Source: Candidatus Zhuqueibacterota bacterium (lineage in GTDB: Bacteria > Zhuqueibacterota > Zhuqueibacteria > Thermofontimicrobiales > Thermofontimicrobiaceae). From it: DNA of 62,346 nucleotides. The position numbers and the translations under genes are program-made. Below, piece by piece: positions 1 through 62,346 of the stretch. The DNA lies in the NCBI GenBank assembly GCA_016783825.1, contig JADHVV010000004.1, positions 1-62,346 on the forward strand. Direction: 5' to 3'. The notes below the pieces were generated by a model. The model saw only the letters and a program-made list of their open reading frames with translations, was not told where the DNA came from and searched no databases. Numbering within the stretch: the stretch's first letter is position 1; every line of letters starts with the position of its first letter.

Positions 1-138
1 AGGAAAAAATCTTAAACCTTTAATCTTCTACCTTGCTCCGCCTTAGCCTTCGCCTCAGCCTTTTCGTTGTAATAGTAATTGATCTTTATTAAAAAACTTT
101 TGCATAAAAAACAAAGATTCAACTGGTAATACTATATA
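1..138 (-). repeat. Edge-truncated inverted copy of the AAGGCTGAGGCGAAGG word-hairpin element plus its flank
   Basis: Bases 1-138 read as the reverse complement of about 14985-15122 (CCGCCTTAGCCTTCGCCTCAGCCTTTTCG ... CTTTTGCAyAAAAAACAAAGAT ... GTAATACTATA). A further direct copy of the hairpin core lies at 15317-15400. Confidence 0.8.
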
Positions 139-679
139 TTATTGAGCGGATATATTAAATTTAACAAGTTACCAAAAAAAATAGAGAATTGAGAATGCCT
201 AATTGAGAATTGTGAATGAAAATAATTACTACTTTAATTTAAGTTAATAGCATTGTGCATTCCCCCTGCCTATATAAAACAGACAACCCCAACTAAGTTT
301 AGGTCGAGGTTCAAAGATGCATTATCATAAAACTTCGTTGGGATTGTTAATGATGTCTTACCAAAGTTGCCTGTTTTGATATTTATTGGCTTTTGAAAGA
401 AGATTTCCGGGGTGGAAATCGATCTTGTGTGTGAACTAACAAATTCCATGCCACAATTGAAGTTACAGCGCTAATAATATAATATATAATTGTTTTGGAA
501 TTTACTTACAAGGCAGCGCCTTCACAATCCTTTGTTATTTTGCTATTTAATTACTTTATGTTGTGGGGGTTTTTTTAAGAATTTTACGTGCCGGTTAGAA
601 TTAAATTAAAAAAGCAAGCAGAGAATGAACCATAATCGAACATCGTTGTGCAGAAATTAGTCAATTTTTAGGTTACATT

Positions 680-1519
680 TTATAAAACTTTGAGTTGTTT
701 TTCCAATTCATGTTTTGAATAAACTTCCCGGTTCTGAATGATATTTTGATCACAAAGAAATTGACTAAGCTTAATAATTCGTGGTAAATCTAATTTTGTT
801 TTTAAAAGCATTTTTGATGAATGAAAGAATGATGTTTTTTCACCATCAAATTCAATAGCGCCTTCATCAAGAATTATAATACGATTCGTTAATTCAAATA
901 TTAAATCTATATTATGCGAGATCAGCACAATGGTTATTCCCTCAGCATGTAGCCGTTTTAAAATCCCGGCAATAAGCTTAATCCCTGACGGATCGAGACC
1001 TGCTGTTGGTTCATCAAGTATCAGCATTTCAGGCGCCATTGCCAATACACCAGCCAAGGCGATTCTGCGCATTTCTCCTTCGCTTAAGTGATATGGAGAA
1101 CGATTTCCCATCTGCTCCGCGTCTATTCCAACCAATCTTAATGCACTTGTAACCCGGTGGTTAATTTCTTTGCCAGGTAATTTTTGACATCGAGGCGCAA
1201 AAGCCACGTCATCAAAAACCGTTTCCTCGAACAATTGTGACTCGGGAAATTGAAAGACCACGCCGATCTTTCTTCTCAAATCCTGTAATTGAAAATCTTT
1301 TCTCCAAATATTTTTATCGTTTACATAAACTGTCCCGGATGTCGGTTTTAACAAGCCGGTAAAGTGTTGTAATAAAGTTGTCTTACCAGAGCCTGTAGGC
1401 CCAACAATACCGACAAATTCACCCGCAACAATTTCAAGGTTGATATTGGATAACACCCTGATTTTTGGGGGCAACTTTTGATTATAGCTGTAGCAAACAT
1501 TTTCAAATTTTATTTTCAT
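680..1519 (-). CDS. ABC transporter ATP-binding protein, CbiO/EcfA-like
   Basis: Walker A GPTGSGKTT, ABC signature LSEGEMRR and Walker B LILDEPTAGLD are present, followed by SHN. The ATG at 1519 gives the usual MKIKFENV N-terminus. The track ORF extends to a TTG at 1552 overlapping the upstream stop. No partner permease ORF lies downstream. Confidence 0.85.
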   Translation of the reverse strand: MKIKFENVCYSYNQKLPPKIRVLSNINLEIVAGEFVGIVGPTGSGKTTLLQHFTGLLKPTSGTVYVNDKNIWRKDFQLQDLRRKIGVVFQFPESQLFEETVFDDVAFAPRCQKLPGKEINHRVTSALRLVGIDAEQMGNRSPYHLSEGEMRRIALAGVLAMAPEMLILDEPTAGLDPSGIKLIAGILKRLHAEGITIVLISHNIDLIFELTNRIIILDEGAIEFDGEKTSFFHSSKMLLKTKLDLPRIIKLSQFLCDQNIIQNREVYSKHELEKQLKVL

Positions 1520-1548
1520 GTTTTGATGTTCTCGTACTGTTATTTGTT

Positions 1549-2808
1549 TCAACCTTTTAATGCTTCAAATTGCTTTTTAGCAAAGCTGTCTGTCATGCCC
1601 GCGATGTGATCAGCCACTACCCTGACAAAAAAATCCTGCTCTATTATTTGGTGATTTCCCCACCCCGTCTGCTTTTTTCCCGAAATCATTTCAATCCTTT
1701 TCAGAATATAGTCTGGCAAACGCAAAGGACTTTTTATAAATCCTTTAAAAATTTCACGCAGCATATTTTTATTTGTTTTTTTATAATCATTACCGGTACA
1801 TTTATAAATTATCTCTTCGTAGATAAATTTATTAAGTTCTTTTTGCAACGGATGAATATTCTCACTAAACTGCACTATCTCTTCGTCGAAAAACGTTAGC
1901 CCTTTTTTTTGAAGATAGAAGCGCTCTAAATTTTTTAAGCTGGTAGTAATAACATCATCGACCAATAAATTAATGATTCCGTGAATGAGCCGGTTTCGAT
2001 AATAATACCGGTCATTTTTTATTAGCGCTTTAATTGCTAATTTTTCTTCGATGATATGTGCTATCTTCAATTTTCTTACTTGTTCAATTTTCACCAATGA
2101 AGCGCGAATGCCATCTTCGAGATCGTGAGTTCGCTGGGCAATTTCATCGCACACAGCCACAACCTGACCTTCCAGGGTTGTGGCGTGATCTTTATCGAAG
2201 AACAATCCCTCATATAAAAATTCCGGGTATGAATACTTATTCCGTAAGAGACGCGTATGTTTCAATATTCCTTCCCGAACATAGGAGGTAAGGTTCAGCC
2301 CATCGAATTGATATTTTTTTTCAATTTTATCCAACACGCGCAGGCTTTGATAATTGTGTTTAAATCCGCCCCTGTTTTTAACTTTTAGAATTCCATCGAG
2401 ATTATCTTTGCCATTCAGTATTTCATTTAAAACAACCTCACCAACATGACCAAATGGCGTATGTCCCAGATCATGCCCCAACGCGATTGCCTCTACCAGT
2501 ACATCATTGAGTCCCAATGCTTTAGCCATTGTGCGAGCCAATTGTGCTACTTCGAGGGTGTGCGTTAGCCGGGTTCGATAATGATCCCCATCGCTGATTA
2601 AAAAAACCTGCTGCTTATGCTTTAATCTCCGAAAAGCCCTGGAATGTATGATACGATCCCTGTCTTGTTGAAACGCTGTTCGATAGGGGTGCTGCTTTTC
2701 ATCAAAAAACCTTGTTTTGGCAGCATTTTCGCTTTTCGTTGCATAAGGCGCTAACGAAAATTTTTCTAATTCTTCGTAAAACTTACGATCACGAATTTTG
2801 AAGTTCAT
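1549..2808 (-). CDS. dgt: dGTPase-family HD-domain deoxynucleoside triphosphate triphosphohydrolase
   Basis: Family motifs are RIIHSRAFRRLKHKQQVF, RTRLTHTLEVAQLAR, GHDLGHTPFGH and a C-terminal ADHIAGMTDSFA. Confidence 0.85.
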   Translation of the reverse strand: MNFKIRDRKFYEELEKFSLAPYATKSENAAKTRFFDEKQHPYRTAFQQDRDRIIHSRAFRRLKHKQQVFLISDGDHYRTRLTHTLEVAQLARTMAKALGLNDVLVEAIALGHDLGHTPFGHVGEVVLNEILNGKDNLDGILKVKNRGGFKHNYQSLRVLDKIEKKYQFDGLNLTSYVREGILKHTRLLRNKYSYPEFLYEGLFFDKDHATTLEGQVVAVCDEIAQRTHDLEDGIRASLVKIEQVRKLKIAHIIEEKLAIKALIKNDRYYYRNRLIHGIINLLVDDVITTSLKNLERFYLQKKGLTFFDEEIVQFSENIHPLQKELNKFIYEEIIYKCTGNDYKKTNKNMLREIFKGFIKSPLRLPDYILKRIEMISGKKQTGWGNHQIIEQDFFVRVVADHIAGMTDSFAKKQFEALKG

Positions 2809-2996
2809 CTAAAACAATTCACCCAATCTTTCAAATTTCAGCTTTTAAAATAATCTTTGTAACTATTCGTTCATTTTTTTGACAAAACAATCCACCTTCG
2901 CGGATCATTCAATTGTAACTATTTGCTTTTTGAAGATTATTTTGTCATTTTTTTATTTGGAATATTTTTTTTAGTTTCTTGAAAATCAGCAATTTA

Positions 2997-4868
2997 TTAA
3001 GAAACCTCTTTCAACTCATCCAGTAACAATTGAATTTCTTCCTTTAATTCGGACTTAATATTCTTGGAAAACCCAACATGAGTAAATCGTATTTTTCCAC
3101 TTCCATCAATGATCAAATGTGTCGGAAATCCGATTACATCAAAAGCGCGCTTTGCTGAAAAGCCCGAGTGAAATAATCGAAAATTAATCGGCGTATCGCG
3201 GATAAACTTTTTTATTGAAGCCGGATCTTCAACCGACACTGCCCAAAAGGAAACATTTTTCTGGTCATAAAAATTTTCTTTCAATTCATTCAGCCCTTCA
3301 ACTTCTTTTTGACATGCCTCGCTCCACGTATCCCAAAAAATTAACACCGTAATTTTACCTTTTTGTCCATTCAAATCAACTTTATTGCTTTGCATGTCTG
3401 TTAACAAAATATCGGGCGCTGGTTTTGCCGAGGCTTTTTGTTCGTCTCTTATTGCCCGGCTCAGGTAAGAATTAAATTGGGACGTTGGCGCTTGTCTTTT
3501 CCGAAAAAGAATTTTCAATTTATCAATTGCACCATTTTGTGTCGAATTTAAACTTACTGCTTTTATGTAAGCATTATGCGCGCTGTCTTGTTCTCCTGCT
3601 GCCATAAATATATCACCGATCTTTTCCCATTCATAAGCAGGAAATGGGGTTCGTAAGGCGATACATTTTTTTCTGTTTTTTATCGCGCTTTTAAAGTCTT
3701 TTCGCTTATAGTTAATTGTTGCTTCTGTGGAAAGTATTTGACATTCAGTTAGTTGTGACTTTGAGATACGATCAGCCGGATTATCCCATGGATTATTCGA
3801 GAAAATTAATTCCGGGGTATTCATCTCCCTTGCATTAGTGATCATTTGTTGAGAAAGTTCTATTCTTCCTTTTCTTAGATAATCGTTTGCCAGCGCCAGC
3901 CATGTGGAGGTGTTAGTAGAATCTGTCTGAAGACATTTCTCATAATGGTGGATAGATTTATTTATTCTTCCCTGCCGGCGATAAAACATTCCCAACTGAA
4001 GATTCACTTTTTTCAAATAATCCTTGTTTTTTGTATGGTAGATAAACTTTGTTAAATCATTAACGATGGCTTGCTGGTTTGTGCCATTTCTCAAAAATAT
4101 CAATGAATAAGTAATTTTATCTCTTTGCGGGAATTTATCAAAATCCGCAATCAATTTCTCACCAATCTTTAATGCTTCACCGGGTTTGTTTAATAATTTT
4201 AGATTGGTTTTAAAAGCGAGCGAAGCGACTTCATACAGGTCTGTTTTGGCTGGTTCATGGCTCAATAAACTGTCCAGCTCAGATTGTATATTTTTCAGCT
4301 CTTGCGCGGGTAATGCGGCTAGTCTTAACCTGGAAAACCATAGGTCAAACCAAACTTTGTAATTGTCTGGGTACATCGCCAATTCGTTTTCAAAGTATTG
4401 TTTCGCCTTTTTATGGTCAGGGAAATTACTTTTGCGGTTTGTATTATTATAAATTAAACCCAATTGATGGGACGCGTTTCGCTGTACTTCCCCGTTCTCG
4501 TTTTCTAACATAATATTCCACCCGCGCCCGCTATTGTCCTCGCACCTATCCATGCTGTCTTCAAACTTAATACTCAGCAAACAATCTGATTCTTTTGTAT
4601 TAACATTCGCAATAAAACAATCCGACTTTTTTTCCATCTGAATTCGATCCAGCCTGATGCCTTGGGATTCAAAGAGTTGCCAGACAAGATAAACAGAAAA
4701 CTTCTTTTGTTCCGGGTTTATTAATCGTTTGGGAAAAAACTTTATCGTAATTTTATCGCCTGCTTTTGGTTCTCCCGGCTTGATCATAACAGTATCATCG
4801 ATTGATTTTTGAGAACACGATACAAGAATTAACAGTAATATTATACATATGCTTATCTTTTGTAACAT
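2997..4868 (-). CDS. Lipoprotein with TPR repeats and a C-terminal TlpA/redoxin-like thioredoxin fold carrying SxxC instead of CxxC
   Basis: The ATG at 4868 is preceded by AAGGA and gives the signal MLQKISICIILLLILVSC (lipobox). A central TPR-like region follows (YFENELAMYPDNYKVW, YEKCLQTDSTNTSTWLALANDY). The C-terminus VLIFWDTWSEACQKEVEGLNEL...GFPTHLIIDGSGKI matches the TlpA/ResA pattern. Confidence 0.75.
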   Translation of the reverse strand: MLQKISICIILLLILVSCSQKSIDDTVMIKPGEPKAGDKITIKFFPKRLINPEQKKFSVYLVWQLFESQGIRLDRIQMEKKSDCFIANVNTKESDCLLSIKFEDSMDRCEDNSGRGWNIMLENENGEVQRNASHQLGLIYNNTNRKSNFPDHKKAKQYFENELAMYPDNYKVWFDLWFSRLRLAALPAQELKNIQSELDSLLSHEPAKTDLYEVASLAFKTNLKLLNKPGEALKIGEKLIADFDKFPQRDKITYSLIFLRNGTNQQAIVNDLTKFIYHTKNKDYLKKVNLQLGMFYRRQGRINKSIHHYEKCLQTDSTNTSTWLALANDYLRKGRIELSQQMITNAREMNTPELIFSNNPWDNPADRISKSQLTECQILSTEATINYKRKDFKSAIKNRKKCIALRTPFPAYEWEKIGDIFMAAGEQDSAHNAYIKAVSLNSTQNGAIDKLKILFRKRQAPTSQFNSYLSRAIRDEQKASAKPAPDILLTDMQSNKVDLNGQKGKITVLIFWDTWSEACQKEVEGLNELKENFYDQKNVSFWAVSVEDPASIKKFIRDTPINFRLFHSGFSAKRAFDVIGFPTHLIIDGSGKIRFTHVGFSKNIKSELKEEIQLLLDELKEVS

Positions 4869-5420
4869 GGGGATTCCTTTCATTTTGACAGCTTTATAAA
4901 CCTTATCTTTTACAATATATTGCAACGTAAATTTCCAATGTAATCTAAATGTAATTATAGTGCCAAACTTGTCAAGGTTTAGTAAAGCTGTTTGCCGTTT
5001 TAAACTGAAACTCGAAACCTTAATAAGTCAATTTAATAATTTTTTTATGAAATTCAAAGTGGTTTTTTAAGCTGGGAAATAATGGTAACATCTGTGTGCG
5101 GCGCTCAACCTGTGTTTTCCACAACCAGACCAGGCTATAGCTAAAAAGCGAAAAGAATGTGGTATCGTATTTTTTTTCTTATTTACTATTTTTATCTGCA
5201 CTTTGAACATGATTTTTTTATATTGGTAATAACACACCACGAATTCCGACCACAGAACGACTACGATACTCGAATACGAGTTATTCACGCTGAATTGAAT
5301 CGAATAGAAATTTTGGACAGCATTAAGACAATACATTGGTTGAGCGAATTATTATTGAGAAGGTTATGCAACCCGTATTCATGCGTGGTTGACTGTTTTC
5401 CTTAGTTCCTAAACAGTGAA

Positions 5421-5453
5421 ATTCTTGCACAATGGGCAAGAATATTTTTTCTT
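5421..5453 (+). terminator. Possible orphan intrinsic terminator
   Basis: ATTCTTGC-acaatgg-GCAAGAAT is followed by ATTTTTTCTT. No convincing + strand gene lies upstream; the 82-aa ORF 5157-5405 looks non-coding. Confidence 0.3.
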
Positions 5454-5465
5454 CTAAACAAAAGA

Positions 5466-5538
5466 ATAGAAAGGTACAGGTAAAGGCAAAGGTAAAGTTT
5501 TCTATTTTTCTTTACCTTTACCTCTGCCTTTACCTTAT
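5466..5538. repeat. Word-hairpin (GGTAAAGG words)
   Basis: Left arm ATAGAAAGGTACAGGTAAAGGCAAAGGTAAAG pairs with right arm CTTTACCTTTACCTCTGCCTTTACCTTAT. The same arms bound the large element at 23133-23558. Confidence 0.85.
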
Positions 5539-5588
5539 ACAATTTTTAAAATTGAATCGTTGTTGAAAACATAATGGCGTAAACATCT

Positions 5589-5610
5589 ATTCTGGTTCAT
5601 CCAGGTTAGG
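5589..5610 (+). repeat. Conserved 22-nt boundary motif ATTCTGGTTCATCCAGGTTAGG
   Basis: Related copies occur at 23075-23096 (reverse complement), 37497-37519 and 58511-58532, with a diverged copy at 37599-37624. Confidence 0.75.
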
Positions 5611-5779
5611 ATAGGATCAATAATTGCGGACGATTCTTTCTCTTCAGGAGATAGTTTCTCTTTAATAAAAAATGTGCCGCAACTGTGACAAAGATGTTTT
5701 ATTCTCATTAATATAAATGAATACCGTTTTTGGTGGGATAATTTAAAAAAATTAGTAACTATTCAGCATTATTACCAGT

Positions 5780-5937
5780 GTCATTCTGAGGGAGCTTGCG
5801 ACCGAAGAATCTCCACGATATTCAAACTTTTGTTAAAATAATTCGAGATTCCTGTATAGTCACATTTAAAAAATAAGGAAATACAGACTATGCTTCACTT
5901 CCCAACATCACTACCCCCCTCCATCGTTCAGAATGAC
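5780..5937 (+). repeat. GTCATTCTGAGGGAGC...TCAGAATGAC palindromic element, long form
   Basis: Termini GTCATTCTGA/TCAGAATGAC are perfectly complementary. A near-identical inverted copy lies at 58308-58465, a short form at 17985-18100 and a partial copy at 15419-15464. Flanks (GTAACTATTCAG ... CTGAACAGTTAC, about 5755-5966) are also inverted repeats. Confidence 0.9.
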
Positions 5938-5994
5938 ATTGATATAACAGACAGCTGAACAGTTACAAAAATTATTAAATAACAGAGGCAAGAG

Positions 5995-6369
5995 ATGTTA
6001 AAATTAGTGAAACGACTTCATGCGGTGAATGAGGAATTAAACAAAATCAAGATTGAATTAGCAAATTGCTGGGAACCTTTCCTAAACGATTTACAGCAGG
6101 TAAATCAGGAATTTCAGATGATGAGTGAAACAATGATTTGTACGCGTTTGACTGATATTTTACATAAATATGAAATATACAAAATTGTTAACGTTCCCGC
6201 TTCAAATGGTCACCCGGTGCAACTGGACCGGGAAATTCCATCGCCGAAAGATGTTTTGAAAAATAATGAATTCGTCAAAGAAATCGCACAGCACCGCATA
6301 GCTGATGGGTATGCACAAAAAATCCATGAATTATTAAACAAGATAATTCAAAAAGCGAAAAGATTGTGA
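5995..6369 (+). CDS. Hypothetical small helical protein, first gene of the TPR-CHAT operon
   Basis: 124-aa ORF with GAGG-like RBS upstream. Its stop lies 28 nt before the next gene. I recognise no family motif. Confidence 0.6.
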   Translation: MLKLVKRLHAVNEELNKIKIELANCWEPFLNDLQQVNQEFQMMSETMICTRLTDILHKYEIYKIVNVPASNGHPVQLDREIPSPKDVLKNNEFVKEIAQHRIADGYAQKIHELLNKIIQKAKRL

Positions 6370-6397
6370 TTTAGTAAAATTACCGCGAGGGGAAATT

Positions 6398-7696
6398 ATG
6401 CAGGATTTAGCCATTTTTCGTTATATCGTTTTTACTTTGTGGGATGTCCGGGATACTGAAGACGGGCGAAAAATAAAAACAGAAGCGATGTGGACAGGTA
6501 TACAACAAGTGTGGAAGGGGGTTAATCAGCAAATTGGAAACCGGCAAATAACAACACTGAAGCCTAATTCACTGGAAATCAATCGCCGGGAAAGCGTTCG
6601 CCTTGCCAGTATCGGCTGGAGTAATACAGGGGGATTTTCCTATTCTCTGGAAATCCGCCAAATTTACGACAGCGTTTATTTTCAAATCGGGATATCCCGT
6701 ACTGGAGATTCAGAACCGGATGATTTGAAAGACCTGGTGCGGAAAATTTATAAATTCAAACCTTCTATTAATGCCGAAAAGCACCCGGTACAGGTGGGTG
6801 ATGTGTGTTGTTATTATGCTGAAAATCCTGATAATCCTACTCCCGACCAATTCAATAGCCTGGCACGGAATGTTATTTTAAGCCCTGATGACACATTAGT
6901 AGATGAGATAAAAATCTATCCATTTGAATGGGGATACCTGGCAATCCCGGATTCCTATCGTTATCCCTTCCCGATTCTTGTCACTCCTTTAAATAACAGA
7001 CCATCGCTTAAAAAATCAGCTTTATTCGTCCATTCAGATGTTCCACGTTTAGTTTTGTATTTTATGAAACTTCGACGGGATTTTTTAGAATTTGAAAGAG
7101 AGCGACCCCTGGTAGAAATAAATGAACAGAAATTGGCAAAGCACCTTCTTGGAGTACCGGAAAAAGCAACGCTTGAAGTTCATGAAAACCAGGTTATTCA
7201 TCTTACCAAAAGGCACAACTTTTTAATTGAGGATGTCGGCAGGATCAAGCAGCGGATGAGTGCAATGAAGGCGAACATTAAGAATCTTATTCTGCTCAAC
7301 CAGGACATCCGGGGTACGCGACAAAACACGGAATTGGAAAATTTCCTGCTCACTGATGCCAGAATTGCTATTGAACAAATCGAACGTGATCTTGAATTTT
7401 TCAAAGCCCGTGATGAAGAAGCGCATCTTACTCTGGAAACCCTCAACGTGCTGATAAATGTGGAACGTGGTAAAATGCAGCGCGAACGGGGTGAGTATGA
7501 ACAGCTATTTGTTAAAATACTCGCTATCATCGGCATAGTGCTGGCTTTAATTGACGGTTTTTCTGCAGAGTTTAAGTGGTACACAAAGGTAGCAATTGTT
7601 GCCGGTGGGCTAATCCTGGGATTGACTTGGTATTTGAAAGCGCGAAGAAAAATAAAGAGAGAAAGTAAAAAGCACAATGTCAAAAATTCAATTTGA
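6398..7696 (+). CDS. Hypothetical protein: unassigned N-terminal domain, long coiled coil, C-terminal two-helix transmembrane hairpin with basic tail (CHAT-associated)
   Basis: Strong RBS GAGGGG precedes the ATG. A heptad-rich region spans about aa 235-365. TM helices are LFVKILAIIGIVLALIDGF and VAIVAGGLILGLTWYL (nt about 7505-7636), then KARRKIKRESKKH. The 3' end overlaps the CHAT gene start by 20 nt. Confidence 0.75.
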   Translation: MQDLAIFRYIVFTLWDVRDTEDGRKIKTEAMWTGIQQVWKGVNQQIGNRQITTLKPNSLEINRRESVRLASIGWSNTGGFSYSLEIRQIYDSVYFQIGISRTGDSEPDDLKDLVRKIYKFKPSINAEKHPVQVGDVCCYYAENPDNPTPDQFNSLARNVILSPDDTLVDEIKIYPFEWGYLAIPDSYRYPFPILVTPLNNRPSLKKSALFVHSDVPRLVLYFMKLRRDFLEFERERPLVEINEQKLAKHLLGVPEKATLEVHENQVIHLTKRHNFLIEDVGRIKQRMSAMKANIKNLILLNQDIRGTRQNTELENFLLTDARIAIEQIERDLEFFKARDEEAHLTLETLNVLINVERGKMQRERGEYEQLFVKILAIIGIVLALIDGFSAEFKWYTKVAIVAGGLILGLTWYLKARRKIKRESKKHNVKNSI

Positions 7697-10600
7697 ACTT
7701 CTCAGAATAAGAAGCCAGACAGAGCTTCAGCAATTTACTCAAAAAATTTTATTTAATCGGAGTTCGCAACGGCTTCCCACGGAAGGTGAATTACTTGATT
7801 TTGTCAATGAGCTTTGCCCGGCGGGAAAAAGATTATATAATGATGAAAAATATCAACAATCGATTTTGCTTTTAACTCATGCGCAGAAAATTGCCAAAGT
7901 TATGAAGAATGAAACGGTTGAAACAAAAATTCTCTGCGATTTAGGTTTCCCGTATTATTTCCTGAAAGAATATTCCCAGACAATTTTGATTTGGGAACGG
8001 GCTTATAATTTAAGCCGCCAGGTAAATGATATTTCTGCGATGGCGGAGATTGGCTTTTTTCTTAGTAAAGTTTTTCGGGAAATAAATGCTTTTTCTCGAT
8101 TAACCAAATGTGCCGAACTGGCATTGAGAGATTATCGGAAGCTGCAAAATTCTACTGTCGACTCTGTAAAGGCTCTGAAATTTAAAGATAAAATTGGCCA
8201 GCTTTTCGACGCGCTCGGTTTGGGTTACAGCTATGCAGGCCCAATTGATGCGTCGATACTAAATTACCAAAAGTCTATTAAAATAGCTGCCGGGCTTGGT
8301 AATTTTGTGGAGAAACGAAACCGTCTGGGGAATTTGGCCCGGACTTATCTTGTCGCTGGTGAAAAAGAACTCGCGTTAGACACCTATTTTGACGCATTGA
8401 AAATTAAAACCAATAATCCTGAAAGTGACCAAAATGCGCAAATTCTGGGAAACATGAGCCTGGGCATTATTTACCGGGAACTGGCAAAGCTGACTGATGC
8501 TGAAAGTCATTTTGGAAAAGCGTTGGGAGTCGCCAGCAAAATCGGGGATAATCAGAATATGAACCGTTTATTGAATAGCCTTGGGATTGTTTTTCGTGAT
8601 TGCGGAGATTTAGAAAAAGCTTATAAGCATTACCAACTTGGATATAAAATTGCCCGGACAACAGGTGATGAAATAGGTGAAGGCGATTCACAGGGAAATA
8701 TCGGAAATTATTTTTATCAAACCGGACAACCGGCAAAAGCTCAACCGTACTACGAAAAAGCCCTTCAGATTTCCAGAAAATATAACGATACTCTACTCAT
8801 TTCCCGATGGACCGGTAACCTGGGAAATGTCTGTTCACAGCTCGGTAAGCAGTCGAATGCAGTAGAATTTTACCGGGAAGCTTTGGCTTTGAGTCAGGAA
8901 ATTCATGATAAGGATCATGAATATTTGTGGAATTATAATTTAGGCGTAATTTACCGGGACCAATTTAAAAATCCGGAAGAAGCCCGCTGCTGCTTTCTTC
9001 GCGCCATTTTATGTTTAAATGATTTGCGCCGCGGTATTCGAAATGAAGATTTCAGCCGTTCATTCGGTGAAAACAAAGTGTTTGTGTACCAGGATATGAT
9101 CGACGTATGTCTGGAATTATCGGGTAGAAAACCGGCGTTCCTTGATGATGCTTTGGCTTATGCGGAGGATGCTAAAGGTTACACCCTAATGCGGATGATT
9201 ACCGAATCAGGTATTCAACCATCACCTGTAGTACCTGAAAGCTTACGAAAGGAATTTTTTCTTTCTCAGAATCGTATTCATCATTTTGAAAATAAATTAA
9301 GTGAACCTTCGTTTTTAAAAAATAATGATATTGAGACTGGAACCGATGGTAACCGGTTACCTGGTTTAACCTCTCAACAGCAGGAACACCATCGACAGGA
9401 CTGGCTGCAAAAACTCACAAAAGCCAAAGTGAAACAACGGAATATACTTCTGAAAATAGCCCAATATGATCCGGCATTTGCGGAAATTTCAAATCAGGAA
9501 AAAATTTCGATAAAATCGGTCCAGGAATTTTTAGATCAGAATTATCCTGGAAAAATGATTGTGTTCTTTTCTGTTACCCGTGATTATTTAAATATTTTTC
9601 TGGTGACTGCCCAGGAAATTGTTACCGTCAGGCTTCCTGAATTACATGAGTCAGCATTGAATAAACTCGTTAATGATGAATGGCTTAATCCTTATGAAAT
9701 TTACCGGAATAAAAAATCCGTTAACACCTGGCAACAGGATATTGATAAATTTTCAGTCACAATGTATAATAAATTCTGGTTAAAGATCGAACCGCATATT
9801 ACTAAGGAAAATGTGGATGGGCTTATAATTATACCCAGCGGTGTTCTTTATTTACTGCCGTTTCATTTAATCCGATTACCTTCAGAACAGAATGAGCAAG
9901 CGCGCTATTTATCAGATGATTTTCAGATTGCCTACGCACCTAACTTTCGAATGCTAAAATTGAGTCAGTCAAAAGGTGACCTTCCTTTTTTGGAAACTAA
10001 TTTTTTGGGAATTTGTAATCCTGATCGGAGCCTTTTATGGGCTGATCTTGAAATGGAGGTGATATCCAACTTTTTTTCTGAATCGCTTGTTCTCTGGCAT
10101 GAAACAGCGCAGCGGAAGAGAATCTTAGAAATAATTAACCGCTATTCAGTAGTCCACTTTTCGACCCATGCAGAAGGGGCAACGTTTTCCGAACTTAATG
10201 TCGGGATGTTAACTGCTGATGGTTTTTTGAGTATGCATGATATTTTTACTCATGTTAAATTCCCACAATCGGCAATGACTGTTTTAAGCGCTTGCGAAAC
10301 CGGCATGATTAAGCCGGACAAGGGCGATGAATACATTGGATTGCCGGCAGCATTTCTGTATGCGTCTGTGCCATCAGTTGTTAGTAGCCTTTGGAAGGTT
10401 GAGGACGCTTCGACGGCGCTGCTCATGATCAAGTTTTATGAAAATTTAAAAACGAATAACATGAGCAGAATTCAAGCATTAAGCGATGCGCAGAATTGGC
10501 TCAGGACAGTGACTAATGCTGAATTAATTCTGTATCTTGAACCCATTACTGATGAAATGGAAAATGAAATTCGAGAATTAAAACAAAAAAAGCAAGAAGT

Positions 10601-10745
10601 TATAGAAGAAATTAATCGCAAGGAGTCTATTATAAGCAATTGTCGTGAATACATTTTGGATTTGAAATGGGAAGATGAAAACACTTGTCGCTATTCAAAT
10701 CCGTATTACTGGGGGGCATTTGTCATTTCCGGTCGCATGGAGTAA
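7677..10745 (+). CDS. TPR-repeat CHAT-domain (caspase-like) peptidase
   Basis: The N-terminal roughly 470 aa carry TPR_12-like repeats (LGIIYRELAKLTDAESHFGKAL, LGIVFRDCGDLEKAYKHYQLGY, IGNYFYQTGQPAKAQPYYEKAL). The C-terminal CHAT core has catalytic His in VVHFSTHAEG (His831, nt 10167-10169) and Cys in VLSACETG (Cys873, nt 10293-10295), then YWGAFVISG at the end. Confidence 0.9.
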   Translation: MSKIQFELLRIRSQTELQQFTQKILFNRSSQRLPTEGELLDFVNELCPAGKRLYNDEKYQQSILLLTHAQKIAKVMKNETVETKILCDLGFPYYFLKEYSQTILIWERAYNLSRQVNDISAMAEIGFFLSKVFREINAFSRLTKCAELALRDYRKLQNSTVDSVKALKFKDKIGQLFDALGLGYSYAGPIDASILNYQKSIKIAAGLGNFVEKRNRLGNLARTYLVAGEKELALDTYFDALKIKTNNPESDQNAQILGNMSLGIIYRELAKLTDAESHFGKALGVASKIGDNQNMNRLLNSLGIVFRDCGDLEKAYKHYQLGYKIARTTGDEIGEGDSQGNIGNYFYQTGQPAKAQPYYEKALQISRKYNDTLLISRWTGNLGNVCSQLGKQSNAVEFYREALALSQEIHDKDHEYLWNYNLGVIYRDQFKNPEEARCCFLRAILCLNDLRRGIRNEDFSRSFGENKVFVYQDMIDVCLELSGRKPAFLDDALAYAEDAKGYTLMRMITESGIQPSPVVPESLRKEFFLSQNRIHHFENKLSEPSFLKNNDIETGTDGNRLPGLTSQQQEHHRQDWLQKLTKAKVKQRNILLKIAQYDPAFAEISNQEKISIKSVQEFLDQNYPGKMIVFFSVTRDYLNIFLVTAQEIVTVRLPELHESALNKLVNDEWLNPYEIYRNKKSVNTWQQDIDKFSVTMYNKFWLKIEPHITKENVDGLIIIPSGVLYLLPFHLIRLPSEQNEQARYLSDDFQIAYAPNFRMLKLSQSKGDLPFLETNFLGICNPDRSLLWADLEMEVISNFFSESLVLWHETAQRKRILEIINRYSVVHFSTHAEGATFSELNVGMLTADGFLSMHDIFTHVKFPQSAMTVLSACETGMIKPDKGDEYIGLPAAFLYASVPSVVSSLWKVEDASTALLMIKFYENLKTNNMSRIQALSDAQNWLRTVTNAELILYLEPITDEMENEIRELKQKKQEVIEEINRKESIISNCREYILDLKWEDENTCRYSNPYYWGAFVISGRME

Positions 10746-10839
10746 TTTACAATAAACTGGCGATCGATAAAAATTCGCAAACTTTCACCTTACTATAAAA
10801 AATCAAATCATTCATTAACCAAAAAACTGGAGTAAAAAA

Positions 10840-13800
10840 ATGAAATTTTCAAAACCCACCGGATTCTTTTTGTTGTTCCTGCTTTTCTTATATCAAATCG
10901 GATTTTCACAAAATAAAATTGACGCGGAGCTCAGAAACTTAATTCTTCTTCAGGAAACCAAATCATCATTATTTAAAGGCAAATATGTGAACTCGATTCC
11001 GCTAGAATCCAAAAACAATGTGATAATGACCAGTGTTATTGTACAAAGTCAAAATCACGATTTTTCGATGGTGACTCAAGCAGGTGGCATTTTGCGCACT
11101 ATTGCCGGACCGTACGCCACAGCGCTGGTACCAGTGAATAAAATTAAAGTAATCGCCGGGAAATCGGGCGTTGATTACGTTGCAGCCACATATAAGCTCA
11201 AAACATTAAATGATGTCGCGACTGATATAACCGGTGCTGACCAAGCCAATGAAATGGGATACACCGGCGAAGATGTAATCATTGGTGTGGTAGATACTGG
11301 AATTGATGTGAAACATCCCGGGTTTATCGGGCCAAATGGCACCCGAGTGCTCTATTTGTGGGATCAAACCGCGGCTGGTAGTGGTACGGATTATCCGGTT
11401 TACGATTACGGAATTGAATGGACCAAAGACCAAATCGACAATGGTCAATGTACTTCAAAAGATGAGGATGGTCACGGAACACACGTAGCAGGTTCCATCG
11501 CCCAGTACATGCCGCCGGAACAAGTCCATGAACACCCTTACAACGGTGGATTAACCAAAGCCAACCTGGTAATTGTAAAAACTAATTTTGATGATGCAAC
11601 CACCAAGCTGGACGCCATCAGTTATATTTTCGAAAAAGCTGCTGAGCTGGGAAAACCTGCAATAGTCAATTTGAGCATTGGTAGTCAAATCGGTCCACAC
11701 GACGGTACTGATCCCATGTGTGCCTTTTATGACCATTTAACTGGCCCGGGGCGCTTAATCTTCCAGTCAGCTGGAAATGATGGTGCTTCCAAAATTCACC
11801 ACATGGTCACTGCTGACGCGAATGGGGAAGAAATGGAATTTGTGCTTGAAAAAGAAGCGGAATTCCTATCTTTTGATATGTGGTACGACGGTTCGAGCAG
11901 CGTACAGCTACAAGTATTTGGGCCGGGAAATAATTTGTTGTTAACTGCTCCTGCCGGTTCTAAAACAGAAGATACTGGGGTGGACACGCCCTATGGTCAG
12001 ATTTATATTTCTAATGCAGCTTATGGGCCTGTATTTTATAATGGTGATAAGCGTATTTATATGCGACTTACCGAAGAGGCAAAAGCCGGTCAGTGGAAAC
12101 TCAGGTTTTCGGCGTCAACTCCAACTGTTGTTCACGCCTGGATGGCTCTCGGTAATAAAGACGCTGGTTTCGAATTTAGAACCGACGACAATCACTTCAC
12201 ATTGATTAATGATGCCTGTAGTCGCAGTGTGATTGCGGTCGGTGCAATGATTTCTAAAAATAGATTCAAAGTGCGAGATTATGAAGGCTATCCGGATGGA
12301 CATGAATTTGTTTTTGACGACCTGATTCTTGGCAAAATTGCTGATTACAGTTCCGGTGGACCCACGCGGGATGGCCGGAAAAAGCCGGAACTCGTTGCCC
12401 CCGGAACCTTTATCGGTTCGGCTATGTCTGGACAAATGGATATGAGCGCAAGTTTCGGAACCCTTGATGATTTCCGTTCGATTGGCTCAATTATTCCGTT
12501 GTGGCCGACTGAATTTCAGGGTATTTTGAAAGGAACCAGTATGTCAGTGACTAGCGCCACAGGTAGCGGGGGAATTGCCGCATCACTGAATAATGAGATC
12601 ACTCCCGAGATGTACAAGGAATTGTGCGAGCATGGCGTCGTCACAACCGATCTTGAAGTCAATCCTGTGCTGAAATCAACTACGGTAAAACGGGAATGGA
12701 ATTACCTGACAGGTTATGGTTTGCTCAATATGGAAAAATTAATTAACCGGAAAGTATCACTGGTTTCCTGTGGTCAAATCAATGGAAACAGACTTGAATT
12801 AACGCTCAGCCATGAAGTCATTGGTGCAGATAACACAGCAAATTACCAAATTCAGGGGCCCACAAGTGTTTCGGTCGTTTCAGCTAGTGTTTCAGGGAAA
12901 ACGGTCAGCCTTGAATTAAACAAACCATTGAAAGAAGGATATCAGTATTCCCTAACAATTCAAAATATAATTGGTCTGGAAGAACCGGCAACAATTCCTA
13001 TTCAGAATCAGAAAGGAACTATTGTCGATTACCCTGCCATGGAAAATAATGTTTATTGGTCGCTGGCAAACTCACCTTATTATATTCATAAAAATGTCGT
13101 GGTTTTCTCATATGCCCGGCTGAAAATCGAACCTGGCGCCCATCTTGTGTTTATGCCGGGAACAACTGCATTGTCCGGTTTGGAAATATCTGGGGCATTA
13201 GAGGCCCGCGGAACAGTTGATTCACCCATCATTTTTGAGCCGTATAAAGGATCTGGGATAACAGATTGGGCGGGTTTATATTTTTCAAGTAAAATTCCGA
13301 ACACTACCATAAGTCATTGCCGGATTTTTGGCGCTGAAATGGGAATAGCTTGCCTAAGTAACAATCTGACCGTTGAAAATTGTATTGTCGATAATTCGAC
13401 TGAAATTGGTATCTTAATTCAGAATTGTGCCCCGACTATTTTCCGAACGCAGATTATAAACACGAAAGGGGTGGATTTTGGTCAAGCGATTCAGCTCAGT
13501 GGCGCATTAAATTCACCTGTGTTGGAAAATTTGTCAATTCACAACAGTGTCACTGCCGGGATTGTCTGTTTTAATTCCAATCCTCAAATAACAAATTGTA
13601 TTCTATCGAAAAATTCTTACGGCGTATATTCCGATGGAGAGGCTGCCCCATCAATTACATATTCCAATGTTTGGGAAACCAGCGGAATCGAGTACGTCAA
13701 TGTTTCGCCCGGCACTGGCTGCATTTCTTCAAATCCGCAATTCATGAATTCGGCTAATAATGATTTACGGCTCAAAGATGATTCTCCTTGCGTGGATCAG

Positions 13801-14454
13801 GGAAATCCAGCTCAAATAGATTTGGATGGTTCCCGCATCGATATGGGTGCTCTGCCGCTGGTGAGTGTACCGGATTTGATATTTCCCGAAGATGGTACCA
13901 TTAATCACCGGACAGATTTGGAATTGAAATGGCAGAAGAATAAAGGCGGTATTGAATTTGAAGTAGTAATTGCCACTGATGATCAATTTAAAAACGTCCA
14001 CGATTCGACGAGAACAACTCAGACATCATTTAAGCCAAATGAATTGGATATTGAAACTACATATTTTTGGCAAGTCAAAGCCTTTAACGGATACTGCTGG
14101 AGCGATTGGGGCCAGGCACTATTTACTACACCAGTCCGGCAATTCGTTTCGGAAGTGCCTGATATATTCGCGCTTGATCAGAATTATCCGAATCCGTTTA
14201 ATCCGACTACGCAAATTAATTACCAACTTCCCCAAGCTGCCAATATTCAAATTCAGATTTACAATTTGCATGGACAGTTGATTCAAGAAATTTTGAACAA
14301 AGAAAAAAGCGCCGGTAAACACAGCGCTGTTTGGAATTGTGTGAATCAAAGAGGGGGCAAAGTTGCCAGCGGGATTTATTTTTATATGTTGACCGCGAAA
14401 AATGATCAACAAATCTTGTTTCAACAAAACAAAAAAATGGTGATGATGAAATAA
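10840..14454 (+). CDS. Secreted S8 (subtilisin-family) serine peptidase with parallel beta-helix repeats, an FN3-like domain and a T9SS-type C-terminal sorting domain
   Basis: Signal peptide MKFSKPTGFFLLFLLFLYQIGFS. Catalytic triad contexts are VGVVDTGID, DGHGTHVAGS and GTSMSVTSATG. Beta-helix repeats (NCIVDNSTEIGILIQNC, NSVTAGIVCFNSNPQITNC). C-terminal YPNPFNPTTQINYQLP...GIYFYML matches the por-secretion tail pattern. Confidence 0.9.
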   Translation: MKFSKPTGFFLLFLLFLYQIGFSQNKIDAELRNLILLQETKSSLFKGKYVNSIPLESKNNVIMTSVIVQSQNHDFSMVTQAGGILRTIAGPYATALVPVNKIKVIAGKSGVDYVAATYKLKTLNDVATDITGADQANEMGYTGEDVIIGVVDTGIDVKHPGFIGPNGTRVLYLWDQTAAGSGTDYPVYDYGIEWTKDQIDNGQCTSKDEDGHGTHVAGSIAQYMPPEQVHEHPYNGGLTKANLVIVKTNFDDATTKLDAISYIFEKAAELGKPAIVNLSIGSQIGPHDGTDPMCAFYDHLTGPGRLIFQSAGNDGASKIHHMVTADANGEEMEFVLEKEAEFLSFDMWYDGSSSVQLQVFGPGNNLLLTAPAGSKTEDTGVDTPYGQIYISNAAYGPVFYNGDKRIYMRLTEEAKAGQWKLRFSASTPTVVHAWMALGNKDAGFEFRTDDNHFTLINDACSRSVIAVGAMISKNRFKVRDYEGYPDGHEFVFDDLILGKIADYSSGGPTRDGRKKPELVAPGTFIGSAMSGQMDMSASFGTLDDFRSIGSIIPLWPTEFQGILKGTSMSVTSATGSGGIAASLNNEITPEMYKELCEHGVVTTDLEVNPVLKSTTVKREWNYLTGYGLLNMEKLINRKVSLVSCGQINGNRLELTLSHEVIGADNTANYQIQGPTSVSVVSASVSGKTVSLELNKPLKEGYQYSLTIQNIIGLEEPATIPIQNQKGTIVDYPAMENNVYWSLANSPYYIHKNVVVFSYARLKIEPGAHLVFMPGTTALSGLEISGALEARGTVDSPIIFEPYKGSGITDWAGLYFSSKIPNTTISHCRIFGAEMGIACLSNNLTVENCIVDNSTEIGILIQNCAPTIFRTQIINTKGVDFGQAIQLSGALNSPVLENLSIHNSVTAGIVCFNSNPQITNCILSKNSYGVYSDGEAAPSITYSNVWETSGIEYVNVSPGTGCISSNPQFMNSANNDLRLKDDSPCVDQGNPAQIDLDGSRIDMGALPLVSVPDLIFPEDGTINHRTDLELKWQKNKGGIEFEVVIATDDQFKNVHDSTRTTQTSFKPNELDIETTYFWQVKAFNGYCWSDWGQALFTTPVRQFVSEVPDIFALDQNYPNPFNPTTQINYQLPQAANIQIQIYNLHGQLIQEILNKEKSAGKHSAVWNCVNQRGGKVASGIYFYMLTAKNDQQILFQQNKKMVMMK

Positions 14455-14503
14455 GATGTAAATATAAGTTTGTGAGGCGATTTAACTGTTTGAGAATTAA
14501 TAA

Positions 14504-14540
14504 AACCAAAAAGGAGAGAATTATTCTCTCCCTTTTGGTT
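14504..14540. terminator. Bidirectional hairpin terminator between convergent genes
   Basis: AACCAAAAAGGAGAGAA-tta-TTCTCTCCCTTTTGGTT lies between the S8 peptidase stop (14454) and the stop of the minus-strand lipoprotein gene (14562). Confidence 0.65.
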
Positions 14541-14561
14541 CAGAAACTTTTCCCCAATACG

Positions 14562-14765
14562 TTATTTCTCTTCTTCCTGGGGAGCTTCTTCTTCTTCTGC
14601 TTCACCTTCCGGTGGTGCTTCTGGTGCCGTTACAGTTGTATCGACCGGAGCTTGTTCAATTTCCTCAGTCTCTACTTGCTGTTCTGCTTCCTGTTTTTTT
14701 GCGCAGCCATTAAAAAGAACTAATGGCAATGTGAGCAAAAGAAGAATGGCAACGAATTTTTTCAT
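14562..14765 (-). CDS. Small acidic lipoprotein (67 aa)
   Basis: Strong RBS GGGAGGTG lies 7 nt upstream of the ATG. The signal peptide ends LFNGC. The mature part is Glu/Pro/Ala-rich. Confidence 0.6.
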   Translation of the reverse strand: MKKFVAILLLLTLPLVLFNGCAKKQEAEQQVETEEIEQAPVDTTVTAPEAPPEGEAEEEEAPQEEEK

Positions 14766-14963
14766 TTGAGTTCACCTCCCTCATTTATTTTATCACAAAT
14801 AAGGCACCATGCCTTATTTTTGCTATATGTTACTTTGTAGTAACATACTTTAACAATATATGATTTTTTTTTCTGTTTGTCAAGATAAAAATTTATTTGA
14901 CAGGATAATCACTTGTTAAATAATAGAAAAGGTGTAGTTTTTATTGGTTGGGTACCAATATAA

Positions 14964-15464
14964 GATTCCTGTATAGTCACATTATAGTATTACAAGTTCA
15001 ATCTTTGTTTTTTGTGCAAAAGTTTTTAAATCCAGAACAATAAACTCATACAACGAAAAGGCTGAGGCGAAGGCTAAGGCGGAGTAAGGTAGAAGATTAA
15101 AGGATTAAGGATTTTTTTTCCTTCGCCTTCGCCTCAGCCTTTGCCTGCACTTTAGTGCGCTGGGTTACTTAAATGAATACAGACTATAGTATTACCAGTT
15201 GAATCATTGTTCTTTTGCACTAAAGTATTAAAATTTATGCAGTTACCATATTATTTATAAAGGAAACACAGACTGTGCAAAAGTTTTTTTAACCCAGATC
15301 AATTAACTATTACATCGAAAAGGCTGAGGTGAAGGCTAAGGCGAAGCAAGATATAAGATTAAAGGATTAAGGATTTTCTTCCTTCGCCTTTGCCTCAGCC
15401 TGCACTTTAGTGCGCTGGGCTTCACTTCCCTAATTCACATGCACCCTCCCTCGATCAGAATGAC
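14964..15464 (+). repeat. Composite nested repeat: 5'-truncated GTCATTCTGAG-family element whose internal segment is interrupted by two AAGGCTGAGG word-hairpins
   Basis: AGATTCCTGTATAGTCAC (14964-) and CTTCACTTCCC...TCAGAATGAC (15419-15464) match the interior and right end of the 5780-5937 element. Hairpins lie at 15056-15142 and 15317-15400. The duplicated segment TATAGTATTAC.AGTT.AATC occurs at 14985 and 15185. Confidence 0.8.
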
Positions 15465-15712
15465 ATCTAATCAACGAATAGCTGCGAGTTAGTTATTAAT
15501 TTTAAATCTTATAAAAAATCACAAATTGAAAAAATCAAATCAAAATGAAAATATTAGATCATTAGGTATCCGGAATGACGGTGTGTATTCCATGACATTA
15601 CAAAATATCACATATACGGCAGAGATAGTGCATTTTTTAGCACTTTATTTCAATAATAAATTTATAGTCTTATATAAGTCAAAATGTAGTAAAATTATAC
15701 TTCTGCCTGGTG

Positions 15713-15740
15713 TTGCAAAATTGCTTAAAAATCTTATATT
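15713..15740 (+). promoter_or_regulatory. Putative sigma70-type promoter of groESL
   Basis: TTGCAA, a 16-nt spacer, then TATATT, immediately upstream of the CIRCE operator. Confidence 0.4.
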
Positions 15741-15752
15741 TACACGTTAAAT

Positions 15753-15779
15753 TTAGCACTCTTTTATAGTGAGTGCTAA
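15753..15779 (+). promoter_or_regulatory. CIRCE operator (HrcA binding site)
   Basis: TTAGCACTC-ttttatagt-GAGTGCTAA is a perfect match to the TTAGCACTC-N9-GAGTGCTAA consensus, 75 nt upstream of groES. Confidence 0.9.
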
Positions 15780-15853
15780 ATGGAAGGTTTACTAATTAAA
15801 GTAAATTAATTAATCAATAAATAATCACAAAAACTAATTTAGGAGGAGTGTCA

Positions 15854-16138
15854 ATGAAAATTAGACCTCTAGCAGATCGGGTTGTCGTACAACCGATGGA
15901 TGCAGAAGAAAAACAACAAGGTGGTATCATAATACCTGATACTGCAAAAGAAAAACCCCAGCAGGGTAAAGTTGTGGCTGTAGGACCAGGAAAAGTTTCT
16001 GAATCTGGTCAAAAGATCGCAATGGAAGTAAAAGTTGACGATGTTGTGCTTTATGGAAAATATTCCGGAACAGAAGTGACAGTTGAAGATGAAGACCTGT
16101 TAATTATGCGTGAGAGCGATATTCTTGCAGTGTTATAA
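15854..16138 (+). CDS. groES: Co-chaperonin GroES
   Basis: [13 protein letters not shown]...[28 protein letters not shown] lies 7 nt upstream of the ATG at 15854; the track ORF begins at an upstream GTG at 15848. Confidence 0.97.
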
Positions 16139-16174
16139 AAATGTTAATTTGAAATAATCCAATTAAGGAGATAA

Positions 16175-17821
<1,647 letters not shown>

Positions 17822-17877
17822 GATAAAGATTAGTTTAGATATTAATTTAAATATTAATATACTTTTTCCTATTAAAA

Positions 17878-17912
17878 GCCCTGGTATTTTAAAATACCAG
17901 GGCTTTTTTTTT
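17878..17912 (+). terminator. Rho-independent terminator of groESL
   Basis: GCCCTGGTATTTT/AAAATACCAGGGC perfect stem followed by a T9 run. Confidence 0.85.
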
Positions 17913-17984
17913 AGCTTGACAAAATTGAAATGTTTTCATATATTTAAGATTCTAAAAATTGACTATGCGAGCATGGTTACCATT

Positions 17985-18100
17985 GTCATTCTGAGGGAGC
18001 TTGCGACCGAAGAATCTCCCCAAAATTAGCACTTTTGTTTAAATCATACGAGATTCTTCACTTCCCTACTTCACCAACCCCCTCCCTCGTTCAGAATGAC
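17985..18100 (+). repeat. GTCATTCTGAGGGAGC...TCAGAATGAC palindromic element, short form
   Basis: It has the same termini and inner stem GAAGAATCTC/GAGATTCTTC as 5780-5937 but lacks the roughly 50-nt internal CTGTATAGTCAC...ACAGACTATG segment. Confidence 0.9.
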
Positions 18101-18160
18101 ATTAATACAACGAATAGTTGAACAGAGGCGAAAAAATTTGAATTATTAATAGATTTATAA

Positions 18161-18667
18161 ATGACATCCATATACCTGGGACTGGGTACAAACCTTGGAA
18201 AACGGGAAAATAATCTTTCCCAATGTGTAAATCTTTTGTCGGCTAATCAAGAAATTGATTTAAAAAAATTATCTTCAATTTACGAGACCGAACCTTATGG
18301 ATTTACAGAACAACCAAGGTTTTTAAATATGGTCGTTGAAATCGAAACCATGTTGGCGCCAAATCAACTATTACGTGTTACCCAAGATATTGAAAAAAAA
18401 TTAGGCAAAAAAAAGTTGTTTCATTGGGGTCCCCGAAAAATTGATATCGATATTCTGAGCTACCAGGATCGGGTGATAAAACAAGAAATGTTAACAATAC
18501 CACACGCACAGCTACATTTACGGAAATTTGTGTTAATTCCTTTGAATGAAATAGCACCGGGTTTTATTCATCCTTTGTTTAACAAAAACATAAATCAATT
18601 ATTGGATGAGTGTCAGGATGAATCAAAAGTGACAAAAATCATGCATGGTAAAAATTTAATTTCTTAA
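18161..18667 (+). CDS. folK: 2-amino-4-hydroxy-6-hydroxymethyldihydropteridine diphosphokinase
   Basis: IYLGLGTNLGKRENNL, SSIYETEPYGFTEQPRFLN and WGPRKIDIDIL. Confidence 0.9.
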   Translation: MTSIYLGLGTNLGKRENNLSQCVNLLSANQEIDLKKLSSIYETEPYGFTEQPRFLNMVVEIETMLAPNQLLRVTQDIEKKLGKKKLFHWGPRKIDIDILSYQDRVIKQEMLTIPHAQLHLRKFVLIPLNEIAPGFIHPLFNKNINQLLDECQDESKVTKIMHGKNLIS

Positions 18668-18676
18668 ATTAGTAGA

Positions 18677-19309
18677 ATGGATATTAAACAGGCATACATT
18701 GCAATTGACGGCGTTATCGGCGTGGGCAAAACGACTTTAGTGAACATGTTGACTAAACGTTTCAAAGGTAAAGCTGTTTATGAAATAGTAGAAGAGAATC
18801 CGTTTTTAGCTGATTTTTACCAGGATCCAAAACGATATGCTTTTCAAACGCAAATGTTCTTTTTGTTAAGCCGCTACAGGCAGCAGCAGGAATTGCCCCA
18901 GCGTGAGCTTTTTCACCAATTGTTAGTTTCCGATTATATCTTTGCCAAAGATAAAATTTTTGCTTATTTGAACCTGGAAGACCGCGAACTTTTTTTATAC
19001 GAAAAAATTGTCAAGTTAATGGAGCGGGATATCCCAAAACCGGATCTTGTTATTTATTTAAAGTCCACTCCCGATCGGTTAATGAATAATATTAAAAAAC
19101 GGGATCGTTCGTTTGAGCGGGAAATGAAATTTGAATATATTGACTCTTTGAACAAGGCTTATAATAATTTTTTCAACTTGTATGACGCAACACCGCTGTT
19201 AATAATCAATGCAACAAGCATGGATTTTGTTGATAATAACAATGACTTTGAAAAAATTGTTGAATTAATTTTTACAGATATTAAAGGTACTTATATTTTT
19301 GAACAATAA
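18677..19309 (+). CDS. Deoxynucleoside kinase
   Basis: P-loop IAIDGVIGVGKTTL, then ENPFLADFYQDPKRYAFQTQMFFLLSRY and the lid region KKRDRSFE. Confidence 0.85.
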   Translation: MDIKQAYIAIDGVIGVGKTTLVNMLTKRFKGKAVYEIVEENPFLADFYQDPKRYAFQTQMFFLLSRYRQQQELPQRELFHQLLVSDYIFAKDKIFAYLNLEDRELFLYEKIVKLMERDIPKPDLVIYLKSTPDRLMNNIKKRDRSFEREMKFEYIDSLNKAYNNFFNLYDATPLLIINATSMDFVDNNNDFEKIVELIFTDIKGTYIFEQ

Positions 19310-19323
19310 ATTTTGGTGAAATT

Positions 19324-19521
19324 ATGTCTTTATTCAGACTGATTCTTATTGGAATAGCAATTTACTTAATCAGCAAAGTATTTAAAAATTTATTAAATCC
19401 TCCCCCACAAAACAGGCATGTTGAAGGAAATGCACAAACACCAGATCCAATTAATCTTTCAGGAGCTGATATTGAAGATGCGGAATTTGAGGAAATTGAT
19501 GGGGATGAAAAGAACGGATAG
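19324..19521 (+). CDS. Small membrane protein with acidic C-terminus (possibly DUF4834-like)
   Basis: N-terminal TM helix LFRLILIGIAIYLISKVF and a C-terminal DIEDAEFEEIDGDE. The family assignment is from memory of the pattern only. Confidence 0.5.
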   Translation: MSLFRLILIGIAIYLISKVFKNLLNPPPQNRHVEGNAQTPDPINLSGADIEDAEFEEIDGDEKNG

Positions 19522-19522
19522 T

Positions 19523-19705
19523 TAATTCTACTTTGTCAGATTAGAAAAACTACTAAAGAGTTGTCATTCCGGTACCACGGGCACTTCCTTCGGTTGCATG
19601 TTTTTTTCCGGAATCTCTTGCTAAATTCAAACGAGATTCCGGTATTCCGCTTCGCTTCAACCGGAATGACAAGCGAATAACGATAATGTGACAAAGTAGA
19701 ATTAA
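19523..19705. repeat. Palindromic element of the GTCATT...AATGAC superfamily (GTCATTCCGG variant)
   Basis: Outer stem TTAATTCTACTTTGTCA/TGACAAAGTAGAATTAA; GTCATTCCGG (19563-19572) pairs with CCGGAATGAC (19661-19670); inner stem GGAATCTC/GAGATTCC. Confidence 0.85.
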
Positions 19706-19798
19706 TTGATTCCTAAAATCCAAAAAGCAAGTGGACAGGTCGTAGATCCCGATTTATCGGGATTAGCGGGATGTTCAGGATCGACAGGATGTTTTTTA

Positions 19799-20317
19799 AT
19801 GAAAGATAAATATTTAAATATTATGGTAATCTGTGTAATGTCATTTTTGATATTTGAAATTGATTGCCAGGCACAGGACGTAAAAGAAGACAGTATTAAA
19901 GTAACAAATGGAAAATTACAAACAGTACAGGATAGTGTAAAATTAAAAATAAAAAATCCAACAGGTGCAATGATTCGCTCACTGGTTTTTCCTGGTTTGG
20001 GTCAATGGTACAATAATAAGAAATTTAAAGCATTGATTGTTTTTTGTGCTGAAACCGGGTTGTTAGCAAATGCAATTTATTTAAATCAACAATTGGTAAA
20101 AAGCACAGAAGATTGGGAGCGGAATTTCTACATTGAAAATCGGAATATTTCAGTCTGGTGGTTAATCGGTGTTACCTTACTGAGCCTAACAGATGCTTAT
20201 GTTGATGCTCATTTAGCGGATTTTGATGAGAGCCCAATCTTATCATCTATAAAATTTCAGCCTATTGTGGCGACAAGAGATGTTGGATTTGAAGTATCGC
20301 TTTGTTTTAATTTTTAA
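19799..20317 (+). CDS. DUF5683-like membrane protein
   Basis: Signal-like MKDKYLNIMVICVMSFLIFEI and the motif SLVFPGLGQWYNNKKFKALIVF. The track ORF start (19706) lies at the edge of the upstream palindrome and is probably an artefactual extension. Confidence 0.65.
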   Translation: MKDKYLNIMVICVMSFLIFEIDCQAQDVKEDSIKVTNGKLQTVQDSVKLKIKNPTGAMIRSLVFPGLGQWYNNKKFKALIVFCAETGLLANAIYLNQQLVKSTEDWERNFYIENRNISVWWLIGVTLLSLTDAYVDAHLADFDESPILSSIKFQPIVATRDVGFEVSLCFNF

Positions 20318-20337
20318 ATTTCTGGCTAATTAGGCTT

Positions 20338-20483
20338 GAACGAAAACTCTCATTTTTCTGTCATTGCGAGGAGCGGAGCGACGAAGCAATCCCATTAATA
20401 AGTGCTTAATATTCAAGAGATTGCTTCGCTCCTTCGTCGTTCGCAATGACAGGTGCATTTTTAAATTTCACTAGTTTTCGTTC
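20338..20483. repeat. Palindromic element of the GTCATT...AATGAC superfamily (GTCATTGCGAGGAGCGGAGCGACGAAGCAATC variant)
   Basis: Outer stem GAACGAAAACT/AGTTTTCGTTC; GTCATTGCGA (20360-) pairs with TCGCAATGAC (-20450); inner stem GAAGCAATC/GATTGCTTC. Confidence 0.9.
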
Positions 20484-20524
20484 AGACACTAATTAATAAA
20501 CACAAAATATTTCGGAGGCTATTT

Positions 20525-21579
20525 ATGGAAGGATTTTTTTCGCAGACATTTTATGGGAACACAATTGGACAATGGTTCCTGGCATTACTGGTAGTCGTGG
20601 CTGCTGTTGTTGTTGGAAAAGTTGTTTATTGGATTATTAAAAATTTCATCCACAAGATTACAGCTAAAACAAAAAACAAACTTGATGATATAATCATCGA
20701 TATGATTGAAGAACCGATTATGTTTGCAATTATCATTGCCGGTGCATGGTGGGGATTATCTACTTTGACTTTTGGTGAAACGGCAGAATCTTTGATTGGA
20801 CATATTTATTTTATTTTAATTTTGCTTAATATCGCCTGGCTTATTACACGGTTGTTTGATTCACTAGTTAATCATTTTGTCGTGCCGATTGTTGAAAAAA
20901 GCAAAAGTGATCTGGATGACCAGGTTTTACCAATTATTAGAAAAGGTTAAAATTAGTTGTTTGGATTGTCGCAATCATTGTCGGATTAAATAATGCCGGA
21001 ATCCAGGTGGCCCCTTTACTTGCTGCTCTTGGTATCGGGGGGCTTGTATTTGCCCTGGCAGCGCAGGATTCGGTGGCTAATTTATTTGGTGGTTTTACCA
21101 TCTTTATGGACAAGCCATTCAAATTAAGAGACAGAATAAAGATTAGCGGTTACGATGGAACAATAAAAGAAGTTGGCATCAGGAGTACGAGATTAGTTAC
21201 CCTCGAAGGGCGAACGGTTACACTCCCGAATAAAGTGTTTACCGGGAGTCCGGTTGAAAATGTATCGTCCGAACCAACGCGAAAGGTGGTTTTAAATCTT
21301 GGGTTAACCTATGACACGGACGATAAGAAGATCGAACAGGCGATGGCGATTTTGCAGAAAATTGTTGATAATAATGAAGGCATTGAAGAACCTCCGAAAA
21401 TCGCCTTTAATCAATTTGGAGATTTTGCACTGAATATTCTTTTTATCTATTATATCAAAAAAGGCGCTGACATTCTTGGCACACAGACAGCGATTAATTT
21501 GGAAATTTTAAAACAGTTCAATAAAAGCAAACTTGAATTTGCATTTCCATCTCAAACGATTTTTACAAAACAGATTTAA
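20525..21579 (+). pseudogene. MscS-family mechanosensitive channel interrupted by a 1-nt frameshift in an A-run
   Basis: ORF 20525-20950 encodes the N-terminal TM helices. The frame of ORF 21007-21579 is open back to 20941 and encodes KRLKLVVWIVAIIVGLNNAGIQVAPLLAALGIGGLVFALAAQDSVANLFGG (MscS pore helix and beta domain). One extra A in AGAAAAGG (20939-20946) would fuse them as ...LPIIRKRLKLVVW... Confidence 0.8.
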
Positions 21580-21593
21580 TGTGATTTGTTACT

Positions 21594-21672
21594 GGTCATT
21601 GGTTAATTTGTCATTAGTCATTAGTAATGACAAATGACACCAATGACTAATGACAAAATGACCAATGACTAA
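21594..21672. repeat. Word-hairpin (GTCATTAG / TAATGAC words)
   Basis: GGTCATTGGTTAATTTGTCATTAGTCATTAG pairs with TAATGACAAATGACACCAATGACTAATGACAAAATGACCAATGAC. Confidence 0.85.
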
Positions 21673-21691
21673 TAAAAACCAGGAGGTATTT

Positions 21692-23065
21692 GTGGCAGCA
21701 ATAGAAAATAGCCGGGGAAACTGGGGTTCGAAATTTGGTTTTATCCTGGCGGCAGCAGGTTCTGCAATCGGTCTTGGAAATATTTGGAGGTTTCCCTACG
21801 TAGCTGGCGAAAATGGCGGAGCAGCATTTGTCTTTATTTACATCTTGTTTGTTGTACTGATTGGTTTGCCGGTTATGATTGCTGAATTATCAATTGGTCG
21901 CAAAACCGAAAAAAATCCTGTTGGTGCATTTAAAACACTTTTCCCACCGAGTCTTTGGAAGTTAGTTGGCGGGTTAGGCGTTTTAACGGGGATTGGTATC
22001 CTTTCTTTTTATGGCGTCATTGCCGGTTATACTTTTGGTTATTTTATTAAAATAATAACAGGCGGGTTGAGCAATGTTGTAACTGCATCCCAGTCCGAAG
22101 AAATTTTCAAATCGTTCACCGCAGATCCATTCATGTCCATTGGATTGCTATTTTTCTTTGTCTGGCTCACAGTAATGGTTGTCATGGGAGGTGTGTCTTC
22201 AGGTATTGAACGATGGTCTAAAATTTTAATGCCGGTTCTTTTTGTTTTATTAATATTATTAGCTGTTCGATCTGTTACCTTGGAAGGATCTGGTGCCGGA
22301 TTAAGTTTTTATTTGAAGCCTGATTTTTCCAAGATTTCATTTACGACTTTTGCTCGCGCTTTAGGGCAGGCGCTGTTTTCATTGAGCCTGGGAATGGGCA
22401 CTATGATAACCTACGGCAGCTACATTGCAAAAAAAGATAACCTGGTTACCTCGGCGGCTTTTGTTGCTTTTTTCGATACGTTGATTGCAATTTTAGCCGG
22501 ATTGGTAATGTTTCCCGCTCTATTTGCCATGGGAATGGATCCCGCTGGCGGCGCCGGTTTGGTGTTTGTGGTTCTCCCCTCAATTTTTGCAAAAATTCCC
22601 GGGGGAATGATTTTTGGCGCTGGTATTTTTCTGCTGCTGTCTGTGGCAGCATTAACCTCGACGATCTCTTTATTAGAGGTGCCGGTCGCCTATTTTGTAG
22701 ATGAGCACAAATGGTCTCGGAGAAAAGCTGTTATCTCGATGGGCATTATTACGTTTATTATTGGCATCCCCTCGGCTTTATCATTTGGAGCAAATTCATT
22801 CCTCTCTACCATTATCGCTGAAAATTTTGGATTTTTAGATATGATGAATGCCGTGTTTGGTAACTATTCGCTTTCCATCGGCGCATTTTTTATTGCCATA
22901 TTTGCCGGGTATAAATGGGGGGTAAAAGCCGTGGCTGATGAATTGGAAAAAGAAGGAAATGTATTCTTTTATAAAAAAGCCTGGGCATTTTTAATTCGCT
23001 TTATCTGCCCCCTTGCCATTTTCTTTATTCTCAGTTACATTGCCTGGACGGGGAATTATTTTTAA
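21692..23065 (+). CDS. Sodium-dependent transporter, neurotransmitter:sodium symporter (SNF/NSS) family
   Basis: GFILAAAGSAIGLGNIWRFPY and multiple TM helices. AGGAGG (21681-21686) lies 5 nt before the GTG at 21692. The track start ATG at 21665 sits inside the upstream hairpin. Confidence 0.9.
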   Translation: MAAIENSRGNWGSKFGFILAAAGSAIGLGNIWRFPYVAGENGGAAFVFIYILFVVLIGLPVMIAELSIGRKTEKNPVGAFKTLFPPSLWKLVGGLGVLTGIGILSFYGVIAGYTFGYFIKIITGGLSNVVTASQSEEIFKSFTADPFMSIGLLFFFVWLTVMVVMGGVSSGIERWSKILMPVLFVLLILLAVRSVTLEGSGAGLSFYLKPDFSKISFTTFARALGQALFSLSLGMGTMITYGSYIAKKDNLVTSAAFVAFFDTLIAILAGLVMFPALFAMGMDPAGGAGLVFVVLPSIFAKIPGGMIFGAGIFLLLSVAALTSTISLLEVPVAYFVDEHKWSRRKAVISMGIITFIIGIPSALSFGANSFLSTIIAENFGFLDMMNAVFGNYSLSIGAFFIAIFAGYKWGVKAVADELEKEGNVFFYKKAWAFLIRFICPLAIFFILSYIAWTGNYF

Positions 23066-23074
23066 ATTAATTGT

Positions 23075-23558
23075 CCTAACCTGAATAAACCAGAATGGAT
23101 GTTGTTGGCACTAATTCAATTTTGAAAATAATATAAGGTAAAGGAAAAGGTGAAGGTAAAGAAAAACAAAAAACTTTGCCTGGGTGTAAACCAATAATTT
23201 CGGATAATCAAAATTAATGAACAAAGCCAGGAGATTCTTATTATAGCAGAATGATTGATAGCAGAATAATTTTATTTAATAGTTTAAGCTCTGGAATTAC
23301 ATAAAGTTAGTAATTGAATATTATAATCTGCTATCGCCGATGTCAACCTGGATGTTGACAATATAACACTTTTCATTTTTTAATTATTCTGCTAAAAATT
23401 ATTCTGCTATTTTAATAATGATTCGAACTCAAAAAATCAATCTTTAATACAATAGTTCTATTCTAAAATAAAACAAATGGTTACAGTTTTTTACACTTTT
23501 CAGGCAAATTCCGAAATTATGGGATTGCACCCCTTTGCCTTTACCTATACCTTTCTAT
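23075..23558. repeat. Large nested palindrome (about 0.45 kb) bounded by GGTAAAGG word arms, preceded by the 22-nt boundary motif
   Basis: CCTAACCTGAATAAACCAGAAT (23075-23096). Outer arms are ATAAGGTAAAGGAAAAGGTGAAGGTAAAG (23133-) and CCTTTGCCTTTACCTATACCTTTCTAT (-23558). Inner inverted pairs are GGGTGTAAACCAATAATTTCGGA/TCCGAAATTATGGGATTGCACCC and TATAGCAGAATGATTGATAGCAGAATAAT/ATTATTCTGCTAAAAATTATTCTGCTAT, with centre TGTCAAC-ctggat-GTTGACA. Confidence 0.85.
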
Positions 23559-23627
23559 TGGTTAGAATAAATATTTTTTTATTCGATGGACAATAAATAT
23601 ATTGTTTCTAAATTTAAAGAGATAAAC

Positions 23628-24173
23628 ATGAATCGTGACGAAGCATACAAACTTTCAAAATCTAAATTTTCAAACAAGAATTTGTTCAAACATGTGCTTG
23701 CAGTCGAAGCTGTAATGAAGGGGCTGGCAGCACATTTTAACGAGGACGAAGAAAAATGGGGACTGGCAGGTCTGCTCCATGATTTGGATTATGAACAAAC
23801 GATGAATGATCCGGATCGCCACACATTAGTAACCGAAGAAATGCTTGCAGAATATAGCCTCGATCCTGAAATTATTGAAGCCATCAAATGCCATAATGAT
23901 AAAGCTCCCAGAAGCAAACAAATTGGAAAAGCGATTTATGCGGCAGATCCGGTAACCGGGCTAATTGTCGCAGCAGCGCTCATGCATCCTGATAAAAAAT
24001 TAGCTTCGTTAGATGTGGAATTTATTTTAAGACGCTTCAAAGAAAAAAGATTTGCCGCCGGCGCAAACCGTGATCAAATAAAAACCTGTGAAGATTTGGA
24101 ACTTTCTTTGGAAGAATTTTTGGATATTTCCTTAAAATCAATGCAAAGCATTCATAAGGAACTTGGATTGTGA
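23628..24173 (+). CDS. HD-domain phosphohydrolase (HDIG-like)
   Basis: KHVLAVEAVMKGLA and GLLHDLDYE. The ATG at 23628 has an AAAGAG RBS and gives MNRDEAYKL; the track ORF starts at 23586. Confidence 0.8.
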   Translation: MNRDEAYKLSKSKFSNKNLFKHVLAVEAVMKGLAAHFNEDEEKWGLAGLLHDLDYEQTMNDPDRHTLVTEEMLAEYSLDPEIIEAIKCHNDKAPRSKQIGKAIYAADPVTGLIVAAALMHPDKKLASLDVEFILRRFKEKRFAAGANRDQIKTCEDLELSLEEFLDISLKSMQSIHKELGL

Positions 24174-24568
24174 AAAATAGTTTTTTGATAGTTGTGGTTT
24201 TTCTTTGGATTTTACTTTTTCTTTCACAAACAGCAAGTGCGGGCAATTTTGAATTAAAAAAAATACAACCGGAAAAATTTCAATTACAAAAGATCACCTT
24301 CACTGTTTCGGATTCCTGGTTCAGCAGGGATAAAGCGCATCATTTTTTGACCAGTGCTTTTTTAACAACAGCAGGGTATTATTATTCACGGGAGCTTAAT
24401 AATTTTTCCAATTTTAAATCACAGCAGCTTGGTATTTCTTTCTCACTTTCTTTCGGGTTAATAAAAGAGATTCGGGATGGAATACAAAAAAATAATTCGT
24501 TTAGCTGGAAGGATTTAGTGGCGGATATTTTAGGGATTGCTGTGGGGCTGGTCTTGGTTTCGGATTGA
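24170..24568 (+). CDS. Small membrane/periplasmic protein, YfiM/DUF2279-like
   Basis: The GTG start overlaps the upstream stop. Signal-like FLIVVVFLWILLFLSQTASA, then DKAHHFLTSAF and WKDLVADILGIAVG. Confidence 0.5.
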   Translation: MKNSFLIVVVFLWILLFLSQTASAGNFELKKIQPEKFQLQKITFTVSDSWFSRDKAHHFLTSAFLTTAGYYYSRELNNFSNFKSQQLGISFSLSFGLIKEIRDGIQKNNSFSWKDLVADILGIAVGLVLVSD

Positions 24569-24677
24569 TGGTGATATTAGTATTAATCGTTTTTAATTGC
24601 TCGATCTCATCCAATCTTTGAATGTCAGGTGAGCGGTTACAGATTTTGAGAGTTAGAAATTATAAAGGAGAAGTATT

Positions 24678-24914
24678 ATGACCAATTTAACAGTACAACT
24701 AATGGACAATGATTTCAAGCGTTTGATTAAAACAGCTAAGCAGCGAGGAAAATCTGTCCAGGCGTTAATTTATGATTGGATTTCACAATTACCGGAAGTT
24801 GAAGAGTCCTATGATGTAACGGATGATCCCATTTTTACAATTGATGGATTCGAATCTGATGCTCCAAAAAACTTGTCAATAGATTTAGATAAATTTATTT
24901 ATGGAGATAACTGA
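24678..24914 (+). CDS. Putative antitoxin of a VapBC-like pair
   Basis: 78-aa ORF with AAGGAG RBS, ending 5 nt before the PIN gene. I see no strong family motif. Confidence 0.55.
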   Translation: MTNLTVQLMDNDFKRLIKTAKQRGKSVQALIYDWISQLPEVEESYDVTDDPIFTIDGFESDAPKNLSIDLDKFIYGDN

Positions 24915-24919
24915 TTGCG

Positions 24920-25330
24920 ATGGAAAAAATATTCGTAGATGCTAATGCCTGGATTGCCCTGAGCAGTAAAAGAGATCAATTTCATGATAGCGCTGTAAAA
25001 TTGAACAAAAAGCTATTGAAGGAAAAATATCAATATGTAACTTCAAATTTTGTGCTTGACGAAACTTACACTGGATTAGTAATGAAGGTTGGACATTTTG
25101 CTGCGGTTGATTTCGGAGAACGAATACGTGATTCAAAAATAACAACAATTATTCATATTGCCGAAGAATTAGAATATGAATCATGGAAACTATTTAAACA
25201 GCACAAAGACAAATTTTTTTCATTTACAGATTGCACATCTTTTGTAATAATGAGACAGTTAAATATATACAAAACCTTCACCAATGATCACCATTTTGAA
25301 CAAATGGGATTTTCAATTTTATTAAAATAA
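24920..25330 (+). CDS. vapC: PIN-domain toxin (VapC-like ribonuclease)
   Basis: Conserved acidic positions lie in IFVDANAWIAL, FVLDETYT and FSFTDCTSFVIM, with NDHHFEQ at the C-terminus. Confidence 0.75.
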   Translation: MEKIFVDANAWIALSSKRDQFHDSAVKLNKKLLKEKYQYVTSNFVLDETYTGLVMKVGHFAAVDFGERIRDSKITTIIHIAEELEYESWKLFKQHKDKFFSFTDCTSFVIMRQLNIYKTFTNDHHFEQMGFSILLK

Positions 25331-25341
25331 AAAAATCAATT

Positions 25342-26763
25342 ATGACTACAACTTGGAATGACAAACCACGAGAAGAATGCGCTGTAATGGGTGTTCACAA
25401 CCACCCCAACGCAGCTAATTTTGTTTACCTGGGGCTGTATTCGCTGCAGCACCGCGGGCAGGAAAGCTCCGGTATTGTAACGAATGATAAGGGCACATTT
25501 TATAAACACGTCGATATGGGTTTAGTGGCTGATGTCTATTCCAAAACTTCGGATATGGAAAGATTAATTGGCAACATTGCCATCGGTCACAACAGGTATT
25601 CGACTACCGGGAAAGTCAAGAAGGTAAATGCACAGCCATTCGTCGTCAGTTCAAAGTACGGTCCAATGGCAATTGCCCATAATGGTAATTTAGTAAATTC
25701 ACAATTTCTTCGGCGTCAATTGGAAGATGAAGGGGCAATTTTTCAAACAACCACTGATACGGAAATTGTCCTGCATTTGATCGCACGGTCTAAAAAGGGA
25801 AAAATGATCGAAAAGGTCATTGATTCATTGGATCAAATTAAAGGGGCATTTTCCCTGGCAATCATGACGCGGAAAAAATTAATCGGAGCGAGAGATCCCA
25901 GGGGATTCCGTCCCCTCTGCATTGGGAAAAAAGATGGCGCGTACATTTTAGCATCTGAATCGTGCGCTTTTGATATTTTGGATGCTGAATACATCAGGGA
26001 AGTTGAGCCAGGTGAGGTAGTTGTTTTTGATAAAGACGGAATGTCAACTTACAGGTTGACGGAAAAAGCGGAAAATAGTGGCTGTGTTTTTGAGTACATC
26101 TATTTTTCACGACCGGACAGTCGCATATTTGGAGAAAAAGTTGACAAAGCCCGTCGTAAGCTTGGTAAAATGCTGGCGCTTGAAAAACCGGTTGATGCTG
26201 ACAGGATCATCCCCGTCCCGGATTCAAGCAATACAGCGGCACTGGGTTATGCACAAGAAGCCGACATCCGTTTTGAGATTGGTCTCATCAGGAATCATTA
26301 TATCGGCAGAACTTTTATTCATCCGGTTCAATCTATGCGCGATTTTAATGTGCGCATCAAATTTAATACTGTCAAAGGTGTGTTAAAAAATAAACGTATC
26401 GTTCTCATTGAAGACTCAATCGTTCGGGGAACTACCCTGAAACATTTAGTAAGAATGGTTCGTAATGCGGGTGCTGAAGAAATTCATGTGCGTGTCAGTT
26501 CTCCGCCAATTCTTTATCCGTGTTATTATGGCATGGATTTCCCGACAAAGGAGGAGCTAATCGCCTCCTGCATGACTATCGAGAAAATGAGAAAATATTT
26601 AGAAGTGGACTCATTACATTATCTATCGCTTGACGGATTATTAAACTCGGTGCCTCAAAAAAATTGTAGTTATTGTACAGCATGTTTCAGCGGTGAATAC
26701 CCAATTACCCCGGATCATAAAGCGATTAAATTTCAATTAGAGGATGGGATTGTAACCGATTAA
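25342..26763 (+). CDS. purF: Amidophosphoribosyltransferase
   Basis: N-terminal nucleophile context ECAVMGV, then LQHRGQESSGI, the PRPP loop VLIEDSIVRGTT and the Cys-rich C-terminus CYYGMDFP...CTACFSGEYP. Confidence 0.95.
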   Translation: MTTTWNDKPREECAVMGVHNHPNAANFVYLGLYSLQHRGQESSGIVTNDKGTFYKHVDMGLVADVYSKTSDMERLIGNIAIGHNRYSTTGKVKKVNAQPFVVSSKYGPMAIAHNGNLVNSQFLRRQLEDEGAIFQTTTDTEIVLHLIARSKKGKMIEKVIDSLDQIKGAFSLAIMTRKKLIGARDPRGFRPLCIGKKDGAYILASESCAFDILDAEYIREVEPGEVVVFDKDGMSTYRLTEKAENSGCVFEYIYFSRPDSRIFGEKVDKARRKLGKMLALEKPVDADRIIPVPDSSNTAALGYAQEADIRFEIGLIRNHYIGRTFIHPVQSMRDFNVRIKFNTVKGVLKNKRIVLIEDSIVRGTTLKHLVRMVRNAGAEEIHVRVSSPPILYPCYYGMDFPTKEELIASCMTIEKMRKYLEVDSLHYLSLDGLLNSVPQKNCSYCTACFSGEYPITPDHKAIKFQLEDGIVTD

Positions 26764-26767
26764 TTAG

Positions 26768-26888
26768 TTGGTCATAAAGGTTTTTTCAAGACTTCGTGGA
26801 ATAATGGAGTGATGGATTTTTGGAGTATTGGATTATTGTAAAATCCATAACTCCAAAAATCCATCACTCCAATACTCCTAATGACCAA
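26768..26888. repeat. Word-hairpin (GGAGTGATGGA words)
   Basis: TTGGTCAT...GGAGTGATGGATTTTTGGAGTATTGGATTAT pairs with ATAACTCCAAAAATCCATCACTCCAATACTCC...ATGACCAA. Confidence 0.85.
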
Positions 26889-26967
26889 ACATCAACAATG
26901 GAAATATAGACAAAATTTTGTCGATGTTTATATCATTAGTTCACAAAATTTCTGCCTGGAGACATAA

Positions 26968-27924
26968 ATGTTCAAAGTCCCATTAAAGTATGTAAAACCG
27001 TTTGACTATTTATTTATCCTTCGTCCTACGTTGTTTTTCCCAATCTGGATAATGATGCTTGCCGGGTATTCGGGTTTTTACACATTTAATGGAGAAGACA
27101 AATGGTTTTCGTTTTTCACCGATTGGATTTCGGTGTTAAATTTCTTACTCATCACGCTTGTTTCCGGCGCTGTTTTTATTCTCAATCAATTAGAAGATAT
27201 TGAAACTGACAAAGACAATCAAAAGCTGTTTCTTATTTCCGAATCTTATGTCCGACAGAAAACAGCACAGACGATTGCCTTTATTATTATTTCTGTTTCG
27301 CTAATCATCTTTCTCGTGGAAGATATTTACCTGTTTTTAATAAACAGTTTAAATGTTCTGTTTTGCGGATATTTATATAATTATAAACCGTTTTGCTGGA
27401 AAGACCTGCCTTTTCTCGGTGTCTTTATCAATATAGTTGGCGGTCTGTTCCTTTTTTTAAGTGGGTGGATAATTGCCGGATTTGGGCAGTGGAAAGCGTT
27501 TATTTATGTGATACCATACCTTTGTGCGTGGGGAACTGTCATGCTGTTAACGACTATTCCCGATCTTAAAGGGGATAAGTTACATGATAAAATAACCTTT
27601 GCCGCGCGTTTTGGTATCAAAAAAACTATTTGGACGGCAACAATTTGGGTGTTGTTTGGATTCATTGTAGGAATTTTTAATAAAGATTACCTTGTTATTT
27701 ATTCAATTGTTTTATCAATTCCAATATTTGTTATAATGGTATTCAAGCCAACTCAGGCCTGGATTTTTGCATGTATCAGATATCCAATGCTTTTTATCGC
27801 TCTTTTGCTCTGTCTTAAATTCCCGTTGTTTTTCTTTGTGCTGTTGGTCAATTACTATATTTCTAAAGTTTATTATATTTCAAGATTTGGGTTGGATTAC
27901 CCAACGTTTAAAGTTAAGGAGTAG
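26968..27924 (+). CDS. UbiA-family integral-membrane prenyltransferase
   Basis: About 8-9 TM helices. The first Asp-rich motif is NQLEDIETDKDN and the second acidic region is DLKGDKLHDKITF. Confidence 0.8.
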   Translation: MFKVPLKYVKPFDYLFILRPTLFFPIWIMMLAGYSGFYTFNGEDKWFSFFTDWISVLNFLLITLVSGAVFILNQLEDIETDKDNQKLFLISESYVRQKTAQTIAFIIISVSLIIFLVEDIYLFLINSLNVLFCGYLYNYKPFCWKDLPFLGVFINIVGGLFLFLSGWIIAGFGQWKAFIYVIPYLCAWGTVMLLTTIPDLKGDKLHDKITFAARFGIKKTIWTATIWVLFGFIVGIFNKDYLVIYSIVLSIPIFVIMVFKPTQAWIFACIRYPMLFIALLLCLKFPLFFFVLLVNYYISKVYYISRFGLDYPTFKVKE

Positions 27925-27929
27925 CATTA

Positions 27930-28103
27930 ATGATAAAGATCAAAAAAGATTTGTGTGATTTTTGTGGAACCTGTGTCTCAGTTTGTCCTGATGATGCGAT
28001 TGAGTTATTTGAAACAAGGGTGATAATTAATAATGAAATATGTACGGATTGTTTGAGATGTGTAAAAGTATGTCCTTTTGATGTATTGGAGGCTGGATCA
28101 TGA
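27930..28103 (+). CDS. 2x[4Fe-4S] ferredoxin, 57 aa (not in the supplied ORF track)
   Basis: My own translation gives MIKIKKDLCDFCGTCVSVCPDDAIELFETRVIINNEICTDCLRCVKVCPFDVLEAGS, with two CxxCxxCxxxCP motifs. The stop TGA overlaps the ATG of the next gene (ATGA). Confidence 0.85.
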   Translation: MIKIKKDLCDFCGTCVSVCPDDAIELFETRVIINNEICTDCLRCVKVCPFDVLEAGS

Positions 28104-29272
28104 AAGATTATTATGATGTGATAGTTGTTGGCGGCGGTCCTACCGGATCAACAGCAGCCAGGCTTGCTGCTGAAGGCGGCGTAAAAGTTCTTTTATTGGA
28201 GAAAGATCGTGAGATCGGAATACCTGTACGCTGCGGTGAAGCAGTGGGAGAAAAGGGAATTAGTAAAATAGTGGAACTCAAAGAAGAATGGATTGCTAAT
28301 CATATTAAAGGCCTCCGTTTGGTTGCTCCGGATGGTACAAAAGTCAAAGTCCATCACGAAGATGTGGGATTCGTGTTAGATCGAAAACGATTTGATTATG
28401 ATCTTGCAATGAACGCGGCTAATGCCGGGGCGGAGGTTGTAACAAAAGCTTATGCATTTGGTTTGTTAACAGAAAATGGGACTGTAACAGGCGTTAAGGT
28501 TCAATATATAGGAAAACAATATGATATCCGTTCAAAAATTGTCATCGGTGCAGATGGTGTGGAATCACGTGTAGGACGTTGGGCTGGATTGAAAACAAAT
28601 CTAAAATTAAAAGATGTTGAAACCTGCGCTCAAATGACAGCTACCAATATAAATATTGATCAAAATTACTGTGATTTCTATTTCTCTTCTGATATAGCGC
28701 CAGGTGGTTATCTCTGGGTGTTTCCGAAAAATAAAAATACAGCCAATATAGGCTTGGGTTTGGCAGGCGATAAAGCTCAAAATAAATCACCATTATCATA
28801 TTTAAAAGATTTTATGAAGAGTAATTTCCCGGATGCTTCTGTTTTAACAACTGTTGCCGGTGGTGTGCCGGTTGCGCCTTACACGGAAAACATAGTGAGT
28901 AACGGTTTGATGTTAGTCGGCGATGCTGCGCACCAATCGAATCCGATTTCAGGGGGCGGAATTGTTCTGGGAATGTTAGCTGCTCAAATTGCAGGGAGAA
29001 TTGCTTCTGAAGCTGTAAAAGAAAACAATGTGAGCGAACAAAGATTGTCACAATATGTAAAGGAATGGGAAAAGGCAGGTGGAAGTAACCATCGGCGGGC
29101 ATATCGACTCAAAGAAAGTGTGGCTAAATTAACAGATGATGACTTGAACAAAACAGCCGCAGCCATCCAAAAAAAGCCGGAAGATAAACATACGGTAGTT
29201 AATATTTTTAAAGCCGCTTTGATAAATCAGCCCAAATTAATTCCGGATATTTTTAAGATATTTTTGGGGTAG
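28100..29272 (+). CDS. FAD-dependent geranylgeranyl reductase family oxidoreductase
   Basis: YDVIVVGGGPTGSTAA dinucleotide fold, PVRCGEAVG and LVGDAAHQSNPISGGGI. Confidence 0.85.
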   Translation: MKDYYDVIVVGGGPTGSTAARLAAEGGVKVLLLEKDREIGIPVRCGEAVGEKGISKIVELKEEWIANHIKGLRLVAPDGTKVKVHHEDVGFVLDRKRFDYDLAMNAANAGAEVVTKAYAFGLLTENGTVTGVKVQYIGKQYDIRSKIVIGADGVESRVGRWAGLKTNLKLKDVETCAQMTATNINIDQNYCDFYFSSDIAPGGYLWVFPKNKNTANIGLGLAGDKAQNKSPLSYLKDFMKSNFPDASVLTTVAGGVPVAPYTENIVSNGLMLVGDAAHQSNPISGGGIVLGMLAAQIAGRIASEAVKENNVSEQRLSQYVKEWEKAGGSNHRRAYRLKESVAKLTDDDLNKTAAAIQKKPEDKHTVVNIFKAALINQPKLIPDIFKIFLG

Positions 29273-29483
29273 AAAAAAATTGAATTAATCAAAATAACAA
29301 TTTAGTTGAAAATTTCTGCAATAAACAGACTCTTAAGAATTTGAAGAGATTCTGGGTGCTTGATCCTCGTTACTGGATACCCCCAATCCATCCAGCATCG
29401 TGTATCATCAAATTTTAGACATATTCAAAGACTTATGTAAAAAAACAAAAAAATAACTTGTAATACCTTAAAAAGGCAAACGA

Positions 29484-30413
29484 ATGATCAGTAAACTTAA
29501 ACAAAAGTTATCCAGGACCCGGGAAGGAATTGTTGGCAAAGTGAAAGCCTCAGTAAGTTCCCGCAAAGAGATAAATGAAGATTTGTATGAAGAGCTTGAA
29601 GAAATATTGATCAGTGGTGATTTGGGCGTAGATCTCTCACTGAATATGATTGAAGAAATCAGGGAAAAAGTAACGGATTTAGGTGTTAAAAAACCTGAAA
29701 ATATAATCAAGTTTTTTAAGAGCGCCATGTTAAAAACGTTAGATGGCGAATCAAGCAAAGTACAACCGAAAATTAATGATTCATATTTTTCACCTGGAAT
29801 AAAACCTTATGTAATAATGGTGGTTGGTGTGAACGGCACTGGAAAAACGACCACGATAGGTAAACTTGCGGCACATTTCTGCCGTCATAATAAAAAGGTT
29901 CTCCTCTCGGCAGCAGATACCTTTCGAGCTGCGGCGTCCGAGCAATTGGAAATCTGGGCAAAGCGCGCCGGGGTGGATATTATTCGTAATCAACCGGGAG
30001 CAGACCCGGCTGCGGTTGCCTTTGATTCTTTGCAGGCGGCAACCAGCCGGGACGTTGACGTTTTGATTGTGGATACGGCAGGTCGTTTACATACAAAGTC
30101 AAATCTAATGGAAGAATTAAAAAAGATACACCGCGTGCTTGGAAAAGTAATTCCAGAAGCGCCGCATGAAACGCTTTTAGTATTGGACGCGACTACCGGA
30201 CAAAATGGTTTAAACCAGGCAAAACAGTTCACCCAGGCAGTTGGTGTAAATGGAATTGTTTTAACGAAACTGGACGGCACTGCAAAGGGGGGCATCGTTC
30301 TTTCTATCTCGAACGAGTTGGGATTACCTGTTAAATTTATTGGCGTGGGGGAGCAGGTCGATGATTTGGAATCCTTTGATTCAACCGAATTTATTGAGGC
30401 GTTGTTTCAATGA
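29484..30413 (+). CDS. ftsY: Signal recognition particle receptor FtsY (short form, no acidic A domain)
   Basis: GVNGTGKTTTIGKLA, DTAGRLH, TKLDGTAKGG and PVKFIGVGE. Confidence 0.95.
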   Translation: MISKLKQKLSRTREGIVGKVKASVSSRKEINEDLYEELEEILISGDLGVDLSLNMIEEIREKVTDLGVKKPENIIKFFKSAMLKTLDGESSKVQPKINDSYFSPGIKPYVIMVVGVNGTGKTTTIGKLAAHFCRHNKKVLLSAADTFRAAASEQLEIWAKRAGVDIIRNQPGADPAAVAFDSLQAATSRDVDVLIVDTAGRLHTKSNLMEELKKIHRVLGKVIPEAPHETLLVLDATTGQNGLNQAKQFTQAVGVNGIVLTKLDGTAKGGIVLSISNELGLPVKFIGVGEQVDDLESFDSTEFIEALFQ

Positions 30414-31702
30414 AAATATCTGTGATTACACTCGGCTGCCCCAAAAATACGGTTGATTCCGAATACTTATCCGGCCAGCTTTTTGATAAAGATGTTCAAT
30501 TTACCGAACATGTTGAAACGGCTGATGTTGTTATCATTAATACGTGCGCTTTTATTTTGCCGGCGCGTGAAGAAGCAATCGAGACGATTTTGGAGACGGT
30601 GGCATTAAAGAACAATGGGAAAGTAAAACGAATTTATGTTACCGGTTGCCTGCCGCAGCGCTACCAGGATGAGTTAAAAGCTGAAATTCCTGAAGTCGAC
30701 GGATTTTTTCAACAAAAAGATTTCACAGAAATTGGCAGAGAAATAAATGCGCTGCTGAATAAAAATACTAATGCGGTTTCGTACAATCGAAAACTGGAAA
30801 CACCAGCCCATTATGCGTATCTTAAAATTTCAGAGGGTTGTGATAATCGCTGCAGCTATTGCACCATTCCGGGAATTAAAGGGAATTTTAAAAGCCGACC
30901 AATGGGAAAATTAGTCGCGGAAGCTAACCGGTTGGTTGATAATGGTGTTCGGGAACTTATTCTGGTTGCGCAAGATACAACATATTATGGGTGGGACAAG
31001 AGAGATAAGCAAGCGCTTAAAAACTTAATCGGCGCATTAGCAGAGATCAATAATTTAAAATGGATCAGAATTTTATATGCTCATCCGGCGCACTTAGGTG
31101 ATAATGTTATTCAGCTCTTTCAAGAAGAAGAAAAATTGTGCCGATATATCGATATGCCGATTCAGCATATTTCGGATAATGTATTGAGATCAATGGGCAG
31201 GCATGTCACAGGAAAAGAGATTCAGGAAAAAATTGATAAGTTAAGAAGCGCAACTTCGGGAATAGCAATTCGTACAACATTGATGGTTGGTTATCCCGGG
31301 GAGAGCAAAAACGATTTTTTGCAGCTGAAAAATTTCGTATCGCAGATACAGTTCGAGCGCTTGGGTGTTTTTAAGTTTATCGCGGAAGAAAATACTCCTG
31401 CGGCGAAAATGGAAAACCAGGTCGGTGAAGATCTAAAAGAAGATCGGCGCGAAGAAATTATGGAAATCCAATATAAAATTGCACAAGAAAAGAGCCGGGA
31501 ATTTCAGGGACGGACTATTCCTGTCCTGATTGACGGTAGAAACGAAGATAAAGAAACGTTCCTGGGAAGAAGCGAATGGGACAGTCCGCAGATAGATAAT
31601 CTGGTGTATGTAAAAGGAGATGTTCAGGTTGGGGGATTTTATCAAGTGACCATAAATCAAACTGATGCTTACGATTTGTGGGCGGAAAAGGTAGCTGGAT
31701 AA
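30410..31702 (+). CDS. rimO: Ribosomal protein S12 methylthiotransferase RimO
   Basis: ISVITLGCPKNTVDSE, the radical-SAM motif EGCDNRCSYCTIP and a C-terminal TRAM domain. The start overlaps the ftsY stop (ATGA). Confidence 0.9.
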   Translation: MKISVITLGCPKNTVDSEYLSGQLFDKDVQFTEHVETADVVIINTCAFILPAREEAIETILETVALKNNGKVKRIYVTGCLPQRYQDELKAEIPEVDGFFQQKDFTEIGREINALLNKNTNAVSYNRKLETPAHYAYLKISEGCDNRCSYCTIPGIKGNFKSRPMGKLVAEANRLVDNGVRELILVAQDTTYYGWDKRDKQALKNLIGALAEINNLKWIRILYAHPAHLGDNVIQLFQEEEKLCRYIDMPIQHISDNVLRSMGRHVTGKEIQEKIDKLRSATSGIAIRTTLMVGYPGESKNDFLQLKNFVSQIQFERLGVFKFIAEENTPAAKMENQVGEDLKEDRREEIMEIQYKIAQEKSREFQGRTIPVLIDGRNEDKETFLGRSEWDSPQIDNLVYVKGDVQVGGFYQVTINQTDAYDLWAEKVAG

Positions 31703-31743
31703 TTTACTCGTTATAGTTTAGTTTGTATTATAGCATTTTTTTA

Positions 31744-31870
31744 TTTCGTATTTACGATTTCGGATTCATATCGATTTTGGATTTACGATTTCGGAATGCT
31801 CCACCCCTTCCCCCTTAATTTAGTGGTAGGGAGGAATAATTCCGAAACCCGAAATCGTAAATCAGAAATT
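31744..31870. repeat. Word-hairpin (TTTACGATTTCGG words)
   Basis: ATTTCGTATTTACGATTTCGGATT...GGATTTACGATTTCGGAAT pairs with ATTCCGAAACCCGAAATCGTAAATCAGAAAT. Confidence 0.85.
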
Positions 31871-31886
31871 TCATAGGAGGTTTCCA

Positions 31887-33176
31887 ATGATTAGAACTAA
31901 CAAAACCGTACATAAATTGTTGTTGTTTTTCATTTGTGTACTTTTATCAGTTGGAATAGTTGTGAGCCAGTCAAATTCAAATGCTTTATTACCTGTTTTT
32001 TATTATGATATTGTGAGAGTTGATTCACAGGAACCGGGTATGAGTAGATTTTATATTTATTTTAAAACCGCTTTTGATGAATTAACTTTTGTGAGAGAAG
32101 ACAGTGTTTTTAAAGCGTCATACGAGGTGTCATTAATCATCGCGGATAAGAAAAATTTTCAAGTCGATGGCAAGGTTTGGCAGGAGGATGTTGTTGCTCA
32201 AAATTTTCAGCAGACCAACACACGGAAGACATTCAGTTTATCTTATCAAATGTTTGATTTGGAGCCGGGAGATTACAAGTTATCAGTTGGCTTTACCGAC
32301 CTGGAAACAAAACAGACAAGAACGATCAAACAGAAGATTAAATTAAAAGACCTCAAAAAAACAAAATTAGCGGTTAGCGAAGTTGCCTTTGTGAGGAACC
32401 TTGTAGCTGATTCATTAGGAGTAAAATCTTTCAGCCCTGAAGTTGCTGATTATTTACTTGATTTATCCAATAACCTTTATGCATATTTTGAAATTTATAG
32501 CAAAGAAAAAGAGAAGAAAGCTTACGAGATATCTTATACAATAAAAAATGCAAAAGGAAAAAAAGTTTTTCAAGATAAATATAAGCGAAAAATGGATGGC
32601 GCGCGAACATTAGATTATTTTTCATTAGCTAAAAGAAACCTTTCTCAAGGACAATATGAATTGAAATTAAAAGTCGTTCAAGGGAGAAAGGGGACTGAAA
32701 CAACAAAAAAATTTACTGTCCGTTGGGCAGATCTCCCTTCCACAGTAGCAGACATTGAACTTGCGATACAACAGTTAAAGTACATAGCCGATAATAAAGA
32801 GTGGGACAAATTAAGAAAAACCGGTCGGGATGAAAAATTAAAAGCATTTAAAGAATTCTGGGCTAAACGCGATCCAAGTCCGGGTACGAATAAAAACGAA
32901 AGGATGGATGAGTACTATAATCGCGTTGCGCATGCTAACCAGAGTTTTAGTGGTTTCCGTGAAGGCTGGAAAAGCGACATGGGTATGATCTTTATTATTT
33001 TTGGCCTGCCATCTGATATTGAACGCCATCCATTTGATACTGATACGAAGCCTTATGAAATTTGGTATTATTACACAATAAACAGAAATTTTACATTCCA
33101 AGACAGAACAGGGTTTGGCGATTACAAATTACTAACTCAGAACTGGCATGAGTGGAGAAGTTTGATAAGGTACTGA
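31887..33176 (+). CDS. GWxTD domain-containing protein
   Basis: Signal peptide and a C-terminal GWKSDMGMIFIIFGLPSDIERHP...PYEIWYY pattern. Confidence 0.8.
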   Translation: MIRTNKTVHKLLLFFICVLLSVGIVVSQSNSNALLPVFYYDIVRVDSQEPGMSRFYIYFKTAFDELTFVREDSVFKASYEVSLIIADKKNFQVDGKVWQEDVVAQNFQQTNTRKTFSLSYQMFDLEPGDYKLSVGFTDLETKQTRTIKQKIKLKDLKKTKLAVSEVAFVRNLVADSLGVKSFSPEVADYLLDLSNNLYAYFEIYSKEKEKKAYEISYTIKNAKGKKVFQDKYKRKMDGARTLDYFSLAKRNLSQGQYELKLKVVQGRKGTETTKKFTVRWADLPSTVADIELAIQQLKYIADNKEWDKLRKTGRDEKLKAFKEFWAKRDPSPGTNKNERMDEYYNRVAHANQSFSGFREGWKSDMGMIFIIFGLPSDIERHPFDTDTKPYEIWYYYTINRNFTFQDRTGFGDYKLLTQNWHEWRSLIRY

Positions 33177-33190
33177 TTTGTGAACAAAAA

Positions 33191-33301
33191 AATGATTTAC
33201 GAATAAAGATTAACGATTTTTGATTTATGAAGGAATGGTGTTTGAAAAAACAGAAGTCATTAAATCAACAATACCTCTAAAATCGTAAATCGTTAATCAT
33301 T
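33191..33301. repeat. Word-hairpin (GATTTACGA / TTAACGATT words)
   Basis: AATGATTTACGAATAAAGATTAACGATTTTTGATTTATGA pairs with TCATTAAATCAACAATACCTCTAAAATCGTAAATCGTTAATCATT. Confidence 0.8.
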
Positions 33302-33402
33302 GTTCTAAGATCAAAAGAAGGAACAGCAAAGGTGGTGAACTATTACAAAAAAATTAGTTTAATACTAAACAACTGTTAAAGATTAAATGAAAGTAGAGCA
33401 GA

Positions 33403-34362
33403 GTGAACAAAAACAAAAAGATTATTAAGCCCAAACAACTTTCAAATGGCGCTACGATTGGTGTTGTTTCCCCGGCAAGTCGTCCATCAGATGAGCAAAA
33501 ATACAGCAACGGGATTCAGTACTTGAAAAATTTGGGCTACAAAGTAGTAGAGAGTCGGCATGTTCTGGATAGCTACGGCTACCTGGCAGGTAAAGACCGG
33601 GACAGGATTGATGATTTGAATTTAATGTTTCGCGACTCCCAAATAGATGCTGTTTTCTGTTCCCGGGGCGGATATGGCGTACCGAGAATAATAGATGAGA
33701 TAGACTTTAATTCGCTTCAAAACGATCCAAAAATTTTTGTCGGCTACAGCGACATTACCTCACTCAATTTAGCGATATTGGCGAAAACAGGTTTGATTTC
33801 TTTTTCGGGCCCGATGGTAGCTGTTGAAATGGGCGCGGGAATTGACCAAATTACAGAGCAAAATTTTTGGAAAACTTTAAAGACATCAGAACCGATGGGT
33901 ATTTTGGAGAATCCTTCGGACTTACCAATACAAGTTGTTAAATCCGGCAGAGCAAAAGGGAGGCTTTTAGGCGGCTGTCTCTCTCTCATTAATGTCGTTT
34001 TGGGAACGCCATTTTGTCCCGATTTTAATGAAACAATTTTATTCATCGAGGATATTGAAGAGGAACCCTATCGAGTTGACCGCTACCTGGCGCAGTTGAA
34101 AATGGCGGGAGTTTTGGATCGGATTTCAGGGTTGGTAATCGGACAATTTGTTGATTGTATCCCCGGAGATCCTGAAAAGCCAAATTTGAAACTTGAACAA
34201 GTATTCGACGATTACTTTTCGGATTTGGATATTCCAATCATCTCAAATTTTGCTTATGGGCATGTGCCGGTAAAACACACTTTACCTGTTGGAGTACAAG
34301 TTGAATTGGATACGGAGAATGGGGGATTGATCATATTAGAAAGTGCTGTTAATGAAGGGTAA
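33403..34362 (+). CDS. LD-carboxypeptidase (peptidase S66, muramoyltetrapeptide carboxypeptidase-like)
   Basis: IGVVSPAS, the nucleophile context GYSDITSL, FIEDIEEEPYRVDR and YGHVP. GTG start. Confidence 0.85.
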   Translation: MNKNKKIIKPKQLSNGATIGVVSPASRPSDEQKYSNGIQYLKNLGYKVVESRHVLDSYGYLAGKDRDRIDDLNLMFRDSQIDAVFCSRGGYGVPRIIDEIDFNSLQNDPKIFVGYSDITSLNLAILAKTGLISFSGPMVAVEMGAGIDQITEQNFWKTLKTSEPMGILENPSDLPIQVVKSGRAKGRLLGGCLSLINVVLGTPFCPDFNETILFIEDIEEEPYRVDRYLAQLKMAGVLDRISGLVIGQFVDCIPGDPEKPNLKLEQVFDDYFSDLDIPIISNFAYGHVPVKHTLPVGVQVELDTENGGLIILESAVNEG

Positions 34363-34463
34363 TTAGGTAATTTGGTAATAAGGAAATTAGGGTAATAGGG
34401 TAATAAAAAATTTATTGGCACCACGAATTCCCAATTACCCAATAAACTAATTACCCAGTTATC
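34358..34463. repeat. Word-hairpin (GGGTAATT words)
   Basis: GGGTAATTAGGTAATTTGGTAATAAGGAAATTAGGGTAATAGGGTAAT pairs with ATTCCCAATTACCCAATAAACTAATTACCCAGTTATC. The left arm includes the stop codon of the upstream gene. Confidence 0.85.
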
Positions 34464-34486
34464 TTAAACTTGTCAGGATACTAATT

Positions 34487-35116
34487 ATGGAAAAACTTAA
34501 AATTGCAGTATTAGCTTCTGGTAGAGGATCAAATTTTAAGGCGGTTTTAGACAACATAAAACAAGGAAAACTAAATGCGGAAATATGTGTTGTGATCAGC
34601 AATAAAAAATCCGCCGGCGCTTTAGAGATTGCAAGAGAAAACCAAATCCCGGCTTTTTTTGTTTCCGCCAAACAGCTACCTGAACAGAGCGATTTTGATG
34701 ATCGAATAATGGAAATTTTGGATGAAACAAATGCCAACTTTATCATCCTGGCAGGTTATCTGAAAATGATCGGCAAAGAGATCGTTCGAAAATATAAGAA
34801 TAGAATTCTCAACATTCATCCGGCGCTGCTGCCATCATTTGGCGGTAAAGGGATGTATGGACATTTCGTACACGAGGCTGTGTTAAATTACGGCTGCCGG
34901 GTTTCCGGTGTAACGGTACATTTGGTTGATGAAAAATATGATACGGGTTTGCCAATTATTCAACGCTGCGTTCCGGTTAAAGATAGCGACACGCCGGAAA
35001 CATTGGCTGCGCGTGTACTCAAAGAAGAACACAAGGTTTTCACAGAAGCCTTGAGATGTTTTGCTGAAAATAGAATTGAAATTGATGGTAAGAAAGTGAA
35101 AATCAGAGAAAGGTAA
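34487..35116 (+). CDS. purN: Phosphoribosylglycinamide formyltransferase
   Basis: IAVLASGRGSNF, LAGYLK, NIHPALLPSFGG and GVTVHLVDEKYDTG. Confidence 0.93.
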   Translation: MEKLKIAVLASGRGSNFKAVLDNIKQGKLNAEICVVISNKKSAGALEIARENQIPAFFVSAKQLPEQSDFDDRIMEILDETNANFIILAGYLKMIGKEIVRKYKNRILNIHPALLPSFGGKGMYGHFVHEAVLNYGCRVSGVTVHLVDEKYDTGLPIIQRCVPVKDSDTPETLAARVLKEEHKVFTEALRCFAENRIEIDGKKVKIRER

Positions 35117-35123
35117 AACAAAC

Positions 35124-35765
35124 ATGAAAAAAATATTTTTAAGAGTGCAGCTGTTCGTACTGTTTCTACTGTTGATCTTTAGCTCCCTGCAATCTCAAAC
35201 ACCGGTCGATATGGTGGACATATCGGACATGGATTCCACAATAGTTATTGACCTGCGATATGCAACAGCAGATAATTTTTTAAACGACACGCTGTATTCA
35301 GCAAATATTTGTTTGTTAAGAAAACCTGTGGCTGAACGATTGGTGCAGGTTCAAAAATATCTTAGGGAAAAAGGTTTGGGATTAAAAGTTTGGGATGGTT
35401 ATCGCCCGTTATTTGTGCAGAAAAAAATGTGGGAAACACTCCCGGATTCGAAATTCGTTGCCAATCCAAAACACGGGTCAAACCACAATCGCGGCGCAGC
35501 TGTTGATGTTACGCTGGTTGATTTAGAAGGCAAAGAATTGGAGATGCCCACTGGATTTGATGACTTCAGCGAAAAGGCGCACATTAAAAGCACAAACATA
35601 AGCGATGAAGCAAAAAAGAATCGAGAAATTTTGCAGGAGGCGATGAAGCGATTTGGTTTCAACCCTATCCTTTCGGAGTGGTGGCATTTTAATGATAAAG
35701 ATATCAAAAAATATTCGGTAATGGATATCCCTTTGAATTATTTTGAAGCTAAAATGAATAAATAA
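35124..35765 (+). CDS. D-alanyl-D-alanine dipeptidase (M15D, VanX/DdpX-like), secreted
   Basis: Signal peptide, DLRYATADNF, GYRPLFVQ, SNHNRGAAVDVTL and EWWHF. Confidence 0.85.
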   Translation: MKKIFLRVQLFVLFLLLIFSSLQSQTPVDMVDISDMDSTIVIDLRYATADNFLNDTLYSANICLLRKPVAERLVQVQKYLREKGLGLKVWDGYRPLFVQKKMWETLPDSKFVANPKHGSNHNRGAAVDVTLVDLEGKELEMPTGFDDFSEKAHIKSTNISDEAKKNREILQEAMKRFGFNPILSEWWHFNDKDIKKYSVMDIPLNYFEAKMNK

Positions 35766-35788
35766 AAACAGGAGGTTCTTCTCTAACC

Positions 35789-37345
35789 ATGAAAAAGATA
35801 AACCGCGTTCTGATAAGTGTTTATGATAAACAAGGTATCGTTGACTTTGCACGGTTTTTACACGAGCAAGGAATTGAAATTATATCCACCGGTGGTACGG
35901 CTAAACTGCTAACAGAAAATGGGATTCAATGTATGCCGGTTTCTGACGTTACAAATGCACCGGAAATGCTCGATGGCAGGGTGAAGACACTTCATCCAAA
36001 AATTCATGGCGCAATTTTAGCAAAGCGGGATAATCCAGACCATTTGGCGCAATTGGAACAACATGGCATCACACCGATTGATATGGTGGTTATCAATTTG
36101 TATCCATTCAGCGATGTCATTAGCATGCCTGGTACGACGCTTGATATAGCGCTGGAAAATATAGATATTGGCGGACCAACAATGATCCGGGCGGCAGCAA
36201 AAAATTTTAATGATGTGGCTGTCGTTACTTCGCCACTTCAATATGATTTTATAATTGAAGAAATGGAAAAAACTGAAGGTAATTTGTTGCCGGAAATCAG
36301 AAAAAAATTAGCTGCAGATGCTTTTCAACTGACGAATTTGTACGATGGGATAATTTCAAAATATTTGAGCAAAACAGAAGAAGAACAAAAGTATCCTGAT
36401 AATATTTCAATCAATTTCAAAAAAATACAAGACCTGCGCTATGGAGAAAATCCCCACCAGGGCGCTGCATTTTATAAAGAAGTCGGCACCTTAAATGAGG
36501 GAATTACAGGGATCGAGCAGCTTCATGGCAAAGCGCTTTCATTTAACAATATTATGGATTTGGATTCGGTCGTAAAAATGGTGAAATCTTTTGAAGCGCC
36601 ATGTTCTGTGATTGTTAAACATAGTAATCCATGCGGCGCGGCAGTTGGCGACAATTTGTTTTCAGCGTTTGAAAAAGCGTTTGCAACAGATTCGGTTTCT
36701 GCTTTTGGCGGCATATTTGGCTTCAATCGAAAGCTTGACTTAAAGACGGCGGAAGAACTGAGAAAAATATTTATCGAGGTTATCGTAGCGCCTGATTTTG
36801 CTGAAGATGCTTTTCAATTACTCTCCAAAAAGAAAAATCTTCGTTTATTAAAAATGAAAATGAACCAGGAGATAAAAAACGAGTTGAACTATAAACGTGT
36901 TGCCGGTGGTTTGCTGATACAAGATGAAGATGTTAAAAGCGTGGATGAACTCGACTTGAAAATCGTTTCAAAACGCCAGCCATCAGAAAGTGAGTTGAAG
37001 GCAATGAAATTCGCCTGGAGAGTTGTGAAATGGATTAAATCGAATGCAGTGATTTTCTGCTCTGCTGATAGAACCATTGGGATCGGCGCCGGGCAAATGT
37101 CGCGGGTTGATTCATCTATGTTTGCGGTGGAAAAAGCGAAGAGAGCCGGATTACCTTTAGCGGGCACGGTTGTTGCTTCAGATGCATTTTTTCCGTTCCG
37201 TGATGGTGTGGACGCCGCAGCTGAAGCCGGCGCAACAGCAATTATTCAACCGGGCGGATCGGTTCGTGATGAAGAAGTGATTCAGGCAGCGGATGAACAA
37301 AATTTAGCAATGGTATTTACGGGAGTCCGACATTTCAGGCATTAA
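35789..37345 (+). CDS. purH: Bifunctional AICAR transformylase / IMP cyclohydrolase
   Basis: RVLISVYDKQGIVDFA, STGGTAKLL, DGRVKTLHP and a C-terminal VFTGVRHFRH. Confidence 0.96.
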   Translation: MKKINRVLISVYDKQGIVDFARFLHEQGIEIISTGGTAKLLTENGIQCMPVSDVTNAPEMLDGRVKTLHPKIHGAILAKRDNPDHLAQLEQHGITPIDMVVINLYPFSDVISMPGTTLDIALENIDIGGPTMIRAAAKNFNDVAVVTSPLQYDFIIEEMEKTEGNLLPEIRKKLAADAFQLTNLYDGIISKYLSKTEEEQKYPDNISINFKKIQDLRYGENPHQGAAFYKEVGTLNEGITGIEQLHGKALSFNNIMDLDSVVKMVKSFEAPCSVIVKHSNPCGAAVGDNLFSAFEKAFATDSVSAFGGIFGFNRKLDLKTAEELRKIFIEVIVAPDFAEDAFQLLSKKKNLRLLKMKMNQEIKNELNYKRVAGGLLIQDEDVKSVDELDLKIVSKRQPSESELKAMKFAWRVVKWIKSNAVIFCSADRTIGIGAGQMSRVDSSMFAVEKAKRAGLPLAGTVVASDAFFPFRDGVDAAAEAGATAIIQPGGSVRDEEVIQAADEQNLAMVFTGVRHFRH

Positions 37346-37377
37346 TGAAAATACTGAATTCGCAAAAAAGTATTTGG

Positions 37378-37624
37378 AAGGTAATTTGGTAATAAGGGGA
37401 TTAGGTAATTTGGGTAATAGGGAAATTGGGTAATATAAAATTTTTAGCTTTAGTAATTCCCAATTACCAATTATACTAATTACCCAGTTACCTTTTGGTT
37501 CTGGCTTGTCCAGGTTAGGTAATAAAGGAATTGGGTAATAAAAAAAAACAGCTTTAGTAATTCCCAATTACCAAATACACTAATTACCCAGTTACCTTAT
37601 TGGTCTGCCTTGTCCAGCCTGGGG
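37378..37624. repeat. Tandem pair of GGGTAATT word-hairpins, each followed by a copy of the 22-nt boundary motif
   Basis: Unit 1 is hairpin 37378-37492 plus GGTTCTGGCTTGTCCAGGTTAGG (37497-37519). Unit 2 is hairpin 37518-37598 plus ATTGGTCTGCCTTGTCCAGCCTGGGG (37599-37624). Both right arms read TAGTAATTCCCAATTACCAA.TA.ACTAATTACCCAGTTACCTT. Confidence 0.85.
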
Positions 37625-37684
37625 CTTATAATTAACGCCTATATTAAAGAGGCTTATTATATTAATCTAACTATAGAGGGAAAA

Positions 37685-38497
37685 GTGCACTCGAAATTAT
37701 TTCAGATCGGGCCGTTGGAAATTCATGCCTACGGTCTAACATTAGCGTTATCATTTTTAATTGGCATTTATTTAGCCATGTACCGCGCTAAAAAGAATGG
37801 AATTGATCCCAATAAAATTGTGGATCTTTCAGTTGTTATTGTGATCAGCGCAATTTTAGGTGCAAGGTTTTTATATGTTATCTTTCATTTGGAAGAATTT
37901 ACAGGAAGATGGCTCGATACAATTAATCCTTTCCAGAGTTCCGGGCAAATTGGCATTGCCGGGCTAACCCTGTTGGGTGGTTTTATTGCAGCTGTTGTTT
38001 TTAGCATTCTTTTTATGAAAATTAAAAAACTACCGTTGTTAAAAATTTCCGATATTATGATTCCTTCGATGGGATTGGGCATATTCATAACACGGATAGG
38101 TTGCTTCTTTAATGGCTGCTGCTATGGCTTGCCAACTGATGCTTCATGGGGAATGGTATTTCCCCAGGAAAGCCCGGCTGGTTTTATTTTCCCCAACCAG
38201 GCTATTCATCCAACACAGCTTTATTCATCAGTATATGGATTAATTATTATTGGTATATTGCTGTTTCTGGAACGATATAAAAAATTTGATGGATTTTTAC
38301 TTTATACTTTTTTTATACTTTATGGGATTTCTCGATTTTCTGTTGATTTTTATCGTTATTATGAGGACAGCATGGTTATTGGCGGGCTTTCAATTTCAGT
38401 TAACCAGGGGATAAGTATTTTTATGATTGTTTTGGGAGCTGTTCTTTTAATTGTTTCATATTTAAAACAAAAAAATGCAGCACCGAGCGAGGTATAA
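37685..38497 (+). CDS. lgt: Prolipoprotein diacylglyceryl transferase
   Basis: FQIGPLEIHAYGL, GARFLYV and GRIGCFFNGCCYG. The GTG at 37685, preceded by GAGGG, gives the normal short N-terminus. The track ORF start (37610) lies in the repeat. Confidence 0.9.
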   Translation: MHSKLFQIGPLEIHAYGLTLALSFLIGIYLAMYRAKKNGIDPNKIVDLSVVIVISAILGARFLYVIFHLEEFTGRWLDTINPFQSSGQIGIAGLTLLGGFIAAVVFSILFMKIKKLPLLKISDIMIPSMGLGIFITRIGCFFNGCCYGLPTDASWGMVFPQESPAGFIFPNQAIHPTQLYSSVYGLIIIGILLFLERYKKFDGFLLYTFFILYGISRFSVDFYRYYEDSMVIGGLSISVNQGISIFMIVLGAVLLIVSYLKQKNAAPSEV

Positions 38498-38740
38498 ATG
38501 GAGTAACCAGTTGATAAAAAATAAGATATGCCGATGCAGAAAATATAATAAAGTTTTTTTGTGATAGGTTAACAGTACGCAAATCTTTTAGACAACCAGT
38601 GAATTAATTTTAAATATCAATAATATTTTTTACATTATTAATAAAAATTAAAAAAATACCTTGACTTTATTGTTAAAATTTAATAAATTTTCATTATTAA
38701 GTTCATCAAACTCTTTTAGTTATGATAAAGGAGAATTGGT

Positions 38741-39958
38741 TTGAAAAAGAAAAACATTCAATTTGGTTTATTTTTAGTAATTCTTATCTTCTCTAATGTC
38801 GTCCTGGGTGGTGGTGAGCAGACTAATTTCGCCTTTGGATTAAAGGTAGGATTGAATCGAATAGAGGGAGATTTAAATAGTCCGCTGTTTAAGCCATTTA
38901 CTTATGGAACAATTCGCTATAATTTATTCGAATATCTTGCCATTGGATTTGAAAGTGGTTATTCCGTAAGTGGCAGCAATGAAGATGAGAAAAGAGGGCT
39001 GCCTGAGTTTCAATCTACGATTGTGCCTTACGAAGGACAAGTGATTTTTTCCTTTTTGCCGCTGCATAAAATCAATCCGTACGTTGTTCTCGGCGGAGGT
39101 GGTTTCTATTGGGAGTATACAGAAAAAGGGCAAATCCCTCACCATTATTACATGCCGGATAGTAGTGGGAATATTGCTCAGCATGATTATGGCAAAAACA
39201 TGAAAGGATATGATTCTTTTTTCAAAAGTGGCGGCGGTGTTGAAATACTATTGAACAGGAACAACAATTTATATTTTGATCTTGGCTTTACATTTCGATA
39301 CTCTTTAACGGATATGCTTGATGGAATCTTTGATGGAGACGAAAATGATGGATTACTGGATATTTACGGAGGCTTAACCTACTATTTCCGAGGGTCAACC
39401 AGGGGAGACAGGGACAATGATGGAGTCCCTGATGAATTAGATTTGAAACTTGAGATAAAAGAAGATCCTGATGGATTTATGGATCATGACGGGAAACCGG
39501 AAGCGATTCCACCGTCTATTAATACCAGCGGCAGTGATTCCGATAGTTTAATTGCAGATACAGAACCACCTGTTGTTATTCATGCGCCGATTCATCGCGT
39601 TGAAGCTGGTCGGGATATTAACATTAAGGCTGATATTTATGAAAAAAAATTAAAAACGACTTCACTAATATACCGTCCCATTGGATTTGATGGATGGAAA
39701 GTAGGCACTTTAAGATCTAGAGGGGGATCTTCTTTTGAGGGAATCATCCCCAAGAGATTTGTTAAAAAGCAAGGTTTGGAGTATTGTGTTATCGCAGTAG
39801 ATGAAGCAACAAACGGGGTTGGATATTGTGGTTTGCCAAAACTCCCTGTGAGAGTAGAAGTACTTTCTCATCCAAAAACCTGGCGAATAATAAGTGGCGC
39901 TGCTGCATTAATAGGTTGGGGCGGTTCCGGGTATTTAATTTTAAGAAAGCAGAAATAA
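38741..39958 (+). CDS. Hypothetical envelope protein: N-terminal OMP-like beta-barrel region, thrombospondin type-3-like Asp motif, C-terminal TM anchor with basic tail
   Basis: AGGAG RBS plus TTG start and a signal peptide. Alternating beta-strand pattern (YFDLGFTFRYSL, GGLTYYF), DRDNDGVPDELD, and the C-terminal WRIISGAAALIGWGGSGYLILRKQK. Confidence 0.6.
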   Translation: MKKKNIQFGLFLVILIFSNVVLGGGEQTNFAFGLKVGLNRIEGDLNSPLFKPFTYGTIRYNLFEYLAIGFESGYSVSGSNEDEKRGLPEFQSTIVPYEGQVIFSFLPLHKINPYVVLGGGGFYWEYTEKGQIPHHYYMPDSSGNIAQHDYGKNMKGYDSFFKSGGGVEILLNRNNNLYFDLGFTFRYSLTDMLDGIFDGDENDGLLDIYGGLTYYFRGSTRGDRDNDGVPDELDLKLEIKEDPDGFMDHDGKPEAIPPSINTSGSDSDSLIADTEPPVVIHAPIHRVEAGRDINIKADIYEKKLKTTSLIYRPIGFDGWKVGTLRSRGGSSFEGIIPKRFVKKQGLEYCVIAVDEATNGVGYCGLPKLPVRVEVLSHPKTWRIISGAAALIGWGGSGYLILRKQK

Positions 39959-39979
39959 AATGTGTAAGAGGAGAATACG

Positions 39980-40807
39980 ATGAATTCAATAAAAGTATTT
40001 TATGTTTTTTTTCTCCTTATCTTGGGTCTTTTTTTCATCGTTAGTTGTGGAACAATGCGACCTGAAATAGATACGGAAGAAGGATTTATGGATGAGGTTG
40101 AAGGGCAGAATCAATCTGAGATCGATGAATTATTCGGTATCATTAATGAAAGTGAACAACAGCAGGATGAAAGCTCAGGAGATGATGAGGTTCTGCAATT
40201 GCTTGGCATAGAGAAACAGCAACCTGAACAGGCTGGAGTTCAGGAAACAAGCCACGGTCAGCAAGATGATCAGCTGCAAGGAGAAATACAAAGATTAGAA
40301 CAAGAATTGTCTAACAAAGAAGCTGAAATCACTGACCTGAAATCCGATGTAATGGCAAAGGACGAGGAAATTGGAATACTTGAAACCAGCTCTACAACGG
40401 CACCTGAGCCCAGCCAGGGAAACGCAGATATGACCGGAAATTATCGGGAAGATTATCAATTAGCGTTACAATCATATTATAATCGAAATTACAAAACAGC
40501 AATTCAGATGTTTGATGAGTTGTTGGCTGTTAACTCTTCTCACTCATTGTCCGATAACTGTCGCTATTGGATTGGAGAATCTTATTACGGGTTAGGAAAT
40601 TATAACCAGGCAATCATAGAATTTACAAAAGTTTCTTCGTTTAGTAAATCCAATAAAATGGATGATGCACAACTTAAATTAGGACTCTGTTTTTGGAGAT
40701 TAGGAGATTCGGAAAGAGCGGCGCAGGAATTCGAAAGATTGATCAGTGATTACCCGGAAAGTGAGTATATAGAAAAAGCCCAACAATTTCTTGCAAAGAT
40801 ACAGTAG
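39980..40807 (+). CDS. YbgF/CpoB-like TPR lipoprotein with acidic coiled-coil linker
   Basis: Lipobox FFIVSCG and the coiled coil QLQGEIQRLEQELSNKEAEITDLK. C-terminal TPR region YQLALQSYYNRNYKTAIQMFDELL...CRYWIGESYYGLGNYNQAI...AQLKLGLCFWRLGD. Confidence 0.7.
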   Translation: MNSIKVFYVFFLLILGLFFIVSCGTMRPEIDTEEGFMDEVEGQNQSEIDELFGIINESEQQQDESSGDDEVLQLLGIEKQQPEQAGVQETSHGQQDDQLQGEIQRLEQELSNKEAEITDLKSDVMAKDEEIGILETSSTTAPEPSQGNADMTGNYREDYQLALQSYYNRNYKTAIQMFDELLAVNSSHSLSDNCRYWIGESYYGLGNYNQAIIEFTKVSSFSKSNKMDDAQLKLGLCFWRLGDSERAAQEFERLISDYPESEYIEKAQQFLAKIQ

Positions 40808-40830
40808 AGAATTTTAAAGATAAAATAACT

Positions 40831-40870
40831 GAAGGTCGAAGGGAAGTTTTCTTTTCGACCTTTGTTTTAT
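40831..40870 (+). terminator. Probable intrinsic terminator
   Basis: GAAGGTCGAA-loop-TTCGACCTT followed by TGTTTTAT. Confidence 0.5.
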
Positions 40871-40911
40871 AGAGTTTAATTAAGAACCAATCAAACAATA
40901 TTGAGGCACCA

Positions 40912-42390
40912 ATGCGAAAGACACTGAAAATTTTATACATTTCTTCTGAAGTTTCCCCTTTTGCAAAAACCGGCGGTCTGGCAGACGTGTCAGAATCATT
41001 ACCCAAAGAGCTCAAAGAATCTGCCCATGATATCAGGATTTTTATGCCGAAATATGGGTCGATTAATGAAAGAAAATTTGTTCTAAGAGAAGTGATACGT
41101 CTCAAAGATATCCAGGTGCCTGTTGGAAACAAAGTTGCGGTTGCAAATGTAAAGTCTTCATTTTTGCCACAGGCGAAAGTTCAAATCTATTTTATTGGGA
41201 ATAAAGAATATTTCAGCCGCACCGGCTACTACGTTGATCCAAAAACCAATAAAGATTGGAAAGATAATGCTGAACGGTTTATTTTTTTATGCCGTGCAAC
41301 ATTGGAAATACTCAAAAAGCTGCATTGGCAACCCGATATTATTCATTGCAACGATTGGCAAACAGCATTAATCCCATATTTATTAAAAACTGTTTATCAA
41401 AATGATAAATTTTTTAAAGATATAAAAACATTGCTCTCGCTTCACAATCTTTCGTTCCAGGGAATATTTGAAAAAAAAGAATTTGCACTATTAGCGTCAT
41501 CGCAAGACGTTTCAAAACCAGACAGCTCATTAGAATTTTTTGGGAAAATTAACTTTCTGAAAGCGGGAATCATAAACGCTGATTTTTTACATACCGTGAG
41601 TAAAAGGTATGCAAAAGAAGTGCAACAATCTGATGAATATGGATTTGGACTTCAAGATATTTTAAAGAAAAAGTCAAAAAAATTGACTGGCATTATAAAT
41701 GGTGTTGATTATTCAATTTGGAATCCTGAAACTGATAAACTCCTTCCCAATACTTATTCCAGGAAAGACCTTAAAGGCAAAATGGAAAACAAACGTTTGT
41801 TAGTTGAATCCCATGGACTGATTTTTAAGGAAAATATACCTGTTTTGGGAACAATTTCCAGGATTACAGAACAAAAAGGATTTGATATTATTATAAAGTC
41901 GATTGACAAAATCATGAGGCTTGATTTACAATATATTATTTTGGGAACCGGCGAAATAAAATATCATAAATTGTTAGAAAAGTTAGCAAAAAAATATCCT
42001 GGTAAATTAGCAGTTAATATAAAATTTGATGACGAGCTGGCTCATCAAATTGAAGCCGGGGCAGACATGTTTCTTATGCCTTCGAAGTTTGAACCTTGCG
42101 GATTGAACCAACTGTACAGCTTAAAATACGGAACCATACCAATTGTCCGGGCAACCGGTGGTTTAGCAGATACGGTAAAGAATTTTTCTCAAGAGACAGG
42201 CAGAGGCTATGGTTTTGTATTTGAAGAATATTCAAGCGCTGCATTAATAAGTACAATTGAAAAAGCTATTGCAGTATATCATAATGACAAATTATGGAAG
42301 AAATTGATTGAGCGCGCAATGAAGTTAGATTTTTCATGGCAAGTAGTAACGGAAAAATATTTAAACTTATATAACTCACTCCTTAGTTAG
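40912..42390 (+). CDS. glgA: Glycogen (starch) synthase
   Basis: ILYISSEVSPFAKTGGLADV, HCNDWQTAL and PSKFEPCGLNQLYSLKYGTIPIVRATGGLADTV. Confidence 0.95.
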   Translation: MRKTLKILYISSEVSPFAKTGGLADVSESLPKELKESAHDIRIFMPKYGSINERKFVLREVIRLKDIQVPVGNKVAVANVKSSFLPQAKVQIYFIGNKEYFSRTGYYVDPKTNKDWKDNAERFIFLCRATLEILKKLHWQPDIIHCNDWQTALIPYLLKTVYQNDKFFKDIKTLLSLHNLSFQGIFEKKEFALLASSQDVSKPDSSLEFFGKINFLKAGIINADFLHTVSKRYAKEVQQSDEYGFGLQDILKKKSKKLTGIINGVDYSIWNPETDKLLPNTYSRKDLKGKMENKRLLVESHGLIFKENIPVLGTISRITEQKGFDIIIKSIDKIMRLDLQYIILGTGEIKYHKLLEKLAKKYPGKLAVNIKFDDELAHQIEAGADMFLMPSKFEPCGLNQLYSLKYGTIPIVRATGGLADTVKNFSQETGRGYGFVFEEYSSAALISTIEKAIAVYHNDKLWKKLIERAMKLDFSWQVVTEKYLNLYNSLLS

Positions 42391-42598
42391 ACTCATCTTG
42401 GGCGCAACCTCGTGCTGATTTTAAATGTTTATTGCTTTTCTCTGCACTAACTTCTTAGGAAATCTTCTATTTGCATTGTTACATACTGGAACAATGTTTC
42501 GCATCAGAACAAGGAAATCAACAAGTAACAACAGGCCAATGGTTGTAAATTCCTTAATAATTTGACAGATAGGTAAGGCAATCATCTGGTTATTCCAA

Positions 42599-42614
42599 TG
42601 GCATTGAATTTGCT
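42599..42614 (+). promoter_or_regulatory. Candidate sigma54 (-24/-12) promoter
   Basis: TGGCATTGAATTTGCT places GG and GC with the canonical TGGCAC-N5-TTGC spacing, about 128 nt upstream of the STAS gene. Single-site match only. Confidence 0.3.
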
Positions 42615-42741
42615 ATGCCCATGACATTCAGTAATTTAGAGCAAAATAGTGATTGCTCTTAATATACTCGTTAAGGTTTACTTTGTAATATAATAACAAA
42701 TAAATTTTTCTTCATGGTTGTAAAGTTAAGAATATAAAATT

Positions 42742-43470
42742 ATGAAAAAAATGCAAGGCATCGATTTGTCATATAGCCACCTTGGGGTAAGGGGGGATGT
42801 AACATTATTAAAATTAAAAGGATTTTTAGATACAACAACCTCGGCAGAAGTTTCAGCAAAGATGAGAGAAATGATAGGCTCGGAACGCTACCAGTATATC
42901 ATTGACATGAGTAGTGTTAACTATGTCAGCAGCGCCGGTTGGGGGGTGTTTGTTGGTGAGATCAGAAGTATTCGCGAAAGCGGGGGCGATCTGAAAATAG
43001 TTCAAATGACACCGGATGTTTATGACGTTTTTGAGATGCTGGAATTTGATAAGATACTTGAATATTATGAAACCATAGAAGAAGCTGTTAATGATTTTGA
43101 TATGTGTATGGGATTGGATATTACCAGCAATACGAGAATAGCAAGAAGAGAAAATGCACCAGCAATAGAATTTACCACTCCATCACCAAAATCAATCGCA
43201 ACCAAAACAGTAGTTAAAGGAGATTCTAACAAAAGAGCCCGCTTCACTTTTACGAAGCCAACAATAGAGGAATCTACCTTACCATTAGTTGAAAAAATAA
43301 AAGTGATTGTTATTGACAATCCCACTGGTGGGCTATTTAAGATTAAAAAGAAGCTGAACACACAACGGTTCGGTTATGAAAAGGTTGGCTTGATCAAAGT
43401 ATTTGAAATTTTAAAAAATTATAACCTGGAAACTAAAGAAAAACGCTATCGATTCTACCGGTCTCGTTGA
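42742..43470 (+). CDS. STAS-domain (anti-sigma-factor-antagonist-like) protein with an uncharacterised roughly 120-aa C-terminal extension
   Basis: LKGFLDTTTSAEV...IIDMSSVNYVSSAGWGVFVG...LKIVQMTPDVYDVFEMLEFDKIL is a typical SpoIIAA/STAS core including the Ser of the phosphorylation loop. Confidence 0.75.
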   Translation: MKKMQGIDLSYSHLGVRGDVTLLKLKGFLDTTTSAEVSAKMREMIGSERYQYIIDMSSVNYVSSAGWGVFVGEIRSIRESGGDLKIVQMTPDVYDVFEMLEFDKILEYYETIEEAVNDFDMCMGLDITSNTRIARRENAPAIEFTTPSPKSIATKTVVKGDSNKRARFTFTKPTIEESTLPLVEKIKVIVIDNPTGGLFKIKKKLNTQRFGYEKVGLIKVFEILKNYNLETKEKRYRFYRSR

Positions 43471-43653
43471 TATTTTCCCGCTAAATATACTAAGGTCAAA
43501 AAGGATTTGAGATTTTTTCTTTTTATGAACTCACCTAAGTCCTCTCTTAAAAAGCGAGGATAAAAAGGTGAAATCTCAAAACCACTTTGTAATGAGTATG
43601 TTTTGGCAGAATGGGATCGGTGTAGATCATTGAATGGAGAAAGGACACCAAAA

Positions 43654-44337
43654 ATGATAAGAAAAAAGAAAAATACCTTCACCTGGTTTACCCTGTTTTT
43701 AATACTGCTTTTTTCAATAATCTTCGAAAGTGTATTAGGAACTCTTTCGGCTCAATCTCTTAAAAAAAATGAATTTTACCCGGGAGATGCGTTGTTAATA
43801 ACTTTTGTTGATATTTACAAAGAGGGCAATAAGAAATCATTTGATATTGGGGGAGAGTATAAAATAGATACGCGCGGTTATATTATGATGCCGTTGATTG
43901 GTTCTTTAAAAGTAATTGGATACAATCGTTTAACTTTGGCAGAAAAAATTAAAAAAGAATACAAAGCCTATTTTACTGAGCCATATATTACAATTTTACC
44001 GCTGATCCGTGTAACACTAATGGGTCCATTTTTTAGACCAGGTTCCTATCGCGTCGATCGGGATGTTTCATTATGGGACCTGATAGATCGAGCTGGGGGA
44101 CCGCGTGACAATTGTAATTTAAATAGTATTAAAGTAGTCAGGGATAATAAAGTTGTTATCAAAAACTTACTCGCCAGTTTTGAAAAAGCACATTCATTAG
44201 CAGAGATTGGTATTGAGTCGGGAGATCAAATAAAGGCGAAAAGAAAAACTGAATATACTGTACGGTTAATGTTGGATTATATTAGGTTTGCAATGTCAAT
44301 AGTTTCTATGTATCTCATAATTAGACAATATAGATAA
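43654..44337 (+). CDS. Polysaccharide export protein (Wza-like, Poly_export + SLBB)
   Basis: GGAGAAAGG RBS precedes the ATG at 43654. N-terminal TM/signal, then PGDALLITFVD and IDTRGYIMMPLIGSLKVIGYNRLTLAEKI. Confidence 0.8.
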   Translation: MIRKKKNTFTWFTLFLILLFSIIFESVLGTLSAQSLKKNEFYPGDALLITFVDIYKEGNKKSFDIGGEYKIDTRGYIMMPLIGSLKVIGYNRLTLAEKIKKEYKAYFTEPYITILPLIRVTLMGPFFRPGSYRVDRDVSLWDLIDRAGGPRDNCNLNSIKVVRDNKVVIKNLLASFEKAHSLAEIGIESGDQIKAKRKTEYTVRLMLDYIRFAMSIVSMYLIIRQYR

Positions 44338-44365
44338 CATTTTACAAAATGGGGAAAGACACCAA

Positions 44366-46690
44366 ATGGATAAGAAGTTAAATGAAAACGATTTCTTTTT
44401 TGATGATGATTCAAAAGATGATGAAATAAATATAGACGTTAGAAAATATGTTCTAATGTTGTTGAAACGAAAATGGATTATACTAATTGTTTTTCTGCTC
44501 GTAGCTATTCCATGGGCATATAAAATTCAAAAACAACCACCGGTTTACCGGGCGTCGTGCACCATTCGGTTTAGAAATCTTGCTTCCGGAAGTCAGAACG
44601 ATATAGATGCAGGTAGGATAATTGAGTTTAAAAGTCGAACTTTTGCTGAAGAAGTTGTCGCTCAACTTGGATTAACACTTGAAATTGATGGAGAATTGGA
44701 AATTTTAAGACAGGATGTGTTTGATGAATTTTTTACAACTAAAACACCTAATAGTGGTTTTTATAGACTTCGTTGGGGGCAGGACAGTTCACTTTCAATA
44801 AACAGGGTGTCAGGCGAAAATGAATATAAAGTATTCCAGGGAGATATAAGTAGCGCCAACAGGTTACAGGAAACTGATAGTGGTTTCTCTTTTCGCTTTA
44901 CAAAAGATTTCATTTCCTTGCCTAATGAGATAAATTTTAAAATAAATCATTTCAGAGCTTCTGTACAATATTTTCAATCGCGAACAAGAGTGAACACCCG
45001 TGGCGGATTGCTTTTTTTAGAAATGGCTGATAAAAACCCGGTCTTTGTTGCAAAAAAAGCAAATAGCCTGGCAGAGTTATATGTAGCGGAGAGTAAAAAT
45101 TTAAAAAAATCCACAATCGAAAGCCAAAAAAGTACCATTAAAGAGCAATTAATGTTTGCTGAACGAGAATTGGATGAGGCAGACCAGGCATTAAAACAAT
45201 TTAAAAGCCGTCACAAAGTGAGTTTGGGCGCCGAGACAAATGAGGTGGTTGGAGATTTAAAGCAAGTTGAAAATGAACTTGAGGAAATGGAAAAATATAA
45301 CGAGGATTTAAATATATTACTTGAAAAATTAGAAAGTTATTTAGCAGATCCGAATGAAAAAGACAAAGCAAAATATGTATATCAGCAAATAACTGAATTG
45401 GGTACATTTTCTTCAAACCAGAGAATGGGGTTGTTAAGGAAACAACTAAGAGATGTCCAAAGGGAATATGAAACAACAGTTACGCAATTTTCTTCGTCCC
45501 ATGAAAAGTCACTTAAACTGGAAAATCAATTGAATGCGCTTTATTCCAAGATAAAAGATGAGGCTATTACACATGGTAGAGAGCTGCAAAATGATATTTC
45601 AATTGAGTCGGTAAGAAAACGCGAATTGGAATATAAGCTGGCTCGCCTTCCTGAAGAAGAGTTACAATTAACAGAACTGCAGCGCCAATTAAATGCTAAA
45701 CAAGTGTTTAGACAAGACTTATTAACGCAAAGTCAAAAAGTCCAGTTGTCTGATGCTGTTGAAACTGAGGTTATTGACATCCTCGATCCTGCCTTGGTGC
45801 CACATAGTCCAACGAATGCGGATAAAAACATGAAAATGGCTATTGGCGCCGTATTCGGATTGATCTTAGGAGTGGCAGTTGCTTTTGTACTTGAATTTCT
45901 TGACAAAGCAATAAAAACTGTGGATGATGTGAAACGATATCTTAAGCTCCAGGTTTTAGGTACAATCCCGCATATTGATTTTAAGGATTTGAGCGATTAC
46001 CAGGATTCAGAAAAAATAAAACAGATTGATCAACAACTTGTTACTTACGATTATTCTCCAACTCCCATTGGTGAAGCATATCGATCTTTGCGGACCAATC
46101 TTGTCTATTCAAAAAATACCGGGAGGGTGCAAAGTTTTGTAGTTACCAGTTCTGCACCGGGTGATGGAAAATCGTTTACGTCTGCAAATATCGCCATTTC
46201 TATGGCGCAGCATAAAAGTAATACATTATTAATTGACGCTGATTTGCGGAGGGGCGTGCTTCACAATACGTATGGCGTTTCCAAGGAACCCGGGTTCACA
46301 AATTACCTGACCGGTATGGTTGGATTGCAACAAATAGTAAATGAAACGCTTATCCCAAATCTTTCAATGATAAGTTGTGGTTCGTTATTGCCGAATCCAT
46401 CGGAATTGTTAGGCTCTCACCAGATGCAGCGCTTTTTAGATGAAGCGAGACGAAAATTTGATGTGATCATTTTTGATAGCCCGCCACTCAATGCAGCAAC
46501 TGATGCAATTGTACTTGGCACCCAGGTTGATGCCCTGGTGTTAGTGGTTCGCTCAGGAGTTACCAATAGAGATATGGCAAAACAAAAATTGGAATTATTT
46601 CGAAACGTGCCTGTGAAAATCCTTGGTGTGGTTTTGAATGGGACATCCGCTGAATTCGGACACGATGGCTATAGCTACTATCACTATTAA
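44366..46690 (+). CDS. Polysaccharide co-polymerase / tyrosine autokinase (Wzc/GumC-like)
   Basis: Wzz-like N-terminal region with TM, a long coiled coil and a second TM. Kinase Walker A is SSAPGDGKS, with DADLRRG, IIFDSPP and a Tyr-rich tail GHDGYSYYHY. Confidence 0.9.
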   Translation: MDKKLNENDFFFDDDSKDDEINIDVRKYVLMLLKRKWIILIVFLLVAIPWAYKIQKQPPVYRASCTIRFRNLASGSQNDIDAGRIIEFKSRTFAEEVVAQLGLTLEIDGELEILRQDVFDEFFTTKTPNSGFYRLRWGQDSSLSINRVSGENEYKVFQGDISSANRLQETDSGFSFRFTKDFISLPNEINFKINHFRASVQYFQSRTRVNTRGGLLFLEMADKNPVFVAKKANSLAELYVAESKNLKKSTIESQKSTIKEQLMFAERELDEADQALKQFKSRHKVSLGAETNEVVGDLKQVENELEEMEKYNEDLNILLEKLESYLADPNEKDKAKYVYQQITELGTFSSNQRMGLLRKQLRDVQREYETTVTQFSSSHEKSLKLENQLNALYSKIKDEAITHGRELQNDISIESVRKRELEYKLARLPEEELQLTELQRQLNAKQVFRQDLLTQSQKVQLSDAVETEVIDILDPALVPHSPTNADKNMKMAIGAVFGLILGVAVAFVLEFLDKAIKTVDDVKRYLKLQVLGTIPHIDFKDLSDYQDSEKIKQIDQQLVTYDYSPTPIGEAYRSLRTNLVYSKNTGRVQSFVVTSSAPGDGKSFTSANIAISMAQHKSNTLLIDADLRRGVLHNTYGVSKEPGFTNYLTGMVGLQQIVNETLIPNLSMISCGSLLPNPSELLGSHQMQRFLDEARRKFDVIIFDSPPLNAATDAIVLGTQVDALVLVVRSGVTNRDMAKQKLELFRNVPVKILGVVLNGTSAEFGHDGYSYYHY

Positions 46691-46702
46691 TAGGGAAGAA
46701 AT

Positions 46703-47656
46703 ATGCACTATTTGATTACCGGCGGAGCAGGATTTATCGGGTCACATTTAAGTGAACGTCTTTTATCGGAAGGACATGAGATATTATGTATCGATAATTT
46801 TAATGATTACTATGATCCAAAAATAAAAGAGAAAAATTTAAAGGTAAGCCAGGATTACAACAATTTCCGGCTGATCCCCGGGGATATACTCGATGAGGAA
46901 CTGTTAGACAAAATTTTTAGGCAAAATCAATTTGATGGAATTATCCACCTGGCAGCCCGCGCAGGAGTTAGACCATCGGTGTTACAACCAAAATTATATG
47001 AGGAAGTAAACATCCGCGGCACTTTGAACCTGTTAGAACAGGCAAAAAACAAAAACATCAAAAAAATTATTTTAGCTTCGTCCTCATCTGTGTACGGTAA
47101 CAATAAAAAAGTACCGTTTTCGGAAAGTGATCCGGTTGATAACCCCATTTCACCATACGCAGCAACGAAAAAAGCATGCGAATTGATCGCTTATACCTAT
47201 TCCACGCTTTATGATATTTCGATCAGTTGTTTGCGGTTTTTTACGGTTTATGGTCCGAGACAACGTCCGGATATGGCAATTCACAAATTTACAAAGCTGA
47301 TTGCTTCAGGGGAGGAAATCCCGGTTTTTGGTGATGGAAAAGTTAAGCGGGATTTTACTTATTATTCGGATATAATCGATGGTCTTGTTCGCTCCATTGA
47401 TAGATGTAACGGGTATAATATCTACAATCTTGGCGAATCACAAGTCATTGAGTTGATGGATTTGGTAAGCTTGATTGAAAAATATCTTGGTAAAAAAGCA
47501 AAAATAAACTGGCAGCCGCGCCAGCCGGGAGATGTGGAAATAACTTATGCCGATGTCACAAAAGCAAAAAATGAACTTGACTATAATCCACAGGTAAATA
47601 TTGAAACTGGCATAAAACAATTCATCAAATGGTTTGAAGAATATCAGTCGTTTTAA
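46703..47656 (+). CDS. NAD-dependent sugar-nucleotide epimerase (UDP-glucuronate 4-epimerase-like)
   Basis: ITGGAGFIGSHL, the active-site YAATK, and the DNFNDYYDP pattern typical of this subgroup. Confidence 0.85.
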   Translation: MHYLITGGAGFIGSHLSERLLSEGHEILCIDNFNDYYDPKIKEKNLKVSQDYNNFRLIPGDILDEELLDKIFRQNQFDGIIHLAARAGVRPSVLQPKLYEEVNIRGTLNLLEQAKNKNIKKIILASSSSVYGNNKKVPFSESDPVDNPISPYAATKKACELIAYTYSTLYDISISCLRFFTVYGPRQRPDMAIHKFTKLIASGEEIPVFGDGKVKRDFTYYSDIIDGLVRSIDRCNGYNIYNLGESQVIELMDLVSLIEKYLGKKAKINWQPRQPGDVEITYADVTKAKNELDYNPQVNIETGIKQFIKWFEEYQSF

Positions 47657-47722
47657 TATCAATGAGAAAGAAATAACTCAAATTAATGGATATGCTAACT
47701 GAGGATACTGAAGTAAATAAAA

Positions 47723-47800
47723 ACATCCCCCTGAATCCCCCTTCAAAGGGGGACTGTTAGCGTATTCCCCCCTTTGAAGGGGGGACCAAAGGGGGGATGT
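47723..47800. repeat. Word-hairpin (CCCCCTTCAAAGGGGG words)
   Basis: ACATCCCCC...GGGGGGATGT form the outer stem around two sub-hairpins, CCCCCTTCAAAGGGGG and CCCCCCTTTGAAGGGGGG. Confidence 0.85.
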
Positions 47801-47960
47801 AAAAAGAGATGAAAACAACAAATAATTTTATAGTATATTTTCATTGAAGTTAGCTCAAAACATAATTTTCTTATCCGTTAATCTGGGAATAAAATAAATA
47901 AACAATACTTTCTCAAAGCCCATTTTCCTATCATAACTTACTAAGCAACTGGGGATCCAC

Positions 47961-49418
47961 ATGGTAAAGGAAAAGGAAGCTTTAATTGCAAACATATTAA
48001 AGACTATTGATTCCATTGCAGTTATTATTTCCTTTATATTAGCATATTTTTTAGATTATTATTTTCGGTCGATCACAAATTTTAATGAAATGGCTTATGC
48101 GCTTGCTCCAACTTATGATGGACTAATATATTTTTCAGAGAAAAATATTGCGCTGACCATTTCGATAATTCCCATGTGGTTGATAATATTAAATCTATCC
48201 GGAGCGTATAAAGATTTCAGAACACGTGCGTTTTATAAGGATTTGGCAATAATCATAAAAGCAGGATTATTATCCGTTATTGTGCTTGGCAGTATTGTTT
48301 TTATAACGAAATTACAATTCACGAGCCGGCTTTATATTGGGATTTTTACGTTAACGACTGCCTTATGTTTAATGATAGAAAAACGTGTGATGACATTTTT
48401 GTTAGATTATATGCACGAACATGGTTTTAATCAAATTAACATATTAGTTGTAGGAACAGGAAAAAGAGCACAAAATTTCATTAGGGTTCTTAAAGAACAT
48501 TCAAATTGGGGATTGCGGATAGTTGGACTGATTGATGACGAACACGAGATGTATGGTAAAGAAATTGAAGGGTACCGGGTTTTGGGTCGTATTCAGGATA
48601 TCCCTTTTATTCTACACCGCAAAGTGATAGACAGGGTTATTTTTGTTGTGCCAAGATTATGGTTACATCGATTGGATGATGTGATTTTAGCATGCGAACG
48701 CGAAGGAATTTCAACTTCAGTTTCTATGGATTTATTCGATTTGAGAATCGCAGAAATGCGTCAAACAAATTTTAGCGGGATTCCTTTACTCGAAATTGAA
48801 ACGATACGCGCTAAAGAGTGGCAATTACTTTTTAAGAGAACGGCTGATATTATTTTATCGCTATTTTTTATGATAATATTGTCACCAATAATTCTTGCTA
48901 CTGCGCTCGCTATCAAGATAGAATCAAAGGGGGCTATTCTGTTCAATCAGACCAGGTCAGGAGTCAATGGACGGAAATTTAAGTTATACAAATTTCGGTC
49001 GATGATCGTCGGCGCTGAAATGAAAAAGAAGCATATCGAAAAGATGAATGAGATGGATGGACCTGTTTTTAAGATAAAGCACGATCCCAGGATAACAAAA
49101 ATCGGTCGTTTTATCCGAAAGTTTAGTATAGACGAGCTCCCGCAATTGCTGAATGTATTAAAGGGAGACATGAGCATCGTTGGTCCGCGCCCGCCTCTTC
49201 CTGTTGAAGTTCAAATGTATGAACACTGGCAAAGAAGAAGATTGAGCTTAAAACCAGGACTTACCTGTATTTGGCAGGTCAGTGGCAGGAATAATATTAA
49301 TTTTGAGAGATGGATGGAAATGGACCTGGAATATATTGATAATTGGTCACTATGGATGGATTTTAAATTAATATTTAGAACTGTTTTTGTTGTGCTATTT
49401 GGCTATGGCGCCAGTTAA
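47961..49418 (+). CDS. Exopolysaccharide-initiating polyprenyl-phosphate sugar phosphotransferase (WbaP/EpsL-like)
   Basis: Four to five N-terminal TM helices, a central Rossmann-like domain (ILVVGTGKRA), and the C-terminal catalytic domain KFRSM...DELPQLLNVLKGDMSIVGPRP. Confidence 0.9.
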   Translation: MVKEKEALIANILKTIDSIAVIISFILAYFLDYYFRSITNFNEMAYALAPTYDGLIYFSEKNIALTISIIPMWLIILNLSGAYKDFRTRAFYKDLAIIIKAGLLSVIVLGSIVFITKLQFTSRLYIGIFTLTTALCLMIEKRVMTFLLDYMHEHGFNQINILVVGTGKRAQNFIRVLKEHSNWGLRIVGLIDDEHEMYGKEIEGYRVLGRIQDIPFILHRKVIDRVIFVVPRLWLHRLDDVILACEREGISTSVSMDLFDLRIAEMRQTNFSGIPLLEIETIRAKEWQLLFKRTADIILSLFFMIILSPIILATALAIKIESKGAILFNQTRSGVNGRKFKLYKFRSMIVGAEMKKKHIEKMNEMDGPVFKIKHDPRITKIGRFIRKFSIDELPQLLNVLKGDMSIVGPRPPLPVEVQMYEHWQRRRLSLKPGLTCIWQVSGRNNINFERWMEMDLEYIDNWSLWMDFKLIFRTVFVVLFGYGAS

Positions 49419-49487
49419 CTAATCAAATAAGATAATATTTCACCTGTTCATTGTTTGGAAGTCAATGACATTAAGATAAGCGAAATG

Positions 49488-49543
49488 TGGCAGTAGCAGT
49501 AGCAGTTAAGCCTTTACCTGCTACTGCCACTGCAACTGCTACT
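49488..49543. repeat. Word-hairpin (GCAGTAGCAG words)
   Basis: GTGGCAGTAGCAGTAGCAG pairs with CTGCTACTGCCACTGCAACTGCTAC. Confidence 0.85.
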
Positions 49544-49704
49544 TTTTCAGGTTCAACATCTTAACTTAATAACATTAGTTTGGAAGTAATAATAATCAAA
49601 ATGACCCCGGCATTTATTCTTTATTACTCTCCTCCCTATTATGGTTCCAATTTTATACTAAATTTTTAATTCCAACATGTTTCGTTTTGAAGGATATTTA
49701 CATC

Positions 49705-50901
49705 ATGAATATATTAATGATAGCGCCACAACCTTTTTTTACACCGCGGGGAACACCACTCAGTGTGCTTCATCGAATAAACACGCTTTCGAAATTGGGG
49801 CATCACATTGACCTTGTCACATATCATATTGGCAAAACGATTCCTTTTGAGAATGTGAATTATTATCGAATTCCCAAAATACCGTTCATTAAAAAGATCA
49901 GTGTTGGTCCATCAAAGAGGAAAATAATTATAGATTATTTTGTTTTTGTGAAGTCAATAAAATTATTAGTGAAGAATAAATACGATGTGGTGCATACTCA
50001 TGAGGAGGCAGGATTTTTTGGTTATTGGCTGGCAAAAATTTTTAATACAATGCATCTTTACGATATGCACTCTTCATTGCCTCAACAGTTGACGAATTTT
50101 AAGTTCACAAAGTTAAAAATACTCATTAAATTATTTGAAGGTCTTGAAAAAAGAACAATTGAAAACTCTGCCGCATTGATCACAATTTGCCCGGAATTGT
50201 ATAATTATGTAGAGCAAAACTACCCGGAAATAAAACAATGGTTGATAGAAAATGTGGCAGATAATAGCACGGTTTTTGGCGAACCTGAAATAGATGAGAA
50301 AGAATTTAAAAATAAATACCGGCTGAATTCAAATACAATTATTTTGTATGCCGGCACCTTTGAACCATACCAGGGTCTTGATCTGCTAATCGAAGCGAGT
50401 AAAGATGTAGTTAAAAACAAAAAAGATGTTACCTTCCTGATGGTTGGTGGGAATCCTGACCAGGTAGCCCATTACCGCAGCTTAGTTGAGAATAATAATT
50501 TATCCGATAATTTCGTTTTTTCCGGTCAGGTTGCTCCGGAATTGGTGCCGCGCTTTGTTGAACTGGCAGATGTTTTAGTAACGCCCCGAATTGAAGGCAA
50601 CAACACACCACTAAAAATTTATTCATACCTCCGATCCGGTAAACCAATCGTAGCGACAAATCACATGACACATACCCAGGTTTTGGATGAAAGTGTTGCA
50701 GTTCTCACTGAATGTGATGCGTTATCTTTCTCTAAAGGCTTGATCAATATTCTAAATGATAATAAGTTGAAACAGTCAATTGTTGCTAATGCGAAAAATT
50801 TGGCAAAAGAAAAATACAGCTACCAGGCGTATGTAAAAAAAACGCAAGACATATATGAATATTTAGAGCAAGTAAAAATTTCCACCGGGGAGAAGCAATA
50901 G
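49705..50901 (+). CDS. Glycosyltransferase family 4 (GT-B fold)
   Basis: MNILMIAPQPFFTPRGTP, HTHEEAGFFG, and the EX7E-type C-terminal region TPRIEGNNTPLKIYSYLRSGKPIVATN. Confidence 0.85.
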   Translation: MNILMIAPQPFFTPRGTPLSVLHRINTLSKLGHHIDLVTYHIGKTIPFENVNYYRIPKIPFIKKISVGPSKRKIIIDYFVFVKSIKLLVKNKYDVVHTHEEAGFFGYWLAKIFNTMHLYDMHSSLPQQLTNFKFTKLKILIKLFEGLEKRTIENSAALITICPELYNYVEQNYPEIKQWLIENVADNSTVFGEPEIDEKEFKNKYRLNSNTIILYAGTFEPYQGLDLLIEASKDVVKNKKDVTFLMVGGNPDQVAHYRSLVENNNLSDNFVFSGQVAPELVPRFVELADVLVTPRIEGNNTPLKIYSYLRSGKPIVATNHMTHTQVLDESVAVLTECDALSFSKGLINILNDNKLKQSIVANAKNLAKEKYSYQAYVKKTQDIYEYLEQVKISTGEKQ

Positions 50902-52788
50902 ATGTGTGGCATTTGCGGTTTAATGAACAGCAATTTTGAGCAAGCAGTTGAACAGCCAGTGATCAAAAAAATGTGCGATGTGATCTACCATCGTGGTCCC
51001 GACGATGATGGAATTTATGTACAGGGAAATGTTGGCATTGGAATGAGAAGGCTGAGCATCATCGATTTGGTGACGGGAAAACAGCCGATCTCTAATGAAG
51101 ATAAGTCTGTTTGGATTGTTTTTAATGGGGAAATTTACAACCACAAAGATATTCGTACAGAACTCCAAGCCCGCGGGCACATTTTCAAAACCAACACGGA
51201 TACGGAAACAATTGTTCATTCTTATGAAGAATATGGCAGGGATTGCGTTCAAAAGTTGAACGGCATGTTTGCTTTTGCAATTTGGGATAACCGCAAAAAA
51301 GAGTTGTTTCTTGCCAGGGATCGTATTGGCATAAAACCGCTTTACTATTTTTTTGATAATAAGAAATTTGTTTTTGGCTCGGAACTGAAATCAATATTGC
51401 AGGTTAAAGACATTCCAAAGCGTATTGATCTGACCGCGCTTGATAATTTTTTGACATTTGAATATATCCCAGCGCCACTGAGCATTTTTCAGGATATAAA
51501 AAAATTGCCGCCAGGGCATACGCTGGTTCTTAAAAATAATAATATCAATATTAAGCAGTACTGGGACCTGCAAGTAAAAACGAATGGTTTTGATGAGTCT
51601 TTATCCAGGCAAAATCTAATGGAACTGCTGCAGGATGCCGTAAAAATAAGGCTCATGAGCGACGTGCCACTTGGTGCATTTTTAAGCGGCGGTGTCGATT
51701 CCAGTACAATTGTCGCGTTAATGTCCCGGGTGATGGATCAACCAGTAAAGACTTTTTCCATCGGTTTTGAAGACCAGACCTATAACGAGTTGAATTATGC
51801 CAGGATGATCGCCAAAAAATTCAATACGGAGCATCACGAATTTATCATTCAACCCAATGCTGTGGAATTAGCGGATAATTTGCTTCAATTTCTTGATGAA
51901 CCGTTTGGAGATTTTTCAATTTTCCCAACCTATCTTGTTTCAAAAATGGCGCGGGAATATGTAACTGTTGTCCTCTCCGGGGATGGAGGAGATGAATTGT
52001 TTGCCGGTTATGATACCTATATTGCTGATCAAATGGCAAATCACTTCACAAAAATTCCGGGCTGGTTCCGAAATGGATTTGTCTCCCGGATTTTGGAAGC
52101 AATTCCGCCATCACCAAAAAAGAAAGGGCTGATTAACAGGGCGAAACGTTTCGTCGAAGGAATGAGATTGCCTGAGGATTTGCACCACACCCGGTGGATG
52201 ATATTTTTGCAGCAAATGGAAAGAGGCTTGCTTTTTACGGATGATATGAAAAGCGGCATGATTGAAAAAGATTCTTACAAATTTATTCGTAACTATTTCA
52301 ATAATGTGATCCCCCAGTCGGATGATGATATTAATCAACAAATGTATGTGGATGTTAAAACCTATTTGGTTGACAATATTTTAGTAAAAGTCGACAGAAT
52401 GAGTATGGCGACTTCACTTGAGGCAAGAGTTCCTTTGTTAGACCATCGGTTTGTTGAATTTGCTGCAACTGTACCGGGTAGTGCAAAGCTTCAGGGTAAA
52501 AAATCAAAAGCCATTTTGAAGCAGTCCATGGAAGAGTTGCTGCCAAAAGAAATTTTATACCGGGGAAAAGAGGGATTTAGCATCCCGATTAAAAATTGGA
52601 TAAAAGAAGATTTAAAACCAATGATGATGGATATTCTATCACCGGACAAAATAAAAAGAGAAGGATTTTTTAACGTTGATTTTGTTGAAAGACTTAAAAA
52701 TGAACACCTAAATGGCGCTGAAAACCATAGTCATCGATTGTGGGCATTGATGATTTTTGGTAAATGGTATGATATTTATATGAGTTGA
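50902..52788 (+). CDS. asnB: Asparagine synthase (glutamine-hydrolysing)
   Basis: N-terminal nucleophile MCGICG, RGPDD, and the PP-loop LSGGVDSS. Confidence 0.9.
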   Translation: MCGICGLMNSNFEQAVEQPVIKKMCDVIYHRGPDDDGIYVQGNVGIGMRRLSIIDLVTGKQPISNEDKSVWIVFNGEIYNHKDIRTELQARGHIFKTNTDTETIVHSYEEYGRDCVQKLNGMFAFAIWDNRKKELFLARDRIGIKPLYYFFDNKKFVFGSELKSILQVKDIPKRIDLTALDNFLTFEYIPAPLSIFQDIKKLPPGHTLVLKNNNINIKQYWDLQVKTNGFDESLSRQNLMELLQDAVKIRLMSDVPLGAFLSGGVDSSTIVALMSRVMDQPVKTFSIGFEDQTYNELNYARMIAKKFNTEHHEFIIQPNAVELADNLLQFLDEPFGDFSIFPTYLVSKMAREYVTVVLSGDGGDELFAGYDTYIADQMANHFTKIPGWFRNGFVSRILEAIPPSPKKKGLINRAKRFVEGMRLPEDLHHTRWMIFLQQMERGLLFTDDMKSGMIEKDSYKFIRNYFNNVIPQSDDDINQQMYVDVKTYLVDNILVKVDRMSMATSLEARVPLLDHRFVEFAATVPGSAKLQGKKSKAILKQSMEELLPKEILYRGKEGFSIPIKNWIKEDLKPMMMDILSPDKIKREGFFNVDFVERLKNEHLNGAENHSHRLWALMIFGKWYDIYMS

Positions 52789-52846
52789 AGTTTGTAGTAT
52801 TGTAACAATCATAAAAAAATGATTATTCTATCTATTCCAAGAAATG

Positions 52847-52926
52847 CATGGCGCAGAGAGCGTGGCGCATGGCGGTAAAACTTTCTCTATATGTCATGTC
52901 CATGCGCTATGCTCCATGCGCCATGC
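52847..52926. repeat. Word-hairpin (GCATGGCGCA words)
   Basis: GCATGGCGCAGAGAGCGTGGCGCATGGC pairs with GTCCATGCGCTATGCTCCATGCGCCATGC. Confidence 0.85.
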
Positions 52927-52981
52927 TTTTTTTGATTATAATTTTACTAAGCGAACCAAATATGCATTATATGAGAAACAA

Positions 52982-54661
52982 ATGACAAGAGACCTTAAAA
53001 AATTAAGCAGCGAAAAATATGATGTTGTTGTGATTGGCGCAGGGATTTACGGCGTTGCCACAGCCTGGGACGCAACGTTGAGGGGATTGAAGGTTGCCTT
53101 GATTGATAAAGGTGATTTTGGCAATGCAACTTCTGCAAACAGCCTAAAAACCATTCATGGCGGACTGCGCTATTTGCAGAATTTGGATATCATACGAATG
53201 CGGGAATCCATTCACGAAAGAATGGTATTAATGAATATTGCCCCAAATTTAATATACCCACTGCCCGTACTGATGCCAACATACAGCCATAAATTAAAAA
53301 GCCGCCCCGCATTAGCTGCTGCATTGATCGCAAATGATATTGTTGGGTTTGACAGAAATGGACTTGATGATCCTCATAAATTCATGCCCAGGGGACACAC
53401 TATGTCCTCTAAAAAATTAAAACAGCTAATTCCCGGTTATGATAAATATAATTTGAACGGCGGCGCGCTGTGGTACGATTGCCAATGTTACAACACGGAA
53501 AGGCTGGCGCTATCGTATGTACTTTCTGCAACACAAAAAGGTGCAGATGCGGCGAATTATGTAACAGCAACCGGATTTTTATCGAAAAATCAAAAAGTTT
53601 GTGGGATTAAGGTTAAAGACTCTTTGACTGGAGAAAGTTTTGATATTCAGGGAAAAATGATTGTCAACGATGGCGGTCCCTGGGTGGATAAAATTTTATC
53701 AAATTTGAATGGAAAAGTACCTGCCAAAAAGTTCAGCCTTTCAAGCGCTTTAAATCTCATAGTAGATCGGGATATCATGGGTGAATATGCTGCCGGATTA
53801 TCCGGGCCGTTCAAGCATACTTTTGCTGATGGAAGCGAATACAACGCTTTCCGCATTTTATTTTTTGCACCATGGCGGGGAAAAACAATTATTGGCACAA
53901 ACCATCTTCCTTATGATGGTGATTTGAATGAGTATAAAGTTACTGAAAAAGAGATACAAAGCTTCCTCGCCGATGTCAACCAGGCACACCCGGCAGCAAA
54001 TATTAAAAGAGATGAAGTGTCTTATTTTTATGGCGGCTTTTTGCCCACGACCGGGTTAAATCCCAAAACCGGTGAAGTCCAACTCGTGCGGCATTACCAA
54101 CTCCATGATCATAGTGTTGAAGACCAGGTAAATGGATTGATAACAGCAGTTGGCGTAAAATATACCACAGCCAGGGATGTGGCAAAAAAGACGGTTGATT
54201 TGGTTTTTCAAAAAATGGAAAAGAAATCGCCACCATGCCAAACCGAGGAAACGAGGCTTTATGGTGGCGAAATTGAGAAATTTGAAGATTTTTTGAATGA
54301 TAACATAAACAGCAAGCCTTTCGGATTAGATGAAAAAGTGATGAAACATTTAAGTTACAATTATGGTTCGGCATTTCAGGATATTTTAAGTTACGGGAAA
54401 GAAAATAAAGAAGTACTACAGAAAATAACCGGCTCTGAAGAAGTCGTAAAAGCTGAAGTGGTTCATGCAGTTCAACAGGAAATGGCGCTGAAATTATCGG
54501 ATGTCGTTTTAAGGCGAACTGACCTGGGATCCGGAGGCAGCCCGGGAGAGAAAGCATTAGCAGATACTGCACAAGTTATGGGTGTAGAACTCGGTTGGGA
54601 TAAAACGAAGATTAAGCAGGAGATTGCCGAGGTTGAACAGGTTTATATACCGGGATATTAA
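52982..54661 (+). CDS. FAD-dependent oxidoreductase, glycerol-3-phosphate dehydrogenase/oxidase (GlpD)-like
   Basis: YDVVVIGAGIYGVATAWDA...GDFGNATSANSLKTIHGGLRYLQ. The ATG at 52982 precedes the dinucleotide fold. The track ORF start (52844) reads through the upstream hairpin. Confidence 0.8.
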   Translation: MTRDLKKLSSEKYDVVVIGAGIYGVATAWDATLRGLKVALIDKGDFGNATSANSLKTIHGGLRYLQNLDIIRMRESIHERMVLMNIAPNLIYPLPVLMPTYSHKLKSRPALAAALIANDIVGFDRNGLDDPHKFMPRGHTMSSKKLKQLIPGYDKYNLNGGALWYDCQCYNTERLALSYVLSATQKGADAANYVTATGFLSKNQKVCGIKVKDSLTGESFDIQGKMIVNDGGPWVDKILSNLNGKVPAKKFSLSSALNLIVDRDIMGEYAAGLSGPFKHTFADGSEYNAFRILFFAPWRGKTIIGTNHLPYDGDLNEYKVTEKEIQSFLADVNQAHPAANIKRDEVSYFYGGFLPTTGLNPKTGEVQLVRHYQLHDHSVEDQVNGLITAVGVKYTTARDVAKKTVDLVFQKMEKKSPPCQTEETRLYGGEIEKFEDFLNDNINSKPFGLDEKVMKHLSYNYGSAFQDILSYGKENKEVLQKITGSEEVVKAEVVHAVQQEMALKLSDVVLRRTDLGSGGSPGEKALADTAQVMGVELGWDKTKIKQEIAEVEQVYIPGY

Positions 54662-54673
54662 ATATAAAAATTC

Positions 54674-54945
54674 GGAGTGCATCGCCTTTACAAACTGTTC
54701 ATGAACTGGAGAGTTTCATTTAAATTTTCGGGCTAAAGCCCGAATTTTCTAGAGCCAATAGAATCCCCACCATAAATGGCGGGGTTAGTCAATTGATATT
54801 ATTACAAATATCCATCATGACTAACCCCACCCTTCAGGGCGGGGGGTGAGGAAAAGCCTCCACCAGTGGGCTTTAGCCCAAAATATTAAGTTCTTGGACA
54901 CCCTGTTTATGTGATGCACGCAATCCATAAAGGGATTACACTCCA
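54674..54945. repeat. Nested palindrome (about 270 bp)
   Basis: The inverted pairs are GGAGTGCATCGC/GTGATGCACGC..TACACTCC, CGGGCTAAAGCCCG/GGGCTTTAGCCC and CCCCACCATAAATGGCGGGGTTAGTCA/TGACTAACCCCACCCTTCAGGGCGGGG. Confidence 0.8.
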
Positions 54946-55082
54946 AACCTTGTTAGTGATATGTTAGCTGAACAGAAGGCCAAATCATTAAATTTTTTCC
55001 TTGTGTTCTCTGCCTGTGCCCGAAGGGTATGCTTTCTGCGGTGAATAAATAAGAAATTAAAAGCAATTATGGGAAATATTGA

Positions 55083-56069
55083 ATGAGTAAAAAAGTATTA
55101 GTAACCGGCGCCACTGGTTTTACCGGCGGACATCTTGCTGAAGAATTGGTGAATAAAGGATACAAAGTGCGGGCTTTATCTTTGCCTGGACAGGATATGG
55201 ATAAGTTAAAATCACTCGGCGTCGATATTGTTGTCGGAGATTTGACAAAAAAAGAGACTTTGAAAAAAGCAGTTGAGGACGCCGAAATTGTATTTCACAT
55301 AGCAGCCGTTTACAGGGAGCAAAACGTCCCCCACCAGTTGTTTTTTGATGTGAATGTGGGAGGAACAAAAAACTTGTTAGAGATGTCGCTGGATGCTGGT
55401 GTTAAACGATTTGTACATTGCAGCACAGTTGGCGTTCAGGGCGAAATTAAAAATCCGCCGGCGCCGGAAACAGCTCCTTATAATGCAGGTGATTATTATC
55501 AGCAGTCAAAAATTGAGGGCGAACAGTTAGCGCTCAAATTTTTCAAAGAGAACGATATCGAAGGTGTCGTATTTCGACCAGTGGGCATTTATGGTCCGGG
55601 CGACACCCGCTTTTTGAAAATATTTAAATTTGTCAAAAACGGTAAATTTCGCATGATTGGCAGTGGAGATGTCCTTTACCATCTAACGTATGTCAAAGAC
55701 CTGGTGCAAGGGATAATTTTGTGTGGTGAGAAAAAGGATGCCGTGGGAGAAGTCATTACCCTTGGCGGAAACGAATATGTTACCTTGAACGAATACATAA
55801 AAATTTTAGCAGAAGCAGTGGACGTCCCTGTTCCGAAAAAAAAGGTGCCTTTATTCCCTGTTTGGGTTGCTGCTGTTTTGTGCGAAGCAGCTTGTTATCC
55901 TTTCAGAATTAGTCCGCCAATTTACCGCAGACGGTTGGACTTTTTTACCAAAGACCGCGCGTTCGATATTTCAAAAGCTAAGAAGTTACTCGGCTATCAA
56001 CCAAAAGTTTCTTTAAAAGAAGGGTTGAAAATTACTGCTGATTGGTATAAAGAGAATAATTTGTTTTAA
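55083..56069 (+). CDS. NAD(P)-dependent epimerase/dehydratase-family SDR
   Basis: VLVTGATGFTGGHL and the active-site YQQSK. Confidence 0.85.
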   Translation: MSKKVLVTGATGFTGGHLAEELVNKGYKVRALSLPGQDMDKLKSLGVDIVVGDLTKKETLKKAVEDAEIVFHIAAVYREQNVPHQLFFDVNVGGTKNLLEMSLDAGVKRFVHCSTVGVQGEIKNPPAPETAPYNAGDYYQQSKIEGEQLALKFFKENDIEGVVFRPVGIYGPGDTRFLKIFKFVKNGKFRMIGSGDVLYHLTYVKDLVQGIILCGEKKDAVGEVITLGGNEYVTLNEYIKILAEAVDVPVPKKKVPLFPVWVAAVLCEAACYPFRISPPIYRRRLDFFTKDRAFDISKAKKLLGYQPKVSLKEGLKITADWYKENNLF

Positions 56070-56139
56070 GTTTGTATGAATGAACTGGGATTTTGATAAG
56101 TAGCAATGATTGTTTAGTTAAATATAAGTCTTGCAACAT

Positions 56140-56210
56140 GGTAAGGTCAAGGTCGAGATCAAGGTCAAGAAAGAACAAGTTTTTCTTGACCTTGATCTCG
56201 ACCTTGATAC
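56140..56210. repeat. Word-hairpin (AAGGTCAAGGTCGAG words)
   Basis: GGTAAGGTCAAGGTCGAGATCAAGGTCAAGAAA pairs with TTTCTTGACCTTGATCTCGACCTTGATAC. Confidence 0.9.
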
Positions 56211-56288
56211 TAAATTTCACAGTTGTTATTAAATCAATTAAATTTTTAACTTGTGTCTTCGTGGCAAAAAAATATAAATGAGAATCCT

Positions 56289-58103
56289 ATGTCAAAATCA
56301 ACGATAGATAATGTAAAAACCATGGTCGGGGCGCCGCCACCGTCAAAAAAAAGAAGCATGAAAAACTTGGTGCTCACGGCTATCAAAGCAATCATTAGCG
56401 CCGCGCTCATCTACTATATTTTGAACAAGACAAATCTATCCGAAATCTGGGTGTCGGTGAAGGCAGCAGATCCCTGGATTTTATTGCTCTCCTTTTCATT
56501 ACACGCAGTGGGATATTATGCCAGCGCCTACCGCTGGCGAGTGTTAGCACTGGCTCAGAAAATGGACATGCCGGTTTCATATTTAGTGAAGTCTTATGCT
56601 GTGGCTATGTTCTTTAATAATATTTTGCCAACAACCATTGGCGGCGATGCCGTCAGGGCGTATGATTCCTGGCGAAAAGGATTTCCCAAATTAAAGTCGA
56701 TTGCCACGGTGGGAGTTGAGCGATTTATTGGTTTATTTGCCTTAGTCGTTTTTGCCGTAATCGCGGTCGCATTAACAGGAGAAATAAACAGCCGCGTGCC
56801 ATATCTTTGGCTGTGGGTCACAATAACTTTTTTGCTGATGTGGTTTGTTTTACAGGGTATATTTCTTCAGCAAGGTAAAGCCAAAGTACTGGCAAAAATA
56901 TTTTCACTGCCAGGCTTCAGTATTTTTGGAAAAATTGTCAAAAAATTTTCCGATGCCTTTGTCAATTTCAGGGGTAAAAATAAAGAATTAGCTATCTCGA
57001 TAGCGCTTTCCTTGCTCCTGCAAATAAATGTAATTTTTCATTATTATTTAATTTCAGAAGCGCTGGGGCTCGAAGTGCCATTTATTAAATTTTGGGTGAT
57101 CATTCCCATCGCGTTATTTGTGCAGATGATCCCTGTCTCAATAAATGGCATTGGCATTCGGGAAAATCTTTATGTTTTCTTTTTAGGGCTTTATGGCGCT
57201 TCTGTGGCATCATCGATTGCTTTTTCATGGATTGCTTATGGTATGATTTTACTACTGGGACTATTTGGGGGAATTCTTTATATTTTTAGAAAAGAGGAAA
57301 AGGTTGATTTAAAAAGTTTAGAGGAGAAAGAAATGTCGGAAAGTGAAACAACAAAAACACGGGACGAAATATTAGATACGCAGAAAGAACTATTTGACAA
57401 GAAGAAGTCTTCCATGCAAAAATACCAGGAATTAATTCTTGGTCAAAAAGGATTGTGGAAGTTGATAAAATATGAATTTGTTATGACATTTACCAATTGG
57501 CTTCCAGGCGCTTTGGGCTTATTGCTGCGAAGTAAATTATATCCAATGATTTTCGGCAGCGTGGGAAGGAATGTTGCATTCGGCACAAATATTGCAATCC
57601 GACACCCCCATAAGATTCACATTGGCGACAATGTTGTCATCGACGATCATTGTGTTTTGGATGCAAAAGGAGAAGGCAACAAGGGACTCACAATTGGCAA
57701 CGGCGTATTTGTCGGAAGAAATACAATCCTCACCTGCCATGACGGCGACATCGTTTTAGAAGATAATGTTAATATCGGTTTCAATTGTGTTATTTCTTCT
57801 TTGGGCTCAATTGTTATTAAAGAAAATCATTTGATGGCAGCCTTTTGTTATCTTGTTGGCGGCGATCATGTAGCTGACCGGACTGATGTGCCGATTTTAA
57901 ACCAGGGAAGAACAGCTAAGGGTATCATGATTGAAGAAAATATTTGGCTCGGCGCCGGGGTTGCTGTTTTGGATGGTTCGACTATCGGCAGAGATTCCAT
58001 CGTTGGCGCCCATGCCGTGGTGAATGGAGAAATCAATCCCTATTCGATTGCAGTTGGCGCACCAGCCAAGACTATTCGTGATCGTAGAGATGGGGATAAA
58101 TGA
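56289..58103 (+). CDS. Fusion protein: flippase-like (lysylphosphatidylglycerol-synthase TM region/UPF0104-type) membrane domain plus C-terminal left-handed beta-helix (hexapeptide) acyltransferase
   Basis: N-terminal roughly 340 aa with about 8 TM helices (NNILPTTIGGDAVRAYD motif). After an acidic linker come hexapeptide repeats IGDNVVIDDHCVL, IGNGVFVGRNTIL and WLGAGVAVLDGSTIGRDSIVGAHAVV. Start uncertain (56253 or 56289). Confidence 0.75.
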   Translation: MSKSTIDNVKTMVGAPPPSKKRSMKNLVLTAIKAIISAALIYYILNKTNLSEIWVSVKAADPWILLLSFSLHAVGYYASAYRWRVLALAQKMDMPVSYLVKSYAVAMFFNNILPTTIGGDAVRAYDSWRKGFPKLKSIATVGVERFIGLFALVVFAVIAVALTGEINSRVPYLWLWVTITFLLMWFVLQGIFLQQGKAKVLAKIFSLPGFSIFGKIVKKFSDAFVNFRGKNKELAISIALSLLLQINVIFHYYLISEALGLEVPFIKFWVIIPIALFVQMIPVSINGIGIRENLYVFFLGLYGASVASSIAFSWIAYGMILLLGLFGGILYIFRKEEKVDLKSLEEKEMSESETTKTRDEILDTQKELFDKKKSSMQKYQELILGQKGLWKLIKYEFVMTFTNWLPGALGLLLRSKLYPMIFGSVGRNVAFGTNIAIRHPHKIHIGDNVVIDDHCVLDAKGEGNKGLTIGNGVFVGRNTILTCHDGDIVLEDNVNIGFNCVISSLGSIVIKENHLMAAFCYLVGGDHVADRTDVPILNQGRTAKGIMIEENIWLGAGVAVLDGSTIGRDSIVGAHAVVNGEINPYSIAVGAPAKTIRDRRDGDK

Positions 58104-58307
58104 GATTTGTAAACGTGCACCAAGATATCAGTTAGGATAAGACCAAAAAATTCCAACGGATGAGCGGCCAACGGATATGGATTAAAGTTTTTAATAATTC
58201 TAAAGGATTTACTTCATTTGATGTCTGATGGTGTTTTCGTTCATTCACTGCTCATTGGTTTCTAAACAAGGAAATTTCGTAACTGTTCAGTTGTCTGTTG
58301 TATCTAT

Positions 58308-58465
58308 GTCATTCTGAACGAGGGAGATGGGTAGTGATGTTGGGAAGTGAAGCATAGTCTGTATTTCCTTATTTTTTAAATGTGACTATACAGGAATCTC
58401 GTATTATTTTAACAAAAGTTTGAATGTTTGGGAGATTCTTCGGTCGCAAGCTCCCTCAGAATGAC
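58308..58465 (-). repeat. Inverted near-identical copy of the long GTCATTCTGAG element at 5780-5937
   Basis: It reads as the reverse complement of 5780-5937 with a handful of substitutions. Flanks (about 58275-58495) are also shared. The boundary motif ATTCTGGTTTGTCCAGGTTGGG follows at 58511-58532. Confidence 0.9.
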
Positions 58466-58621
58466 TTTAGTAACTACGCTGACTAGTTACGAAATTTCTT
58501 TCACTTTTTAATTCTGGTTTGTCCAGGTTGGGAGATATTCATATAAAAATCTACAATAACCAGTAACTAAAATCCGTTGGGCATAATTATTTGAAAATTA
58601 AAAGAAAAATTTAGGAAATTT

Positions 58622-60466
58622 ATGATCGCAGGCATACTAAATAGAGATAGAGAAAAAGTAATTTCAAATGAAGAAATTTATTCGCTGTTTGATTTGCAGG
58701 AAGTACAAAAGGATCAAATAAAAATAGCTGCAAATAGAAATTTCGCTGCTGCAATAGTAGATGAAGCATTTGAAAATATTTCAGAAGTGTGGCAAAATGA
58801 AAAGAATGTTGTAGCATTTTCAGGCAATGTTTTTAATAGGAATGAGATAACAGGTTTATCTGATACCGGACGACCTTTTACTCAAATTTTAGCTGATCAA
58901 TTCACCGACAAAAAAACCGCTCTTTTCAACGAACTGAATGGAAGCTATAGTTTATCGATCTGGAACAGCGAATTACAGCAGCTTGTTTTAACAGGTGATC
59001 ATTTCGGGATTGAACCGTTATACTATTTTTGGGATGAAGAAAAATTGATCTTTGCTTCGTCCATCAAAGCAATATTACGTCATCCTGATGCAAAAGCTGA
59101 AATAGACTTTGAAGCGCTTCATACATATTTGTTGTTTAATTACAATCCGCGACAGGAAACGCTGATAGCAGGGATTAAAAGGTTATGTCCCGGTTATTAT
59201 TTGAAATTTGAAAAGAATAATTTAACAACAGAACAGTATTGGTATTTATCATTTTTGCCCGGTAAAGAAAAAACAGAAAATCAATACATCGAAGAACTGC
59301 TTCCGTTGCTGAAAAAAAGCATAGAAATGCGAATCCCGGACTCTGAAACCCATGGCGCATTTTTGAGCGGGGGAATGGACTCAAGCTCAATTGTTGGATT
59401 GATGAGCCCGATGGTAAAAGGAAAAATTCATACTTTTTCTTTTCGATGTAAAGGCAAATCGTTTGATGAGTCCCATTACGCAAACATTGTTTCTTGCAGG
59501 TATAACACGGAACATCATTTGGTGGAATATTCGCCGCAAGAGGTGTTGTCCATTGGTGAAATCGTTGAGTACATGGATGAGCCATTTTGCGACATCGGAA
59601 TAGAGGTCGCCTCATATATTTTAGGTCGCGCAGCACAAGATAAGATCAATTATGTGTTGACCGGAGATGGTGGGGATGAATTGTTTGCCGGGCATCCTGT
59701 TTACCAGGCAGATGAAGTGGCAAGGAAGTTTTCTAAAATTCCCAGACCGCTTCAAAAAATGATGACATCTGCTTTCAGCCTGTTTCCTGATACGGACAAA
59801 AAGAAAAGTTTTGCAGTTAAGGCACAAAGATTTGCTTACAGTTACGGTTTCTCCGAAAAACTTTTCAGCAACCGCTGGCGGATTTATTACAACGAACCAG
59901 AATTATTAGCGCTGTTTAGACCCGAATATTCCGGCAATGTAAAAGAAACAAATCCCCTAAAAGATATAATGGCTATTTATGATGAAGCGGATGGTAATGA
60001 TTTTTTGAGCAAGACTTTATATGGTGATTATTTTACAGTTGTTAATTTTTACCTGAGAAGAATGCAGCTGTTAAGAAAATTTGGGATTGAGGGAAGAATA
60101 CCCATGTTTGATCCGCGGTTAGTCGAATTTGCGGCAAAAATTCCTTCGCATCTTAAGTTGCGCGGTTCGGAAACAAAATATATTTTACACAAAACAATGG
60201 CCGGCATTTTACCAGGTGAAATCGTTTTTCGGAAAGATAAATTAGGACACAGTGTGCCGTTTAAAAATTGGCTTCGTGATGTTCCGGAAATAAGAAATTT
60301 TATTATGGATGTTCTTTCAGAGAGTACAATAAAAAGGCGAGGATATTTTGATAATAATTTTGTCCAACGCTTATTAACCGATCATTTCAGCAGAAAGAAA
60401 AACAATTCACACCGGCTATGGGCGTTGCTGGTACTGGAACTATGGATGCAGAAAAATATTGCTTGA
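58622..60466 (+). CDS. Asparagine synthase-family protein lacking the N-terminal Cys nucleophile
   Basis: It starts MIAGIL where AsnB has MCGI. An in-frame TGA at 58592-58594 precludes a longer N-terminus. The PP-loop LSGGMDSS and the synthetase-domain pattern TGDGGDELFAGHPVY are retained. Confidence 0.85.
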   Translation: MIAGILNRDREKVISNEEIYSLFDLQEVQKDQIKIAANRNFAAAIVDEAFENISEVWQNEKNVVAFSGNVFNRNEITGLSDTGRPFTQILADQFTDKKTALFNELNGSYSLSIWNSELQQLVLTGDHFGIEPLYYFWDEEKLIFASSIKAILRHPDAKAEIDFEALHTYLLFNYNPRQETLIAGIKRLCPGYYLKFEKNNLTTEQYWYLSFLPGKEKTENQYIEELLPLLKKSIEMRIPDSETHGAFLSGGMDSSSIVGLMSPMVKGKIHTFSFRCKGKSFDESHYANIVSCRYNTEHHLVEYSPQEVLSIGEIVEYMDEPFCDIGIEVASYILGRAAQDKINYVLTGDGGDELFAGHPVYQADEVARKFSKIPRPLQKMMTSAFSLFPDTDKKKSFAVKAQRFAYSYGFSEKLFSNRWRIYYNEPELLALFRPEYSGNVKETNPLKDIMAIYDEADGNDFLSKTLYGDYFTVVNFYLRRMQLLRKFGIEGRIPMFDPRLVEFAAKIPSHLKLRGSETKYILHKTMAGILPGEIVFRKDKLGHSVPFKNWLRDVPEIRNFIMDVLSESTIKRRGYFDNNFVQRLLTDHFSRKKNNSHRLWALLVLELWMQKNIA

Positions 60467-60775
60467 TTCTGGATACTGGATACTTGATGCTTGATGCTTG
60501 ATACTTGATGCTTGATGCTTGATACTTGATACTTGATGCTTGATGCTTGATACTTGATGCTTGATACTTGATGCTTGATACTTGTTGCTGGATACTGGTT
60601 GCTGGATACTGGTTACTTGATTCTGGTTACTTGATTCTGGTTACTTGATTCTGGTTGCTGGCTGCTGGTTACTGGATTCTGGCTGCTGGATACTGGTTGC
60701 TGGATACTTAATGCTGGTTGGGATGGGGGTATCCAGAAACAAGCATCGAGTATCAAGTAACCAGCACACCAGCAA
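60467..60775. repeat. Degenerate 8-nt-periodic array (CTTGATGC/CTTGATAC then CTGGTTGC/CTGGATAC/CTGGTTAC/TTGATTCT units) ending in a short complementary arm
   Basis: Roughly 30 consecutive 8-nt units run from the stop codon of the upstream gene to about 60730. GTATCCAGAAACAAGCATCGAGTATCAAGTAACCAGCACACCAGCAA (about 60729-60775) is complementary to the unit types. Confidence 0.85.
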
Positions 60776-60819
60776 ACAATAAATACAACATGAAACGTAA
60801 TTTTAGCAGTTAAACACTT

Positions 60820-61383
60820 ATGGCATCTCCAGTAGGACATTCTTTATTTGGACTTGGAATTTATTCGGCAGCGAACAAACAGTTTAACTGGAAAACAGTT
60901 TTTATTTATATTGTTCTGGCTAACCTGGCTGATTTTGATTTTTTGTTTGGTTTCGTAGTCGGAGAACCGAATAAGTATCATCACCAGTTTACACACAGCT
61001 TTGTAATGGCAGTTTTGATTGCCGGAATATTTGCATTGATATTTTGTGCAAAAAAGGGAGAAAAGTTTTTAAAAATATTTGGGCTGTTTTTTTCTGTTTA
61101 CTTTTCACATTTAGTAATTGATTTTTTTGCAGTGGATAAATCCTTTCCATTTGGTGAACAATTATTGTGGCCTTTTACAAATGATTACTATTTGAGCCCA
61201 TTGCCGATTTTTATGGATGTTCACAAATCAGACTTTTCCTCTGATTTTGTACAATCGTTTTTCTCAAAGCACAATTTTATTATGGTATTATCGGAAATCG
61301 GAATTTTTGGAACGTTTTATTTGATCATCGAATTTATAAAAAAGAAGCTGTTTCCTCAGGCAGATTGGAAAACGAGTAAATGA
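60820..61383 (+). CDS. Membrane-bound metal-dependent hydrolase (YdjM/DUF457-like)
   Basis: MASPVGHSLFG N-terminus, His-rich HHQFTHSF, and several TM helices. Confidence 0.65.
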   Translation: MASPVGHSLFGLGIYSAANKQFNWKTVFIYIVLANLADFDFLFGFVVGEPNKYHHQFTHSFVMAVLIAGIFALIFCAKKGEKFLKIFGLFFSVYFSHLVIDFFAVDKSFPFGEQLLWPFTNDYYLSPLPIFMDVHKSDFSSDFVQSFFSKHNFIMVLSEIGIFGTFYLIIEFIKKKLFPQADWKTSK

Positions 61384-62327
61384 AAGAGAGCAAAATAAAT
61401 ATTTCCGTTGTCATCCCCATTTATAATGAGGAAGAAAATGTGGCTCTGTTATACGAGTCAATTACCAAAGTAATGAGTAAGCTGAAGAATAGTTATGAAA
61501 TTATTATGGTGGATGATGGCAGCAAAGATAAGACTTTGTCAATTTTGAGGGCAATTCAAAAAAAAGATTTTCATTTACGAGTGATTAAATTCAGGGGGAA
61601 TTTCGGACAATCAGCGGCAATGGCTGCAGGATTTGAGGCAGCCCGGGGAGAAAATGTCGTGGCAATGGATGGTGATCTTCAGAATGATCCCAACGATATC
61701 CCCATGTTGTTAAAAAAATTAGACGAAGGCTATGATGTCGTCAGTGGCTGGAGGAAGAATCGAAAGGATAAGTTGATATTAAGAAAGCTTCCTTCAAAAA
61801 TTGCTAACCGAATAATTTGTTCGGTAACCGGTGTAGAGTTGCACGATACCGGGTGCTCGCTAAAAGCGTTCCGAAAAGAAGTCATCAAAAGAATCAGTTT
61901 GTATGGAGAATTGCATCGTTTCATTCCCGCGTTAGCAAAGCTGGAGGGCGCCAAAATAACTGAGGTCGTGGTTAATCATCGTGCAAGAAAATTTGGTGAA
62001 TCAAAATACAACATAACCAGAACGTTCAGAGTTATTATGGATTTGACATCGCTTAACCTGTTCATCAAGCACCTGAGAAATCCGTTGCGCTTTTTTGGTG
62101 GTCTGGCCTTAGTGTCAATGTTTTTTGCCATATTAGCAACAATTTTGGCGGGAACGATTTGGTTGAATAGTTCTTATGATATATCAAGCTTTAACATTTT
62201 ATTAACATTGATTTTTTTAATGATCGTGACAACCTTTCAATTTTTATTTATCGGGCTTTTAGCCGCGTTGATAGTCCATACGGGAAAGAAAAAATTGTTT
62301 TATTTGGTGGATACTCAACTAAAGTAG
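61380..62327 (+). CDS. Glycosyltransferase family 2, polyprenyl-phosphate glycosyltransferase (GtrB/ArnC/DPM1-like)
   Basis: ISVVIPIYNEEENV, IIMVDDGSKDKT, DGDLQNDP, VSGWRKNRKD and two C-terminal TM helices. The start overlaps the upstream stop. Confidence 0.9.
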   Translation: MKESKINISVVIPIYNEEENVALLYESITKVMSKLKNSYEIIMVDDGSKDKTLSILRAIQKKDFHLRVIKFRGNFGQSAAMAAGFEAARGENVVAMDGDLQNDPNDIPMLLKKLDEGYDVVSGWRKNRKDKLILRKLPSKIANRIICSVTGVELHDTGCSLKAFRKEVIKRISLYGELHRFIPALAKLEGAKITEVVVNHRARKFGESKYNITRTFRVIMDLTSLNLFIKHLRNPLRFFGGLALVSMFFAILATILAGTIWLNSSYDISSFNILLTLIFLMIVTTFQFLFIGLLAALIVHTGKKKLFYLVDTQLK

Positions 62328-62346
62328 AAAAAAATAATTATTTAAA

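Follow-up and report, generated by a model that had tools for sequence, protein, structure and literature searches.

Does the caspase-like protease encoded at this locus act together with the two genes directly upstream of it, and what would such a unit do? The locus lies near one end of a window of 62,346 nt, by which we mean the whole stretch of DNA analysed (positions 1 to 62,346, forward strand, of contig JADHVV010000004.1, assembly GCA_016783825.1), from a Candidatus Zhuqueibacterota bacterium (GTDB lineage Bacteria; Zhuqueibacterota; Zhuqueibacteria; Thermofontimicrobiales; Thermofontimicrobiaceae). Three co-directional ORFs are tightly packed here, with a 28-nt gap between ORF1 and ORF2 and a 20-nt overlap between ORF2 and ORF3, the start of ORF3 lying inside the end of ORF2. 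This layout had been reported in a first-pass annotation, and its coordinates, strand and spacing were all reproduced. Moreover, the three-gene arrangement recurs in distant relatives, indicating that it is more than chance. We propose, at a probability of about 0.45, that ORF1, ORF2 and ORF3 function as a single module in which a TPR-CHAT protease is coupled to a two-gene membrane unit and gates a CorA-fold membrane effector. The features on which this proposal draws are as follows.

5995-6369, + strand: ORF1, 124 aa, small predicted-helical cytoplasmic protein; a divergent member of a family always directly upstream of ORF2 homologs
6229-6231, + strand: codon of ORF1 Arg79, by alignment the sole nearly invariant residue of a disordered linker
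6398-7696, + strand: ORF2, 432 aa, with a predicted alpha/beta domain, three long helices, a 2-TM hairpin and a basic tail (ORF, AF2, HMMER)
7493-7642, + strand: ORF2 residues 366-415, comprising TM1, the short extracytoplasmic loop LIDGFSAEFKW and TM2, as predicted from hydropathy, model helices and the family alignment
7677-10745, + strand: ORF3, 1022 aa, predicted cytoplasmic TPR-CHAT caspase-like protease (Pfam CHAT, TPR_12)
8244-9011, + strand: TPR array of ORF3, about residues 190-445 (Pfam TPR models, PDB matches)
9759-10736, + strand: CHAT domain of ORF3, residues 695-1020 (PF12770; alignment to solved Csx29 chains)
10167-10169, + strand: codon of the predicted catalytic His831 of ORF3, the second His of HFSTHA, aligned to Csx29 residue 585
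10293-10295, + strand: codon of the predicted catalytic Cys873 of ORF3, the Cys of LSACETG, aligned to Csx29 residue 627

The protease assignment was the most direct to examine. ORF3 matched the Pfam CHAT model PF12770 with E=7.9e-47 and 160.5 bits, far above the curated cutoff of 24, and the match covered model positions 6-289 of 289. Together with a His-Cys dyad at the canonical positions, this places ORF3 in the CHAT family (clan CD, caspase/separase superfamily). HFSTHA starts at residue 827, so that its second His is H831, and LSACETG starts at residue 870, so that its Cys is C873. When ORF3 was aligned by phmmer to the solved chains of D. ishimotonii Csx29 (e.g. 7x8a_D), these residues fell on the two Csx29 positions listed above with no gap between them, and on the basis of the Craspase literature we take positions 585 and 627 to be the Csx29 catalytic dyad. 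The dyad was also kept in eight of eight complete syntenic CHAT proteins. Many Pfam TPR models matched the upstream part of ORF3 (TPR_12, E=7e-38), and the PDB matches for residues 218-433 were LGN/Pins and designed TPR proteins. Neither a signal peptide nor a TM segment was found in ORF3, and a full-length ortholog is encoded in a related MAG (L010; 36% identity, E=1e-177). The earlier reading of ORF3 as a TPR array joined to a CHAT domain with an intact H831/C873 dyad therefore holds, and the point set beforehand as its test, that the dyad should occupy the catalytic positions, is answered by the Csx29 alignment and by the conservation among syntenic proteins. By domain and dyad, ORF3 is a CHAT-type cysteine protease whose activity is predicted.

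ORF2 gave no match to Pfam or NCBIfam. An exhaustive HMMER search of 1.84 billion representatives gathered 63 clusters at E<1e-3, mostly full length, showing that the ORF2 family is rare and patchy, and it has no Pfam, NCBIfam or PADLOC model. We then turned to the AF2 model of ORF2 (pLDDT 88.7, pTM 0.81), which comprises an alpha/beta domain at residues 1-197 and long helices at 201-251, 259-304 and 310-387. TM1 was placed at about residues 366-387 and TM2 at about 394-415, within the model helix 394-431, followed by a Lys/Arg-rich tail; TM2 is less hydrophobic than TM1, yet the family alignment shows that it is kept. Following the positive-inside rule, the N-terminal domain and the basic tail are predicted to face the cytoplasm, and the lack of a signal peptide in ORF1, in the large ORF2 domain and in ORF3 puts all three in this same compartment. 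In a Foldseek search of the PDB with the ORF2 model, ranks 1 to 25 were all CorA/Mrs2 proteins (best E=7e-4, probability up to 0.99), with TM-scores of only 0.17-0.29 for this one predicted monomer. The order of secondary structure fits that of CorA, which runs from a cytoplasmic alpha/beta/alpha domain through a long stalk helix continuous with TM1 to a short loop, TM2 and a basic C-terminus.

The sequence comparisons with CorA were negative. None of 40 ORF2-family members matched Pfam CorA (PF01544) at E<=5, hhalign against E. coli CorA gave a probability of 7.6%, and no CorA was found when the family profile was searched against PDB sequences. No family member carries a GMN (GxN) motif where TM1 ends. 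In the loop, the sequence is DGF(S/A)(E/D) in the subfamily of the window's ORF2 and (A/V)FPEL in distant subfamilies, where E. coli CorA has YGMNFEFMPEL; the (A/V)FPEL-x-W loop of the distant subfamilies resembles MPEL-x-W of CorA. As the first-pass annotation had stated, ORF2 carries no assignable motif and has a helical part, two C-terminal TM helices and a Lys/Arg tail. In our searches it matched no housekeeping family by sequence, an outcome in favour of the earlier reading. The description as a membrane-anchored coiled coil fell short, given the confident model of CorA/Mrs2 topology. Taken together, these results suggest that ORF2 has a CorA/Mrs2 channel topology, a resemblance drawn from a single predicted model with low TM-scores, and such a topology makes a role as membrane effector more concrete.

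For ORF1, no family match was obtained. Its AF2 single-sequence model, of low confidence (pLDDT 53), showed helices at residues 2-39, 45-58 and 91-123 and a disordered stretch at 59-83, in line with the small helical protein described earlier and adding to it a disordered middle section. A family profile built without the window sequence matched ORF1 at E=2.3e-5, and no decoy was matched among the 2570 ORFs scanned. Within the linker, at pLDDT <50, lies a motif R-x-x-S/T-S/A-P, and its R79 is at least 90% conserved, as are W26 and F29 (alignments A6 and A7). We speculate that Arg79 might be a site of cleavage or of contact. Arg79 is conserved equally in loci without CHAT, which counts against the cleavage proposal.

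The gene-neighbourhood check showed which part of the cassette is constant. A small ORF of the ORF1 family abuts the ORF2 homolog in 45 of 45 loci having enough upstream sequence, usually with an overlap of a few bases, so the ORF1-ORF2 pair is the constant core of the cassette. A TPR-CHAT gene lies directly downstream of the ORF2 homolog in five of ten informative lineages, always with an intact dyad, while the other five carry another partner or none. Such linkage is still seen at an ORF2 identity of about 22% and in genomes of 62-65% GC, compared with 38% here. ORF1 and ORF2 homologs thus lie in synteny with TPR-CHAT genes across several lineages that diverged deeply, and the three-gene unit described earlier does recur in distant bacteria, but its invariant part is ORF1-ORF2 alone, TPR-CHAT being adjacent in about half of the lineages. 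This indicates that the pair does not strictly need the protease, at least not one encoded in cis. The third position is also held by a PocR-GAF histidine kinase gene (L039) or an Avs2-like STAND-TPR gene (L019), or by nothing recognisable. The STAND-TPR gene standing in for TPR-CHAT would suit an exchange of the sensor within the proposed module, but since the ORF2 homolog of L019 has lost TM2, this sole substitution may lie in a decayed locus. The related MAG L010 has the same order of ORF1-ORF2-CHAT-S8 subtilase. Among close relatives the cassette occurs in at least four chromosomal contexts, with two metagenome samples giving two contexts each, and fragmented or truncated copies were found at three loci (L005, L054 and L019).

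We further examined the surroundings of the locus for signs of a defence function. The neighbours in the window are housekeeping genes (groES/groEL, HPPK, deoxynucleoside kinase, a purF-like gene and a thioredoxin-TPR lipoprotein gene), and within the window neither a defence island nor a mobile-element context was found. Searching the neighbourhood revealed no CRISPR array, gasdermin, NTPase or nuclease adjoining the operon, as had been claimed. PADLOC-DB v2.0.0 returned no significant system match for the three proteins: nothing for ORF1, generic TPR models only for ORF3 and, for ORF2, PDC-M40B alone, at an insignificant E=0.0072 in the helical region. No copies of the cassette were found among 72,556 plasmids and 50,697 phage records. 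Nothing in these surroundings points to a role in defence.

Based on these results, we outline how a CHAT protease might gate a CorA-fold membrane effector. ORF2 would probably assemble, like CorA, into an oligomeric ring with its large N-terminal domain facing the cytoplasm, and ORF1 would be its constant small cytoplasmic partner. Until a trigger is bound, the TPR array would keep the protease switched off; the His831/Cys873 site could then cut either ORF1, with the linker around Arg79 as the candidate position, or the cytoplasmic domain of ORF2. Cleavage would release the ORF2 channel or open it, and ions leaking across the membrane may then arrest or kill the cell, in the manner of abortive infection and other conflict systems. 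The gene order, the domain assignments, the intact and conserved dyad, the ORF1-ORF2 pairing, the recurring link to TPR-CHAT and the CorA-like predicted fold were observed. We infer the oligomerisation, the channel activity, the identity of the cleaved protein, the trigger and the biological role; a function in phage defence is proposed as a candidate role. Both halves of the scheme have precedents, as a CorA-family membrane effector acts in type III CRISPR defence (PMC10600005) and the TPR-CHAT proteases of Craspase and DdvA cut either themselves or a neighbouring protein (PMC11506125). More tentatively, and with considerable doubt, ORF1-ORF2 might represent a class of membrane effector not recognised before, namely a CorA-fold channel without the Mg2+ selectivity motif, held closed by a small partner and opened by TPR-CHAT cleavage.

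The housekeeping neighbours, the lack of a PADLOC match and the lack of plasmid or phage copies would also fit a module outside immunity, in which CHAT proteolysis of a membrane complex serves envelope stress, development or division, similar to separase or cyanobacterial HetF. The gene order shared with L010, subtilase included, and the frequent occurrence of ORF1-ORF2 without CHAT point in the same direction. However, the family is very rare and patchy, has several contexts among close relatives and includes broken copies; one locus carries an antiviral-type Avs2-like STAND protein in place of CHAT, and a weak co-linear similarity links the family to a CATRA conflict-system protein. Such features are all typical of accessory conflict genes. 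We regard a housekeeping-type role as somewhat unlikely. A plain transport function fares far worse. If ORF2 were a divergent CorA-type divalent-cation transporter, with ORF1 as its regulator and the TPR-CHAT gene as an unrelated neighbour, the 25 top structural matches to Mg2+ channels, the 2-TM hairpin with its basic tail and the FPEL-x-W loop of distant subfamilies would all be explained, but the missing GMN/GxN motif and the failed Pfam and hhalign comparisons with CorA would not, and a general ion transporter should be far more common than this family is. Because the overlapping or nearly overlapping TPR-CHAT adjacency persists at such low ORF2 identity, an unrelated neighbour is disfavoured, and we consider this explanation very improbable.

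It is also conceivable, if unlikely, that the order of events is reversed, so that ORF1-ORF2 senses a disturbance of the membrane or envelope or an ion signal and activates whichever partner adjoins it (TPR-CHAT, histidine kinase or STAND NTPase), with CHAT cutting other cellular targets. The cytoplasmic domains of CorA are ligand-sensing domains, ORF2 is without the GMN motif, on which normal Mg2+ conduction depends, and the pair stays constant while the third gene varies, all of which would suit a sensor. In contrast, TPR arrays fused to CHAT usually do the sensing or partner binding themselves (Craspase, separase, DdvA), and no other candidate substrate is encoded nearby. Because the histidine kinase and the other alternative neighbours each occur in one lineage only, they may be unrelated to the pair.

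How does a protease-gated CorA-fold effector compare with known systems? Caspase-like and CHAT proteases adjoin bacterial gasdermins and release a pore-forming fragment by cleavage, and the proposed scheme likewise sets a caspase-superfamily protease beside a membrane-damaging protein activated by cleavage. If the more tentative reading of ORF1-ORF2 as a new effector class is true, the locus would encode a switch for cell death or abortive infection that parallels caspase-gasdermin in mechanism, built on an ion-channel scaffold. In contrast to a soluble pore precursor, ORF2 is a predicted integral membrane protein with a CorA-like fold and is not a gasdermin; neither ORF1 nor ORF2 gave a PADLOC or Pfam gasdermin match. 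In type III-E CRISPR, gRAMP/Cas7-11 works with Csx29, a TPR-CHAT protease that cuts its neighbour Csx30. Craspase resembles the locus in that its TPR-CHAT protease is cytoplasmic and under allosteric control, as is proposed for ORF3, and has its dyad at matching positions; ORF3 is likewise encoded beside a presumed substrate. The window has no CRISPR array, gRAMP/Cas7-11, Csx30, Csx31 or RpoE, however, and ORF3 is partnered with a membrane protein. Against the Csx29 model NF041237 of NCBIfam, ORF3 scored 43.4 bits (cutoff 300) over the CHAT part only, so it falls outside Csx29. DdvA also ties TPR-CHAT to a membrane signalling component, with proteolysis proposed as the switch; however, its TPR-CHAT part is fused to the membrane protein, periplasmic and incomplete in its active site, whereas ORF3 is separate, predicted to be cytoplasmic and complete in its dyad, and no sigma/anti-sigma pair lies at the ORF1-3 locus.

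On the side of the membrane protein, the SAM-AMP activated CorA-family effector of type III CRISPR offers a divergent CorA-fold membrane output with a large cytoplasmic regulatory domain, as is proposed for ORF2, but it is triggered by a Cas10-made nucleotide and not by a protease (PMC10600005). The sequence of that effector identifies it as CorA, which the sequence of ORF2 does not do, and no Cas10, NrN or SAM-AMP lyase is encoded here.

A further comparison is with the predicted CATRA conflict systems (2020, and Burroughs and Aravind 2020), in which a protein of uncharacterised function is likewise tied to a TPR-bearing caspase-superfamily protease in a small, phyletically restricted cassette (PMC12657218). 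This type of protease association is what the five CHAT-linked lineages display. The window's ORF2 matched neither CATRA-C nor the NCBIfam CATRA models, even at E<=5. Five of 40 ORF2-family members gave sub-threshold matches to Pfam CATRA-C (PF20270; best E=1.4e-3), and in one of them (P0046) residues 238-339 of the helical region aligned co-linearly to positions 35-137 of 137, reaching the model end at 17.7 bits (cutoff 24.6). Another member (P0051) matched NF038357 of NCBIfam, which may or may not be a CATRA model, below threshold at residues 214-347, again in this helical region and to the C-terminal model end. The claim that the configuration is distinct from known ones stands as regards gasdermin and CRISPR neighbours, but the separation of ORF2 from CATRA is insecure because of these matches in relatives. 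The differences are that ORF2 extends past the CATRA-C-like region with a stalk helix and a 2-TM hairpin, and that a constant small ORF1 is found here where CATRA systems, in the part of the description in PMC8195603 from which this criterion is taken, have a variable effector as third gene. If the proposed effector class is real, ORF1-ORF2 might have branched off from the CATRA systems as a membrane-anchored form.

The first-pass annotation had placed three co-directional, tightly packed ORFs here, and we confirmed both their coordinates and their + strand. ORF1 and ORF2 are separated by a 28-nt gap, ORF2 and ORF3 overlap by 20 nt, and SD-like sequences lie 5′ of ORF1 (AGAGG) and of ORF2 (GAGGGG).

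Genes of the cassette in the window
5995-6369, + strand, ORF1, 124 aa, small helical partner
6398-7696, + strand, ORF2, 432 aa, membrane protein
7677-10745, + strand, ORF3, 1022 aa, TPR-CHAT (caspase-like) protease

We found that residues 695-1020 of ORF3 match the Pfam CHAT model (PF12770, E=7.9e-47) and that the protein also matches many Pfam TPR models. The HFSTHA motif starts at residue 827 and the LSACETG motif at residue 870, giving H831 and C873. In a phmmer alignment, ORF3 829-924 was matched to residues 583-680 of solved chains of D. ishimotonii Csx29, the TPR-CHAT protease of the type III-E CRISPR Craspase. Because this alignment has no gap before the Cys, H831 corresponds to Csx29 residue 585 and C873 to residue 627, which we take to be the Craspase catalytic dyad. 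The earlier description of a TPR array fused to a CHAT domain with an intact dyad thus held, and each of the eight complete CHAT proteins examined from syntenic loci kept HF(S/A)(T/C)H and LSACET. ORF1 and ORF2, the latter earlier left without an assigned motif, gave no significant match in Pfam, NCBIfam or PADLOC, and PADLOC gave no match for the cassette. As had been stated, scans of the window found no adjacent CRISPR array, gasdermin, NTPase or nuclease gene.

Loci carrying ORF2 homologs in other genomes or metagenomes (L numbers) were gathered by exact-protein look-ups, a GTDB genome scan and a metagenome scan, and homologs of all three proteins were mapped on them. The scans recovered loci with alignment A3 on genomes and alignment A5 on metagenomes; the metagenome scan with A3 gave no loci. 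The nearest relatives in the genome scan were MAGs labelled KSB1, Calditrichaceae and 'Deferribacteres'; with the type IX secretion signals of the window, they put the organism within or close to the FCB group. A small ORF ended where the ORF2 homolog begins in 45 of the 45 loci with sufficient upstream sequence, encoding 103-199 aa (mostly 112-160 aa) and usually overlapping the ORF2 homolog by a few bases. A profile made from these positional ORFs, with ORF1 of the window left out, gave 49 matches among 2570 ORFs, all of them positional upstream ORFs with zero decoys, and ORF1 of the window scored E=2.3e-5 against it. This makes ORF1 a divergent member of a single family whose genes always accompany ORF2, and the ORF1-ORF2 pair is the invariant core of the cassette. 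At L026 (3063-5384), a 773-aa HEAT-repeat protein directly upstream of the ORF2 homolog carries an ORF1-like domain as its C-terminus (profile E=2.7e-7); here ORF1 is naturally fused to a repeat scaffold, and the locus has no CHAT gene.

The ORF1 family alignment showed a helical N-terminal region in which a Trp and a Phe are conserved (W26, F29), a variable linker with one nearly invariant Arg (R79, in R-x-x-S/T-S/A-P), and then a C-terminal helix and charged tail. This agrees with a low-confidence single-sequence model (pLDDT 53), in which residues 2-39, 45-58 and 91-123 are helical and 59-83 are disordered. R79 in the predicted disordered linker is a candidate protease site or contact residue; either role is one that we infer, because the Arg is equally conserved in loci without CHAT.

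An exhaustive HMMER search for ORF2 relatives over 1.84 billion representatives returned 63 at E<1e-3, 16 of them at E<1e-30, and most family proteins were full length at 400-450 aa. Word-indexed searches recovered only ORF2 itself and one chimeric fragment with ORF2 as the query, and three proteins with its 13 closest relatives. The 40-sequence alignment showed a uniform architecture (N-terminal domain, long helical region, two C-terminal hydrophobic helices and basic end), with invariant or nearly invariant positions including G134, G179, P216, K224, E263, Q327, D331 and R362. The ORF2 family is thus real, rare and unannotated. Some relatives bear the JGI label 'DnaJ-domain-containing protein 1', which we rejected since they have no Pfam DnaJ match. 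On an ENA contig of 1324 nt, the 282-aa predicted protein P0002 carries a copy of ORF2 308-409 (84% identical) between an N-terminus resembling a LON substrate-binding domain and a C-terminus that resembles a CTP transferase. A chimera of assembly or gene calling is the likeliest origin of P0002, but its matching segment shows that another sample contains a close relative of ORF2.

Clustering of the ORF2 homologs at 60% identity gave 11 lineages, 10 of them informative. A complete TPR-CHAT gene lies directly downstream in the window and in L010, L004/L005, L006, L016, L017, L018, L022, L052 and L053. At L014, L021, L029, L035 and L037 the next gene is a TPR-rich ORF running off the contig end, and in L014, L021, L035 and L037 its N-terminal region is homologous to complete TPR-CHAT proteins. 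L010 carries a full-length ORF3 ortholog (36% identity, E=1e-177), and the next gene there encodes the same S8 subtilase as in the window. The neighbourhood conservation that had been proposed as a check was thus observed, with ORF1/ORF2 homologs beside TPR-CHAT in five of the 10 informative lineages, some of them at only ~22% ORF2 identity and 62-65% GC. The other five lineages have a different third gene or none.

Third gene in loci without CHAT at this position
L038/L039, PocR-GAF histidine kinase
L011, DUF559 endonuclease
L012, TPR-CsgG protein
L009, 156-aa ORF with no known identity, then a methyltransferase
L026, nothing recognisable

In an otherwise CHAT-bearing lineage, the third gene of L019 (2086-6691) encodes 1143 aa with an Avs2-like STAND NTPase module (NCBIfam Avs2, E=2.4e-10; PDB 9o4e match) and C-terminal TPRs. 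Its ORF2 homolog stops right after TM1, without TM2, so the locus may be rearranged; either the sensor was swapped at L019 or the locus has decayed. Taken together, TPR-CHAT is a frequent and ancient partner of ORF1-ORF2, though not an obligatory neighbour. The partnership is probably functional, and the three genes very likely make up a single functional unit.

A large protein of either VIT-VWA type or VWA plus GATase1-like type is encoded divergently just upstream of the cassette in several contexts of the GC-rich lineage that otherwise differ. We rejected it as a fourth core component, since it is absent from L053 and the window; it may be an accessory component in the GC-rich clade.

Divergent VWA gene upstream of the cassette
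L004, 4617-7574
L006, 4673-6922
L052, 3670-5919
L054, 1870-4119

In the window, the cassette is preceded on the opposite strand by genes for a TPR-thioredoxin/AhpC lipoprotein, an HD phosphohydrolase and an ABC ATPase. The S8 subtilase gene that follows ORF3 is itself followed by groES/groEL, HPPK, deoxynucleoside kinase and further housekeeping genes. The whole window lies at 35-43% GC and shows no compositional island. No convincing terminator was found between ORF3 and the S8 gene, and co-transcription with the cassette is possible. The subtilase carries beta-helix, fn3 and type IX secretion C-terminal sorting domains; it also follows TPR-CHAT in L010, and a related C-terminus occurs in the protein upstream of ORF1 in L011. 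We rejected it as a system component, since it is a secreted T9SS cargo conserved in the nearest relatives only, and its position next to ORF3 is probably local synteny, the simplest reading. Scanning the window for Rfam families and tRNAs gave no match, and Rfam likewise gave none over the long region 5′ of ORF1. The dispersed repeat GTCATTCTGAGGGAGC occurs in six copies (three exact, three with three mismatches) against 0.3 expected; because the copies are often inverted pairs with ~100-150 nt spacing, a REP- or MITE-like element is suggested.

Other features in the window
4926-5994, unusually long intergenic region (~1.07 kb) 5′ of ORF1
5471-5497 / 5510-5536, 27-nt imperfect palindrome in that region, 85% complementary
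10840-14454, S8 subtilase, 1204 aa, secreted, directly downstream of ORF3
14503-14541, strong bidirectional terminator-like hairpin after the S8 gene, 18-bp stem, the strongest hairpin seen
14562-14765, - strand, small, acidic, lipoprotein-like ORF, the sole ORF in the 1.3 kb between hairpin and groES
5780-5795, 15449-15464, 17985-18000, 18085-18100, 58308-58323 and 58450-58465, intergenic copies of GTCATTCTGAGGGAGC, one of them ~200 nt upstream of ORF1
5928-5944, partial inverted partner of the copy upstream of ORF1
34356-34412, GGTAAT-rich repeats similar to those flanking 37413-37617
37413-37617, 104-nt unit twice in tandem (86% matches), flanked by short GGTAAT-rich repeats
60460-60715, intergenic tandem array after the gene ending at 60466, 14-nt unit TGCTTGATACTTGA, ~18 copies, 85% matches, readable also as 28- or 42-nt units

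An AlphaFold2 model of ORF2 built with the 40-sequence alignment (mean pLDDT 88.7, pTM 0.81) has a mixed alpha/beta domain at 1-197 and helices at 201-251, 259-304, 310-387 and 394-431, of which 310-387 runs into TM1 and 394-431 forms TM2 and the basic tail. When this model was searched against the PDB with Foldseek, ranks 1-25 were all CorA, Mrs2 and Campylobacter CorA magnesium channels, with probability up to 0.99, a best E-value of only 7e-4 and TM-scores of 0.17-0.29; the viral library returned one uninformative giant-virus protein. Like CorA, the model shows an alpha/beta/alpha cytoplasmic domain, two long helices and a stalk helix into TM1, followed by a short outer loop, TM2 and a basic C-terminus. 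At the sequence level, homology to CorA is not supported, since a relaxed Pfam scan of 40 family members gave no CorA match, the PDB sequence matches of the family profile held coiled-coil noise and no CorA, and hhalign of the family against E. coli CorA gave a probability of 7.6%. The GMN motif, which defines the CorA superfamily, is absent from the ORF2 family. The TM1-TM2 loop reads DGF(S/A)(E/D) in the subfamily of the window and (A/V)FPEL-x-W in distant subfamilies, the latter resembling the MPEL-x-W right after GMN in CorA. We conclude that ORF2 probably has a CorA-like fold, as modelled; membership in the CorA family is not established, and an ordinary Mg2+ channel is unlikely.

The bulk of each of the three proteins is cytoplasmic, none has a signal peptide, and the ORF2 hairpin follows the positive-inside rule. 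The best-supported model, to which we give a probability of about 0.45, treats the cassette as a protease-gated membrane effector. In it, the TPR array of ORF3 would sense a trigger or partner, the CHAT domain would then cut ORF1 or the cytoplasmic domain of ORF2, and the CorA-fold assembly would open and dissipate ion gradients. The protease half has precedents in Craspase and in the proposed self-cleavage of DdvA (PMC11506125), and the effector half in a CorA-family effector of type III CRISPR (PMC10600005). The order could also be reversed, with the membrane pair ORF1-ORF2 as the sensor and the protease as the output, which we consider unlikely; the pair is constant across loci and the third gene varies. 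An ordinary CorA transporter beside a functionally unrelated neighbour would share the fold, and is highly improbable.

A non-immune module for regulatory proteolysis is rather unlikely, and genomic context bears on it from both sides. Among close relatives in the GC-rich lineage the cassette occupies at least four different chromosomal contexts, two metagenome samples yielded two contexts each, and the copies at L005, L054 and L019 look fragmented or truncated. A rare and patchy distribution, with relocation and decay, is what accessory or conflict genes typically show, whereas the housekeeping neighbours in the window argue against this reading. tblastn found no match for ORF2 among 50,697 phage records and none for its relative P0046 among 72,556 plasmids, and a defence role is not yet supported by context. 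A vertically inherited housekeeping locus, with the groES/groEL and thioredoxin context shared by the window and L004, was rejected, since the organisms are ~25% apart in GC; it was also ruled out by the close relatives of L004, in which the cassette lies in quite different contexts.

TPR-CHAT proteases are widespread in bacteria, and to our knowledge their substrates and roles are known for few cases only (Craspase, gasdermin-linked proteases and DdvA). The cassette offers a compact, testable three-gene case, with a conserved-dyad protease, a constant two-protein membrane partner and a candidate cleavage region, and the predicted fold of ORF2 suggests a possible output, ion flux through a CorA-like ring. 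It also defines two protein families, ORF1-like and ORF2-like, that Pfam, NCBIfam and PADLOC do not yet cover. The cassette is a real and conserved arrangement that lends itself to experiment, while what it does is entirely inferred. If the protease-gated effector model is true, caspase-like proteases would have a second route, besides gasdermin pores, to act on membranes, CorA-fold immune or cell-death effectors would extend beyond type III CRISPR, and predicted CATRA-type systems would gain a first experimental handle.

CATRA (caspase/TPR-repeat-associated) conflict systems were reportedly defined in a 2020 J Bacteriol paper; the name is absent from the 2020 eLife paper. One source describes them as ternary conflict systems that depend on a caspase and have a variable effector (PMC8195603), and another calls them phyletically restricted (PMC12657218). 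In the relaxed Pfam scan, PF20270 ('CASPASE and TPR Repeat-Associated C-terminal domain') was matched by five of the 40 ORF2-family members, at best with E=1.4e-3. Against NCBIfam, three members matched NF038357, at best with E=5e-4. All these matches were below the curated cutoffs, and ORF2 of the window matched neither model. In P0046, residues 238-339 matched PF20270 positions 35-137 of 137, and in another relative, P0051, residues 214-347 matched NF038357 positions 217-342 of 344. The two signals fall in the same helical region, are co-linear and reach the model ends, and coiled-coil composition could be their source. Remote homology between ORF2 and CATRA is plausible from these matches, at roughly even odds. 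The first-pass annotation had proposed that the configuration would be distinct; this stood with respect to adjacent gasdermins and CRISPR, and is not secure with respect to CATRA, given the sub-threshold matches in relatives. We found no published account in which a CorA-fold membrane protein is the partner of a CHAT or caspase-like protease. Predicted CATRA systems and the gasdermin and Craspase systems share with the cassette a TPR-bearing caspase-superfamily protease tied to a dedicated partner protein; the overall protease-partner logic is thus already known, and what would be new is the pairing with a membrane protein of predicted CorA fold.

Follow-up and report, generated by a model that had tools for sequence, protein, structure and literature searches.

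A conserved UbiA-ferredoxin-geranylgeranyl reductase operon of an FCB bacterium probably belongs to an archaeal-like isoprenoid-lipid pathway

The "lipid divide", which sets the ether-isoprenoid membranes of archaea against the ester-acyl membranes of bacteria, is a central problem of early cell evolution, and the chief natural candidates for having mixed membranes are bacteria of the FCB group. The window analysed here, a 62,346-nt stretch of DNA from a Candidatus Zhuqueibacterota bacterium, carries a UbiA-type prenyltransferase gene followed by genes for a small ferredoxin and a geranylgeranyl reductase (GGR). This raises the question of whether the three genes serve archaeal-like lipid synthesis and, if so, whether the prenyltransferase is the DGGGP synthase (DGGGPS, EC 2.5.1.42) of that pathway. 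With a probability of roughly 0.6, we read the cassette as a conserved operon that serves isoprenoid-lipid synthesis in bacteria, in which the UbiA protein would perform an additional prenyl transfer and the ferredoxin-GGR pair would saturate the chains.

A sequence-only reading had placed the three genes here, with a 57-aa ferredoxin and with 5-nt and overlapping junctions, and open reading frames, family models and motifs agree with it: the three ORFs lie on the + strand at the coordinates it gave (Table 1). They form a coupled operon flanked by purF and ftsY. The UbiA stop codon TAG (27922-27924) is separated from the ferredoxin ATG by a 5-nt spacer, which is preceded by AAGGAG, while the ferredoxin TGA and the GGR ATG share the 4-nt overlap ATGA (28100-28103), with GGAGG ahead of it. 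Scans for promoters and terminators gave nothing above the shuffled expectation. Between the GGR gene and ftsY there is no PgsA-like CDP-alcohol phosphatidyltransferase gene, which is present at this place in most relatives.

Table 1. Genes of the cassette and its two neighbours (positions in the window)
Feature	Product length	Position	Strand	Model score	Remark
UbiA-superfamily membrane prenyltransferase, P0001	318 aa	26968..27924	+	PF01040, 73 bits	
2x[4Fe-4S] ferredoxin, P0002	57 aa	27930..28103	+	Fer4, 56 bits	
Geranylgeranyl (prenyl) reductase, archaeal lipid type, P0003	390 aa	28100..29272	+	TIGR02032, 234 bits	
purF (amidophosphoribosyltransferase)		25342..26763	+	TIGR01134, 529 bits	Upstream neighbour; context, outside the module
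ftsY		29484..30413	+	TIGR00064, 366 bits	Downstream neighbour; context

The reductase is the member of the trio whose affiliation is clearest. P0003 passes the family models TIGR02032 (234.1 bits, cut-off 158.8) and PF22578 GGR_cat (100 bits, cut-off 27), and it carries C44 in VRCGEAVG, PGGYLWVFP and LVGDAAHQ, corresponding to the catalytic Cys, PxxYxWxFP and LxGD motifs of GGRs (PMC10821996). Its closest solved relative is the Thermoplasma acidophilum DGGGPL reductase 3oz2, to which it aligns over the full length (274 bits, E 2e-80) with these same motifs. P0003 stays below the cut-offs of the equivalog models NF041160 (286.6 vs 780 bits) and NF041080 (199 vs 580 bits); since both were built for single archaeal orders, this says little about its function. 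P0003 shares 45-48% identity over the full length with the GGR encoded beside a ferredoxin in Methanosarcinales; this GGR is its top match in 4/4 genomes of that order, the other paralogues reaching at most 198 bits. The proposal that the reductase is of the archaeal lipid type was therefore well founded.

The ferredoxin tells a similar story. P0002 contains two CxxCxxCxxxCP motifs (C9/12/15/19 and C38/41/44/48) and is 38-47% identical to ferredoxins of 57-60 aa encoded directly 5' of GGR in four Methanosarcinaceae genomes, all of which share the 4-nt overlap between the two genes with our host. In Methanosarcina acetivorans, the ferredoxin MA_1485 is required for the GGR MA_1484 (Isobe et al. 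2014, after the summaries given by PMC8941075 and PMC10821996), and the pair is needed for archaeal lipid saturation. Our comparison was made on relatives of the same family rather than on M. acetivorans itself. As in the MA_1485/MA_1484 arrangement, a small 2x[4Fe-4S] ferredoxin gene lies directly upstream of the GGR gene, and both genes are homologous to their counterparts. Sequence, order, size and overlap thus strongly support the view that the ferredoxin-GGR unit is homologous to the pair of Methanosarcina, in keeping with the remark of the sequence-only reading that at least one archaeal GGR needs a co-encoded ferredoxin as electron donor. By analogy, P0002 is presumed to be the dedicated electron donor of the reductase. 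The Thermoplasma enzyme is reported to use NADPH in vitro (PMC10821996), whereas the host GGR gene is translationally coupled to a ferredoxin gene. A scan of genome contigs returned six loci, five in Methanosarcinaceae and one a partial match in an Oceanospirillaceae MAG, and ferredoxin and GGR occur fused in single proteins on two contigs (L149 and L151). Unlike the Methanosarcinaceae loci, ours lies in a bacterium and the pair is preceded by a UbiA gene, which is absent beside the pair in the four full-length loci examined. An ORF of the Methanolobus locus considered in a tetraether synthase context proved to be TrkH.

We then asked what kind of UbiA enzyme P0001 is. It passes the superfamily model PF01040 (73.2 bits, cut-off 34.2) and bears both Asp-rich motifs, NQLEDIETD and DLKGDKLHD, within which N73-x3-D77-x3-D81 and D199-x3-D203-x3-D207 are conserved in its family. 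The AF2 model (pLDDT 92) comprises an N-terminal amphipathic helix and a transmembrane bundle, and Foldseek retrieves UbiA-fold chains as its best matches, namely MjDGGGPS (6m31, 22% identity, E 3e-6, TM 0.63/0.70) at the top and AfUbiA. Given that both Mg2+/diphosphate motifs and the fold are retained, P0001 is probably an active membrane prenyltransferase. Its best NCBIfam matches, at about 40 bits, lie far under their cut-offs. The possibility that P0001 is a MenA/UbiA quinone enzyme was rejected: the MenA model TIGR00751 gives 21.5 bits vs a cut-off of 102, the genome has a separate MenA (110 bits), the profile of the P0001 family finds neither the UBIAD1 nor the ApUbiA chain, and P0001 does not cluster with such enzymes, which was the check that had been proposed for it. 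Single-sequence phmmer comparisons of P0001 with archaeal UbiA paralogues were uninformative.

Our initial reading, and the role implied by the sequence-only one, was that P0001 is the DGGGPS orthologue. We rejected it. On the DGGGPS model NF009521, P0001 scores 39.5 bits vs a cut-off of 296, and every relative searched (30/30) has a separate canonical DGGGPS-like gene that reaches 180-245 bits on this model, so that P0001-type proteins are not the sole DGGGPS candidates of GGGPS-bearing genomes. In a tree whose archaeal sequences were drawn from Halobacteriota only, the P0001 family stands alone on one side of a branch supported at 99*, and the canonical DGGGPS of archaea and bacteria group together on the other (SH-aLRT 92); in hhalign, the P0001 family and the canonical clade share only 18% identity. 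Moreover, three metagenome contigs (L198, L188 and L151) combine in a single operon the P0001-type gene with those for a canonical DGGGPS, the ferredoxin, GGR and GGGPS. The presence of both UbiA types in single operons means that they are not simply redundant and would make the P0001-type protein an additional prenyl-transfer step linked to the pathway. By these sequence comparisons, the P0001-type proteins form a clade, so far uncharacterised, that occurs in FCB and related phyla and is distinct from DGGGPS. As for the canonical clade of the relatives, its high scores on the DGGGPS model and the fact that its genes co-localise with GGGPS in three loci (L200, L192 and L194) lead us to infer that it corresponds to the verified enzyme of Ca. 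Cloacimonetes; Cloacimonetes names were absent from our cluster look-ups.

The operon is not peculiar to this contig. The three genes stand in this order in 43 of the 50 informative loci, spread over about 24 families of the host phylum, which is KSB1-like to judge by the names of homologs, and such an arrangement is not due to chance. Caldithrix is among the lineages that have the trio. The order purF-UbiA-Fd-GGR(-PgsA-like)-ftsY is kept across the loci of the phylum, with purF adjoining the UbiA gene in most of them; in one family purF and the UbiA gene seemed to be fused, but this was an artefact of long open frames in GC-rich DNA. Among the 167 genomes of the phylum, 159 have a P0001-type UbiA and 156 a GGGPS. 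In most relatives the UbiA gene is followed by the PgsA-like gene, with or without ferredoxin-GGR, and some families keep the UbiA gene while the adjacent ferredoxin-GGR is missing; among genomes of the latter kind, two have only a GGR paralogue of 31-32% identity and one has none. The UbiA step thus does not depend strictly on that reductase.

The sequence-only reading had also asked for GGGPS and G1P dehydrogenase in the genome. GGGPS is present, on another contig (TIGR01769, 217 bits vs a cut-off of 161.6), as is an IdsA/GGPPS-like short-chain prenyl synthase. G1P dehydrogenase was not found in this genome, the Fe-ADH_2 matches being aroB and ordinary alcohol dehydrogenases, and neither were CarS, the operon-type PgsA-like gene or, by family and protein searches, a canonical DGGGPS, which we saw only in the relatives; the position syntenic to the canonical DGGGPS site of a same-family relative holds another gene. 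As the genome is only 82.8% complete and the canonical DGGGPS and PgsA-like genes were not located, the pathway is not demonstrably complete here.

This gene content can be compared with what has been published on FCB bacteria. Archaeal-like GGGPS, DGGGPS and GGR were described in Ca. Cloacimonetes (Villanueva et al. 2021, PMC7852524), and the distribution of archaeal-like ether-lipid genes over FCB phyla was reported by Coleman et al. 2019 (PMC6431249); the statement of the sequence-only reading that FCB bacteria carry such genes is in line with both. Our host shares with this set the GGGPS, the archaeal-type GGR and the IdsA/GGPPS-like synthase, in it too no G1P dehydrogenase or CarS was found, and its relatives hold the canonical DGGGPS-like gene. 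It differs in that the UbiA protein encoded in the cassette adds a third prenyltransferase, an uncharacterised one, that the host GGGPS is unlinked, and that the operon has a ferredoxin gene of its own and, in relatives, also a PgsA-like one. The sections of the two papers available to us mention neither this operon nor the extra UbiA clade. The FCB gene set for archaeal-like lipids is therefore already known, and the extra UbiA clade is apparently the new element.

Considering all the above, and bearing in mind that the adjacency of genes is circumstantial evidence, we propose that P0001 would take a C20 prenyl group from GGPP and attach it to an acceptor different from that of DGGGPS. The likeliest acceptor would be a glycerol-based (phospho)lipid intermediate, as suggested by the PgsA-like head-group transferase that follows the UbiA gene in most relatives. 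By analogy with the Methanosarcina pair, the [4Fe-4S] ferredoxin would pass electrons to the FAD of GGR, which would hydrogenate the C=C bonds of lipid-borne geranylgeranyl chains, including the chain that P0001 had transferred. Together with GGGPS and the IdsA/GGPPS-like synthase, this could yield saturated archaeal-like isoprenoid glycerolipids beside the fatty-acid lipids of the cell. The earlier suggestion of prenylation followed by saturation thus stands in its general form, since the archaeal-type GGR, the ferredoxin pair, GGGPS and a non-quinone UbiA all fit an FCB bacterium with an archaeal-like chemistry of saturated isoprenoid lipids; the part that fails is the assignment of the UbiA protein as DGGGPS. 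More tentatively, the P0001-type clade may catalyse a reaction of archaeal-like lipid synthesis in bacteria for which the textbook archaeal pathway offers no counterpart, and may even replace the canonical DGGGPS in this host. Its substrate could then be a lysolipid of bacterial type (acyl- or G3P-based) or a head group, and ferredoxin-GGR would afterwards saturate the resulting hybrid or tri-substituted isoprenoid glycerolipids.

Other readings of the cassette have to be weighed against our proposal. Even though it is no orthologue, P0001 might function as a DGGGP synthase that forms the second ether bond on GGGP, the cassette and GGGPS then amounting to the whole core pathway, and it may have taken the place of a lost canonical gene. 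MjDGGGPS (PDB 6m31/7bpu; NF009521) is indeed the best solved-structure match of P0001 in the single-sequence search as well as in Foldseek, the host's own genome yielded no canonical gene even at the syntenic site, and the UbiA allele of the host is unusually divergent, with 36-40% identity to its family as compared with 65-68% for GGR. Nevertheless, P0001 shares only 22% identity with MjDGGGPS and falls in a separate clade, and UbiA enzymes are reported to group according to their acceptors (Hemmi 2004, cited by PMC9385802). The relatives, moreover, hold their own canonical orthologue beside the P0001-type gene, at times in the same operon, and the missing 17% of the genome could alone explain an absent gene. 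We therefore regard this function as unlikely. Another possibility is that the product is not a membrane lipid at all but a small molecule with a reduced prenyl tail, such as a quinone-, tocopherol-, pigment- or phenazine-like cofactor, comparable to the products of ChlG/HPT with ChlP or of MenA with MenJ. Pairs of UbiA and GGR-family enzymes are known for chlorophyll, tocopherol and menaquinone, and the P0001 family profile matches chlorophyll synthase at 51.8 bits, with P0001 itself at 38.5 bits on the HPT model. In four Methanosarcinales genomes, furthermore, a different UbiA paralogue adjoins a weaker GGR paralogue, which indicates that non-lipid pairs do occur. However, P0003 is an orthologue of the ferredoxin-coupled lipid GGR and not of ChlP, MenJ or the archaeal paralogues, a separate MenA is already at hand, and the operon lacks aromatic-precursor genes; the PgsA-like phospholipid head-group transferase of the relatives and the metagenome operons with GGGPS and canonical DGGGPS also speak against a small molecule, which we find rather improbable.

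A role in envelope glycan or carrier-lipid synthesis is the least probable of these readings and in our view very unlikely. Here P0001 would use a non-prenyl diphosphate as donor or a lipid phosphate as acceptor, as does decaprenyl-phosphate phosphoribosyltransferase, and GGR would saturate a dolichol-like carrier. DPPR synthase does belong to the UbiA superfamily, the conserved neighbour purF encodes a PRPP-using enzyme, and on two of the metagenome contigs (L198 and L151) bamA-skp-lpxD precedes the cluster, which includes a polysaccharide deacetylase and a pyruvyl-transferase-like gene. On the other hand, the profile match to DPPR synthase (29 bits) is much weaker than those to DGGGPS, AfUbiA and ChlG, purF and ftsY are housekeeping genes, and the operon of the phylum has no conserved glycosyltransferase.

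Published accounts of archaeal-like lipids in bacteria rest on GGGPS, DGGGPS and GGR, and the element added here is a conserved and widespread prenyltransferase of uncharacterised function. Its physical coupling to a ferredoxin-driven reductase, and often to a PgsA-like gene, points to an extra or alternative reaction. Should the tentative reading of a step without textbook counterpart be true, FCB and related bacteria would make an undescribed lipid class, for which the cassette would offer a genetic handle. The pairing of ferredoxin and GGR also indicates which natural electron donor bacterial GGRs probably use, which would be useful for obtaining fully saturated archaeal lipids in bacteria. 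As to its extent, the P0001 family comprises about 392 clusters (50% identity) at E<1e-30.

All three open reading frames on which the sequence-only reading had built its lipid cassette are real, tightly coupled and located where it had placed them (table), and Pfam and NCBIfam profiles assign them to a UbiA-family protein, a ferredoxin and a geranylgeranyl reductase (GGR). A 5-nt spacer separates the UbiA and ferredoxin genes, with an AAGGAG box ahead of the ferredoxin start, and the ferredoxin and GGR genes overlap at a stop/start ATGA with GGAGG just before it. The trio lies between housekeeping genes, with purF on its 5' side and ftsY and rimO on its 3' side, on contig C128 of a 4.54 Mb assembly (260 contigs, 82.8% complete).

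Coordinates and profile matches of the genes discussed (L002 lies on contig C43 of the window's own genome, G000)
Feature	Location	Length	Profile match
UbiA-family protein (P0001)	window, 26968-27924	318 aa	UbiA (Pfam) 73 bits
2x[4Fe-4S] ferredoxin	window, 27930-28103	57 aa	Fer4 56 bits
GGR (P0003)	window, 28100-29272	390 aa	TIGR02032 (GG-red-SF) 234 bits (cut-off 158.8); GGR_cat 100 bits
Ferredoxin::GGR fusion, metagenome contigs	L149:3715-5139; L151:6850-8280	474-476 aa	
Two small genes and opposite-strand gene, own genome	G000 C209:632-3157		
B12-binding radical SAM protein, own genome	L002:137-1210		TIGR04190 'Ta0216' 349 bits (cut-off 500)
MenA-like prenyltransferase, own genome	L002:1444-2358		
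UbiA paralogue with weaker GGR, Methanosarcinales	G167:C1:1639561-1641476; G168:C201:9211-11129; G191:C5:15168-17137; G180:C1:702801-704732		
PgsA-like gene near GGGPS	G147:C4:627620-636944; G002:C128:178296-186348		PF01066 134-143 bits

The best solved relative of the window GGR is the digeranylgeranylglycerophospholipid reductase of Thermoplasma acidophilum (3oz2; 274 bits, E 2e-80, full length), and the protein carries the catalytic Cys in VRCGEAVG, the PxxYxWxFP cavity motif as PGGYLWVFP, and LxGD (motifs per PMC10821996). Scanning species genomes with it, we recovered Methanosarcinaceae GGRs at 45-46% identity; at all four full-length loci a 2x[4Fe-4S] ferredoxin of 57-60 aa, 38-47% identical to the window's, lies directly 5' of the GGR with a 4-nt overlap, as in the window. 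This ferredoxin-adjacent GGR is the top match in four Methanosarcinales genomes (360-382 bits), the remaining GGR paralogues scoring at most 198 bits. In M. acetivorans, GGR MA_1484 saturates ether lipids and the adjacent ferredoxin MA_1485 is required to activate it (PMC8941075; PMC10821996). Furthermore, two metagenome contigs encode both as one fused protein, with Fer4 domains N-terminal and GGR_cat further on, between a canonical gene for DGGGP synthase (DGGGPS) and one of the geranylgeranylglyceryl-phosphate-synthase type (GGGPS). The match to 3oz2 and the homology to the Methanosarcinales pairs bear out the archaeal-type, ferredoxin-coupled GGR proposed earlier, and the prediction that the window pair is a ferredoxin-driven prenyl-chain reductase of this type is well supported.

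Within its superfamily, the UbiA protein itself, P0001, is closest to characterised enzymes of the DGGGPS/ChlG side. Its PDB sequence search gave a single match, MjDGGGPS (E 1e-6), and the profile of its own family matched AfUbiA (60 bits), MjDGGGPS (55), chlorophyll synthase (52) and DPPR synthase (29) among PDB chains, with no match to UBIAD1 or ApUbiA; its AF2 model (pLDDT 92) fits 6m31 best (22% identity, TM 0.63/0.70). Because of this placement we rule out a MenA/UbiA quinone enzyme, a clustering that the sequence-only reading had listed among the outcomes against its proposal. The catalytic motifs are intact.

On the other hand, the implied identity with DGGGPS, the archaeal second-ether-bond enzyme, did not hold, and we reject P0001 as its orthologue. 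P0001 scores 39.5 bits on the DGGGPS model NF009521 (cut-off 296), and its counterparts in 30 relatives score 26-44 bits, whereas all 30 (13 from the same family) carry a separate gene with a full-length alignment to the model at 180-245 bits. In an IQ-TREE 'quick' search of 77 UbiA proteins, whose archaeal references are Halobacteriota and which includes neither TACK nor Cloacimonetes sequences, a 99* branch sets the 35 rows of the P0001 family apart. The canonical bacterial genes are united at 99* and group with 25 Halobacteriota DGGGPS (SH-aLRT 92), among which they nest. A profile-profile alignment of the two bacterial groups gives 18% identity. With 392 clusters at 50% identity reaching E<1e-30, the P0001 family is large; its named members and Atlas neighbours belong to Marinimicrobia/Fidelibacterota, KSB1, Calditrichaeota, WOR-3, Zixibacteria, Fibrobacterota and Bacteroidota.

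Both prenyltransferases coexist in one operon with all three archaeal-like lipid genes. Among 80 metagenome loci retrieved with a canonical DGGGPS alignment, one (L198) runs bamA-skp-lpxD, P0001-type gene, canonical DGGGPS, ferredoxin, GGR, GGGPS; L151 has the P0001-type gene, two further genes, DGGGPS, the fusion and GGGPS, and L149 repeats this cluster without its upstream part. L188 reads P0001-type gene, DGGGPS, ferredoxin before the contig ends, and in L200, L192 and L194 the canonical DGGGPS adjoins or lies near GGGPS. This shared operon argues that the P0001-type enzyme is an added function of the archaeal-like lipid pathway, neither a stand-in for DGGGPS nor an unrelated enzyme.

Across 167 species genomes of the phylum (the unpublished G158 and G162 counting only in the next two tallies), a P0001 homologue occurs in 159 (102 of the 105 high-quality ones) and a PcrB/GGGPS-family gene, never linked to it, in 156 (103 of 105). 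The informative loci number 50 and represent about 24 families; in 43 of them the order UbiA-ferredoxin-GGR is kept, mostly between purF and ftsY, with identities to the window of 28-40% (UbiA), 42-72% (ferredoxin) and 45-68% (GGR). Most relatives also have a 183-204 aa PgsA-like CDP-alcohol phosphatidyltransferase between GGR and ftsY; the window lacks it, and no close copy was found in the 82.8%-complete assembly. Six loci (L053, L059-L061, L074 and L082, from G090, G147, G139, G154, G036 and G037) have the UbiA gene without the pair and the PgsA-like gene directly 3' of it. Five of these genomes were searched for GGR: two have an orthologue elsewhere, two (G139, G147) only a 31-32% identical paralogue, and G154 none genome-wide at E<=1e-30. 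Some lineages have lost ferredoxin-GGR from the operon, keeping UbiA and PgsA-like between purF and ftsY; they may have unsaturated chains or use another reductase.

For the function of the UbiA protein, we infer from these comparisons a general reading, given a probability of about 0.6, in which it prenylates an acceptor other than that of DGGGPS and the chains are then saturated. A geranylgeranyl group would be transferred to a different acceptor, since the clades of UbiA enzymes reportedly follow the acceptor used (a statement in PMC9385802, citing Hemmi 2004); a glycerol-based lipid intermediate is the most probable one because the PgsA-like gene adjoins in relatives, and ferredoxin-GGR would then saturate the chains. 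It is unlikely, given the operons that hold both genes, that P0001 is instead the working DGGGPS of its own lineage, although its allele is oddly divergent and no canonical DGGGPS was found in the 82.8%-complete genome, where MenA is the only other UbiA-family gene. In a same-family relative (G120, L114) the canonical gene comes after a conserved pair of small genes. The own genome has this pair too, but the next gene is an unrelated one of 497 aa in reverse orientation, so the canonical gene is at least absent from that site.

Rather doubtful, beside a reductase whose best solved relative acts on archaeal phospholipids, is a cassette that makes a tail-reduced prenylated cofactor. A DPPR-like carrier-lipid enzyme, the weakest of the four profile matches, seems very improbable.

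The GGGPS that the sequence-only reading had suggested seeking is present on contig C253, scoring 217 bits on TIGR01769 (cut-off 161.6) and 295 on NF003198 (cut-off 247). The genome also encodes two polyprenyl synthases, one short-chain IdsA/GGPPS-like and one HepT-like. Neither G1P dehydrogenase nor CarS was found in the 82.8%-complete assembly, as is also reported for Ca. Cloacimonetes (PMC7852524). In that paper, Villanueva et al. 2021 verified the Ca. Cloacimonetes enzymes in E. coli and noted euryarchaeal-like GGRs; Coleman et al. 2019 (PMC6431249) surveyed 12 phyla of the FCB group and reported both GGGPS and DGGGPS in every one. In the literature searched we found no description of the extra UbiA clade or of the UbiA-ferredoxin-GGR(-PgsA-like) operon.

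Compared with L020-L030 and P0016/P0028/P0036/P0045, the window UbiA allele looks xenologous. Among named sequences it comes nearest to ones labelled Marinimicrobia/Neomarinimicrobiota, at 48-57% identity and within one 99* subclade, and it shares only 33-40% with the alleles found in its own GTDB family and in genomes labelled KSB1. For the adjacent GGR and the unlinked GGGPS, by contrast, the best named matches belong to candidate division KSB1/Zhuqueibacterota and Calditrichaeota, at 65-76%. A single gene may have been replaced in situ within an otherwise conserved operon, or the allele may have evolved very fast.

Elsewhere in the genome, the radical SAM gene directly upstream of the MenA-like gene may encode a modifier of the quinone or of an isoprenoid chain. 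In two distant phylum members a second PgsA-like gene lies 7-8 kb from GGGPS, which may be a conserved neighbourhood. Finally, in four of four Methanosarcinales genomes a second GGR paralogue, with a weaker match to P0003 (96-132 bits), adjoins a non-DGGGPS UbiA paralogue. This conserved prenyltransferase-plus-reductase pair may, we presume, act on the tail of a cofactor such as methanophenazine.
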